Part shown: positions 1-64,000 of the stretch, one piece after another
How the letters are laid out: every line of letters starts with the position of its first letter
Numbering within the stretch: position 1 is the first letter of the stretch
Origin: Ginglymostoma cirratum
Lineage: Eukaryota
Direction of reading: 5' to 3'
Assembly: GCA_024137785.1 (NCBI GenBank)
Contig: JAHRHZ010000051.1
Location: 9,889,048-9,953,047, forward strand
DNA: 64,000 nt
The notes under the pieces: generated by a model
Seen by the model: only the letters and a program-made list of their open reading frames with translations
Told to the model about the DNA's origin: nothing
Databases searched by the model: none
Program-made: the position numbers and the translations under genes

Positions 1-116
1 CCGAAACGTCAAGCTTTCCTGCTCCTATGATGCTGCTTGGCCTGCTGCGTTCATCCAGCTCCACACTTTGTTATCTTGGATTCTCCAGCATCTGCAGTTC
101 CTATTATCTTTGATAC
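1..116 (+). mobile_element. Penelope-like element 3' terminus (family A), truncated by the window edge
   Basis: ccGAAACGTCaagctttcctgctcctatgatgctgcttggcc...; near-identical to the reverse complement of 44401-44515 and 17401-17515. Confidence 0.8.
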
Positions 117-519
117 AATATGTGAACTAAGGAGTTTGATTTCCTATTGTCAAAACTCTTAAGCTGCCATTGAAACAGAGAGGGTTTTTTTTCAGACTAT
201 TTGTGCATAATGGTTTTCTGTAGGTATCCTTCTGTCTTTAGCCATTCCTGAAGATGATATATCAGTGTCTTACTGACAGTTTCAACTATCTTAATGCAAC
301 TCAATTCTTCTGTTTCTCTTCTATGCATTGTAATGAGCTCAGGCTCTTTCTGCAGCCATTTCAAACAGAGATCTGGCTCAACTAAAGGAGTTTTCTTTCC
401 AGCCAAGTATGAAACCAGTACATTGAATTAAAGATTACATATCACAACTTCAAGATGGTAAGATACAGCCAAAACACGTAAAGCAAAGGTCCCGCAGACA
501 AACATGAAACAGATACTCA

Positions 520-760
520 GCCTATCTGGTTCACAGATATCGGTTAAAAGACAAATTTTGGCCAGGGCACCAGGGACAACCCCCCCTGTTCTTCTTTGAA
601 ACATCTGAGATAAAAGGCAGACAGTGGTTTAATATCTCCTCCAAAGGCAGTAGCGCAGAATCCTCTCAGTATTGCAGAATTCCCTGTCTAGATTTTATGC
701 TGATGTCTATGGAGAGGAGCAGGAACAAATAACTACTTGTGGCTCAGGGTGAGAATCACA
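520..760 (-). mobile_element. Deu-domain tRNA-SINE fragment
   Basis: Reverse-complement similarity to the copy at 5630-6020 (ggccagggcaccagggacaaccccccctgttcttctttgaa). Confidence 0.5.
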
Positions 761-2696
761 GTTAACCTTTAACTCTACAAGACTACTGGTGAAGACCAGT
801 TTCATCCCTGGTATTTTACAATGCTCTTGTAGCTTTCATTCAAAAATTTTAAGAACCTAGAGAAGGCCTCAGCCAAAGCTTCTCATCATCTATTGTTTCC
901 TTCATTTTCTAACATATTTATTATCCCTGTCTTTTGTTTTATGAAACTTCATTTGCTCCAGTTTCTTATTAGTTGTTTCCATTATTTCTGTATATTCATG
1001 ATGGATACATGGATTAGTAGGCTGCAGCATCAAGAATATTGCTGCAGTGTGTGAATACTGATGAGGTGTCCTAAATTAAGAAGCACAATTAAAGCTCCCA
1101 TCTTCCATCACTAGGCCTCCATTTTTATCCTTCAGATGTCCTGTTTATTTGTAGTCCATTTCCTGGTTCAGAATATTTCTTATTTCTCTTGAAACCCACA
1201 GGAATTTGCTTACTTCAATACCTACTTCACTTTACTTTCAGTAATCTTGAAGTTATTATCAGATTTCACACAACAGCCGTTCCTAACTCATTGTATCATT
1301 TAAGAAATTTGCATTTTTAAAACATTTGCTTTAAACTCTGTAACTGATCAGTTTAAGCTTTTCTTGTAAGACATGCGTTATACTCATCTTTTGAGTTTTA
1401 AGCTGGCACATGATGTATCAATTCTGCATTGAGACGGTCAACCCACGAGGAAGTTTTAAACTTTCTGGGTCTGTCCTGTATAAACTGTGTCTATCAAGTG
1501 CCTGACGCCTGTTAAAGGACCCCTTTTCAGAAATTAGTTCTAATGAATGGGAAGGCGTCAGGCCGTCCAGTGTCTTGCCGTCTGATGATCATTTTTCAAA
1601 GTATTTTCTTTTGAAACATTGCTTTATAATGTAAGTTCACAAACATGTGCTCCCGATTTGACATGAGTTGGAACTGAACACATCCACACCCCATGGCAGC
1701 TCCACAACACCTCCACCCAAACTTCCTCATGATTCACTCCAACCGCAACTTCCACAACTTGTGTGAGGGTCACAGCAGCAATGTCAGAGGATCTGAAACT
1801 GGTGTCTCCATTTTGGTTGAGGTACCAGCAACTTATCCCAATGCTACAAGAGACTGGAACACCGATGTCTACCAATATTCAGCCCTCCTGCTTTGACTCT
1901 GCACTCTCTCTGCAGCACTAAGTCTAGATTTTTACCTAATCATGTTTACAAGAATATGTAATGTCATCCCTTTGAAATTCTTCCTGGAAACACTGTTCTG
2001 TTATTTCATTCTTGAAAGACCTTTTCTAAAAATTACTCTAGCTAACAAAATCATTTTTCCAATCTATATAAAACTTATCACATTTTAAAAAATCTAGCTC
2101 TAAATATTACCATATTAGACATCTTAATATTATGCTCACTTGTACCCAACTGTTTCCTTGCCTCCAGGGTTCAAATTATCACAGTCAGTTCTATATACTA
2201 GCCTGGCTTCCTGTTGTCTCATTTATATGTAGCCATTCATTTGCTATAATTGGTTTTTATTTTAGCTTTGAAGGTGACTCCTGTTGTGACCACTAGAATA
2301 CAGGATTATTGAAGCTACTCGTTATCATTATCCAAATTTTCCTCGAGATTAGATTTCATCCCCACACACCAATAAATGTTGCAGGTCACTTAATGCAGAC
2401 GTCCTTCTCTGGTTTGCCTTCCCATTCTAATATTGTCCTGATTGCTGTGCACTGTCATATGCCAGTATCAAGCATTTAAGGAAATCACCATCACATGATA
2501 TCTCACTGTTCGTAGTTGTTTATAGCTGTCTTTTAAATTCCCCTTTCTCTGCTCTGCCTAATAGCTCATCCACTAACTCTATCAAGTTGGAGATTGTTTC
2601 TTCTATAGTCTGAGAGTTTACTTTATTCTTCCATTTTTGTTGATGATTCCACTCTACAGATAAGGCCTACCATAGCTAAAGGCAATATCATTACTA

Positions 2697-3140
2697 AAAA
2701 CATAGAAGATAGGAGCAGGAGCAGACCATTTGACCCCTCAAGCCTGCCCCACCATTCAATATGATGAGGGATAATCATTGAGCTCAGTGTCCTAATACTG
2801 CTCACCCTTCTATAATCCTTGATCCCTTTAGTCATGGAGATATATAAACCTCCTTCTTGAAAATACATAATATTTTGGCCTCAACCACTTTCTGTGGCAT
2901 GAATTCCACATGCTCACCACTCTCTGGGTGAAGAAATATCTCCTGATCTCAGTCCTAAAACGTTTACCACTTATCCTTAAACCATGATCCCTGGTTCTGG
3001 TTTTCCCACCATCGGGAACACTCTTCTTGCATCTAACCCATCTAGTCTTGTTAGAATTTCATAGGCTTCTATGAGAACTATCTCAGTCTTCTAAACACCA
3101 GTGAATACAATCCTAAATGACTCAATCACTCATCGTATGT
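2697..3140 (-). mobile_element. CR1 LINE 3' fragment
   Basis: FFTQRVV-type ORF2 C-terminus on the minus strand and the typical catagaagataggagcagg terminus. Older CR1-like debris at about 1900-2690. Confidence 0.8.
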
Positions 3141-3589
3141 GAAGTATAGGTAAGTGGATAGGGACATAGAAGAGGCCAGAGTTAGAAGGACACTGAGTCA
3201 TGGTGGGCGGCAAGAGGTCATTGAGCTAGGGTGAGATGAGGTCATAGAGGGATTTGAGCACAAGAATCAACATTTGAAAACTGAGGCCTTGCTGTATGGG
3301 AAGCCAATCTAGGCCAACAAGTTCAGGCTGACGGATGAACAGAACTTGGTGTGAGCCAGAATGTGGGCAATAGAGATTTTGGATCAGCTGAAATTTACAG
3401 AGTAAGAGATGAGAGATAATTCATGAGGACAGCTGAATAGTCAAACCTGGATGTGACAAAAGTATGGTTTTGACAAAAGAAGGCTTTAGCAGCAGATAAA
3501 TAGAGACAGGGACCATAGTCTGGCTGAGAGAAGCTGGCAGACAGCCTGAACTTTTCTCCAATTGATGAATACGATTGAATTCAATGTTC

Positions 3590-4010
3590 TCTGATTTTCA
3601 ATATCTTCTTCCTCATTACTTTACAGCCTTCCAGACCCTACAAATTTCAGATCACAACATAAGTCTGTCAATAAACCTGCTTATCCCATTCACACCTCTC
3701 CCCACCAATCTTTCGTTTCATTACTTATCCCATTAGCAACCTTTTTCCTTACATCATTATCTCTTTTATAATTTATAACCTCTCCCGCTTTCCACCTTAC
3801 CACAGAAATTTCCTCTTGGTCTTAGCCCAGCTGTTCTTTGCTCTGTACTTGTCTAAAATCTGTCACACCTCCTCAAACTTTTGCCAGTCCTGTTGAAAGG
3901 CCATGAGCCTGAGATGCTATTTCTCTTTTTCTCTGAATGAATATTTCCAAACTTCTGAGTATTTCCAGAATTTTCTGTTTATATTTCAGATTTCCAACAT
4001 CTTCAATATT
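3590..4010 (+). mobile_element. Old Penelope-like 3' end with decayed hammerhead
   Basis: Pyrimidine-rich tail followed by ctgttgaaaggccatgagcctgagatgct and the shared ...ctgagtatttccagaattttctgttt...cagatttccaacatct terminus. Confidence 0.45.
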
Positions 4011-4872
4011 TTGCCTTTGTTATATTGTTTTTACCATTGTACTGATCCATATTTTGTTGTATTATTCAGACTCTGTACAAAACTAACAGGCAAATAAGTC
4101 TGACTGGCTAGTGTTGCATGGAGTCAAGTCCCTCTCATTGTAGCTGTCCCATGTAGTTCTGCCTGTCCCTTAATGAGAAGTGCTCATTTCTGACCTCCTT
4201 GACTCAGGACCTGTATTTTACACAATGGTCCCAGTTCCCAAACCACTTCACTCACTCACCAGCTAAAACGTCATTTGCGATCTCATTGGCTCCCCTTTAG
4301 CAACTTAACATTGGGATTAGCATTAACTGCCGTAGGAAGAAACTTCTGTCCCTTCCTCAGCAGCAAGTCCCACTTTAGAGACCCACTAGCTAATCGGATG
4401 TCTAGCAGCTCAGTTGTCCCAGCAGTGCCATCTGTAAGTGGACGCTGTTACTGGAACTGCAGGCAATTTCACCCCACAGAGGGGCTCAGGTTAGTCCGAG
4501 GTCTGGCATCTCAGCAGTTGTCTGAGGTCCAAGTTCATGCGATGGGGGTGGGGAGGATAAAGAATTAAAGGGAGGGAATAGCCATGGGTGCAAGATCCTC
4601 CGATAGGGACAGGAAAGGAGGTCCACCAATTGCCAACCAGCACATGCAATTGAAGCAGCTGGGCTTCCTTCATGGGATTAGCCTTACCCCTGCTAAGGGT
4701 TAACTACTGAAATGAGGCCTTTAGGGAGCTATTAGTTAGCCAGTTAAGGGCTTCAAATGTTCCAACATCAAACATGCCAAATGATGCCTGCCCTATGGGA
4801 GGCCATAGAAATAACACCTGCTGGATTTTACATGATGTCCTGCTTTTAAATCCCAGTCAGGGAGATAAAATT

Positions 4873-5081
4873 CAGAAGTTGCTGGAAAAGCTCATCAGGT
4901 CTGGGAGCATCTGTGAAGAAAAATCAGAGTTAACGCTTCAGGTCTGCTGACCCTTCCTCAGTTCTGAAACGTTAACTCTGATTTTTTTCCTCACAGATGC
5001 TGCCAGACCTACTGACCTTTTCCAGCAACTTCTATTTTTGTTCCTGATTTACAGCACCTGCAGTTCTTTCAGTTTTTATTC
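4873..5081. mobile_element. Fold-back Penelope-associated short element (family B) with hammerhead motif
   Basis: Inverted arms at 4874-4941 and 4964-5033. 10-bp TSD AGATAAAATT at 4863-4872 and 5082-5091. Minus strand reads CTGAGGA-A-GGGTC-agca-GACCT-GAAGCGTT. Confidence 0.85.
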
Positions 5082-5629
5082 AGATAAAATTTAGCCCTGA
5101 GTGTCGAAGGTCCTGACTGCAAGTAGCGACCAGTATTGTTAGGAATGAGTGCTGCATGTTAGTCTAACAAATATCTGACGAGAAACCCATTTATTAGTGT
5201 CTTTGATTTGTCTGATTTCCACAAGCAGGTCTGAACCTATGATTCCTCACGTACTGACCAGGATGACTATTGCAGCAACACAATTATCGATACCAGTAGA
5301 ACTAAAGATTCTGCTCACAGTTCATATTCCTTACATATTCCTTTTTCTGTTTTTTTTTCATTAGTGATATTTTTTCATTAATGGCCCTCACCCCTCCTCA
5401 CATATCTATGGCATTGTACAGGGAATGGGATCCACAAACATTGTATTCTATTTTAAGTCAATAGAGTGATCCAGGATCACAAAGACTTAGCCTGGGAGGG
5501 GCAGCACCCAATCCCTATGCATCTCACCAAAGGCAACTCGACAAAAAACTCGTGGACACTGCCCGCTAAGATTTTCAGGCACCTTGAATCCACAAATGTC
5601 GGCTTGGGATCAGAAGGAAGCATGTCTCG

Positions 5630-6020
5630 CCTGAGTCAGAAAGTTGAGTTCAGGTCCCAGTTCAGGGCTTGTGACCAAAACTCCTGTGCAGAACTGAGGG
5701 AGATCTGCACTGTCAGAGTCGTCGTCTTTAGCATAGAACAACTAAAGCCTCATCTTTTGCTCATGTGGTTGTAAAAGATTCTGTGGCATTATTTCAAAGA
5801 ATAACAGAGGAATGTGTTCTGGCCAATATTTAGGCTTCAATCAACATCACAGAAACAGATTGTCTGGTCAGCATTGCATCGCTGCTTTTGGGAGCGTACT
5901 GCGTGCTTACTGCCTGCTGTCCTGTCTGCATGACAACAGTGACTACCCTTCAGAAAGTACCTCACTGGCTGTGAGACATCTGGTGATCATGAGACGTGCT
6001 CTACCAGTGCAAGTCTTTCT
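5630..6020 (+). mobile_element. Deu-domain SINE (SacSINE1/AmnSINE1-like)
   Basis: tRNA-like head remnant, then taaaagattctgtggcattatttcaaagaa...tggccaatattta...aatcaacatcac, matching the DeuSINE core as I recall it. Confidence 0.65.
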
Positions 6021-6499
6021 TTCTCACAACTCAGCAAGGTTGGAAAATCAATGGCTACATGTGAATGCTTATCTACTAGTGATATTAAGAAGAGCAATAT
6101 ATCTTATCCACAATCATTAAACAGTTAGGATTTTATGATTGTCTATTCAACACCAATTGTACAAAAAAAGTCTCTAAACATTTGAGACATTCCCTTGCTT
6201 TTCAAAATCTTTTACGATAGCTCAATTTTAAAATAGTTATAAAACTTTGCAAAATCAATCAATTGTCAGAAATGATTGAGAGCGCTCATTTAACCTCCTT
6301 ATGACAATCCCCTGCTCCCTGGCTTATTTCTGCCAATTTCTTCTAATCTTTGTTTGTGATTATGCATTTTTCTTAGCATACAAATTGTTTAACAGATTAC
6401 TCTGTATAACTCTTAAGACAACATGCTAATTTAAAAAAAAGACCCATCACAATAGATGCTTCTCTTTAGGTCTTTGTTGAGCAGGCACTGTGTATCTGA

Positions 6500-7910
6500 G
6501 AGGTCAAGACTGTGCATAATCTTAATAACACAGGTCATCTCTATCAACGACAAATCACTTACATTACATTTCCACCCACTTGTGATAACCGTTCACCCCT
6601 TTATTTACCAAGAATCTATCCACCTCTGTATTAATAATGTTGAAAGATTCTGCTTCTACTGTCTTTAATTGAGTTTCAAAGATTTATAACCGTCGGGGGG
6701 GGGAGTGGAATCCTCTTATCTCCTTCTTAAATCAATAACTCCTCACTTTTAGACAGTAATTCCCAGTTCTAAAACAACAAAAGAGAATGTCAAAAGGGAT
6801 CGAGGAGTACATGACAGCCATTACAAAAAGATGCTTAAATGCAACTAAGGGAGGGCCAGAATATTCAAATATATTTGACATTTCAGACAGGTCATTGAAA
6901 TATTCAAAGCCGAAGTAGGCAGAGTTTTGATTGACAAGGGAGTCAAAGTTATAGGGACAGAAAAGAGAACGGAGTTAAAATAACCATCAGATTAATCATG
7001 ATTATATTGTATTGTGGAGCATGAAATGCCAACACATGCTCCTATTTTTATGATCTTCTTTCTGCTCTCACCATGATGCTGATTTTCAAAAAAAAAAATT
7101 CATACACAGGTTGCGAGTATCACTACCAAGTCCAGTATTTATTTCCCATCCCTAATTGCCTTTAAGAAGGTGATAGTGCACTGCCTTCTTGATGCGTTGC
7201 AGTCACATAGTGTGGTGCACAATGCTATTACAGAGATTTCTGTGGGTTCTTAATCAAGCTACAGTAAATTAACAGTGATATAGTTTCAAGTCAGGATGGC
7301 ATAGAACTTGAACAGGAAATTGTAGGTGGTATTGTTCCCACGTATTTGCTGCCCTTGTCCTTTGAGTTGGTAGAGGTCGCAGATCTAGAAGTTGCTGTGG
7401 TCTATCTTGTAAACGGTAGACACTGTTATCACTGTACATAAGTACATGTCATGTCTCAAAATTAATCACATATTATTGAAATGATAATGAGAAGCCTACC
7501 ATTGTCACCATACTGTACCAGTGCAGTCCACATATAACCATAAGGTTAAAACACAATAATAGGTCATTCAGCCCATGAAGTTTGTTTCACCATTCGATGA
7601 GATGATGGCTGATCACATAATTCTTAACCCCGTTTTTGTGCTTTTTTCCCCAAATTCTTTGAGTCTCTTACTGATTAAAAATTGATCTTCTCAGTCTCGA
7701 ATATTCTTAGTGACTCAACTTGACTGTACTCTGCGGTAAATTCCACAGATTCACTAACTTCTGAGAGAAAAAATTCCTCCTCTTGTGCCTTAAATGGGTG
7801 ATCCCTTACTCTGGAATTATGCCCTCTAGTTCTAGACCCCACAGTTGGAAACATCCTCACTGAATCTATCCTTTCAAGATGCCTAAGAATCTTGTATGTT
7901 TTATTGTGAT
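6500..7910. mobile_element. Cluster of degraded CR1 3' fragments (6500-6780 -, 6880-7060 +, 7540-7910 -) and a SINE/LINE tail (7110-7430 -)
   Basis: ORF 7675-7860 (RTRGHN...EFFL) and typical CR1 3'UTR motifs. Confidence 0.65.
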
Positions 7911-9264
7911 GCTTAATGAATTCTTAGACAAACACTTCAAACATAATCTGATAAATTTGGGATGCCTTCAGTAGATTCAATGACACCAATTCTTCTTCTT
8001 AGTTTTAGTCCAAGCTGCTCACACCAAATGGCGAGGGATGCCCACATGAGTCCCTGCCAGAAGATATATTCAGTCTTGACAAACTGTTCAGGTTTATTAC
8101 ATTTTACTTAATAGTAAGTTACATTACATTTGAAATACGTGATAGTCTCTTGTGAGACATCAGACTCAGCATAAGAGTAAAAACGTAACTTAGAAAAAAC
8201 TGGACAGCTTGATCACAACTGATCAGTGGACCTTATCTTGTGATGTCGTTAACCCTGTCTTATACAACATATACTGGAACACAAACTTTCTGAATGGAGC
8301 ATCTAACCACACAAGGTATGATTAAGTCATGAAGTAGTGTGTTTTTAAAAAAATATTACGTTTCATTCTGATTTTAATTAATTTCATTTTAGCTATAGAA
8401 TTGTAGGAACACTTTACACGTTTTTATTTTCTGTTTTCCCTGGGAGCAGATTCCAGTGGTAATGAATGAATTGTTTACATAAGCAGTGTCATTAGCTTTT
8501 ACAAGATTACTTATTCCTTGAAAATTGCACAATTAGGCAAGTTAAGACTGTACAACCTAACCTGACAAGTGTCCAATTAGTCTTAAGCAGCAAGAAACGA
8601 GTGAGGTGCAAAAAGACAGGGCTGTGCATAAATTAGCACCAAGGGAATAATTAAACCAATAAATAGGTCGAAGTTATCCTGACAAATTCTTATCTTGGAA
8701 TATCAGCATATTTAAGAAAATGAATTAATTAGGTCCAGTGTAGATATCATAATTATTAGTTGAATTTATAAGTCTATCTTCTGTCAAATTCTTGAGATTC
8801 CTATATAAATATTTGTAAGCCATCCAGTTGTTGACAACATATGAACAAATGTAAATGAGTGTAAATGAATTAGCAGTGATGAAAATGCAACAAGTTTATG
8901 ATCCAAACTACAGATTGCTAAACAGTGTTTGGGCCAGACTTTCACTCCTGAGCTGGATTTTTCAAGTCAGAAAAATTCCCAAATCAATAGACTTGCATCA
9001 GTTTGAAGGTACGTTGAATTTTCTTTTTGAGGGGGCATAGAGTCAGGCCAATCAAGCTGAAAGCAGATCAGCCACAGAAGACAAGGTAGGACAGTTAGAA
9101 GGCAATATTCATTATAAGAGATTTCATCCCAGTCTTCATCGTTCATACCCCTTCATCACCCCACACCCAGAATCCCCACGCTCATTCACACTCATACCCT
9201 CCATGATTTCCATGCCATCTCTGTGTCAACATGCCCAGTAGACACACAAATATGCATACGACTA

Positions 9265-10645
9265 TACAAATTAGGAGCGACCATACAAATTAGGAGCAGG
9301 AGGAGACCATTTGGTTACTCAAGCTTGCTCTGACTTTCAATAAGATCTTGGCTGATCAGATTGCTTCACCTCCACATTGTCACAGTTGTGTTTCTTTTGA
9401 CACTTACAATTCTACATAAATATCACATATTTGAAATGTGGGCTAGCATTCTCAGCTTACCTGCATCAGTGCACCTCAGGACAAGATGAGAATTGCTCAT
9501 CCATGCCCCCGTTTGCTCTTGTCAAAGAAACTTTAACTGCTCATCTCAGACTGAACCCAGGCACCCACAGGGTACAAATGGAAGGAAAAAACACTAAATA
9601 TCCCTGTATGAAGATGGCACATAGAAAACAGGAGCAAGAGTAGACCATTCAGCTCTTCAGGCCTGCTCCAACATTGAATATGAACATGGCTGATCATCCA
9701 ACTGAGTACCCTGTTCCATTTTCTCCCCATACTCTATGGTCTCTTTAGCTCTAATCTATATCTAACTCCTTCTTGAAAGCATTCAAATGTTTGGGCCTCA
9801 AGTGCTTTCTGTGGCAAAGAACTTCACAGCTTCACTCTCTGAGTGAAGAAATTTCTCCTCATCTCAGTCTTAAATGCCTGCCCTTATACCCTTAGACACA
9901 GTGTTATAATTTAACTGATCTAATAACATCACTGCCAGTTTCTTTTGAAGTATTAGCTCATCTAATTTAAAAAACTGAGTAATAAAAAAACCTGTTGTTA
10001 TTGTCCACAAAAGTAAACACATTGCCTGCAGCAGAAGCTTCAACAGTGCTGAAACAAGGTAACCTCAGCTGTAGCTGCTTCTAATTTAGTCTAAATTAGA
10101 ACATTGAACATAGAACTGAACTGGAACAGGTCTTTCAGCCCATGGTATTGTGCCGAATGTGATGCCAAATTAAATTAATACTTTCTGTTTGCCTATGGTC
10201 CATTTCCCTCCATTCCTTGCATATTCATTTGCTTATCTAAAAACCCCTTAACTGCCCAATCATATCTGCCTCCACCACTATCACTGGCAGTGTGTTCCAG
10301 GCACCTACCCACTCTCAGTGTAAAAAACCTTGCCCCTCACATCTCCTTTGAACTTTCTCCCTCTTACCTTAAACGCATGACCTCTCATAAAATGAGATAT
10401 TTTAATTCCGGGAATAACATTCTGACTGTCAAATTGATCTATGCCTCTCATAATTTTATAAGCTTCTATCAGGTCTCATCTGACCCTCCGCCGCTCCAGA
10501 GAAAACAACCCTAATTTGTACAGCATCTTGTTATAGCTCATACCCTTTAATCCAGGCAGCATCCTGGTAAACGTCTTCTGCACTCTCTCCAAAGCCTGCA
10601 CATCCTTTCTGTAATGTGGCGACCAGAATTGAATGCAATACTCTG
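9265..10645 (-). mobile_element. Three CR1 3' fragments (9265-9380, 9615-9900, 10095-10645)
   Basis: CR1 termini (catagaa/aacatagaac repeats) and reverse-strand FWSPHY/FFT.RV motifs. Confidence 0.75.
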
Positions 10646-11497
10646 AATTATTTGACTGCCTTCTGTTTCAATGCCTTTGTCCTTCCATTTCTTCTCAGAA
10701 CCCCATCCTAGAAAAGTTAACTGCGATAGGAAATTAACTCCTCAAACAGTAGCTCGGCCTCTGCAAGAGCTGTCAAGTGATTGCCCCTGCCTAGTTTTCA
10801 GCTGCTCTACCCATGTGTTGTGCTGACACTACACAGCAAACTGGCTGCCTTTCTGTACGTATTTATGTATCGAACCTTTACAACAATGTGAATTTTGCAG
10901 TGAAATAAAAGATGCACAAAAAAACTGGGACAACTGGGACTAAGTTGTCCCAGAAAGACTTAACAGACCAACTTGACATAATTGGGCCATTCCTAGTCAT
11001 AACAGCACAATTTTGAAATTAAGGAATGATAAAATTGAAATTATGGCAGAAAATAAGACCAACAAAATATCAAAGGATAAATGATTATTATAGAATCCTA
11101 TAATCATACTTGATAGAAGGGATCCTTCAGCCCATCAAGTTTGCACTGCCAGAAGTACATTACTTCCTACACTAGTCCCTCTTTCCCACACTCGGCCTGC
11201 AGCCTTGAATGTTGTGACATTTCATCCTTATACTTTTTAAAGGTTGTGAGATTTCCTGCCTCAACTACCCTCCCAGGCAGTGTATTTCAGATTTCCACCA
11301 CCCTCTGGGTGAAAACGTTTTTCCTCAAAACCCCTCTAAGCCTCCTGCCTTTCACTTTAAAATTATGTCCCTTTGTTATTGACCCTTTGACTAAGAGAAA
11401 CAGCTGCTTTCTATTCTCCTTATTCGTGCCCCTCATAATCTCTGCCTGGTCCTCTCTCAACCTTCTCCGCTCCAAAGAAAACAACCTGAGCTTATCT

Positions 11498-11652
11498 GGA
11501 CAAAAACCGAAAGAACTACGGATGCTGTAAATCAGGAACAAAAACAGAAGTTGCTGGAAAAGCTCAGCAGGTCTGGCAGTATCTGTGGAGAGAAAAATCA
11601 GAGTTAACATTTCAGGTCCAGTGACCCTTCCTCAGAACTCTGTTTTTGTTCC
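11498..11652 (-). mobile_element. 155-bp Penelope-associated short element (family B)
   Basis: 10-bp TSD GAGCTTATCT at 11488-11497 and 11653-11662, inside a CR1. Homologous to 4873-5081 and 31433-31536. Confidence 0.9.
11599..11642 (-). ncRNA. Minimal type-I hammerhead ribozyme motif
   Basis: Minus strand: CAGAGTT-CTGAGGA-A-GGGTC-ACTG-GACCT-GAAATGTT-AACTCTG. This gives a 7-bp helix I, the CUGANGA box, a 5-bp helix II with tetraloop, the GAAA box and a GUU triplet. One C>T change in the ACGT palindrome. Confidence 0.8.
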
Positions 11653-12169
11653 GAGCTTATCTAGCCTCTCTTCTTGGCTAAGATGGAGCATTTTAGCTAA
11701 CTCCTGGTGAAACTCCTCTGCACTCCCTCCAATGCAATCATATCCTTCCTATAGTGCAGTGACCAGGACTGCACACAGTACTCGTGCTACAGCCTTACCA
11801 ACGTTCTGTACAGCTCCAATATAACCTCCTCTTATAATCTATGTCACGAGTGATAAAGGCAAGTGTCTCTTACGCCTTTTTGACTACCCTATTAACCTGT
11901 CCTGTCAGGCATCTGTGGATAAGCACCCCAAACTACCTCTATTCCTCTGAACTTCCGAGTGTCTTGCCATTCATTGACTACTCCCTTGTCTTGTTCCTTC
12001 TTCCAAAGGGCATCATCTCAAATATTTGGTGAGAATAAACCTAAGCAAAATCTAAATCAGGAGAAGGGCACAAGGAAGCCATGTGATTGAAAATTGTTTT
12101 CTACTTTTTCGCTTGAAGTTTAAATTTATAAAAAACAGGAAGCTTGAAAAAAATCCAACCTAATGAAGA

Positions 12170-12410
12170 CCATGGAACTATGGTCGATTGTCATTAAAAT
12201 CTGCCTGATTCACTGTTGTCATTCAGGGAAAGAAATCTGTCATCCTTACCTAGTCTGGCCTACATGAGACTCCAAACCCACAGTGTTGTGGTTGATCATT
12301 AACTATCTTCTAATATTGCCTAGAAAGCCAATCAGTTCAAGTGGCAATTAGGATCTGACAATAAATGCTGGTCCATCCAGTGTCACCCACATCCCACGAA
12401 TGAATAAGTT
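12170..12410 (+). mobile_element. SINE 3' part with LINE-derived tail
   Basis: agggaaagaaatctgtcatccttacctagtctggcctacatgagactcc...caataaatgctgg...cacatcccacgaatgaataa; the same family recurs at 22690, 32000 and 46780. Confidence 0.75.
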
Positions 12411-14479
12411 TTCCATCAGCATATTTAAGAAAATGAGTTAATCAGGTCCAGTGTAGATATCACATTATTAGTTGAATTTATCCAAATACTAATTCTTCAC
12501 TGTAGTTGTATAATGTGATTGTTCTGAAAGGGTTCATGTTGGAGACTGCATTAGGCTCCACCCAATCTGATGACATCATACAGCTAAGGAAATGGGAAAC
12601 CAGATAAGGAAATGGGAAACTAGCTCATACCTTGTGGGTCAGGCATGCGATCGTTGGCCTTTGATAATCTTAGCAATTATGTTTAACTAGCTCAATGTAA
12701 CTCAAACCTATTGCTATCATGCAATAAGCACCAAGCTCTTGCATTTTTTGGCTAATTGTCAGTTTCTTCAAATTTCAGGGAGGTCTTCTCTCTATTGGGC
12801 CTGGTGAAATTTCTCACCATATCTTACCAAACTCATTCCATTGATTACCTACTCACCCCTGTCTGATTCCAGCCCCATCTTACCACTCACCATTCCTGGT
12901 GCAGCTCACCATTCACCAAATATTCACATTCTTAAAACTCCATTGTGCACCAGAATGAACGCTAGCATTCCAAAGTTGCCCTGCTTGGTAATGGACAGTC
13001 ATCTGTGTGACAAGCGTTGACGCAGTTTCAGCAGAAAAATGAAGAAGATTAAGTAGCAGCTATTTGTGTTAAGTGATATGATTCCCCATTATGCAGTAGC
13101 ACAGCGTATTTATTATTTTAGCTTGCTAGCCAAAGACCATTTACAATGCTTGAGTTAAGGAAATCTGGTTTATAACCAGGGCTTTGAATGTTCACTTCCT
13201 GTGAAATACTTACCAAGTCATACCTGCTCTAAGTTTACCTTGGCTTATCTTCGAAGTGGTTTTTACTCTTTGTTCTGTCCTAAACACAGGGCAATCAGGT
13301 GACAGGCTGAGAGTTTGCTGGAAGGAAGGAAGGTATTGGGCCTGAAGAAAATGGAAAGTGATGCTCCAGGTTACACAGCTGACACAGAAGTCTATGTAGA
13401 AAAATACAGAACAATTAACTTTCTAAATTTGGAATTCAAAAATGCCTCCTGAGGTTGAAAATATTATGAGCTAAATTTAGCTGATGTTATAAGCTAATGA
13501 TCACTGTTGCTGATGATAATGGGAAAACACTAAATCACATTCCTTTATCAATTGTTTTAATGGGGGCATGAATGAGTTTATTTTAACTGTGTGAATTTAC
13601 CTTTTAAAATAACAGACATGGAAATGTTACGTGAAAATGTTAAGCAACATGGCCAAGAATACTTCTGGTTTTATATGTGTGAATTTTAGTGTTTTATAGT
13701 GAGCTGGTGGCCAGCACACATCCCACCTCGATTAGCAATGCACAACCTTCTAAAGTTTCTGTGTAGGCTCGTGTGTATTTTGTGTGGCAGCACATTCTAC
13801 ACTTGAGAGAAACATGAACAGATCAATTGGAAACAATAAAGTAAATCAGAGGTGGAGTCTTTGTGTTTTGGTTAACTCCACCTGAAACAAAGAGATGTTC
13901 ATTGAGCGTTAAGTTTTTTTAAAAAAGCAGCTTACTGAGGATGCAGTCATATTGAGGATATCAAGGAAAATATCCAACACAATCTACAGACTATTGTGAT
14001 TTGCTTTGTACAGTTAGGTACATTTGATTTGGAGATTTGGTCTGTCCAATGCTGTAGAGTCAGGTGTTAGAAGAACATCAGGTGACAGGGTCCTTGCAAT
14101 TACATATGATATTCATCCACAAAAAAAGTCAATTTACAGGTATCACTGCATTTCTCAGATGCCTATTAGATTGACGATGATCCAAGAGGAACATGATACC
14201 TTACTTCTCTAGTTATGATAACATTACACAGGAGAATGACAAATTTCCCTGTTGTGTCAATTGCAACTATCAGTGCAATCTCTCTGAATCATCTACCTTG
14301 ACAATAATGGTCAATAGCATTGCAAGGCTAAGAATATTGACATAGGTATCAGTGAATAACTCAAACGCCAGCTACCAAGATTTATTTTGTGTGAAACAGC
14401 CAGAAATCCCAAAGGATAGAAAACTGAATGTTGCCTGGCTGCTAGTGAAGTAACAATTTTGGGAACTTGAAAATAGTTC

Positions 14480-17130
14480 ACATAACAGAAGAGGAACTGC
14501 TGGGGGGTTTATAAAATATGAAGGTGGATAAATCTCCAGGAGCTGATCTAATGTATCAAGGACATGGTGGTAAGTTCAGGAGGAAATTGCAGGAAAAATC
14601 TCCCCTTGCAGAAATACTTGTATTATCCATTACTACGGGTGAGGTGCTGAAGGACTGAGAATGGTTACTGTTGTGCCGTTGTTTAAGAAGGGATTTAAGG
14701 AGAAGCCTGGGAACTACAGACCTGTGAATCTGACTTCGGTGGTGGGTAAGTTGTTGGAAGTGATTCTGAAATATAGGATTTATATGCATTTGGAGAAGCA
14801 AGGAATGATTAGGAATAGTCAGCATGGTTTCGTACGAAGGAAATCATGTCTCACAAACTTGATTGAGTCTTGTGATGAAGTAACCAAGAAGATTGATGAG
14901 GGTAGACATTGTTTATTTGGACTTTAGTAAAGCCTTTGACAATGTTGCACATGGTAGACTAATTAGCAAAGTAAGATCACATGAGATTCAGGGTGAGCTT
15001 GCCAAATGGATACAACATTGGCTTAATGGCATGAGACAGAGGGTGATGGTGGAGGGTTGTTTTTCAGACTGGAGGCCTGTGACCAACAGTGTTCCACAGG
15101 GATTGGTGCTATACCCACTTTTGTCTGTCATTTATATAAATGCTTTGGATGAGAATATAAAAGGCATGGTTAGTAAGTTTACAGATGTGGCATAAATTGG
15201 TGGTACAGTGGACGGTGAAGATGGTTATGTAAGATTACAAGGAGATCTAGATTTACAAAGAAGAAAAAGAACAAAGAAAATTACAGTACAGGAACAGCCC
15301 TTCAGCCCTCCAAGCCTGCACCGACATGCCGCACATCACAACTAAAAACCCCTACCCTTCTGGGGACCGTAACCCTCTATTCCCATCCTATTCACATATT
15401 TGTCAAAATGCCCTTTAAAAGTCACTATAGTATCTGCTTCCATTATCTCCCCCAGCAGCGAGTTCCAGGCACCCACCACCCTCTGCGTAAAAAAATTTAC
15501 CTCATACATCACCTTTAAACCTTGCCCCTCGCACCTTAAACCCATGGCCCCTGGTAACTGACATTCCACCCTGGGAAAAAGCTTCTGACTGTCCACGCTC
15601 TTCATAATCTTGTAGACCTCTATCAGGTCCCCCCTCACCCTCCGTCATTCCAGTGAGAACAACCCAAGTTTCTCCAACCTCTCCTCATAGCTAATGCCCT
15701 CCATACCAGGCAACATCCTGGTAAATCTTTTCTGTACCCTCTCCAAATCCACCACATCCTTCTGGTAGTGTGGCAACCAGAATTGAACACAATATTCCAA
15801 ATGCAGCCTAACTAACGTTCTATAAAGCTGCAACATTACCTGCCAATTTTTAAACTCAATGCCCTGGCTGGTGAAGGCAAACATGCCATATACATTGTTG
15901 ACTACCTTTTCCACCTGCATTTCGGCTTTCAGTGACCTGTGTACCCGTACACCCAGATCCCTCTGACTATCAGTACTCTTGAGGGATCTGCCATTTATTG
16001 TATATTTTCCATCTGGATTAGACATTCAAAAATGCATTACCTCACATTTTTCCGGATTAAACTCCATCTGCCATCTCTCTGCCCAAGTCACCAAACGATC
16101 TATATCCAGCTATATCCTTTGACGCCCTCATCACTATCTGCAATTCCACCAACCTTTGTGTCATCAGCAAACTTACTAATCAGACCAGTTACATTCTCTC
16201 CAAATCATTTATATATATTACAAACAGCAAAGGTCCCAACACTGATCCCCGAGGAATGCCACTAGTCACAGCCCTCCATTCAGAAATGCACCCTTCCACT
16301 GCTACCCTCTGTCAATTTAGCCAATGGGCTGAGGAGTGGCAGATAGAGTTTAATTTGGAAAAATGCAAAGTATTACATTTGGTAAAAACAAACAAAAGCA
16401 TGACTTATACAATTAATTATATAATAATAGGGCCTCGGGTAGTACTGTAGAACAGAGAGATCTAGGGATTCAGACACATAATTCTTTGAAGTTTGCATCA
16501 CTTATAGAAAGGGTGATTAAGAAGCGTTTAGCACACTTGTCTTCATTGCTCAGACCTTTGAGTTCAGGGTTAGGACGATATATTGAGGTTGTATAAGGTG
16601 TTGGTGAGGTCTCATCTGGAATATTGTGTCCAGTTCTGGTCGCCCTGTTATTGGAAGGATATTATTAAGATGAAGAGGTTTAGAAGAAATTTACCAGAAT
16701 GTTGCTGGGAATAGAGGGTTTGAGTTAAAAGAAGAGGCTGGATAGGGTGGGACTTTTTCACTTGGAGCGTAGGAAGTTGAGGGGTGACTTTATAGAGGTT
16801 TAGATAAGGTGAATGGCAGGGATCTTTTCCCTAGGGTGAGGGATTTCAAGACTAAGGGGCATATTCTTAGAGTGAGAGAGAAAGATTTTAAAAAGACATT
16901 TTTTTAACACAGAAAGTGGTTTTTGTGTAGAATGAACCTCCAGAGGAAGTGATGGATGTGGGTACAGTTACAATGTTTAAAAGACATTTGGATAACTACA
17001 TGAATAGGTTAGGTTTGGAGGGATACAGGCCAGGAGGAGGCAGATGGGACTAGTTTAGTCTGGGATTATGGTTAGCATGGACTGGTTAGGCTGAAGGGAC
17101 TTTTTCTGTGCTGTAAGACTCTATGACTCT
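14480..17130 (+). mobile_element. CR1 LINE ORF2 (RT) fossil, split by a nested CR1
   Basis: PGNYRPVNLTSVVGKLLE, QHGF..RKSCLTNL, YLDFSKAFD, VPQGLVL, SKFTD. Interrupted at about 15252 and resuming at about 16312 (QWAEEWQIEFN). (CTATGACT) tail at about 17111-17130. Confidence 0.92.
15253..16311 (-). mobile_element. Nested CR1 3' fragment
   Basis: ORFs 15645-16025 (LYRTLVRLHLEYCVQFW) and 15342-15638 (RGDLIEVYKIM...FFTQRVV), opposite in orientation to the host element. Confidence 0.92.
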
Positions 17131-17400
17131 TGGGGTCTTAGGGGTAGATGGGAATGTGGAACTTGAAACACAAACAGATCAGCATGACCTTAATGAATAG
17201 CAGGGCTGCCTCAACGGGGCAAACTAGTCTGCCCCCTCAGCTATTTTGTATGTTTGTTTTTAACTGATCCATTAAAATGGAGAACAAAATAAAGCATAGA
17301 ATTTTATTTCAGCATCTAAAGGTTTGTATAACCTATGGACATTTCGTGATGCTGTCTCACTGATGACCCACTGTTAACAAAATAGTATAGCATAAAAATA

Positions 17401-17540
17401 GTATCAGAGATAAAAGGTACTGCAGATGCTGGAGAATCCGAGATAACAAGCATGGGGCTGGATGAACACAGCAGGTCAAGCCGCATCATAGGAGCAGGAA
17501 AACTTGACGTTTCGGGCCTAAACCCTTCATCAGAAAAGCC
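17401..17540 (-). mobile_element. Penelope-like 3' terminus (family A), solo copy
   Basis: Homologous to 1-116, 44401-44517 and 28878-29005. Confidence 0.85.
17503..17537 (-). ncRNA. Minimal type-I hammerhead ribozyme motif with intact core
   Basis: Minus strand: TTTT-CTGATGA-A-GGGT-TTAG-GCCC-GAAACGTC-AAG. All core nucleotides present, palindromic ACGT helix III, GUC triplet. Helix I is short. Confidence 0.78.
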
Positions 17541-17944
17541 TTTCTTTGCATAACTTGAACACGGCCTTGCAATCTTTGTGAAGACTGTATTGTCTTCACC
17601 TTGCTATGGGGATGACAGGACTTTAGCCTCCAAAATGTAGAAAACAAAAATGAGTATTCTCAGCATCATTTTAAGATCATTCTCCCAGAAGGAGGGCGTA
17701 GTAGGACATCCAAAAAGCAAATTAGAGACTTCCCTCACATATCCAATTTTAGTAATCTCTCAAAATGAACACAATTTACTTCCTTCATTATCCTGAACAC
17801 ATCCATAGATAACATATAAGTGTCTAGAAAACAAACAGACTCTACTTTTTAATCTAGTCTGGGTGGTTGAGCTGTTTCAAACTGGATATCACTCATATAG
17901 CCTTCTTCTGAACCAATTCCAAAGTCTCAACATTCCCATTGCTA

Positions 17945-18120
17945 GGGAGGTGAGGGCCTAGTGGTATTGTCACTGGATTAGTAATACAGAGACCCGATAT
18001 TCTGGTCATTTGGGTTTAAATCTCAATATGGTGGCTGGTGAAATTTGAATCCAGCAAGTATCTGGAATTGGAAGTCTAATGATCACCATAAAACCATTGA
18101 GTATTATTAAAAACCCATAA
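17945..18120 (+). mobile_element. tRNA-derived SINE 5' part
   Basis: ggcctagtggtattgtcactggattagtaat...gggtttaaatc (A/B-box-like head). Confidence 0.65.
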
Positions 18121-18539
18121 GCAACGAGGGCTGAACAATTCCACAACAAATAGATCAGACGTAGTCTGTAGTCCTGCCACATTCAATTGTAGGTAATTTA
18201 AAAAAAAACTCATTGGGGTAGGAGGGTCCACAAATATTCCTATCTTCAATGAGGATAGTTCTCTGAACATCCGTGCAAAAGAGAAGGCATCTGTAACAAT
18301 CAGAAGTGCCACGTGAATGATCCATCTTGGCCTCCACCACTGGTCCGCAGCATCACAGATGCCAAGCTTCAGCCAATTTGATTTGCTCTACGTGGGCCCT
18401 GAGAATCTTCCAGCTACTGTACTGAAGACTTGTGTTACAGAACTTGCTCATGCCATGCTAAGCTGTTCCAGCACAAAACCGGCATCACAAGAAAAATCAC
18501 GTGGCCTTATCCTACTGCAGGAGTAGAGGATTCAAGAAG

Positions 18540-20710
18540 AGATCTGATTGGTAAGTAGTAGGTATGGTCAGGTAAATATTTACAACTTCTATCACTTACC
18601 AGGCCAGGCAACGTGTTGTACCTGCACGATGTGGGTGCTGGTGGACCCCTTGTGGTTCACAATGACTACATCTACAGCAAGTGTTGGATGCTTGAGGAAC
18701 TTCAGCTCAAAGCTGATGAACTGGAGTCTGACTTCAAACACTGCAACACTTCAGGGAGGGGAGATTCACCTGGATGCTATGTTTCGGGAGGCAGTCACAC
18801 CCTTTAGATTAACTAACTTGAATTTGGTCAGTGGTCAGAGACAGGAGTGAGTGACTACAAATGAGGCAGGTAGAGGGATCCAAGCAGTAGTGCTGAAGGA
18901 GGCTCAGCCCTTGAGCTTGTCTAACAGATTTGAGATTCTTGCTTTCTCTGTGTCGATGAGAATGGGGACTTAGGGAGGATGAGCAAACTGACTGTAGCGC
19001 TATGGTACTGGGAGCATTTCAAGAAGAGGAGGAAAACAGAAATGTAGTTGTACTCAGGGATAGTACAGTCAGGGGAATAGACACTGTTCTCTGTGCCTTC
19101 ATCAGAACTGAAGAGACATCTAGACTCAAAAGATTAGCTTGCTCTCTCTCCACGGATGCTGTCTGACCCACTGTGATCTCCAGCATTTGCTGTTTTCAGT
19201 GCAGAAACCATCATCTGCAATAATTTGCTCCTAAATTCTGTAGGCTGTCCTACTGCCTGGTGCCTGGGTTCAGGACATCTCTTTTGGGCTGCAGAGGAAC
19301 TTGGAGTGGGAGGGGAAAGTTCCAGTTGTTGTAGTGCTCGTCGGTACTAATGATATAAGTAGAAAGAAGAAAGAGGTTCTGCTGAGGGAAAATGAGCAGC
19401 TGGGGGCTAAATTAGAAAGCAGAACCAAAAAGTTAATCATCTCTGGATTACTACCTGGGACATGAGCAAATCGACACAGAATCAAACAAAATTAAAGAGG
19501 TAAACTTGTAGTTCAAAAATTGGTGAGGGAGAAACAGATTAAGATTCACGTGACATTGGCACCAGTACTGGAGAAGGAGGGAGCCATCCTGATGGGATAG
19601 GCACCACCTGAATCATGCTGGGACTAGAGTCCTAGCGAATTGTATAATGAGTTCTGCGGGCAGGACCTTAGATTAACTAATGAGGGGTAGGTTCAGTTGG
19701 TAGCCTTGTTCGTAAGGTATGAAATTAAATCAGTAGCATGATGTAGAGTCAGAAGGCATAGAATCTGTTTTGATAGAGTCGAGGAACCACAAAAGAAAAA
19801 AACTCCTGATGGGACTGTAAATTACAGTGTAATTTGGACAGGGTGAATAAGTGGGCAAATGCATGGCACATGCAATATAAGGAGGATAAATATGAGGTTA
19901 TCCACCTTGGGCGTAAAAATAGAAGGCAGATTATTATTTGAATGGCTATAAATCGAGAGAGAGGAATATTCAATGAGACCTGGACGTCCTCATGCACCAG
20001 TCATTGAAAGTAAGAACGCAAGGGCAACAGGCAGTAAAGAAGACAAACTTAATGTTGGCTTTTATAGTGAGAGGATGGGAATATGGAACAAGGATGTCTT
20101 GCTGAAATTATATGGGGTATTGGTGAGGCCACACCTGGAATATCATGTGCACTTCTGGTCTCCTTATCTGAGAAAGGATTTACTTGTTACAAAGAGGGTG
20201 CAGTGAAGGTTTACCAACTATATTTCTGGTTCAGCAGGCTGACATGAGGAGAGATTGAGTCAGTTAGGATTGTAATTGGAGTTTAGAAGAATGAGGAAGG
20301 AGCTCATTGAAACCGATAAAATTCTAGAAGTTAGATGCAGCGAGTTAAAATTCCACAGGTTAGATGCAGGAAGGATGTTCCCGATGGTGGGGAGTCTAGA
20401 ATCAGAGAACATAGTTTAAGGAAAAGGGGTAAACCTTTTTAGGCTGAGATGAAGGGAAATTTCTTCACCCAAAGAGTGGTGAGTCTGGGGATTTCACTGC
20501 TACAGAAAACTGTTGAGGCCAAACCATTATGTGCCTTCAAGAAGGAGGTAGATATAGCTCTTGTGGCTAAAGGGATCAAGGGATATGGGGGTGTGGGCAG
20601 CATTAGGGTATTGGGCTCAATGATGAGTAATGATCATAATGAATGGTGGGTAGGCTAGAGGGGTCAAATGACTGACCCCTGCTCCTATTTTCTATCTCCC
20701 CGTGTTTCTA
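18540..20710 (+). mobile_element. Internally deleted CR1 retaining ORF1 (zinc finger/coiled coil plus SGNH esterase) and the ORF2 3' end
   Basis: CCTCTMW...KCWMLEELQLKADELE; VVVLRDSTVRGIDTVLC; CLPGA; VVVVLVGTNDI; IISGLLP; HLNHAGTRVLA; then LYGVLVRPHLEY and FFTQRVV. Confidence 0.85.
19097..19235 (+). mobile_element. Short Penelope-associated element with decayed hammerhead, inserted in CR1 ORF1
   Basis: cttcatcagaaCTGAAGAgacatctagactcAAAAgattagc...cacggatgctgtctgacccactgtgatctccagcattt interrupts the esterase frame. Confidence 0.6.
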
Positions 20711-21524
20711 TGGCTCCTACCCAACAATGTGGAAAATTGCCCAGGTATATCCTGTACACAAAAAGCAGGACAAATCCAACCCAGCCAAATACCGTCCCCT
20801 CAGTCTACTCTCGATCATCAGTAAAAGTGATGGAAAGTGTCAACAGCAGTGCTATCAAGCAGTATCTGGTCAGCAATAACCTGCTCAGTGACACCCAATT
20901 TGGGTTCTGTCAAGATGCCATTTGACCAAGCTTGGCATCAAAGGGCCCTAGCAAAACTGGAATCAATGGGTATCAGGAGCAAAGTCCCTGCTAGTTGTAC
21001 TCATACCTGGCACGTAGTAAGATGGTTGTTGTTGTTGGAGGTCAGTCATCTCAGCTCCTTGACATCTCTGCAGGAATTCCTCAGGGTAGCGTCCTAGGCC
21101 CAACCACTTTCAGCTGCTTCATCAATGACCTTCCCTCCATCATACAGTCAGAAGTGGGGAAGTCATGTACCCTGCTCCAGGACTTGTTGGAGAATTCCAG
21201 AGTATTATTGAAGGCAGACGATGTGGAAGACCACTGCCCATCTGTTGCATCCTCTGAGAGATATCCACAAAAACCTTCACCATGCTTCATTGTAAATGAC
21301 TCCAGTGGGTGTTTTTGCCTGTATTACTCTATCTGGACATTTATTCTAAATGTTGATCACTCTTTGCATGAAGACAACGTCTTGGTATCTGTCTTAAAGG
21401 TGACCATCTATAGTCTGTACCTGTATCCAATTCATTCCATTCTTGCAGCTTGATTTAAAGTAATATTCTGGTTTCAATTTCTGCATTCCCTTTAACAATC
21501 TTATATCTATACCTCTGTAATGCT

Positions 21525-21700
21525 AGATTTGATTTATTATTGTCACATACACTGAGATACAGTGAAAAGTGTTGTTTTATGTGCTCTACAGGCAGATCGT
21601 ACTATGCAAAGTGCTGGATACTGAGTTAGAGCCACAGAGAAGGTATAGAAAGAGACAGATCAACATTAACATTTGAAAGGTCCATTCAAAAGTCTCATAG
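21525..21700 (-). mobile_element. Rex1/Babar-type 3' end fragment
   Basis: Reverse complement cttttcactgtatctcagtgtatgtgacaataataaatcaaatc matches the tail at 59901-59954. Confidence 0.55.
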
Positions 21701-22291
21701 CAGCACGTCTCTGATGATCCCTTTCCTAAATGAATTGCCCACATTTCTCCAATCCTCTTCTGCACTCATATCCTTGATGCCAAGGGTCATTGTGATTATT
21801 TTTCTGTTCTCTTCAGTTCTCTGCACTGCCTCCACTGAAAGATTGTGCCTTATTTCATGGGGCCCAGAACCGTCTGAAGCATTCAAGATGCAACATGGCC
21901 AGAATTTAACAACTGGCTCCTCAGACATCTTCCACTTGCACTTCAGCCTCAGCAAAGTAGCCTTCAGAAATCAAAACTTGATGGGTTCCTGCAAGTATAC
22001 CCAAGGAAGACCAATTCAGCAAAGTGCTACTTGAGACACTCTCAGTTAGAAGATAGTATTTGCCAAACTAGCTTGAGTTTGTGTGGGCTGGTGCCCCCTG
22101 CTGGAAGTTGTTTGTCTAACATCTGAGCTGAATTCAACTCTGGACAATTGTTAATAGCCAATAGCAGCAGATGTAGTATAAGCCAATTTGATGAACAAGA
22201 ATTGCACAGCTGAAAAACTTCTTTTGTGGCAGGAAGCCTGAAAAGCAAACCCTGTCAGCTCTCAGTGGGAGTAACTCTCATTTAAAGACAT

Positions 22292-22590
22292 TCATAGAGC
22301 TCATACAATCCATACAGCGTGGAAACAGGCACTTCGGTCCAACAAGTCCACACCGACCCTCAAAGCATCCCACCCAGACCCATCCCCCTATAACCCACCT
22401 TATCCACACATTCCTGGACACTATAGGCAATTTAGCATGGCCAACCCACTTAACCTGCTCATCTTTGGATTGTGGGAGGGAACCAGAACACCTGAAGGAA
22501 ACCCATGTAGACACGGGGAGAATGTGTAAACTCCACACAGACAGTCGCCCGAGGGTGGAATCAAACTTGGGTTCCTGGCGCTGAGAGACA
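22292..22590 (-). mobile_element. HE1-like V-SINE with CR1 tail
   Basis: V-domain tgtgtggagtttacacattctccccgtgtctacatgggtttcc, tRNA B-box remnant and CR1-type 3' end. Confidence 0.85.
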
Positions 22591-22684
22591 ATGCCTGATC
22601 AAGGGACCAGACTTCAGGAAGTGATAGTGCTCGAGAGCTGGGGGGGCACTGGAAGTCACACATCTTCCCTTTCTTCTAATGATC

Positions 22685-23025
22685 TGATGGCAGCCTAGTG
22701 GTAGTGTCAGTGGGCTCATGTTCCAGAAGTCCAGGCTAACTGTCCGAGGAAAGGGGTTCAGATCCCACCATTTCAGCTGGTTCAACTCAAATACAATTAA
22801 TAAAAATGTAGAATTGCAAGTTAGTCTCTACAACAGTGGCCACATAACTATCACAGATTGTGGTAAAAATCCATCTAGTCCTTACCTGGTCTGGCCTACT
22901 CTTGACTTTAGATTCATAGCAGTGTAGTTTATTGTGAAATGGCCTAGAAATAGCTCAGTTCAAAGCTAATTGTAGGCTACAAATGCTGGCCTTGCCAGCG
23001 AAACTCACTTTCCATGAAAGTTTAC
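22685..23025 (+). mobile_element. tRNA-derived SINE
   Basis: tggcagcctagtggtagtgtc...gggttcagatcccacca...ccttacctggtctggcctac...aaatgctggccttgccagcg. Confidence 0.75.
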
Positions 23026-24594
23026 AAAAAATCCCTCCTGCTCCCTCAGCAGCCCGAAGTGTGACTCCCACACGGCCTTTACCTACCTGGTCCCTGGTGG
23101 ATGCATTGCTGGCAGCTACCATGGCACTAACTGGCAATGGAGGGCATTAATCAAATCTCAAGGATATGGTTCCACTCCCTGGGGTCCTATATTTCATTGA
23201 AGACCCAAGGCTGGCCAGATATGTGCCCGATGGACATGTACTTTAGGCAGCCCTTCGCAAAGACAAAGGGAACTCCTGATATTTTGTCATTCAGTGAATG
23301 AACCCCCCACTGCCAATTTAAAAGCCTAGCCCAGACATTCAAACTGAAAAATCTTTAACTAGAAAATTAAACTTTTTTTTTCTCTCTCTGCTCTTTGTTT
23401 AACATGTGTGAAATCAAGGATTACCTGAGTCTGTAAAACACATTAATGGAGGACTGAGCCTGGTCAATCAGACATGATTAACTCTCAACAGTCTTTGGTA
23501 AAAGCAGGAATTTGGAGATGCACCTTAGATACCTTAGTTGCACATAATTAGATCAAATCTGTCTTTGAATAAATGCAAAGCACTTTCAGCATCCAAATAT
23601 CCTTCAAGCATGTGAAGAAAAATGCCATTATCTCGGAGCTTTAGGTAAAGGTAGGATCTAAAATAATCCAATTTAAATGGTAATTTTCTCGGCGAGTGAG
23701 TTACTTTTCAAATTGCAGTCTTGTTTATTCTTAAATGCATCACTTGCTCTTACAAGTTGCAACATCTGACTCAACCTGCTTTAAAGGCTTGCAGCAGCAC
23801 TGACCGGAGTTTCCATTCGGCACCACGTGAACATCCTGACTCAGCTGACTCCATAGGAACTGCCTGGGAAACTGAAGATAATGATGGGCAATTCTCCCGT
23901 CCTCTGAAAAAGCCCCTTAGAGTTGGAGAATTTACACTCACTTAAGATTAATAGTTACCCAAGAAGTGTTAGCGGATTATAAATTTCCTTTAACGCTTGG
24001 GTAATTACTAAAATGACAAATTCTCCCCAAATTTGACTCACCATTGACCCCTCTGATGACATCCACTTCCGATTTCACCATCACTTCTTCCAGGGGTATT
24101 TAGGGATGTGCAATAAACATTGCCTTTGTCAGCGATACCCATATTCAGTGACCAATGTTAAAACAAAATAATTTTAGCACATTTTAATTCTTGTTGATGC
24201 CTTACCTCTTGAACCAAAATTATTGCAGCAAATCACACAAACTACAACAAGCAGATTTAACCGCCGACTCATAAGAAAAAACACACCTTCAGGAAAAACA
24301 GTAAAATAAAGTGTCGATCCAAATAAAAAGAGACAATGTGAAGAGCAATGTCACAGGATGTGGATAAGGATTCAATTTTTTTCAGTTCGGCCTGAACATT
24401 GTTGAGCAACATCCCAATACAAAATTTATTTTTAAGGTACCAAAAAGCATTGCATTTTATAAACCTAGGGAAAAATACAAAATAGTAGAAATCTGCGCTA
24501 AAGGAATGAATACTTGAGAAGAACAACTGGCCTTTAATAACTCCAGCAGCTGTGAAGTGTAGTATAAATGGATTACTATGTTCAGTGGTGGATC

Positions 24595-25234
24595 CAGATC
24601 CAAGATGGCGGGTGGAGTAGGACTCCTTGGCTAGAGCTCCTCTGCTCTGTTCGTTTCTTTTCTATTTTTCTCTCTCTTTTCTCTTTTGTGTTTTTTCCCT
24701 TCTTTCTTCTCGGCGATGTCCTGAACTCCCAGCCTCAGCGGACTCGCACTCCGGACTCAGCGCAGACCGGGCATGGTGATCTCCCAGCCCAAAGTGATGG
24801 CCTCTTATTGGCCCAGTATAGCAGTTGCTCGGTGGCCCGGTGTGGCGTTCTTTCTGTCCAGCATGGCCTCAGCGTGGACTTCCGGCCTTGAGATGATTCC
24901 AAAGTGGTCTCCCAGCCATGAGAACTTTGATATGAAGACTGGCGCAGTCTGGATCAAGGCCTGGTGTGGACTAGGGGCTGGGTGCCAGAGTGGACTGGAT
25001 TGGAAGGACTGTTATTCTGAACTTCTTATTTCTTTATTTTTCAAATTAATTCATAGGCTCTGAAATGCTGGACTTTTTATTTCCTTATTTTTCTAACTTT
25101 CTTCCCTAAGAATTTGTACTGAAGAATCTGTACCCAGGTACCTTTCTACCTAAGATAATGCCATAAGTGGCAACTTGTAAACTTTTCACTGTATTGTGTG
25201 AGCACGTATGACAATAAAGCTGATTCTAATTCTA
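24595..25234 (+). mobile_element. Putative non-autonomous retroelement with YY1-motif head and Rex1/Babar-like tail
   Basis: CAAGATGGCG at 24601-24610, CpG-rich body, and 3' cttttcactgta...tgacaataaa followed by a (ATTCT)-like microsatellite. Confidence 0.55.
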
Positions 25235-26402
25235 GTAGACCATACTGTCAGCAAAAGGACAGATCATAGGAACTGGGACCTAAGTTTGTACCAGAGTTAC
25301 CCTTGAATCCAGCATTGTGCTTAGTAAAGGTTGTTGTTGTTCACTGACGTAGATAGAGACTACGTGCTATCAACAAACCAGACATGTTCATACAACGAGA
25401 TGGCAGTGGTTCACAAGCCCTTTATTAGGACTTCCAATCATTGCTTTCAAAAACAGCCAGACATTCGAAGCAGTCAGCCAGCCAGCAAGGATTCTCAGGG
25501 AACCACTGAGCAATAAACAGATTTTAGAGTCGGTGACATCAGAGGAACAGGAAAGTCGACATTTTGGGTTTACACCCTTCATCTGGGGAGGGGGAAGGGA
25601 GCTGCGAAATAAATAGAGTGAGGAGGAATGGGGGTCAGGGAAGGTGGGTAGTATGGTGATACGTGGAAGCCTCTTCCAAGGATGCCAACTTTGAAGAAGT
25701 TATCCTCCTCCCTCTGGAAAGACTTCAGTGGGTCTCTCTCCCACTGCAACCCCCTGGTGATCTCCTCCGCCCTGAAGCTCTTCGACCACATCCTGAAACA
25801 AACCCATTACTATAGCCACATCTCCTTTCCCAGTACCAGTCTACCCAACTGGCCCGTACCCCATGGGCACCAACAACATCCAGACAATTCCAATTTGGAC
25901 CAAACTGTGATAACCGTTATTTACAGTACATCCAGAGCCTCCAGAAACGGTTTTCTCTGCAGATCCTCAGCTCCACACTCACAGCCATATGCTGGCATCT
26001 TCTCTCACTACAGACAGCCCTACCCCAGCTCACAGCCTCTCTCTCCCAGACCTGCAAAGGACCTCTACTGTTTTTGATTCTTCACAGAGTCCATACCCTC
26101 AACCAATGTTTTTTCTCTGCCCAAATGACATCAAGGATTGTAAGTATGCCAAACTCACTTGTACTTACTTCGAAACACAGGCCTCCTCCACTACCCTAGA
26201 CCCCAACCTGATCCACGACCTTCTCCTTAATTCGCTCGGCGCCATTAACCATGCGGTCACCTCAGCTTCTCCCTGTCACTTCTGCTGATGTCGAAAACGC
26301 TGTTTCCACTGCTGACACTGACCATATCGCTACTCTCACTTCCACCCATGTGACCATTCCCATACACGCACCTGCCCCGAGACTGTCTCCACCCCCACCC
26401 CC

Positions 26403-26448
26403 AGCTCCAGCCCTACACCTAGCTCCAGCCCTACACCTAGCTCCAGCC
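26403..26448 (+). repeat. 18-bp tandem repeat (agctccagccctacacct) x2.5 inside the Penelope element
   Basis: Read directly from the sequence. Confidence 0.85.
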
Positions 26449-27592
26449 CCAAGCCCTACCAGCTTTTCATCAACTTCCCCCAGACCCCGCTCTCACTGAG
26501 GACAAATGGTCAGTCCTCAGCAAAGGACTCACCTTCATTTCCCTGTGTCCACATACCAACGAATTCCGCACACATCTGAATGTTGAACTCTTTTTCTGCC
26601 ACCTCCACGCCTATTTCTCTGCAGACCCCTCCTCCCACCTCCAACAAACCCCATCCCCCTGGACACCACCCCACAACCTCCTACCTTCCCTCGACATCTT
26701 CATCTCCAACTGCTGTTGCAACATCAATGAATCTCTCCACCCCGCTCACTCACTCCAACCTCTCCCCAACAGAACATGCAGCCTTCCACTCCAACCCTAA
26801 CCTCACCATCAAACCCGCGGATAAGGGAGGTGCTATAGTGGTATGGCGCACTGACCTTTACATCGCCGAGGCCAGGTGCCAACTCTCTGACACCTCCTCT
26901 TGCTGTCCCCTCGATTATGATCCCACCCTGATCACTAAACCATTGTCTCCCAGGCCATCCATAACCTTATCACCTCAGGAGACTTCCCACCTTCACCTTC
27001 CAACCCTATCGTTCCCCAACCCCGCACCGCCCATTTCTATCTCCTTCCCAAAATCCACAAAGCTGACTGCCCCGGCCAACCTACTGTCTCTGCCTGCTCC
27101 TGCCCCACCGAACTTATCTCCGCTTGCCCTGACTCTGTCTTTTCTCCCCTGGTCTAGGAACTCCCTACCTATATCTAGGACACCATCCATGCCCTTCACC
27201 TCCTCCAAGACTTGCAATTCCCTGCCCCCCAATACCTCATCTTCACTGTGGACATCCAATCCCTGTACACTTGCATTCCCCACGTGAATAGCCTAAAAGC
27301 CCTTCGCCTCTTCCTCTCCCATAGGCCCAACCAGTCCCCCTCCACTGACACCCTCACCCACCTGACGGAACTTGTCCTTACCTCAAAAACTTTTCCTTTA
27401 ACTCCTCCCACTTCCTACGAACTAAAGGAGTGGCTTCTTTGTAGGATACGTGGAACAGTTCTTCTTCTGCTGTTACACTGGCTCTAACCCCCACCTCTTC
27501 CTCTGCTACATCGATGACTGTATTGGCGCTGCCTCATATTCCCATGAGGAGCTTGAACAGTTCATCAACTTTTCTAACACCTTTCACCTCAA

Positions 27593-27708
27593 CATATGGA
27601 TGATAATGGAATAGCGTAGGTTAGATGGGCTTCAGATTGCATCGACCTGTGAAACCAACATCGAGGGCTGAAGGGCCTGTACTGCACTGTAATGTTCTAT
27701 GTTCTATA
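27593..27708 (+). mobile_element. CR1 3' terminus inserted into the Penelope RT
   Basis: ...gagggctgaagggcctgtactgcactgtaatgttctatgttcta tail interrupts the FH..LKFTW motif. Confidence 0.8.
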
Positions 27709-29399
27709 ACCCTCAAATTCACCTGGACCATCTACGATAGCTTCCTCCCCTTCCTGGACCTCTGTCTCCATCTCTGGTGACCGTCTGAGCACCGACATCT
27801 ACTTCAAACCCACTGACTCCCACAGCTACCTAGACTACACCTCCTCTCACCCACCCTCCTTCAAGAATGTGAACCTCTACTCCCAATTCCTCCACCTCCA
27901 CATCTGCTCCCAAGATGGAGAGCTCCACTCCCGCGCATCCCAAATGTCTTCTTACTTTAAGGACTGCAACCTGCCCTCTCTGTTGATCCACAATGCCCTC
28001 AATTGCATCTCTTGCATTTCCTGCCCTTCTGCCCTTATACCCTCTCCCCCAACAAAAATAAAGACAGAATCCTGCTTGTCTCCATCCCACCGACCTCCGC
28101 ATCCAGCGTATCATCCTCCACCACTTCCAACACCTACAATCTAAGCCCACCACCGAAGAGATATTTCCCTCCCTATCCCGGTCTGCCTTTAATAGGGACC
28201 ACTCTCTCCAAGACTCCGTCATCCACTTTACACTCCCCACCAACCCCACCACACCCGGCACCTTTCCCTGCAACCGCAGGAGGGTCTACACCTGCCTTAC
28301 ACTTCTCCCCTCACTTCCATGCAAGGCCCAAGACAAACTTTCCAAATCCGATAGGGGCTAACCCGTACATCCTCTGATCTGATCCGCTGTATCCATTGCT
28401 CCCAATGTGGCCTCCTCTATAATCGGTGAGACCAAGGTTAGACTTTGTGACCAATTTGCGGAACATCTGCACTCTGTATGCTATAATCAACAACACTTTC
28501 CGGTCGCCAACCATTTAAACTCCCCCTCCCACTCCCTGGGTGATATGTTCATCCTGAGCCTCCTCCAGTGCCACAATGACACCACCTGCAAACTGGAGGA
28601 GCAGCACCTCATATTCCGCCTTGGGAGCCTACCGCCCAATGGCCTAAACATAGAATTCACCAGTTTCAACATCTCCTCACCCTTGGCCTCATCCCCTATC
28701 CAATCCTCCCCCTAATCGCCACTTCCTTGATGGGACACAACCTGTCCATCTTGCCTCGCACCTATCCGGCTTACCATCCCACTACTCCCTACCTACACTC
28801 ACCATCCCACCTACTTTCCCCCAGCTCCATCCCCCCTCCCTGTATAAATTTCCCAGCCCCCATCCCCCTCCCCAGTCCTGATAAAGGGTGTAAATCCGAA
28901 ACACCAACTTTCCTGCTCCTCTGATGCTGCCTGGCCTGCTGTGTTCCTCCAGCTCCAGACTGTGTTATCTCTGACTCCAGCATCTATAGTTCTTGCTATC
29001 TCCAAGGTTTTAGAATAGGGCAGTGCTGTGGCCAGGAAGGAACTCCACAATTCATCAGCCATACAGTGAGGACGTGGGGAAAGCCCACAGCAGGGAACAT
29101 ACTGACAGCTCCCACTTGAGACTGCAGAAGACAGAAAACTAGAGAATCAGCTAGCTGGCCAGTGAGTGCTCAGCGAGCAACTACAATATGTAGAGCTGGG
29201 CCATAAAGGCAAACACAGAAGTTCCGACACCACAAAGCACAGAGAAGGGCGAACACAGTCAACACCATTGCCTTGGGTCTACATGGCAGCTGAGAGGACC
29301 CTATTGACAGGAGATTTGCCCAGTAAATAAATGTAAGGGTCAGGAGTGGCAATGAAAGAAGTCATTTCAGAACAGTCTGACCCAGATAAAGAATTAAAA

Positions 29400-31300
29400 A
29401 CAGCTCACAAGAGTCTGCAAGTGTCTGAGGATTTGAGGTCGCTAAGGATCAAGATAAAATTTTCTTGGGGGTATATGACAGAGCCATTGCTGGATTTCTG
29501 ATAACCTGGTTTCTCAAACCCACAAGATGAATTCCAGTTTGATAATATCTTGGTTAACAGTGAAAAAGCTATTTTATTACAGATAAAGGAACCGTGATAT
29601 CCATATTCTTTCACGATCTCAGAGTCTCATAATCCAGCATAAATGTGCAACCTGCATAAATTCAAATAAACACTAAGGCATTAGACTTTGACTGAAGGCA
29701 AGTGCTTCAATATAGGAAGATTTATTGTCAGTCCACAGGAAATTGATTAGAGAAAAAAATACTAACTTACAACTGAAACAAAAATTACAGGAAATATCCG
29801 TAGGTCATGTACAGAGACAGCCATGCTTCTTGAGAATTTGGCAAAAGAAAGATGCTTTGATGATGAATAAAGACTTTTCATTGAAATATTCAAAACCTAA
29901 AGTTCAATATGAATCTCTCACTAACGAGAACACTCTGCTGCAATCAACAAATGGTGAACTTAGATCTGCAAAACAGACTTCTGAAAAAATGGAGCAATTT
30001 AGTTTAAGTCTGCCTAAGACTATCCTTGAAAAGCAAGCCTTCACTTATCAAAGGTACGACCCGCAGACTGATCGTGATCCTTTGAAGAAGTAATTGGAAA
30101 AAAGGAAAGAAAATGCAAGATCTATACTCTCAAATCAAACTAGTCCAAACCCTCACACTAGATTAAGAAATGTAGGGAGGTGACCTGCTATTGTCCAGCG
30201 TTCCATCAAGTTGACAGATCAGAGTATTGCAGAAGAGCTTCTTAGGGGTCCCATTCCCAATAGGGGAAACTTAGAAGGCCCACTTTTATTAGGTTCTGAT
30301 TAAGGAATGCCCGACGAACCAATTTCTTGGTAAACAGTAGAAATAGTGACAGTGTGACTTCAATTTTCCCAGTATCCCAAAGAACCTGGTCCTCCAGTTG
30401 AAGTATGTGTGAAGTTGAGTTGTTTTTTTTACTCGTACGGCTGTGAAGTGTCCCAGGGGAACTTCTTTTTCTAAGGTAGCTGTTGCCGTCTCCCCATCTC
30501 CCCCCACCCACCATTGTGCAATGCAGAACAGAAGAAAATCTCATCCTGGGTCTATAACCGTTCTCTTTACTGTTTTTTTGATACTCCAAGTTTTGAAGAT
30601 TTGCTTCTTGGAAGGTTCTTTGAATTTTTTGCACTACTTTTTTACTCAGATCATTGTCAGTGCCACAGCTCAGCTAATGTCAAAGGCTGGAATCGGATCC
30701 TGCTGAAGTTTGTTCCCTTCCAAAGACAACAGCATAGATTGCAGACATCTCATTCTTCCTCAAAAAGGGTCAAGAATATTGTTGACAATTGATGCCTTAG
30801 CAGGGGAAACTCCTTAAGGAGGCAAGTGGGGCTAAGAGGAAAATACTATTGGTTAACTTTAACGGTTCAAAGGAAAATGTTAATGGTCGAATGTTAGTGG
30901 CTCAAAAACATTGAATGAAAGATTTGAGAGAGGTGAGGTAACAATGGTATAATGGGATAATAAATACTATGATCAGTTGGTCAGTGAGATCAAATTACAT
31001 GGAACTGAGACCAGAGAGTGTCAGGTTCCAGAAATGCCTTCTCTTGTATATGGTGTTAATAAGATTGTAATAAAGATTGTTGATTTTTGCTGCCACAGGA
31101 GTGAATTACCTTCTATCACTAATCCAGACCATGTAGTAGATCTCCAATAAATGGAGTATCTCCTATCATCACCCCAGCTTTGGGGATTGCAGTACTCAAC
31201 ATAGTTTGACTCTAAATGGACAGTTCATTATACTGTGCTACCTCGAACGGGAACAGGACACTGTTCCACATTTCACGGGCTGGCTGACAGATCACCCATG
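29400..31300 (+). mobile_element. Highly decayed LTR-retroelement/ERV-like internal sequence
   Basis: Coiled-coil-like ORF 29725-30093; RPTFI...FLVNSR..SV at about 30276-30360 (protease-like); TLNGQ/YTVLPR...PTFH at about 31205-31280 (RT-like). The order fits gag-pro-pol. Confidence 0.35.
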
Positions 31301-31432
31301 CCACACAATGAGGTAAAGATCTGACAAGAATCTCTCTGCTTTATGCCACCCCTCCCCAAACCATCACAACATCCATGTCCATTCATTTTAATCAACTACC
31401 CACTTCAAAACCACTGGAACCAGAAAATGTTT

Positions 31433-31536
31433 ATGAACAAAAACAAAGTTGCTGGAAAAGCTCAGCAGGTCTGGCAGCATCTGTGAAGGAGAAAACAGAG
31501 TTAATGTTTCGGGTCCGGTGACCTTTCCTCAGAATT
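31433..31536 (-). mobile_element. Family-B short element with hammerhead motif
   Basis: Minus strand CTGAGGA-A-AGGTC-ACCG-GACCC-GAAACATT-AACTCTG. TSD-like agaaaatgttt (31422-31432) and agataatgttt (31537-31547). Confidence 0.85.
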
Positions 31537-31999
31537 AGATAATGTTTGTTTTCTATGCTTCTCTTTAAGTGCTACTTTTAAAACAAAGACTTGAGTTTCC
31601 ACAGCACCTTTTCGAGATCCTATGGCTCTTCACACACAATGAATTGCTTTGAAATGGCATGTAGCAGACGTGTTGACTGTTCAGCAAGACCAATGAGTCA
31701 GGGCTTTCTGATTGGCTGTATATTTCATGCTCTTGAGCTGAAACTGGTCAAAGTTAGAGAATGGAGTGAGGGAACAGAGTTTAAGCTACACTGCACGTTC
31801 TGGATGTACGTCTCCCTGACAGACTGTGAACTAATCGAGGCTTCGAAACTAATGCAGCACATTTATCTGCACTTTCAACAGAAAGGACAGCCTCCAGTTT
31901 TTCCCATCATTTTTCCAGTCTCCACTCCCACCAGCTCACCTTCAATTTATAAAGGAACATGAATTCAAAATAACAGAAATGGTTGCATCAGTATCTAGA

Positions 32000-32460
32000 G
32001 GGATGCACTGATGTGGTTTTAATGTTGCAAGATTAGCAATCCAGAAACCCAGACTAATAGACGTGGACAATCAGAGCTAGTGCTCGGAGGACATGGGTTC
32101 CAATCCCACCAGGACCATTGAAAATTACATTAAGAATTTGGAATTAAAAACTGGTCGCAGTTAAAACCTAGGGAAAGAAATGGGCCATTCTTGGTTGGCC
32201 AACATGTGACTCCAGCTCCACAGCAATGCTAAACAAAAACCGAAAAAACTCCAAATGCCGTAAATCAGGAACAAAATTTCTTCACAGCTGCTGCCAGACC
32301 TACTGAGCTTTTCCAGTTACTCCTGTTTTTGTTCCACAATAATGCTGTTGACATTGAAATCTCTTCTGAAATGGCCTAGTAAGAAATTCTGTTCAGCTGC
32401 AATTGATGATCGGCTATAAATGCTGGCTTCCATGGTGACGCTTAAAACCACAATAAAGAA
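32000..32460 (+). mobile_element. tRNA-SINE interrupted by an internally deleted fold-back family-B element (about 32231-32335)
   Basis: SINE head and tail motifs. The insert is flanked by tccacagcaatgct and tccacaataatgct. Confidence 0.75.
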
Positions 32461-32594
32461 AGTATCAAGTTAAAATAAGCAAATGTGAGCACACAGATAT
32501 ATTGAAGATAGTTTCATACTGACTATTGCTGAGACTAGCTTTCAACTCCAGATTTATTACTTTTTTCAATTCATTGATTCAGCTGCTGTGGTCG

Positions 32595-32925
32595 TAGAGT
32601 CATAGAGATGTACAGCACGGAAACAGACCCTTCAGCCCAACTTGTCTATGTTGACCAGATATCCTCAATTAATCCAGTTCCATTTGCCAGCATTTGGTCC
32701 ATAACTCTCCAAACCCTTCCTATTCCATATGCGCATCTGGATGCCTCTCAAACGTTGTAATTATACCAGCCTCCACCACTTCCTCTGGCAGTTCATTCCA
32801 TACACGCACCACCTGCATAAAAAAGTTGCCCCTTGGGTTCCTTTTAAAGCTTTCCCCTCTCACCTTAACCTTATGCCCTCTAGTTTTGGAATCACCTACC
32901 CTAGGAAAAATACTTTGTCTGTTCA
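32595..32925 (-). mobile_element. CR1 3' fragment
   Basis: ORF 32720-32932: FPRVGDSKTRGHKVKVRGE...WNELPEEVVEAG. Confidence 0.85.
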
Positions 32926-34439
32926 ACACCATCTGAACACAGAGTATTAACCAGGCCCTCTAACAGTCTAATGAAATTACCACTATGCCATTGTGCCCTC
33001 CTGATACCAGCTCCTATTTCTCATATTTTTAATTGATGTCCATGCAGCTGACAAAATGAGCTCAATTTATCAATTATCATGTGGCTTGATGCCACACTAT
33101 GGGTTTGGGCTCAAGACAGATGTTCCAGGACAAGGTGAAGCCAAGGACTATCTTCCAGCTTAAACTTCAAAGTAATGTTATTTATTACACATTAATACAG
33201 AATACTGCTATACATTGTAATCAGGCTCTGACTTACAGTTACAGGAGGTAAAAACTAATCTATTTTCTTCATATGTTCAATTCAGTGTGCTCCCTGTATT
33301 TCTTCCAGACAGTAGAAACCTTTGGGCAGTCAGGTCAAGTATTCTGAAAGAGTGTTCTAACTCCACCCACTCCATAGTATTTATATTCAGTGATGTGCAG
33401 TTCTGTAACTTCATCACGAGGTTGCTTTGGGCCTTATTGTCCATACACAACAATTTGAGAGCCTGAATGTGGATCTCGCAATTTCACACTGGGGACACGG
33501 TTGTTGAGTTGAACGTGACTTGAATTGGATGCGTTGGATTTCAAACTGGGGATAAAAAAAATCTCTCAAGCACAACTCACTGGCGTTTCAAATTCCTCAA
33601 AAACTTCATGCTAATTGAATCACAAACTAGACTTCCTCTGTCACACATTGGTCTGGTCTGGTCTGTGTTGTTCTGGCAAGAAAAGCGCAAGTTTTTTCAG
33701 CTTTCCTTTGCATTTCCTCAACTAGGCTGCATCGTGTGAAAGTATGCCGCATTGTACCAAATAGCCTCAATCACCTTACTTTAACGTGGAGCTTTGTATT
33801 GTATTTAGCGCCTGGATCCAGGGTTCATATCAACTTAGCATTGTCTCTTGGATTCTACATCCTGTAGGTCTGGAAATAAACTTTGAATTCCAATAGCCAT
33901 TTTTAAATAAAAAGGTGACTTGATGAGTAATTTGAACTTGCTGCTCATGTATTTGGCCACTTGGTGGCACCAGTGACCTAGAAAACATATCAGCAAACAA
34001 TCAGCCGTAACGAACAACACCCACTTTGAAGATATTCAGAAACACTTTGGATGTCTATCCCAGCCCAGTCCTGGTAGGTCAATAGGGCAATGTCCGGCTT
34101 GTGCTGATTTAGCTGATCTCAGGAAGGGTTGTGCTGACGGAGCAGAGGAAAGAGCTGCTGTTATTCTTGCCTTGAAGCAATCCTGGCACAGAACCTTGCC
34201 CATTGGGAGTGCCTGCCCCACCTATCTGCCTCATCAGGATTTTCCCAGTATAAAATGGTACAGATAGGGCCCCATGGATAAGTCCCTGTGCCTAACCCTA
34301 TGAAGACTCACTGTACATGACAAGATAAGGTGGGGCTTGCTCAAAACGGACCGCATACTTGAGTAATCCATCAACACAGAGTTGGCTGTGAAGAATCGCC
34401 ACATGTGTGAGGCTCTGAAAAACCTCATGATTCAGTAAT

Positions 34440-35230
34440 CCACATGATGCGTAATTTGATATTCCTCCCATTGCACTTAATTCACTTATGGAAGCAAAAT
34501 TTCAGTATTTTACCGAATGTAGTTGTCAAACTGCAGCACCATGTAGTGCAATGCACTGACGACACAACTACTTCCAAAAATGAACTGTCCCATTCTTTGT
34601 CAATCCCTCAGCAGAGCTGAATTCTCCAGTAGCAATCTTGACAGACTTCTTCGAAATTTTTTTTGTTTTGCACGGGGTGTTGCTGGAAGTGCAAGCTGAT
34701 AACAAGGAGAACTGAGCATCTGGGCAAAAAACTGCATCTATCCTTCGCCAGAATGCGGGATTGAGGAGAAGATGCGAGGTACTCCACGTTAATGAACTCG
34801 ATGTCAAATAAGGAACAGAAAAAGAAAATGAGGGAGAGGTGAAAGAACAAATGAAACGAGGGTTAGCAGAGAGAGAATAGAAAAGGTTTGAATATTGACA
34901 TTGTTTGGACTTCATTAAAAGTTTTACTGTGAATAAAGCATCATCTGTATACACTAAAGTGACAAGTAGCTACAACATCCTGTAGCTGTTGCTCGTACAA
35001 ACATGTTAATTCTTTAACATGAGGTGGTTCATCAAATACAATTGTCACACACACAGTGAATGCCTCCACTCTCTCATCAAACATTGGCGACAAACTGTTC
35101 CCCATTAACACCCCAATTAACATTCCAATTTTATGTTCCCTCACCCAGCTATGTCCCACTTCATAATTCATCTTCCAATGGAACTATGCCATCCTGACTG
35201 TAATTGTTGCTCCGAACTCTGTTTTCACTG
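34440..35230 (-). pseudogene. Divergent reverse-transcriptase fossil, possibly a second Penelope-like lineage
   Basis: MNYEVG...GVLMGNSLSPMF, then after a frameshift YTDDALF, then SVPYL and VVSSVHCTTWCCSLTTTF. The order fits RT motifs B' and C, LPFLD, and the thumb. Confidence 0.5.
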
Positions 35231-35989
35231 AGCACAGGCACATCTCACATTTCTACTGCCACCGTAGGTCTGAACCTTCCATTATGATTGGCAACTTGCC
35301 AATCACAGGAAAAACTTGCACATCAGTTATTAGACAATTACAAATTCTTCTCAATCATGGTTTTAAAAAAAAAAAACCATGCCTTCCAACAATTCCAGCC
35401 TCTAAAAAGAGTCCTAATCTCACTGCATCTTGATCACGCCCACTATCTTTTTTGTCTGTAACATATTGATCGTGTTAGTTATCCAATTCCTCAAACACAA
35501 ACTTCACCTAAACACACTTTAACAGCCCCAATGAAACCAATGGAATAAGCCCCTTTTTTGTTTAGAAAGAGGGGAAAATGTAACAACAAGTTCCAACATA
35601 CCATTTCCCTTTCACCATGCCAATCTGCAGATATAACATTTGTGTTGACATGACGGGCAGCACAGTATTCTGTGGAAGGGATGGTGTATTGGTATTACTT
35701 CACAGTCGCTGGATGAAAATCCTGACCCCCCCTCCACTGTCTTTGTGGGTCTGCCTGCAGCACATGGACTACAGCTGTTCAAGAAGGCAGCTCACTACCA
35801 CCTTCTTAAGGGTAATGAAAAATGGACAATACAGCCTGGTCCAACCAACAATGTGCACATCCCGTGGATGAATTCAAAAGCATAACTGAGCTGCATTTCT
35901 GGTGCTGTGTTCTGAATATCCTTCTCTCTGCAAAGCAAGGAAAAATAAATACATTTTGACAGAGATGGCTCTTCTCCCTTGGGCTCCTT

Positions 35990-36555
35990 CATATAATCAT
36001 ACAGCATGGAAATAGACCCTTTGTTCAACCAGTCCACACTGACCAGGTTCCCAAACTAAACTAGTCCCATTTGCCTGTGCTTGGCCCATATCCCTTCAAA
36101 CCTTTTCTATTCATGTACTTATCCAAATGTCTTTTAAACATTGTAACTCTACCCGCATCCACCGATCTTCGGGCAGTTCATTCCACACAAAAACTACTAT
36201 TTGTGTAAAAAAGTTACCCCACACATCTTTAAATTTTTCTCCTCTCACTTTAAAAATATGCCCCCCTGGTTTTGAACTCCCCCACTATAAAGGTGAATGA
36301 CAGGGGTCTTTTCTCTATCTATAACCCTCATGATTTTATAAACCTCAGTAAGATCTCCCCTCAACATCCTACGTTCCAGTGAAAAAGGTCACAGCCCTTT
36401 GAGTCCATTTTTATATCTCGAACCCTCTACTCCTGGCAAATCTTTTCTGAACCCTCTCCAGTTTAAGAACATCCTTCCTGTAACAGGGCAACAAGTTATT
36501 AATTAGTACTCCAGAAGAGGCCTCACCAACATCCTGTACAACCGCAACATGACTT
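35990..36555 (-). mobile_element. CR1 3' fragment
   Basis: CR1 3'UTR and reverse-strand ORF2 C-terminal motifs. Confidence 0.8.
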
Positions 36556-36844
36556 TACTCAAAATTCATCTCTTTCTCCAGCCCCGTTCAGCCGAGTACT
36601 GCCGCTGATCTTGATCCTTCTTGTATAATGCATTGGGGGAAATCCACTAATTGCAACAAAAACAACGAAAGGGGCATTTCCAAACTGTTATACTGTCTGG
36701 AAAAAGAAAAAGTTCACCATTGGCAACAGATTGATCTAGATGGGCCAGTGCTGCTGAATACACCATCATACGTTACGGATACAGGTGTGGTACTAACCCT
36801 TTTCATTAATAAAACGTTCAGTAAATTGGAGACAAAAACTATAT

Positions 36845-38362
36845 TTCTCATGTGCAATAGAAAATTTATTGCCTTGAGTATTTAACAAGTATGTAAACAA
36901 AGTTTATGAAAGAAAAATTCTTGTAGTCAAATCATAGAAAAGGTGCACCATTAAGTAAATACTCTTAAAGCGAGCAACAATTAAGCTTTCAGGTTCTTAA
37001 CTTTGCTCGATAAAAAGGACTGTACAGTTAACTGAATGAGATGTTGTCCTCACAGAGGGGACATTCCATTCAAGACACTGCCACTGTAAATGGAGAAATA
37101 AGACATACAATTAAATTCTGTAATGCAGAATACAGGAAAATACTGATGCACATATATAGACATTTGCATCGTAGTCTGCAAACTGTGACTAGAGGAGGTA
37201 ATGTGCAATTCCTCCACATATTGGTAACAAAATTCCTAAGTAGTTACTATTGATGGTTTGAAATAAATAATACCACATGTACAAAATTCTAATGGCGTAC
37301 AGTGGTAAGATTTATTATAAAGTCTAGCAATAGCCTCACCCCAGTTTGTGAAGAGATCCTATGACAAACTTCCACCTTTGCTCTGAAAGAGGGAGAGTTG
37401 CAAAAATTTAACTTCCTGTTTTGTAAATTTAGCAGTCCCATTCAAAAAGAAAATAAGCACAAAAATAACAGTATTCACCTTCATAAGCCTTATAAATTCA
37501 TACATCTGCTGAGAAATCTTTATGCTCCATCTCACCATTTCCAAAATCAGAGGAACTGGGGCTGAAATTTACTGGGGCATGTGCAGAAAGCTGGTAGCAT
37601 TGCTTCAACCTGTTATGGGTCCCATCCAATACACCTGCCTCCCAAACAAACAATGGACTGGGCATATAACAGGTGGCTGATGTGATCCTGCCTTGTCGGT
37701 GCTCATCCTGGAGACATAATTCTACTGCAAAATCAGTGGCAGAGGTAACTACAATATCATTGTGCTCATTCTTGCTGGTCTCTGCTGCTTTCTACCAGAC
37801 ACCACAGTTCCTATTATTTCTTCCTCTCACCAACACGGATCGTGATCAGTGCTGAATGTAACATCTTTACTGGTCCTTACCCCCTCCGATTGTGGGCATG
37901 TTATCACACTGATACAGTAACCAGTTGATGCTACTGTCCACTTGCATACTCTGCTCACTGGGACTGAAGCTTGTTTGAGGTGCCAATGAGCTGACAAGCA
38001 GCTAACTGCTCCTTGCAATCACGCACAGCAAGAGAAAGGAACAGCTCTTTGACATCTCACCCCAGTTGATAGGCTCGTAGACAGAGAACCCTCTCTAGAC
38101 TTCCCAATTCTCTCAGCTGTGCTGTCACACAAGCTAAAACAAACACTGTTTTCTCTGGGTGCAGCAAGTCACTGGGTTCCTGATTGTGTAACATACTGTC
38201 CATGCTAGTTCCCCGTATGGCTGTGACCTCAGTTCAGCACATTCTGCCCATTCATAGTACATATAATCTTGCCATTCGTGTTCCCTTAAACATCTTGCAG
38301 AAGTGAATTACTTCTCCAATGAAGGAAGTGGGTTTTTTTTTGAGGTCGTCAGCATAATGTAG
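36845..38362 (-). other. KLF10: KLF10 3'UTR
   Basis: AT-rich, largely repeat-free sequence after the stop codon. AATAAA on the minus strand at 36870-36865, and a proximal one at 37316-37311. U/GU-rich sequence follows the distal signal. Confidence 0.7.
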
Positions 38363-38707
<345 letters not shown>

Positions 38708-39147
38708 TCAAGTGTGGATATTTTATTCAAAAAATAATTTTGTGATATTTATGTCCCAAACAAATCGAAACATTCCCTTCAAATACAGATGCCAATGAGA
38801 TTGTGTATTATCATTTCAGATCTCGTTTGGAGCAACCCACAATTGTTGCGGGATATCAATAACAAGCAGTCGAACTAAACAGAAATCAACACACTTGCTC
38901 CAAATGCACTGACAAAACTGAAAAAGGTGCAGCAATCATGTCCCATTCCTCCCAGCTACCACAGAATAGGTACAAAGCTTCCTCAGTTATAATTGGTGTG
39001 TGAATTTGAACAGAAAGCTGCAAGCTGTTATTCCTTTCTCTGTGACCACATTATACCAGCAGAATCTTGGAAACTCAATAAATCTGAACTTAACCTTCAG
39101 GGTAAGAAAATCTAACGCCAAGGAGGCCCAATGCACAAATAATGTAC

Positions 39148-40066
39148 CTGTGTGTGTCCTCATGTGTGCCTTCAGATGAGAGCTTTTGAAGTAGGTTTTT
39201 CCACAGCCTGGGTGATCACAGATGTGACTCCGGTGTCGAGAAACATCAACCTGAGCGACAACTGTCTGGACAGGTGGCATGATGCCAGGGGCCGGTGCAA
39301 TAGGAGAAAGCTTGGTGCCATTCAGGCTACTGACCGGTGGTTTCGTATACTTGACAGTAGGCCGTGGTACCACAAACATTAGGGCACCTTTGGAAACCGG
39401 TGCTCCCATGAAGACAACAGGTGGGCTCACAGTTGGGTGCTTTGTGGCAGGGCTGTTTGTACTGACAGGCAGCACTCGGCAGATGATGGGCATTGATGGC
39501 ATACTGGAGGAAATTGATGAAGACACCATTGTTGAAACTTGCTGATTCTGAGTTATGACAGGAGACTGGGAACTCGAAAACAGAGCTTGCCCCAACAATG
39601 GGGTGCAATTCACAGTCTGTGTTAAATATTTGCTTTCATTTTTCTTCACCGTTAGCCCTCTGAATGGTGGCACTGAAGAACTTAGTTCACTTGATGCATA
39701 ATTGTTCAAACCACAGCTATTACTTTCCAATCCTTTCTCTTCAACTCTGCCCACGGGAGATGTCCCATATTTTGATTCTTGATTAGCAGAACTCTGGGTC
39801 ACCCTAACTGGGCAAGAATGATTTGTACAGGCTAAAACATCGGCAGTGTGACGAATCACACTTGTAGCTTGGGACCGCTGTTTTGTAGATGCAGCTATTG
39901 TTTTTGCACTGTGCGAGATCATTGGCAATGCTGCTTCAGCGACCCTGGTGGTTTGCCTGGATAAAGGGAGTTCCACTTTAGGCAGAACAGTGGAAGGGAC
40001 TGGCATTGCAGGATGAACTATTTGAGGTGCCTCAAAGTTAGGTGGACTGTATGGTGGAGTTAGACA
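39148..40066 (-). CDS. KLF10: KLF10 exon 3: R2/R3 repression regions and zinc finger 1
   Basis: Polypyrimidine tract plus ttctAG|TGT CTA ACT CCA (CLTPPYSP). Contains TSVIRHTAD and [26 protein letters not shown]. Donor ACA G|GTACAT. Length 919 nt; phases match the flanking exons. Confidence 0.96.
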
Positions 40067-40259
40067 CTAGAACAGGAAAGAGAGAAAAAAAAAAAAAAGT
40101 GTTAGGATGCACTCATTCTTTAAAGCAAATTGAAAAACTGCTGTGAAGGATAAAACAGATACTTAAAAATAGAACAACAGCTTTCAATGCAGTACTGAAC
40201 AAATTCCACGTGGCCAGCAATGCCACTTTTCAGACAAGATTTTAAACAAGTAGCATGGC

Positions 40260-40470
40260 CCATTTGTACAGATGGACTTTAAAGATCCATGGTGCTATTC
40301 TAGGAACAGCCAGCGCCATGTCCTGGTCTCACATCCAATATGCATGTCTCAACCAATATTACAAATATTAACATCTCATTGGATGATCTTTGTGGGAGCT
40401 TGCTGTGCATAATATTTCTGTTTCCATACACAGTGACTGTACCCAACAACATATCATTAGTAGTGAAACT
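40260..40470 (+). mobile_element. Deu-domain SINE fragment in KLF10 intron 2
   Basis: taaagatccatggtgctattctaggaacagc...tgtcctgg...ctcaaccaatatt...tttgtgggagcttgctgtgcat. Confidence 0.6.
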
Positions 40471-40967
40471 TCCTCAAAACTCTTTCATTGATTGCTAGTC
40501 TTTCAGGCCCTTGCTTTGTCTTTGTCCTTTGCCAAAGGGCATGCTGGCCATTGCCGGTGTACAGTTCTGCAGGACCAAGCTGCCTTCTGACACCTTTGCC
40601 ATGTAGCAAGTTCCACCCACTGGCTTAAATGGTCCTACTGAACTGAAAAGACACCATGGTCAGGCCTGATCCTGTTGTACCCACTTGCAGCAGAGTTCAG
40701 GGCATAAGTTGGTTGATGACTCACAGCCACAGCATTGGGGCATGGAGGACAGTTTTAATCCAAACCTGCTATAGTCTTGGTCAAGATCAGGCAAAGCACC
40801 ACAGATGAAGCTCACCTAGGTCTTCTCTGGGTTTGAGTGCACACTCCATCACATTCTGTATCTACTCAGTGGAGGCATTGGTGAAAGCCATTCTTCACTG
40901 TCTCCAGTTAAAAGTTGCCTTCATTGCCAAATCCTCAATGTTATAAACACTTTTGATAGATACTCAC

Positions 40968-41206
40968 AAACAGAGGAAATGTGTGGAAATCTCTAGAACT
41001 GGGCAGTAAACTATCTTCAGCTTCCTCAGATACATCAGATGCTGGGGTCAGCGGTCTCATCTCAGTATAACATTTGGAATCGGATTTCCAGCTGCAGCTC
41101 ATTGACATGAGAGCTTCAACTGCCTCAATGTCACCTTGTTGTGTTCTTCTGCCGCAGGAGCGCTCATAGACCTCAGAAGGTGCTGGACCAGTCTCCATTA
41201 TTTCCA
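40968..41206 (-). CDS. KLF10: KLF10 exon 2: Sin3-interaction domain (R1)
   Basis: Acceptor tttgtttccctcaatAAG|TG GAA ATA ATG. Encodes [18 protein letters not shown]...[12 protein letters not shown]...DFHTFPLF. Donor TTT|GTGAGT (phase 0). An internal in-frame ATG lies at 41198-41196. Confidence 0.93.
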
Positions 41207-41556
41207 CTTATTGAGGGAAACAAAAGAACACAAGAACCCCGGTTAGTTATAAATGATAGTCTTACCTATCAAACTATGTCATTCTTCTCCTCAAACTCCA
41301 GTAATGCAAGTAAGTTACTAAAATGTCAAGATTTTAGTGATTTATGTCTCCTTCTCACAGCTATCAGGAAATCTTAACCAGTGCAGCTTTCCTCTCTATC
41401 TATCACCAGGTTCATCCCTATTACCCATCTCCTGCTACCTCCACCCCACCCTATTATCTTTCCTTGCCACAATGCTCACAGAAATTTTAATGGGGCCCCT
41501 GAAAAAGGTGACATACTTCTTCATAAACATTCCATCACGACAACCCATTCTACTCA

Positions 41557-41760
41557 GAATCATAGACTAGATTTACACTGTAGGGATTCTATTTGGCCCA
41601 CTGGGTCCATACCATCCCTCTGAAGAGCATCCCACCCAGACCCGGCCCCCTACCCTACTCCTGTAACCTTGCATTTCCCATGGATAATCCACCTAACATA
41701 CACATCCCTGAACATTATGGACATGGCCAATCCACACCTGAACTGCATTTCATTGGACTC
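41557..41760 (-). mobile_element. HE1-like SINE 3' part in intron 1
   Basis: Homologous to 22292-22480. Confidence 0.7.
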
Positions 41761-44400
41761 AAAAATATTGGCTCCCACCTCCTATCTCTGCAATTAGCAC
41801 CCTAACTTAAACCGTCCTTTCCTCTCCACAGTCCTCATAATCCTCACCTTTGCAATGAATTGTTATGACTTTTGTTGCTTTAGCCACATCCAACTCTCAG
41901 CTCCAATCTGACTTGTTCAGAGCCACCAAAAGATTATTTTTGAGGTTGTGATTTCCATCGAGTTATCACTACTGCAATCTCAGTTCAAAACAATTCACCC
42001 CGATTCTCCATCACTTCCAGGATCCAACTCTGTAGAATCACTGTCATGTGCTCCCATTCCTAATGGTTACAATTTGGCCAGCATATCTCTAGATACAGTT
42101 CCTTGTTCCACCCCAGGCTGTCACATGCAGTGTTCATCATGGTTTGTTCTTAGTGCTCCCTTTTTATCTACTTAACATGTTGCATCCTAACTACATAAAG
42201 CAGACAGATAGCCAATATTGAACTATTAACAAATTAACCTCTCCATAGCCACCCCCCCCCCCCAACAAATCTGTATCGAACTACTTGACATTAAATTGTG
42301 GATGAGTCAGACATTCCTCCATTCAAACTTTAGAGAGACCAAAACCACATAAGGGAAACCTGTAAGCGTGCAGGAGAAAGTTTCCTGGAAAGAGTCAGGA
42401 AACCATGTAATTTATTTCCTGGATTAGTAGTAGAGGCAGATCCGATGCCAACATTCGTGATTAGCATTGGTAGTTGAATGAACAAAAACAAAAACAAAAA
42501 CAAATGGAAGTGTCTTGAGCTGATGCTGAGTTTAATTAAGGCTACTTGCTCATATAGAGGGTAAGCACCGACAGACTGCTTGGCTCGAATGACCATTTTT
42601 TCTGTATTGTAGTTTCTAAGCATTAGTCATTTCCCATCAATAGCTTCATACACGTTACAAGTTTAATTCCTTCTTCTCTATTTTTGAGACGGAGTAAAAC
42701 AGTGTCCCATCGTGCCTTTGCAATCTTTTCTGAGCCTTATTCAGGTCCTGGTGTCCTCATCCTATTACCACTTGAGATCTTCTTCTCCTTATTCTTGTCA
42801 AGACCCCTGCCTTTGTTACTTCTGTTCTCATCTTAATAAACATCCCAAACAAGAAAAAAAAAGTCTACTTGAATATGCTCTTGGGCATTTCTTAATCACT
42901 CTCTTTTTGGTTTGTGTCCATTTTGCCTCTGTTGTCTAAATATTTCTGCATTTAGACAATCATTCTACAGGAAAACTAACACTTGCCAGTGGAATCATTA
43001 AAAAGGATCTTCTTGTCTGTTACCCAGAGGTCAAATTGCATCCAGTACCATCAAGAACATTGTCAAAGCTCAGTTCACTTTTAGGTCACCTTGCCAATAA
43101 TCTTTCCTGCCACAACGTCCTAGTTGTCTAACGCAGAATGTAAATAACACTGAATAAAGAGAGACATGTGATCAAAGCTTTTCATCTTGTATTCGTTAGG
43201 ACAGATGTATATTCACTTTCAAGTGCCAGTGTGATACCAGGTACAAAGGCCATATAAGCCTAATTGCTAATCATACCAACCAGCACATGCTTTAGCTTGT
43301 TCATAATTGGCAGAGCATTGACAGTTGCGAAGGCACCCTGTACTTGCAAGACTCTGATCATGATGTCCAATGTTGGACATGAACCTGCAATTAAACAGAA
43401 CTAGCTGAACAATTCAAATATGCCAAGAATTACAGATCAGACATGGTGAGCCAAAGGGCCTGTTCTTGTGCTGTGCGGTTCTACGGTCTATGCACACTGA
43501 TAACCAATTTAAGATGATGATCAGCCAGGATTGTAACGTGGCTCATTGGCACTTGTTACAAGTAACATGTATTGACAAGCAAGGATTCATCCTCTGCAGG
43601 GAAAAAGTAACCTATAGAAGCATTTTCTCATTTTTTGGATTAATCAGATGGGTGGTGGCAATGGTTCCCAGGTGAATTCTCCATGGCAACACCTCAACTA
43701 GAGTTGACTTGCCAACCAGACAGCACCCTTTCCTCCTGCAGTGTAAACTGTTCCTCCCTTTGAAATTAAACATTTTTGCATCTGTCCTGACAACAAAAAG
43801 AAAAATCTTTGACAGCATGTCTCTTTTTCTGCAAACAAGAATCCAATTTATTATTTGACCGTGGACACGGTCAACTTGCAAAGTTTTTGAATTTTGGAAA
43901 GATGTAAAAGCGTGTAATAGCTATAATACTTGTACAAAACAAAACGATTTTCAGTTCTATGACTTTGCACGAGGTGAGTAGAGACAAAGTACTTTTAAGT
44001 AATCTGGTCTTAATGGTGAAGTATAATGAGGCTAGGGTTTGCAGAGGTAGTCAAGTTCCTCATTTTAAGACTTCACACTGTCATTTTTGCATACTTTAAA
44101 TTTAGGTTACTTATGATTCGACACTAAAAGGTCACAGCAGCTTGGGATACACATTCAGTTGGAGCTTAGCAGTTTTTTGTGTTGTATATGTGGAAGACTG
44201 AGATAGAGGGCAGCAGGATTTTCCTCAGGACCACTGACAGCAGGACTGGATGGCATGATGACAAATTTTGTGGACATAATGGGACAAAAGATTGACAAAA
44301 TGTGACACGAGAACAACAGGAAATGCACGCAAACATAAGAATATGCAGTAACTACGTTAATGATAAAGCAGATATATGACTAGACAACAGCTGAAGTTGT

Positions 44401-45228
44401 ATCAGAGATAATAGGTACTGCAGATGCTGGAGAATCCGAGATAACAAGGTGTGGAGCTGGATGAACACAGCAGGCCAAGCAGCATCATAGGAGCAGGAAA
44501 GCTTGACGTTTCGGGCCTTTCCCTCCCCACCCTTATCTGCCTTCCGGAAGGACCACTCCCTCCGCGACTCCCTTGTCCGCTCCACACTCCCCTCCAGCCC
44601 CACCACACCAGGCACATTTCCCTGCAACCGCAGGAAGTGCTACGCCTGCCCCCACACCTCCTCCCTCACCCCTATCCCAGGCCCCAAGAAGACTTTCCAC
44701 ATCAAGCAGATGTTCACCTGCACATCTGCCAATGTGGTATACTGCATCCGCTGTTCCCGTTGTGGCCTCCTCTACATCGGGGAAACCAAGCGGAGGCTTG
44801 GGGACCGCTTTGCAGAACACCTGCGCTCGGTTCGCAACAAACAACTGCACCTCCCAGTCGCGAACCATTTCAACTCCCCCTCCCATTCCTCAGATGACAT
44901 GTCCATCCTGGGCCTCCTGCAGTGCCACAACGATGCCACCCGAAGGCTGCAGGAACAGCAACTCATATTTAGCCTGTGAACCCTGCAGCCCAATGGTATC
45001 AATGTGGATTTCACAAGCTTCAAAATCTCCCCTCCCCCAACCGCATCCCACAACCAGCCCAGCTTGTCCCCACCTCCCTAACTTGTTCTTCCTCTCACCT
45101 ATCCCCTCTTCCCACCTCAAGCCACACCCCCATTTCCTATCTACTAACCTCATCCCACCCCCTTGACTGACTGACCTATCTCCTCCCTACCTCCCCACCT
45201 ACACTCACCTTTACTGGCTCCATCCCAG
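44401..45228 (+). mobile_element. Young truncated Penelope-like insertion in KLF10 intron 1: inverted 3' terminus (44401-44517) joined to a GIY-YIG segment
   Basis: ORF 44503-44979: CTSANVVYCIRCSRCGLLYIGETKRRLGDRFAEHL...VANHFN...EQQLIF. CpGs largely retained. A premature TGA precedes the P.G.N end motif. Confidence 0.93.
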
Positions 45229-46779
45229 TTATTCATGGTTTCGTCCTTAAATTTCAAGACGACAGGATTGCTTTCTCTAAACTTAGAAACCTTGCTCAGT
45301 TGAAAGCCAGTGAGCAATGATCAGTACATAAATCAATTGAGTACAATCAATGCACTGCTCAGTCGGCCCAATTCACCAGTGACAATTCTGTTAGCAGTGC
45401 CTTTGACTGATCTACTCCTGCTCTTTGGATTTGGCACACTTCTGGGATGGCTCCCTCCTAGGTTTCACATGAAGGGAAAAGCAGGTCCAACTCTTCAATT
45501 CAATTAGTGTGTTGCCAACTCATGAAATTCCTCCAACAACACTTTAAACTAAAAGTCCCCGAAGCAAGAATCCAATGGCAGGAAGTGACTAGTTTATCCT
45601 TTGAAGGCAGTACTGGGGGCAGCTCCTGGCAAGCCCAAACAACACACAAAGTAACCAACAGTCTGATGTCAGCAAACTCCCTGAAATCTCAAATTTAGTG
45701 AAAGGATACAGGTAAACTAAATGCACTTAAACAAAATCCTTTTGCATTTGGGAATTATTCTCAATTCCCCTTCCTTTTCACCCCACAGTCTGCCAATACC
45801 AACTAGAAAGCCCCAGAAAGCAACAGAGCAATGATTCAAATGCCAATAACCTTGTTACCAGCTCAATGCAGGGGAGCACCCAGCTGCTATTTTAAAACAA
45901 AAATCATACATCGAGAAGACAAAATGATGAGGTTAAAAGCCACAAGTAGGAAGTACGCCAACTACTTATATAGTTACAAGTGTGGTCAGGCCTTCCTATT
46001 AGGTTATCAACAGTTCATAACCATTTGGTTGCATTATCAAGACAGGGAAAATACTCAAAAAAAATACTTTGATCCAAACATAAACAGCTCAAAGAGCAAT
46101 GGCAAGTGCATGTCCCCCACAACACTGGAACAATTGGAAGCATGCAATTCACAAGAATTACTGTAACAACTACACATTTTCAGTCAGTCAAAGAACCTCC
46201 TTTAACAGCACCTTCCAAACTCTCATCTCTACTATCTAAAAGGTTAAGGCAGCGGCTCACCAGCACCTTCTCCAGAGGAAGGATGGACAGAACAACAAAT
46301 GTTGACCTCTATCAGCAATGCTCACATTTCAGAAACAAATAAAACAAAAGAGGCATGTTTGGCTTTTTTTAATTCTGAAACGTTCAAAGGCTTAGTTTAA
46401 ATTTATTACAAAGATGCAATTACCTAGGCCTACTCAATATTGACCTATAACTCAGAATTCAAGTTAGGTGCCAATGAAGTGTTAGTCAATCACATATTAC
46501 CATTATTTATAATAAACACTTGCATTCATCCCACAGCAATCACACAGAATACACTGCAATGCACTTTATATGGATGGTGGAAGTAGTAAAATAAATAAGG
46601 AGTTGAATCATAGAAGACTGAACAACATGGGAGGAGCAAATACCGCAGAAGGTTATAGAGTTAGAGTAGGGAAACAGAAATGAAAATTAACAGAAGAATT
46701 TTTACATTGGTTTCCCAGCAAATCAAAAGCCGGTGTAGATTGAAGAAAGGGTTGTGACGATGGACAGAATAAATTTATG

Positions 46780-47130
46780 GGTGACAGCAGCATACTGATA
46801 ACATCACTCGATTAGGAATCCAAACAACCAGGCCCCGTGGGCACGGGGTTAAGGATGGCAGCTCATGGAATTTGTATTCAGTAAAATATGGAACCGAAAG
46901 CTAGTCTCAGTAATGGCAACCATCATCAATTGAACGAATGCAACTTGTTAATGTCATTTAGGGAAGGAAATCTGTCATCCTTACCTCCACAGTCTATACG
47001 TGACTGCAGACCCACAACTACATGATTGACAGCCCTCTGAGATGGCTTCAGAAACCAGTCAGGTCAAGGACAATTAAGAATGAGCAACTAATACTGCCCT
47101 TGCCAGCTACATCCATGAACAGGCGAGAAT
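46780..47130 (+). mobile_element. tRNA-SINE embedded in old L2-like debris (about 46570-47680, minus)
   Basis: tttagggaaggaaatctgtcatccttacc core and gccttgccagc tail. Confidence 0.65.
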
Positions 47131-48014
47131 AAAAGACAGTATGCATAGAGAAAGTACAGGATCAGTTTCTGACCAGTTGAATGTTTATGGGTGAGCCAGG
47201 TATATATTTAGGAAAATTGGTTAGAGGTTCAGGGAAGTATGGACATGAGTTTTAAGAGCAGGATGATTGAGGCAAGTGCAGTTTGAAGAAGTAGAAATAT
47301 GGGGTGTTGGTGGCAAATAATACGTGGGTTTGAAGATCAGCTCTAGATCAAACATGATATCAAGGCTTTCCATGCTCTGGTTGGGAATGGCTGGGGAGGA
47401 AAATAAGTCAGCAACAAGGAGCCTGCGTTTATGACCAGGGCTTAAAGCAATGAGTTCAGTCCTCCCAGGACGAGCTGCAGGAAACCTTGACTCACTCAGG
47501 AGCCAATATCAGACAGAAACTCAGCGTAGAGGTGATACAAGGCTGAGATAAGTGACAGAACGGTACAACATCATTGGGATACATATAGAAACTGAATCTG
47601 TGTCTGTGAATGATGTCAGAGGGACAGGACAGGAGGGGCAGGGCCAAGGATGGATTCTTACATGAGTTCAAGAGTGATAGTAAAAGGATCAGTACAGATA
47701 TAATTACTCAAAATAGTGTTTTTATTCAAATAGACAAGAATAATACTATTTAAATGCAGCTTAATGGAACCTGGCCAACTGTGTCAAACAATAGAGGTCA
47801 ATCAGTACAGGGAGGAATAAACTACCACAGTCAGTGACAGAATAACAACTTCCATTAAATATTTAAATTACTAAATATGTAAAAAGTTTAAAACCATCAC
47901 ATTCTCCACTTAAATGAAAAAAACTGATGGGTTCTTGCTTAGATGCCTAGATTCCCGTGACCCTAAATAATTCACACATTTTACCCATACATCAAATAAA
48001 TCGGCATAACAAAA

Positions 48015-48145
48015 GAAAAATACCAGTGTCTGTTGTAATCTGAAATGAAAACAGTAAGTACTGGAGAAACTCAGCAGGTCTGATAGGATCTGTAGAGGGC
48101 AGAAGGGTTGACGTTTTGGATCCACTATGACTCCACTCTTCCCAC
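48015..48145 (-). mobile_element. Old Penelope-associated short element with decayed hammerhead
   Basis: ctggagaaactcagcaggtctg...gttgacgttttggatccactatgactc. Confidence 0.6.
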
Positions 48146-48469
48146 ATACCGAGCTTATACAGCACCTTTAACTTTTAGAAGCTGAATAACGTCTGTCACT
48201 ATCATATCTACTGACCATTGCTTCGTTTACAACGTAAGAAATAAGCATCTACTGGAGTTTCAGTCCCATAGGCTCTTGTATACCGGGCGTCCTTAAATAG
48301 GTTACCTCTGCACATGAAGTCAGGGTGATTTTGACTGAAGCTCGGGTCTTTCTCAGACATTATCAGTGGCGTGCAATTCCTAGTAGAAAAAGGCAGACGT
48401 GGATGTGAAGGGAGACCACCACCCCCACTCAGACACACGCCACACAACGTGTGCTTTCTCTGCCTATAC

Positions 48470-48850
48470 CTCTGTGAGGTGCAATCCCGCCTTCCAGTGA
48501 GTGGATTGGAGCAGGCTCTCTCCATGTGAAGGCTGCATGCTGAGCCGCTGCGCGAACTTGAACCAGTCACCGCAGCGACCTTTCCCCCAGTTTCCAAACA
48601 AGCTCCAGCGTACACACACACACACCACCACCACCTCCCCCGCCCCCCAAACCCGGCAAACAGGCAGAGGCTGCAAAAAAACAGGCACTCGCGTCAGAGC
48701 AAATGAACAAAAAGCAGAAAGCAAGACAGCGCTAACAGGGACAAATCGATAAACAGAACGGGAACAGCAAACTTCCACCCTTCTACTTGTAGTGGCATTC
48801 TGTAGCGAACACAAAAACACGTTCAATCAACACTGAGGGTTGGGCGGGGG
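48470..48850 (-). promoter_or_regulatory. Second CpG-rich segment in intron 1; candidate alternative promoter or first exon
   Basis: CpG cluster, GC boxes near 48637-48646 and 48842-48849, and a donor-like CAGAG|GTATAG at 48470/48469. Confidence 0.35.
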
Positions 48851-49234
48851 AGAAAGGAGGAATGAAATTTCCCAGTAATATTTCACAGACAGAAGATGAA
48901 TACTCCCGCTCAGAGGAACAATTACTGACAATCGATTCGGTTCTGGGCTTTGATATGTATTATTGGTTCACCAAATGCAGACAAGATTATACAATATTTC
49001 CTTTAGCCAGTCACATAATAGGAATTGACTGTGCTGATTGAATTAATTCCTGGAAAAAAAGAGGTGGCAAGTGGAAAAGGCTTCAAGAAGAAACACAGAC
49101 ATTATTTTCAAAGTAAAGAATGAATCCACTGATGTAAATAGGTTCATTTACACATAATGGATTAAGCAGAAGGAGGGACACTTTGTCTGCGACTGCTCTC
49201 AAAAAGCAACGCGATAAAACTAACAACTACTCAC

Positions 49235-49320
49235 TCTTGGCTTTCAGCAACGAAACGCATAAATTGAGTGCAGATACACAAAGGAAACGGAGCTCCGCTA
49301 CACTGTAACCACTCTGTAGT
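49235..49320 (-). other. KLF10: Probable KLF10 exon 1 (5'UTR plus the A of the start codon); TSS not determinable, left bound exact, right bound approximate
   Basis: Donor GCCAAGA|GTGAGT at 49235/49234. Splicing to exon 2 gives GCCAAG-ATG-G in a strong Kozak context and in frame. The upstream in-frame peptide LNLCVSLLKAK resembles the mammalian KLF10 N-terminus as I recall it (MLNFGASLQQTA). Lies next to a CpG-rich region. Confidence 0.7.
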
Positions 49321-49650
49321 TATTGCTAGCCGTCCACTCCAGCCCAGTCCCGCCCCTCGCTTCATTCAGGTGGAGAGTCCGCCGAGGGCGGTACTGAGAC
49401 CGAGCACCGACCAGTCAGGCACAAAGGTGTGTGCGACGCCGGCGAATGGGCGGCCGGGGGCTGCGTGATCAGCGGCTGGTGGCTGGCATGATGGAGCTCT
49501 GGCTGCAGCGTGGAGCCCCCGCCCAGGGAGCCCGGGCTCTGTCAGCAAGGCGACACCGATTCCCCTGCAACATCCTGCCTTTTCCTTAGTCACGCACTCA
49601 CACTGACCGCACTCTGCATGACTCATCAGTCACGATGGAGCCGTGAAAGT
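49321..49650 (-). promoter_or_regulatory. CpG-rich putative KLF10 promoter
   Basis: Locally high GC and CpG in a CpG-depleted window. GC boxes at 49349-49356, 49386-49391 and 49448-49453. AP-1 TGACTCA at 49619-49625. GCGTG cores at 49463, 49508 and 49591. Confidence 0.7.
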
Positions 49651-50394
49651 AGCAAACAATGTATGTGTACTTTTAGAAAAACTCAATCCTGGAGTCTAAT
49701 GGACATTTAGAAGTGCAGGGATATCTGATCAGAACTTAACGTTATTTGTTACAATTTTGTTCTCTTCCATTTGATTTGGGGGAGTGAGACAACAACATGT
49801 GAAGCTTGCTAACAGAGATTAATATGTAAAAAAACACACAGGCACTGAGGAAAGTGCTTTACTGGGAAAGGGAGTGGTCACATAGAACGCCTCACAGTTT
49901 TGACACTGTATGGCCAAAACAAACCGTACTAATTGTTAATCATGGATTCCACATGCAGTGTTTATTTAATTTGGATGTTCACAATCGCAATTAGGTGTTA
50001 CAAGAGTAGGCATAGAAAAGTAAAAAAAAACAAATTGGAGTGGAATTAGTTTAATGGAAAAAGAACTGAATCACATAGTGGTTTACCCACTGCAATGCCT
50101 ATTATACATAACACTAGAAAGTCGAAAGAAAACTTGGGATTAGTGTTTTCCAGCGGAGTTGCTGATACATGGAAATACTTCCAGTTGAAGTAATTCACAT
50201 AATTAAAAAACTAGGGGGTTCAAAAAGTGGTTCAAAGTTAATAACTAGATTCAGATGATTATAAAACTGATGGGGACTTGCTCATAATTTAGCTAGTTTT
50301 GTGTTGACATTGTCTGAATGGGCACAAATGCACAATTATTTTCTCAGTGATCAAAAACATTGAGCTTTGGTCAAATCATGTTGGGTTGTCAGTA

Positions 50395-50655
50395 AAATAA
50401 AACAAGAAAAACTGTGGATGCTAGAGATCTGAAACACAAAAATCTGAAATTGCTGGAGAAATTAAGCAGGTCTGGTAGCATCTGTGAAAACAGAGTTAAC
50501 ATTTCAAGGGCAATAACTCTCCTTCAGAGCAGAAGGGTCACAGGACTCAAAAAGTTAACTGTTTTCTTTTCACAGATGCTGCCCTCGAAATGTTAACTCT
50601 GTTTTCACAGATGCTACCAGACTTGATGAGTTTCTCCAGCATTTTCTGTTTTTGT
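50395..50655. mobile_element. Fold-back Penelope-associated element upstream of the KLF10 promoter
   Basis: Inverted arms at 50451-50512 and 50580-50641, with decayed head-to-head hammerhead halves between them. Confidence 0.8.
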
Positions 50656-51184
50656 GTGTGTTGGGCCACCACGTCTGATGAATAGCCAGCAAGACCAGGT
50701 AGAAATGTGTGTGGATGTTGGCTGAAACTGAATCCAGCTTTCTGTAATGCCCTTAAATTGATACCCAACACACACTGTTATGGTTTATGTAATAATAGAG
50801 CAGGCAGTGAGGATTCTTTTGGAATATATTGAAGAGGGAAAATGAGGGAATTGTAAGGAAATGATAAAAAGGACAACAGTATTGGGACCATATTGTGAAG
50901 ATGTGTCAATGAACCAACAGAATGTCACTGGGAGTATTTAAGAAGTAAGATGACGCTGTGAAGTTACATTGGATGGTGAGAGCATTTCCAAAGAGGTGGA
51001 GTAGAGAACGATAAGGGACTGACCTGCAGAATGCAATGTGATTAAGATGAGAGATAGGAGAGGGAGAAGAGAATGATTGCTCTTCACTGACTGAGAACAG
51101 ACTAGATGAGAATGAGAAGAAAAGACAAGAGCAAATGTAGTCAAAGAGGTAATTGAGGGTGGGGGGTTCTTCTGGCATTTTGTT

Positions 51185-53130
51185 CATAAAATCATAGGAA
51201 ATAGGAGCAGAAGCAGGCCATTTGGCCCTTCAAGCCTTCTCCACCATTCAGTATGTTCATGGCTGATTATCCAACTCAATGGCATGTTTCCACTTTCTTC
51301 CCACAACCTTTGATCCCTTTAGCCCTAAGATTTATATCTAACTCCTTCTTGTAAACGTTCGATGTTTTGTCCTCAACCACTTTCTGCAACAAAGAAAGCC
51401 AAAGGCTCATCACTCTTTGCGTGAAGAAATTTCTCATAATCTCAGTCCTAAATGGCGTACCACTGTATCCTTAGACAGTGACCCCTGGTTCTAGACCCAT
51501 GGTCATCAAAAACATCAGTCCTGCCTTTACTAGGTCTAGACCTGTTAGAATTCTATAGGTTTTTATGGGATTTCCCCCTCATTCTTCTAACCTCCAACAA
51601 ATAAAGTCCGAATGGATCCAACTCCTTTTCATACTTCAGTTGTGCTGTCCCAGGAATCAGTGTAGTAAACCTTAGTTGCACTCCCTCCATAGCCGGAACA
51701 TCCTTCCTCAAATAAGGAGACCAAAACTGCTGCACCCAATACTCCAAGTGTTGTCTCACCAGGGCCCTGTATAATTGCGTTGAGACATCCCTGCTTCTGT
51801 ACTTAAATCCTCTCGCTATGAAGGCCAACATACTATTTTTCTTCTTCAGCACCTGCTGCACCTGCGTGCTTACTTTCAGAGACTGGTGTGTTAGGACATC
51901 AGGTCTCATTGCACATCCTCCTTTCCCGGTCTATTGCTATTCAAATAATAATCTGCCTTTCTGTTTTTTTGTTACGAAAGTGATATTTATTCACATTATA
52001 CTTTGTCTGCCACTCATATGCCCACTCACTCAACTTGTTCAAATCACACTGATGCATCTCTGCATCCACCTCACAGTGCACCCTCCTACCCAGCTTTGTG
52101 CCATCTGCAAACTTGGAGATACTGATATTACATTTAGTTCCCTTGTCTAAATCATTAATGTATATTGGAAATAGCTGGTGTCCAAGCACTGATCCCTGCG
52201 GTACCCCACCATTCACTGGCTGCCACTCGGAAAATGACCTGTTTATTCCTACTCATTGTTTCATGTCTGTCAACCAGCTCATGTTAGTATCCATGTTAGT
52301 ACACTACCCTGTTAGTACACTCCCCCCAGTTCCATGTACTTCCATGTGTTGATCTCTTACATGAGACCTCAGGGAAAGCTTTCTGGAAGGCTAAGTAAAC
52401 CATTTCCACTGGCGCTCCCTGATCAATTCTACTATTACATCCTTGAAGAATTCCAGTGCGTTTGTCAAGCATGAGTTCCCTTTCATAAATCCATGCTGAC
52501 TCTTCTCAATCCTGGCACTGTTTTCCAAGTTCTCTGCTATTATATCTTTTCTAATGTCCTCTAGAATTTTCCCTACTACTGATGTCAGGCAAATCTGTCT
52601 ATAATTTCCTGCTGTCTCTCTACCTCTCTGTTTCTGTCTTATTTAAATACAGGGTTACATTAACCAACCTTCAATCCATAGCGGCCATTGTTCCCCTTTA
52701 TAACGTTTTCTATTTCTGAATATAAGGGACCTACATGTGTCTCCACTACTCTTCTTCTTCACATACTTATAAAGGCTTTTACTAACGGTTTGTGTGGTCA
52801 CCATAAGCTTACTCTCATATTCTCTTTTCCCCCTCTTAATTAATTTCTTTGTTCTCCTTTGCTGAAATCCAAACTGCTCTCAATCCTCAGGTCTGCTTCT
52901 TTTTTGGACCAATTTATTCACCCAACCATTGAATCCAATATTATCCTTAATTTTCACTTGTTAGCCATGTCTGAGCCACCTTTCTTGTTTTTTTTTGTGC
53001 CAGACAAGAATGAACAATCATTGAAGTGTGCTCGTTAAATGTTTATCATTGTCTATCTACCATTATTCCTTTAAGTAACATCCCCCAGCTTACGCCTCAT
53101 ACAGGCATAGTTTCTTTATTTAGATTCAGG
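51185..53130 (-). mobile_element. CR1 LINE fragment (RT and 3' end)
   Basis: [32 protein letters not shown] (ORFs 51941-52216 and 51553-51909). Confidence 0.9.
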
Positions 53131-53867
53131 ACCCTTTTGACCATTTGGCTTCAAGTGGCAGAGAGATCTTTTTGTGGAGGCCATTGCCAGATGATTGGAT
53201 GGGTTGAAGTCAATTCTGGAATCAATATATCTGGAAAGCATTTTAATTTGGGGACGATTGATGTTGTTAATTCCATACGACTTACATTCTGGTGTCTATG
53301 ATCTATATGAGTTATTTTTTCAAAATTCACTAATATTTCATGTATTTGTTTATTTTATATTAATGTCTTATATATATATAATGTGATAAATGTGTATTTT
53401 GTTCTGTTTCATTATTTTCTATGTACTTAGAAGAGGGGTAATTGTTGGCATAGTGTTTCAGAAGTCCAAGCTGTTGAATATCATTTAACGTCTAATGTTG
53501 AAAACAGAGAATAGAATGAAACAGTAAGTAGAAACAAAAGATGAACCAGGAAAGACACACTTGGGACTGAAAAAGTAATTACCCTCCTGAGAAAAAGAAC
53601 AGTGAAAACCAAATCGAAAGGGGGACACGTGGTCAGAAGAAGCCAAAGTGGCTGACTAATCATTTCTGAGGTCAAGTAAAATGTGAACTCAAATGTTTCA
53701 GTGAATAAGAGACATTTATTAGTCAACAGTCAGAGTTGAGATGATTGCGGAAGTACTCGGAAAAGCCTTTGTAGTTATCATAGAGACAGAAATTGTTAAA
53801 GGTTGCATTGAGCTTTTCAAGGATAGATTTCAAAGGACTCAATAGGCATGATGGTAATATTAATTGG

Positions 53868-54147
53868 CACTTTGCATCACTCTTCACACCTAAGAACAAT
53901 GTTTAACTATTAAAATTGAACACATTTAATAATAGTTAGTAATAATAAACAGATGGACATATTGTTTGAGAAAGAATTGACAATTTGAAAATCGATGGTA
54001 GCTGGTTGGCACTTGCCTGAGAATCATTGCGAAGATGGGACATGTGCCGTACTAGTCAGTAGTTATATTTTTAGCGGCTCAAATTCATGACAGTACATCA
54101 ACAGACATTGTCCAGTTAGACTTCCAAAAAGCTTTTAATAAGGGACT
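53868..54147 (+). repeat. Copy 1 of a ~280-bp local direct duplication (part of an old CR1 at about 53430-54510)
   Basis: Colinear with 54869-55149 and ends in a DFQKAF.K motif. Confidence 0.9.
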
Positions 54148-54868
54148 ACACAGGAGGCTTTTTACAAGACTGGTGAAGAAGGTGAAGAAAGAAAGATTGT
54201 TCAACTTTCTAGTCTTGACATCTCTAAAGGAACATCAGCAATACTATGAAGTGATAGATTGAAAAAGTTACTAGGATGCATTCAGGAATAATTGATAATA
54301 AGACAGGATATACTATTTTGCCCTTGTACAAGAATTTAGTCAGGTCTCAGATGAAATAGGTTCAATTTTGGTCTCCTCACATGGTGGATGCTTCTGGGGC
54401 TCTGGAATAAGTGCAGATGAAGCTTACTAGATTCGTTCATAGTATAAAGCAACTTAGTTATCAAGGTAGCTTAAATGAGCTCAGACTCTGCACTTCAGAC
54501 AAGCATAGTCTAAGGACGGAGGTCTCATAGTGCAGTAGTTGGTATCACTGCATCCAGTATCTACCTGTCAGACAGTAAGAGTGAGAGAGCTCCTGGCCAT
54601 CATGCTTGGTGCAGAATCAAGCTACAGCCTCTGATGACAGGCTAGTGATCTTCCAGATAAAACTGGTGATGGAAAAAGCTATAGATGTGCTTTGTCTGTC
54701 TCTTGAGTCATTCCCTCCACCACCGACGCTCGGTAGCAGCAATGTTGTACTTTCTTTAAGAGGCACTGCAGAACTTCACCAAGTCTCTGAGCACTTCCAA
54801 ATCCACGGCCAACGTAACTTATAAGGTCAAGAGTGGCAGATATGGGAAAACCACCACCTGTAAGTGAT

Positions 54869-55149
54869 CACTTTTCATCAGTCTTCACACCTAAGGACAA
54901 TGTTTAACTATTAGAATGAACAGATTAAATAATAAAGTTGACAATAATGAACAGGTGGACTTATTATTTTGGAAAGAATTGATAATTTGAAAATCGATGG
55001 TATCTGGTTGACACGTGCCCGAGAATCATTGAGGAGATGGGACATGAGCCATGCCAGTCCTTAGTTGTATTTTTAACAGCTTAAATACCTGTCAGTACAT
55101 CAACGGACACTCTTTATTCAGACTTCCAAAAAACTTTTGATAAGGGACT
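54869..55149 (+). repeat. Copy 2 of the duplication, interrupting a SINE/LINE tail (54760-55380)
   Basis: The host reads ...accaccacctgtaagt | insert | ...aagtgcccctctaggccttcactatcctgactgggaaatatattgcc. Confidence 0.9.
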
Positions 55150-56583
55150 TATCAAAGTGCCCCTCTAGGCCTTCACTATCCTGACTGGGAAATATATTGC
55201 CATTCCTTTGGTGGCGCTGGGTCAGAATCCTGGAATTCTCCCTAATGGCATTGTGGATCGCCTTCAGCACATGGATTGCAAGAATTCAAGAAGGCAGCTC
55301 ACCAGCATCTTTTCAAATAGGGACAGGCAATAAATACTGGCCCAATCAGTGAAGCTCCTGTTCCATGATGAATTTAAAAAAAATCGCAGACACATAAATG
55401 TCTGGGCTAAAGTTAAGTTATTAGTTTAAAAAGAGCAACATGTTTTCAATAAGATATCATGCTCTAAGAATCCCAATAGAGATGGAATATTAAACCTTTG
55501 TACTCTCAGATCACATGCTCTGAAAAGTGATGACAGAATGAGGCTCTTTTTTAAAGGTAAACTGAAATATTGGTCTCGAAATGTAATACAATAAGGAGGA
55601 CAAAGGGTCAGAACCGTGAGTTGTATAACACCAAATCTAGGTTAGATATAGAGAGATGAAAGAGTGGATCTCTGAACAGACAGCCATCTGACTGACAGGT
55701 CACCAAACTCCTTCAAGGGGGAATTGGTCCAGTTTCTGCCTAAGGCAAGTAGATATTGCAGGGAATTCAGAGCCAGAGAGATATCTTTGACGTATCTTGA
55801 CCAGTTAAAGGAAATTTTCCAGATTCTTTCCTTTCGGTAGGCTTGGATTTTTAATCTGCCTTTCTATCTCTCCCAAGAGGTCACATGGATTAGCATAGCG
55901 GGGAGAGTGTTAATACTGTGATTCACAAGGCATCATAATAGTGTGGGACAGGACAGTGGACCATTGCTCATCTCATTGTCTGTTTCAAATGCAGGAGAAT
56001 AGAATTGAGAGGAACACAACATGGCCTCAAAGAATATGCTTTCCTTTCATTTGGCTGGAAAGTAGGAAGAAAGTGGAACATATATGGTAAGATTCATAAA
56101 TAGTTTTAGTTGTGACATGCAAGATTAATAAATCATTAGTCATACGTGTTCCAAATAAGCATCCCAGTTGGCTGCTGTCCACAAGTCCTGGACACCCAGT
56201 GAGATGCAAGCTTGAATGGTTGAGCTTCACAGCTGTGCCCACAAAATTTAATCTTCCCATTTTCCTACAAAACAAATGTTGCTGCATATCAAATCTATTA
56301 AATATGTGTGAAATACAATGCAACTTTTCCAAGAGACGTATAAAATGCTTGCTGTGCGGAAGGCTGCCAGGTTTCCCGACAGGAGACATTGATTTGTTGA
56401 AGCTTCTGTATTTAAAGGAACCCCATGGAGTGACAGAATGGAAACTTCCTACAAGTACCACCTGAGAGCTAGCAATAGGAATGGTGCAACTCAAGGAGAT
56501 TCCTACGTATTCCATTCGTCACATTCATAGCTCGCTTCTTGAAGAAAGAATACCAGGGAGAGGCAAAGAACCCAGAACTGGCC

Positions 56584-56817
56584 ATCCTGTCATAGCCACC
56601 CTGACCACTATCTAGGTAAAAAAAATACAGCTAAGCAGAGTCATAGAATGTGCAGTGTCAGATTATTGCTAAACCACTTTGCAAACAACAGTCAATGTTG
56701 TGACTTAGGTGTCAGCTGCAGCTCAGTTAGCAATAATCAGACACTGCACATTCTATGACTCTGCTCAGGTGTATTTTCTTTTGACCTAGACAGTGGTCAG
56801 GGTGACTATGACAGGAT
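56584..56817. repeat. Inverted repeat, ~90-bp arms with 54-nt spacer
   Basis: 56584-56672 is the reverse complement of 56727-56817 with few mismatches. Confidence 0.92.
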
Positions 56818-57214
56818 TCTTGATCAGCAGGGGAAATTGTGGATTGTGGAGAAAGGACAGGCAAGTGGACATGAGGAGTGTTGGATCAGCCATGCTCCTA
56901 TTGAATGGTGTAGCAGGCACAAGAGGACAAATGGCCTACACCTGTTCCCATTTCTTAGTGTCTTATGGGCTTAACAATGGTGGCAGTTCCTCCATACGCT
57001 GTTTAAACATTTGCCATTGCCTATTCACTGTCATCCCTTTAAATAGCGTTCCCCAATTTATCATAGCCAGAACTGTGCAACTGAATTTCTGTGGAGAATG
57101 CGATGTGTGGAAGTGTACAGGGAAATGTACATCACTTTCTCTACTTTGGAGTATAAGCTACATACAAAAAGAAAATAGTCGTTAGGATTGGTACTGCTTT
57201 TACTCAAAGTTTAA

Positions 57215-59954
57215 AACATGAAACCTCTCCCTCCTACAAGCCAAAGTCCCTACTTGCTTCAGGAAGACCACCACCATCCCAGTACCAATGAAAGCACATG
57301 CAATGTGTCTTAATAACTGTTGCTCAGTGGCTCTGACCTCCATAATCGTGAAGTACTTCAAGAGGCTGGTTATGGTCCACATCAACTCAGCCTGCCTCGA
57401 TCCCCTGCAATTTGCCTACTGGTGCAACGACACTATTTCCCTCGACCTGCACTCATCCCTGCAACACCTGAACAATACGGACACATACGTCAGACTCCTA
57501 CTCATCAACTACAGCTCCACCTTCAACATCATTATCTCCTCCAGACTGATCTCAGTCACCTCCAGAGTAGGTCTCGGCACTGCCCTCTGCAACTGGATCC
57601 TTAGCTTCCTGATGCACAGACCGCAGTCAGTGAAGATAGACAACTGAACTTCCTCCATGATAACCCTCAACACTGGAGCGCCCCAAGGATGCGTTCTCAG
57701 CCCCCTACTGTACTCCCTATACACTCATAACTATGAAGTGAAATTCCAAACAAGCGCCGTCTACAAGTTTGCTGACAACACCACTGTGGTAGGATGAATG
57801 TCAAGCAACGATGAGTGTGAATGCAGAAAGGAGATAGGATGCTTGGTGTCATGGTGCAATGGTAACAACTTCTCTCTCAATGTCGGCAAAACAAAAGAAC
57901 TGATCATTGACTTCTGCAAGAAAGAAGGAGAACGCGCCCCCATCTACATCAACAGAGCTGAGGTTGAGAGAACATAGAACATAGAACACTACAGCACAGT
58001 ATAGGCCCTTCAGCCCACGATGTTGTGTCGAACTTTTACCCTAAACGTAAGGTCTATCTAACCTCCACCCCTACCTTATACTATCATCCATATGCCAATC
58101 TAATAGCCGCTTAAATGCCCTAATGAGGTTGACTCCACTATCTTCTCCGGCAATGCTTTCCACGCCCTGACCACTCTCTGAGTAAAGAACCTACCTCTGA
58201 CGTCTCCCCTATATCTACCTCCACTCACTTTAAAACTATGTCCCCTCATAATAGCTACCTCCACCCTAGGAAAAAGTCTCTGGCTGTCCACTCTATCTAT
58301 ACCTCTGATCATTTTGTACACCTCTATCAAGTCACCTCTCATTCTTCGTCGTTCTAAAGAGAAAAGCCCTAGCTCTCTCAACCTTACCTCGTAAGACCTT
58401 CCCTCCATTCCAGGCAACATCCTCGTAAATCTCCTCTGCACCTTTTCCAACACTTCCACATCTTTCCTGTAATGAGGCGACCAGAACTGGACACAATACT
58501 CCAGATGTGGCCAAACCAGGCTTTTGTATAGCTGGAGTATAACTTCACGGCTCTTGAACTCAATCCCTCTATTCTTAACAACTCTATCCACCTGGGTGGC
58601 AGCTTTCAGGGAACTGTGGACATGAACCCCAAAATCCCTCTGCTCCTCCACACTGCCAAGAATCTTTCTGTTAACCTTGTATTCTGCTTTCAAATTTGTC
58701 CTTCCAAAATGAATCACCTCACACTTTTCAGGGTTAAACTCCATCTACCACTTCTCAGCCCAGCTCTGCATCCTATCAATGTCCCTTTGTAACCTAGAAC
58801 AGCCCTCCGCACTATCCACAACTCAACCCACCGTCATATCATCCGTGAACTTACTAATCCACCCTTCCACTCCTACATCCAAATCATTTACAAAAATCAC
58901 AAATAGAAGAGGACCCAGAACAGATCCTTGTGGTACACCACTCGTAACTGAGCACCGTGTTGAATATTATCCGTCCACTGTCACCCATTGTCTTCTAAGG
59001 GTCAGCCAATTCTGAATCCAATCTGCCACATTTCCCCCTATCCCATGCCTCCTTACTTTCTGCATGAGCCTACCATGGGGAATTTTATCAAATGCCTTAC
59101 TTAAATCCATGTATACCACATCCACTGGTCTACCTTCATCCACGTGTTTGGTCACCTCTTCAAAGAATTCAATAAGGTTTGTGAGGCATGATCTACCCCT
59201 CACAAATCCATGCTGATTATCATGAATCAAACTGTGCCTATCCAAGTGATCATAATTCCTATCTCTCAGAGCCCTTTCCAATAATTTACCCACGAGGTTT
59301 GAGAGCTTTAAGTTTCCAGGAGTGACAATAACCGACAACATGTTCTGGACTTCCCACATAGATGTGACAATCAAGAAGGCACAATAATACCGCTTCTTCC
59401 TCAGGTGGCTTAGGAAACTTTACATGCCCATCAGGACCCTCACCAACTTTTACAGATTCACCATAGAAAGCATACTATCCGGGTGCATAATAATGGCCTA
59501 GTAACGCAACTGCTCTGCCCAGGACCATAAGAAACTTCAGAAGATTGTGTGCACAGCCTGCACCATCACAGCAGTCAACCTTCCATCCATGGAGTCCATT
59601 TACACTTCTTGCTGCAGCAGAAAGGCTGCCAACATCATCAAAGACCCCTCCCACCTGATAATGCTCTCCTACATTCTCTTCCATCGGGCAGAAGATACAG
59701 AAGCTTAAACACATATACCAACAGATTCGAGAACAGCTTCTTCCCTGCTGTTATTAGATTGCCGAATAGACTTTCTGACTTCAAATAGTGTGGATCTTGT
59801 TAATGTTGATCAGTGCAACCTGTATGTCTTGCTCTGTCTAAGCACCCCGTCATCTGTATGCCCTTGCTTACTATAATCTACCTGTACTGCTCGCAACAAA
59901 AGCTTTTCACTGTACTTAGGTAAATGTGACTACAATAAGTCAAATCAAATCAAA
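57215..59954 (+). mobile_element. Rex1/Babar-type LINE, 5'-truncated and split by a nested CR1
   Basis: VALTSIIVKYFKRLV, LDPLQFAY, TGAPQGCVLSPLLYSLYT, KFADNTTVVG; after the insertion LPSGRRYRSL..TNRFENSFFPAVIRL; (TCAAA)n tail. Confidence 0.88.
57971..59292 (-). mobile_element. Relatively young nested CR1
   Basis: 214-aa ORF 58100-58744 and ORF 58967-59374 (QHGFVRGRSCLTNL, YMDLSKAFDK); (AACATAG)n terminus; flanks gaggttgagag and gaggtttgagag. Confidence 0.93.
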
Positions 59955-60219
59955 CCTTGCCATTTCATTACTTCAGCCTATCAATTGGATTTTTGAACCT
60001 TTTAAAAATTATAGATATCTATGGAGGTTGCAACAACGAAGACTTTGTTCGTAGTGGTCCCACTCTTACCCCTTGCATTCTACTTGACTCAGTTAAAGTG
60101 CACATGATGCATCCTGATGGCTCAGTCTGGCCTTGCTCAGGGCTAAGTGGGGCAGTCCTAACTGGGGTCTTCAGGAGCTGCGTCAGTGGATGTCAGTCAT
60201 GAGTATTCCTGACTCTGGC

Positions 60220-61620
60220 AATATTCCCTCTGGTTTTAGAGTTCCACAAAAAGAACAATCTCTCTACATCTACCCTTGTCAAGTACTCCAAGAATGTTAT
60301 ATGTTTCAATAAGATCACCTCTGATTTTTCTATGTTCCAATGAGAACAGGCCAAATCTACTCATAAGATAGTTTTCCATACCAATATCAGCCTAGTGAGC
60401 CTTCTCTGGGCTGCCACCAATGCCAGTATGTCTTTCATTAGATGAAGTGCCCAAAACTGTTCACAGTGTTCCGGATGTGGTCTGACTAGTGCCATGTATA
60501 GTTTTAGCAAAACCTTTTATACTCCATTCTTTAGAAATAAAGGCCAACATTCCATTTGTCTATTATCCTCTGAATTTAAATGTACCTTTTTTTTGTAATT
60601 CATGGATGAAGTTTCCCAAATCCGTCTGTTCTGTAGCCCTCTGCAATCTTTCTCCATTTCAATAATATTTATCTCATCTATTCTTTCTGTCAAAGTGCAT
60701 ACTCTCATATTTTCTTACATTGTATTCTATCTACAAAGTGTTTGCCCACTGGCGTAACCCACCTATATCCTTCTAGAAACTCTTGTGTTATCCTCGTAAC
60801 ATGCCTTCCGACCTATTTTTGTGTCGTTGTAAACTTTGCAATAGTGTATTCACTTGCCTCATCCAAGTCATTAATATATACATCGTAAATAATTGTGGCC
60901 CCAGCACTTATACCTGTGGCACACCATTAGTTACACGTTGCCATCCTGAAAATGCCCCTTATCTCAATTCTCTGTCTTCAATTAGTTGGCCAAACTAATA
61001 TTCTACCTCCAACACCATGTCTCTTATTAAATAGATTAAGAATTCAGCCTGCTGAGAATTCAAATATATTACATCCGCTGCTCTTCCTTCATCTATCCTG
61101 CTTATTACATCTTCAAATAATTCTAATAAATTTGTCAGACATAGTCTCCACTTCATGAAGCAATGTGTACTCTGCTTGATCATATTATGTATTTCTAAGT
61201 GCTCTGCTATTACATCCTTTAAAATAGACACATATTAGGCTAATTGGCCAATAGTTACCTGTTTCTTGTCCCCTTTCCTTTTTAAATAAAGATGTTTCTT
61301 TGGCAGTTTTCCAGTCCTCTGGGGCTTTTCCAGAACCTAAGAATTTCTGGAAAATTACTTTTGCTTCATCTATTATCCCTGTAGCTACGTCCTGCTATCC
61401 ATGTAGCTACTTCCTTTAATATTGTAAGATGAATTCCATCAGGCCTTTAGAGTCAGTCTTTAGCCCATTTGGTTTCCCTCATATTTTTCCTGTAGTGACA
61501 ATTAGTTACTTATTTCCAGTCCTCCTGTTGTTACTTGAATATTTAGTAATTTTGGAATGCTTTTGTTGTGAAGGCTGATAGAAAATACTTATTCAACTCC
61601 TCTACTATTTCCTGGTTTTT
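60220..61620 (-). mobile_element. Degraded CR1 fragment
   Basis: LCLTNLLELFEDV (ORF 60995-61231) and reverse-strand GVPQ...LGPQL motifs. Confidence 0.8.
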
Positions 61621-61910
61621 ATTTTCTTATTGATCTTTTAATTACAACTTATATTTATTTTTAAAACATATACAGACAGAAATGATTTAAAATGAAAATT
61701 TTGATCAATCTAATTCAGCGATTGCCCTGAAGGCATAGGTAGATTATCCTCAGTCATGAGGGAGACTCTACAATGTCATTTGATGTGTGTCAAGGTGTTG
61801 TCAAGGCAAAGGACTTCACAGGGAGAATTGTGCTGCAAACTGAACTATAATCTCCCATGAGTTATGTTGGACTGTAAATATAATGAGAGAAGTGATCGCA
61901 GTCTGTGTGA

Positions 61911-62110
61911 GAATCATAGAATCCCTACAGTGTGGAATTGGGCCATTTGGCCCATTAAGTCCACACTAACCTCCAAATAGCATCCCACCCAGACCCACCA
62001 CCCCTACCCTACTCCTATAACCGTGCATTTCCCATGGCTAATCCACTGAGCCTGCACATCAAGGGACACTATGGGTAATTCAGCATGGTCAATCCGCCTA
62101 AGCTGTACGA
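61911..62110 (-). mobile_element. HE1-like SINE 3' part
   Basis: Homologous to 22292-22480. Confidence 0.8.
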
Positions 62111-62749
62111 GACATATTTGTTTTTTGCTTTCAAGAATAGACAGTGAAAGGGGTTGTAAACTAAGTTCAACGCTGGTGGTATAGTGGGCAAATGTGTGTT
62201 GTTTGAAAAACACAGCCGAGAAAAACCTATGCTGCAGGTGAAAAGAAAGCAAGTCTATCTCTCTCTTCGCTGGAAGCAAGAAACCAAGTGAAACCGCCGG
62301 TGAGAGGAAACAGTACAAAGGCTTTTCTGCCAGTCTGCAGCTAAGGACCTCAAAATCAACTGCTCACCTATCAATATCAGCATTACCAGTAACATCCAAC
62401 ACAATGGCTGAAAAGTCATATTTAGAACACAGAGGCTGATTCAAATGTCTTTTTTGAACTTTTATTTTGCTTTGTACTCTAATTTGTGTGCTGCACTATT
62501 ATTTTTTCTTGTATTGAGTAGCTAATAATACATTAAATCAATAGTTCACTCACTTGTTCATTAAATCAAGAAAGCCCGTTTAAATGAGCTCAGTTTATAT
62601 AAGTAAATACATGTTTATTTTGATTCTGGGAAGAAAAGAATCTACAAGAGTTCCTTTTAAAATTAACTGTATTGTGACAAAGCAAGGGGGTGGGTGAATA
62701 ATTAAGAGGACTGGCTGTAATATGAGTGGCTGTTAATCCTGAGCTCTTT

Positions 62750-63700
62750 GCTGTGGTCATGTTGTGAAAAGTGCAGCCCAGCACCAACATGCCCATTTGT
62801 TCAAATGTGCCTGTTAAGTTCATTGTGCAGCTGCAGATGTCTGATCATGTGTAGTCCTGTGTTGGAATTTAAGGGATGCTGCCTTGACCCATAGCTGCAG
62901 CTATGAAGAAAACTCAAGTCATTCTGTACACCCCCAATCTTTCCCAGAATCTTACAGATTCACATCTTCAGCATCCTAAAGCCCTGCTCAGTGATCACTC
63001 AGATTCAAACAGCCACTTTTATACTACTCCTTTGCATCACTTGTATTGAGTTCCTCACAGATGCCATGCGTCATGCCTTTAGATGATAGAGAGTAGCACC
63101 TTGTCTCCAAAATAACCTCGAATAACTCCAAATAACGTATTTGGACAGGTGTGTATCTGGCAGAGGTTGAATGACACTCCACGAAGGAGTCATGGCAGCT
63201 TCTAGATACCTTGTTCAGCTGGGCATGATACATTTTCAGTGGTTACGTGAAAGCTGAACATTAACAGAATGAAATTCCTCAGTTGGTGAATACAGTTGCT
63301 GTTCTGAAGACACCTTCATTGCTTTCTGGGAGCAAATCCACTTATCTTGGACATCCAGGCAAAGTAGCAAACGTCAGTGCTCTTAGTTTTTGATGGCTCA
63401 CTTCAGGTACAAAGAGGATATAAATGGCCCAATTCAGGGGCAAAGGCAGTATTGGGCATTGGACAGATGTACTTATTATGAAATCCTGCAGGTAGGCCTG
63501 GAAGGAGCAGGGGGACAAAGAAGCATTGGCCTTGTCCACAGTGGATGTTCCACTTGACAGGTGGGTTGTTCCCAGAGGTTTACAAATATCAGCAATGATC
63601 TCACATGAAAGTCTGATCTTCCTGAGGTGCTGATGCTTGTAATGTTCAGAAAGTTAACTTTCTGCCTTTACAAGCTATGTTGCAGTAGTGCCACTTGTGA
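62750..63700 (-). mobile_element. PIF/Harbinger transposase fossil
   Basis: In order on the minus strand, across frameshifts: RQKVNFLNI..QHLRKIRLSCEIIADIC, ATLPGCP, EFHSVNVQL, SRSCHDSFV (PGS.HD), LVLGCTFHNM (C..LHN). Confidence 0.7.
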
Positions 63701-64000
63701 ATTGGAGGTCTCTGTCGCTAATGTTGGCTGAAGGGAAGACTGTTGCTGATGCTGTTTCTGGCACTGGTCCCCTTCACAGTCATCAGAGGACCAACATAGA
63801 GCTTGATAAGAAGCTAAGATCCATCACCTCACCTGCATGCACCTATCAATGCTGACAGCCTAACATCAATCTTCTTGCCTCCTGCACCTATTCAGCTATG
63901 ACAGGCACTTCACCCCAACACACTACTACACAAACACTGATGCTCTGCCTCTTTCTTGCAGGACAGTGTGACACACATTAGAAGGCAAAGGAACAGAACT

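What the first reader, a model, noticed from the sequence alone, without database searches (positions are those of the whole stretch)
11488..11662. Family B: short non-coding mobile element carrying a minimal type-I hammerhead ribozyme (retrozyme-like)
Seen: a 155-bp insertion with a 10-bp TSD inside a CR1. The minus strand folds as helix I CAGAGTT/AACTCTG, CUGAGGA, an extra A, helix II GGGTC/GACCT, GAAA and GUU. Sister copies at 4925-4964 and about 31497-31535 vary in the helix-II loop (ACTG/AGCA/ACCG) but largely keep the stem. The by-eye consensus is CTGAGGA-A-GGGTC-N4-GACCC-GAAACGTT-AACTCTG. Established: Penelope-like elements carry minimal hammerheads with a palindromic helix III that cleave as dimers, and non-autonomous ribozyme-bearing retroelements exist in other eukaryotes. 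Inference: an abundant shark family mobilised in trans by Penelope RT/GIY-YIG. I cannot tell whether it has already been described.
Basis: partly seen in the sequence, partly recalled or inferred. Interest (0 to 1): 0.75.

Follow-up and report, generated by a model that had tools for sequence, protein, structure and literature searches.

The report
Penelope end fragment carrying minimal hammerhead
This is a real 155-base insertion carrying a hammerhead-ribozyme motif, but it is most likely the short end piece of a Penelope-like jumping gene, a kind of ribozyme described in 2014, rather than a new independent ribozyme-driven element, and this lone copy is predicted not to cut itself.

Summary
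Observation confirmed: 155 bp between 10-bp target-site duplications inside a CR1 LINE, with a complete minimal type-I hammerhead core. Correction: only 4 of the 7 helix-I pairs belong to the family; the rest come from a 14-bp inverted arm. The unit is very abundant (65,000-74,000 contigs laid in each of two large runs) and aligns end to end (88/126 identical, z 10) with the 3' end of a decayed full-length RT/GIY-YIG Penelope element in the same window. It shows Penelope hallmarks: two 3' ends 35 nt apart (optional tail), and head-to-head inversions with the tail on one arm (4 of 4 inverted copies here). No tandem arrays were seen, so it fails the retrozyme definition. The family's own autonomous parent was not assembled; a minority of copies continue into shared upstream sequence. 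One extra, inferred: 5' ends cluster at an initiator-like site 31 nt after a TATA-like box, so short copies may be cDNAs running from the internal RT start to the transcript's 5' end. The scan noted this motif repeatedly before in other shark DNA. Verdict: new member of a known kind; low interest.

The parts
11488..11497 (.). Target-site duplication, left copy (10 bp, CR1 ORF2 sequence)
11498..11639 (-). Sense unit: Penelope-type end (pLTR piece: hammerhead plus about 104 nt, including the optional tail). Family-aligned part 11502-11639
11498..11536 (-). Optional about 35-nt 'tail' between the two preferred 3' ends (11537 and 11502)
   Evidence: loose-end clusters in 4 of 4 runs; arm ends of window copies
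11602..11639 (-). Minimal type-I hammerhead: helix I 11639-11636 with 11605-11602; core 11635-11629; extra A 11628; helix II 11627-11623 with 11618-11614; GAAA 11613-11610; predicted cut between 11606 and 11605
   Evidence: layout as in PMC4209133 fig. S3
11639..11652 (+). Inverted arm (reverse complement of 11535-11548), ends at the short 3' end, joined through a 4-nt microhomology; supplies the outer 3 bp of the apparent helix I
11653..11662 (.). Target-site duplication, right copy
11150..12000 (-). Host: decayed CR1-type LINE, ORF2 C-terminal region (range tested, ends not mapped)
4873..5081 (.). Sister copy, head-to-head inverted, 10-bp TSD at 4863 and 5082; core 4961-4936 on minus strand with one core mismatch
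31435..31537 (-). Sister copy, single arm, short 3' end; helix II base pair broken
32229..32335 (.). Sister copy, head-to-head inverted, both arms stop short of the ribozyme
50396..50655 (.). Older related copy, head-to-head inverted with an extra internal piece, decayed cores
25537..29001 (+). Decayed full-length Penelope-like element of a related family: inverted 5' arm 25537-25659, RT and GIY-YIG remnants 26474-28682, TATA-like box at -31, hammerhead core at 28878, homologous tail to 29001
44397..45230 (.). Related family: GIY-YIG-encoding 3' piece (44518-45057) joined to an inverted end unit (44397-44514); right end approximate
17398..17536 (-). Related family: solo short unit with a perfect hammerhead core

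Best explanation
The insert is a 155-bp, TSD-flanked copy of a hammerhead-bearing unit that is homologous to the end of a Penelope-like retroelement, and it was most likely written into a CR1 LINE by that element's own reverse transcriptase and GIY-YIG endonuclease as a short by-product. Shown: TSD, host, motif, homology, abundance, two fixed 3' ends, inverted arm. Inferred steps: (1) the endonuclease cuts both strands 10 nt apart; (2) one cut end primes reverse transcription at an internal site about 104 nt after the ribozyme cut site and copies intact, uncut RNA through the ribozyme; (3) it stops within a few bases of helix I, probably because the transcript begins there (TATA-like box at -31, initiator-like CAGT at +1), otherwise because it stalls at the ribozyme; (4) the other cut end primes at the second internal site, 35 nt nearer, copies about 15 nt, and the two cDNA ends join through a 4-nt microhomology, which gives the head-to-head arm that lacks the tail. 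In a full-length transcript the two end copies of the motif would pair through the ACGU palindrome and cut as a dimer, perhaps with help from the element's protein; this lone copy, with two decayed CpG positions, would be inactive.
For: Homology of the unit to the 3' end of the window's full-length element: 88 of 126 aligned bases, score 108 against shuffled mean 49, maximum 68 of 1000; that element matches RT and GIY-YIG proteins along 26474-28682 (GIY-YIG above the Pfam cut-off for the 44491 piece). Two 3' ends, 11502 and 11537, are top loose-end clusters in 4 of 4 runs (1588/942, 1140/1587, 301/140, 131/161 contigs), matching the optional 30-40-bp tail (PMC8557442) and the two internal RT starts of the anole Poseidon element (PMC11167929). 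4 of 4 head-to-head copies in the window have a long end on one arm and a shorter end on the other. 13 of the 15 joints shown are opposite-strand joints at 11630-11639. Loose ends behind 11639 spell the same upstream extension in X1, X13 and X2 (agreement 0.37-0.43 against 0.34-0.35 at 11637-11638), and a database gene model (P0060) carries that extension, preceded by a stretch matching antisense Penelope ORF (13 of 28 residues, E 0.001). TATA-like box at -31 in both arms of the full-length element; an A/T box lies at the same distance in the family's upstream extension (read by eye). The motif fits the published consensus, including the extra base after A9 and C-G-U-U at the cut site. In vitro, uncut RNA is the main substrate and the ribozyme needs the protein.
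Against: P0060 may be a spliced model that joins two separate insertions. Most copies stop at the ribozyme, which a short independent transcript would also give. The cluster at 11639 is partly forced by the reference changing there. In Drosophila virilis transcription starts about 120 nt before the ribozyme and the promoter is TATA-less, so a start at helix I is not the known layout. Covariation on 12 window copies was not above its shuffle control (119 of 500 shuffles as high). No cleavage, start site or strand could be read: only contigs were available.
Confidence: 0.78

Rival explanations
1. An independent non-autonomous family (SINE-like, Penelope-derived): short source copies are transcribed on their own and moved in trans by a Penelope enzyme.
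For: Very high abundance and fixed ends; most copies have no shared upstream sequence; no coding parent of this exact family seen; such non-autonomous Penelope derivatives are reported (PMC8557442 passage; bioRxiv 2026.07.22.740005).
Against: A short copy lacks the upstream TATA-like box and, if the anole data apply, the protein-binding region inside the ORF; shared upstream extension in three runs; the same short form exists for the related family whose coding parent is in the window (17398-17536 against 25537-29001).
Confidence: 0.14
2. A true non-LTR retrozyme: tandem repeats cut by paired hammerheads into circular RNA, of which this is a dispersed monomer.
For: Retrozyme arrays are reported in one chondrichthyan genome and have dispersed monomers (its family tables were not visible). 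One 'goes back 91' joint in X19.
Against: No tandem array of the unit in the window (0 of 5 TRF arrays); both ends run into unrelated flanks, not into the next unit; the ribozyme sits intact at the very 5' end, not permuted at the cut site; published retrozymes carry canonical hammerheads.
Confidence: 0.05
3. Chance fold in an unrelated short repeat.
For: No Rfam hammerhead hit; modest fold z; covariation test inconclusive.
Against: Perfect core with 0 matches in 40 shuffles; same core in a coding Penelope end; a second subfamily shows helix II with a G-C pair replaced by A-U and a longer loop.
Confidence: 0.02

Closest known systems
Minimal hammerheads (min-HHR) in pLTRs of metazoan Penelope-like elements (Cervera and de la Pena 2014, PMC4209133)
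   Same: Type-I core, short helix I, extra base between 9 and 10.1, G10.1-C11.1, no helix III but a 2-nt palindrome, U at the cut site common, mostly solo truncated copies, some pairs on opposite strands.
   Different: No shark is in the alignment page or search terms that I saw in its supplement (file 1 not searchable). Abundance here seems above the 4,000-9,000 motifs it reports for coelacanth and frog, though contigs are not copies.
Endonuclease-bearing Penelope-like element insertion units (Craig et al. 2021, PMC8557442; Arkhipova et al. 2013, PMC3846280)
   Same: 5' truncation, head-to-head inverted arm, 30-40-bp tail at one end only, 8-10-bp TSD, solo pLTRs; a TATA plus initiator-like pair was noted in a rotifer pLTR.
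   Different: Here the solo form has a TSD and sharply clustered 5' ends at helix I; the rotifer solo pLTRs without TSD were put down to recombination.
Anole Poseidon element PAc (Frangieh et al. 2024, PMC11167929)
   Same: Internal RT start at two sites some 85-90 nt or more past the ribozyme cut, both strands cut and extended, uncut RNA used as template.
   Different: In PAc the ORF starts inside the ribozyme; the window's coding element has a cysteine cluster between RT and endonuclease, which points to the Neptune/Nematis side (no tree built).
Animal non-LTR retrozymes (PMC7229834; bioRxiv 10.64898/2026.07.22.740005)
   Same: Short, non-coding, type-I hammerhead, related to Penelope pLTRs, long TSD.
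   Different: Defined by head-to-tail tandem units with two or more ribozymes and circular RNA; not seen here.

Membership tests
PLE minimal hammerhead | Core CUGANGA ... GAAA ... UH with helix II and extra base after A9 | tested here: met
PLE minimal hammerhead | Short helix I (2-5 bp) | tested here: met
   4 bp in the family; 7 bp only through the inverted arm
PLE minimal hammerhead | Palindromic positions 15.2-16.2 instead of helix III | tested here: met
   CG in 35-68% of depth in four runs; UG in this copy
PLE minimal hammerhead | Compensatory changes in the helices | tested here: inconclusive
   12 window copies: 5 of 8 pairs with a double change (15 of 500 shuffles), covariation score not above control (119 of 500), best at slide 0; one G-C to A-U change in a subfamily
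PLE minimal hammerhead | Self-cleavage as a dimer | not testable with these tools
   needs an assay; only contigs were available
Penelope-like element end (pLTR) | Homology to the end of an RT plus GIY-YIG element | tested here: met
   88/126, z 10, to 28870-29001; RT and GIY-YIG upstream of it
Penelope-like element end (pLTR) | Optional 30-40-bp tail, at one end only | tested here: met
   ends at 11502 and 11537 in 4 of 4 runs; 4 of 4 inverted window copies
Penelope-like element end (pLTR) | Head-to-head inverted 5' arm and 8-10-bp TSD | tested here: met
Penelope-like element end (pLTR) | Coding parent of this exact family | tested here: inconclusive
   shared upstream extension and gene model P0060; no ORF assembled; no genome held
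Non-LTR retrozyme | Head-to-tail tandem units, two or more ribozymes | tested here: not met
   0 of 5 TRF arrays; 1 of 15 joints shown goes back; contigs can hide arrays
Non-LTR retrozyme | Circular RNA from double cleavage | not testable with these tools
   no raw reads among the 24 runs listed
Rfam hammerhead families | Covariance-model hit | tested here: not met
Neptune/Nematis clade (for the window's coding element) | [quoted passage not shown] | tested here: inconclusive
   cysteine cluster seen in translations; no reference set, no tree

The most novel reading that the evidence does not exclude
Shark Penelope elements start transcription at the first base of hammerhead helix I from a TATA (-31) plus initiator promoter, and their thousands of solo units are not random truncations but defined 'strong-stop-like' cDNAs running from the internal RT start to the RNA's 5' end, with inverted arms made by a second priming event at the second RT start. 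The copies would then be a genome-wide fossil record of the Penelope start site, both RT starts and twin priming. I did not find this stated in the papers opened by searches, nor in the scan's notes.
Probability: 0.4. Interest if true: 0.5.

Novelty: new member of a known kind. Interest (0 to 1): 0.22.

Why it matters
As a ribozyme it is ordinary: Penelope elements are known to carry this motif and most genomic copies are solo fragments. It adds sharks to the list and explains one very abundant short repeat. The part of value is mechanistic: how Penelope elements form solo ends, tails and inverted arms is still open, and a family with many thousands of junctions makes a model for it testable by counting alone.

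Tried and rejected
Rfam: nothing at E up to 1 in the window; only unrelated weak hits on the 201-base region. First pattern search had one N too many and gave 0; corrected. No genome is held, so no genome-wide consensus. Scans of viral, metagenome and prokaryote collections with a tail stretch: 0 loci each; the spare scans were not used. The upstream-extension motif is absent from the window at up to 3 mismatches. Protein searches with the 44-residue open frame across the unit found 4 and 6 proteins, none with RT or GIY-YIG among the 6 scanned; they look like gene models that swallowed the repeat, and P0057 and P0058 look like chance hits; the frame is not taken as coding. Two-strand folding gave strand-swapped helix I but no helix III pairing, so it says nothing on dimer activity. 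Covariation count inconclusive. A splice-acceptor reading of the CAG before helix I (as in D. virilis) was considered: no separate first-exon consensus appears among the loose ends shown at 11637-11639, so not favoured, not excluded. The 7-bp helix I as a family feature: rejected.

Full report
1. What is there. Window 11498-11652 is a 155-bp insert between exact 10-bp repeats at 11488-11497 and 11653-11662. The flanks, tested separately, match consecutive parts of CR1 ORF2 peptides read from other LINE copies in the window, so the repeat is a target-site duplication in a CR1. On the minus strand the insert holds a minimal type-I hammerhead: core 11635-11629, an extra A, a 5-bp helix II with a 4-nt loop, GAAA, two bases, UU, and a predicted cut between 11606 and 11605. 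A descriptor written for this layout finds 2 perfect cores in the window, this one and one at 17533, and none in 40 shuffles. Rfam finds no hammerhead, so the name rests on the descriptor and on the published alignment.

2. Both are CpG sites, so decay in this copy is the likely cause (inference). The 7-bp helix I is not a family feature: 11639-11652 is the reverse complement of 11535-11548, and it meets the sense unit at a 4-nt microhomology. Sister copies have other letters there. The family helix I is 4 bp.

3. The family. Four of 24 listed public runs were laid on 11420-11740 at 80% likeness; all are contigs. 73,887 of 13.3 million, 64,762 of 23.1 million, 9,282 of 1.3 million and 5,216 of 2.3 million records were laid, nearly all of the depth on 11502-11639. 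Contigs are not copies, but 1,588 loose ends with unrelated flanks at one position in X1 put the junction count in the thousands at least. The 3' ends fall at two places 35 nt apart, 11502 and 11537, in all four runs. 13 of the 15 joints shown are opposite-strand joints at 11630-11639 (234 more were not shown); one goes back, one skips. In the window, 4 of 4 inverted copies (this one, 4873-5081, 32229-32335, 50396-50655) have one arm ending at 11498-11503 and the other at 11535-11545 in focal coordinates; the 4873 copy also has a 10-bp TSD. No tandem array of the unit is in the window.

4. Link to Penelope elements. The window holds a decayed full-length element at 25537-29001: an inverted arm, RT and GIY-YIG remnants, then a hammerhead core at 28878 and a tail. 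A second piece at 44491-44976 scores above the Pfam GIY-YIG cut-off and is 95% identical to a whale-shark protein, which suggests a carpet shark. The focal unit aligns end to end with the full-length element's 3' end: 88 of 126 bases, z 10 against 1000 shuffles. That is a related family, 65-70% alike, and it too has solo short copies here (17398-17536). For the focal family itself, loose ends behind 11639 spell the same extension in X1, X13 and X2, with agreement 0.37-0.43 against 0.34-0.35 one or two bases away; by a rough calculation of mine that is some 15-30% of the contigs leaving there. A database gene model, P0060, carries that extension and, before it, 28 residues that match the antisense frame of the window's Penelope ORF (E 0.001); it may be spliced from two insertions, so this is a hint only.

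5. How it most likely works. Published: Penelope elements carry minimal hammerheads in their end repeats, mostly as solo truncated copies, weakly active and only as dimers (PMC4209133); insertions are 5'-truncated, often with an inverted arm and a 30-40-bp tail at one end (PMC8557442; PMC3846280); the anole element cuts and extends both target strands, starts reverse transcription at two internal sites that define the tail, uses uncut RNA, and its ribozyme needs the protein (PMC11167929). Applied here (inference): one target end primed at the far site and copied about 140 nt through the uncut ribozyme; the other primed at the near site and copied about 15 nt; the two joined at the microhomology. 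Why do copies stop at helix I? A TATA-like box lies exactly 31 nt before the A of a pyrimidine-CAGT site in both arms of the full-length element, and an A/T box lies at the same distance in the focal family's extension (by eye); that spacing is the textbook TATA-initiator layout (recalled). Window copies with an intact front begin 1 to 5 nt after that A (by eye, five copies). So the transcript probably starts at helix I, and a short copy is what RT makes when it starts in the 5' repeat. Against: D. virilis Penelope starts about 120 nt further up from a TATA-less promoter; RT stalling at the ribozyme would give similar ends; the 11639 cluster is partly forced by the reference. A lone copy has no partner for helix III and is predicted inactive.

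6. Results against or empty. Covariation on 12 window copies was not above the shuffle control. No Rfam hit. No shark-like DNA in three collections. No raw reads, so no cleavage, strand or start site; the RNA label of X2 and X19 is a guess. The two-strand fold did not form helix III.

7. Comparison and novelty. It works like, and passes the tested features of, a Penelope end with a minimal hammerhead. It fails the tandem criterion for retrozymes (PMC7229834; bioRxiv 10.64898/2026.07.22.740005, which reports retrozyme arrays in one chondrichthyan; its supplementary tables were closed and might list this family). Expansion of Penelope-like elements in whale shark is in print (10.1101/443036). 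Searches gave no paper describing this shark family's ribozyme; Dfam and Repbase could not be searched, so it may be catalogued. Seven earlier notes of this scan on other shark-like DNA reach the same class; they are unchecked AI notes and are not counted as support.

8. What I saw of each paper. PMC4209133: parts 1-2 of 4 of the text, a term search of 2 of 3 supplementary files, and part 2 of 3 of file 2. PMC11167929: parts 1-2 of 4. bioRxiv 10.64898/2026.07.22.740005: parts 1-3 of 5, no supplements. PMC8557442, PMC3846280, PMC2377424, PMC7229834, PMC6765202, PMC6155905, PMC8969392, 10.1101/443036: passages only. Lunse et al. on dimer cleavage: only as cited in PMC6765202. Hammerhead numbering, the TATA-initiator spacing and the term twin priming are recalled.

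9. Verdict. Real feature, known kind, new member. Interest 0.22; 0.5 if the start-site and twin-priming model holds (probability about 0.4).

Noticed in passing
window 25537-29001 (+): Decayed full-length Penelope-like element with an inverted 5' arm; cysteine cluster between RT and GIY-YIG suggests the Neptune side; interrupted near 27656-27707 by a short repeat also found at 57974-58025.
   Followed up: partly
window 38363-40066 (-): Exons of a three-finger C2H2 gene (Pfam zf-C2H2) that reads like KLF10/KLF11 (name recalled, not tested).
   Followed up: partly
window 1-119, 17398-17536, 44397-44514, 28870-29001: Second hammerhead-bearing Penelope end family; the 17533 copy has a perfect core with GUC at the cut site and a 2-nt helix II loop.
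   Followed up: partly
window 3878-4010, 19100-19235, 48030-48155: Three older, more diverged units of the same layout (61-68% identical to the focal unit) with decayed cores.
   Followed up: partly
window 11488-11497 and 4863-4872: Both 10-bp TSDs begin with the same six bases (AGATAA) on the side of the long 3' end; may reflect target preference or end microhomology (two cases only).
   Followed up: no
window 4957-4970 (+): In the 4873 copy the second arm has lost the inside of the ribozyme between two GA dinucleotides, while the first arm keeps it.
   Followed up: no
loose ends behind 11597: A second subfamily with an A-U pair in place of a G-C pair in helix II and a 6-nt loop, present in X1 and similar in X2 and X19.
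   Followed up: no
loose ends before 11502: A shared 8-nt continuation past the long 3' end in X1, X13 and X2: some copies run on, possibly towards the ORF start.
   Followed up: no
P0053, P0055, P0059, P0060, P0061: Public gene models, including a zebra-shark zinc-binding protein isoform (P0055), contain translated pieces of this repeat; the unit has acceptor-like pyrimidine-AG sites, so exonisation or misprediction is likely.
   Followed up: partly
window 29716-30093 (+): 125-residue open frame with coiled-coil-like composition, no Pfam hit.
   Followed up: no
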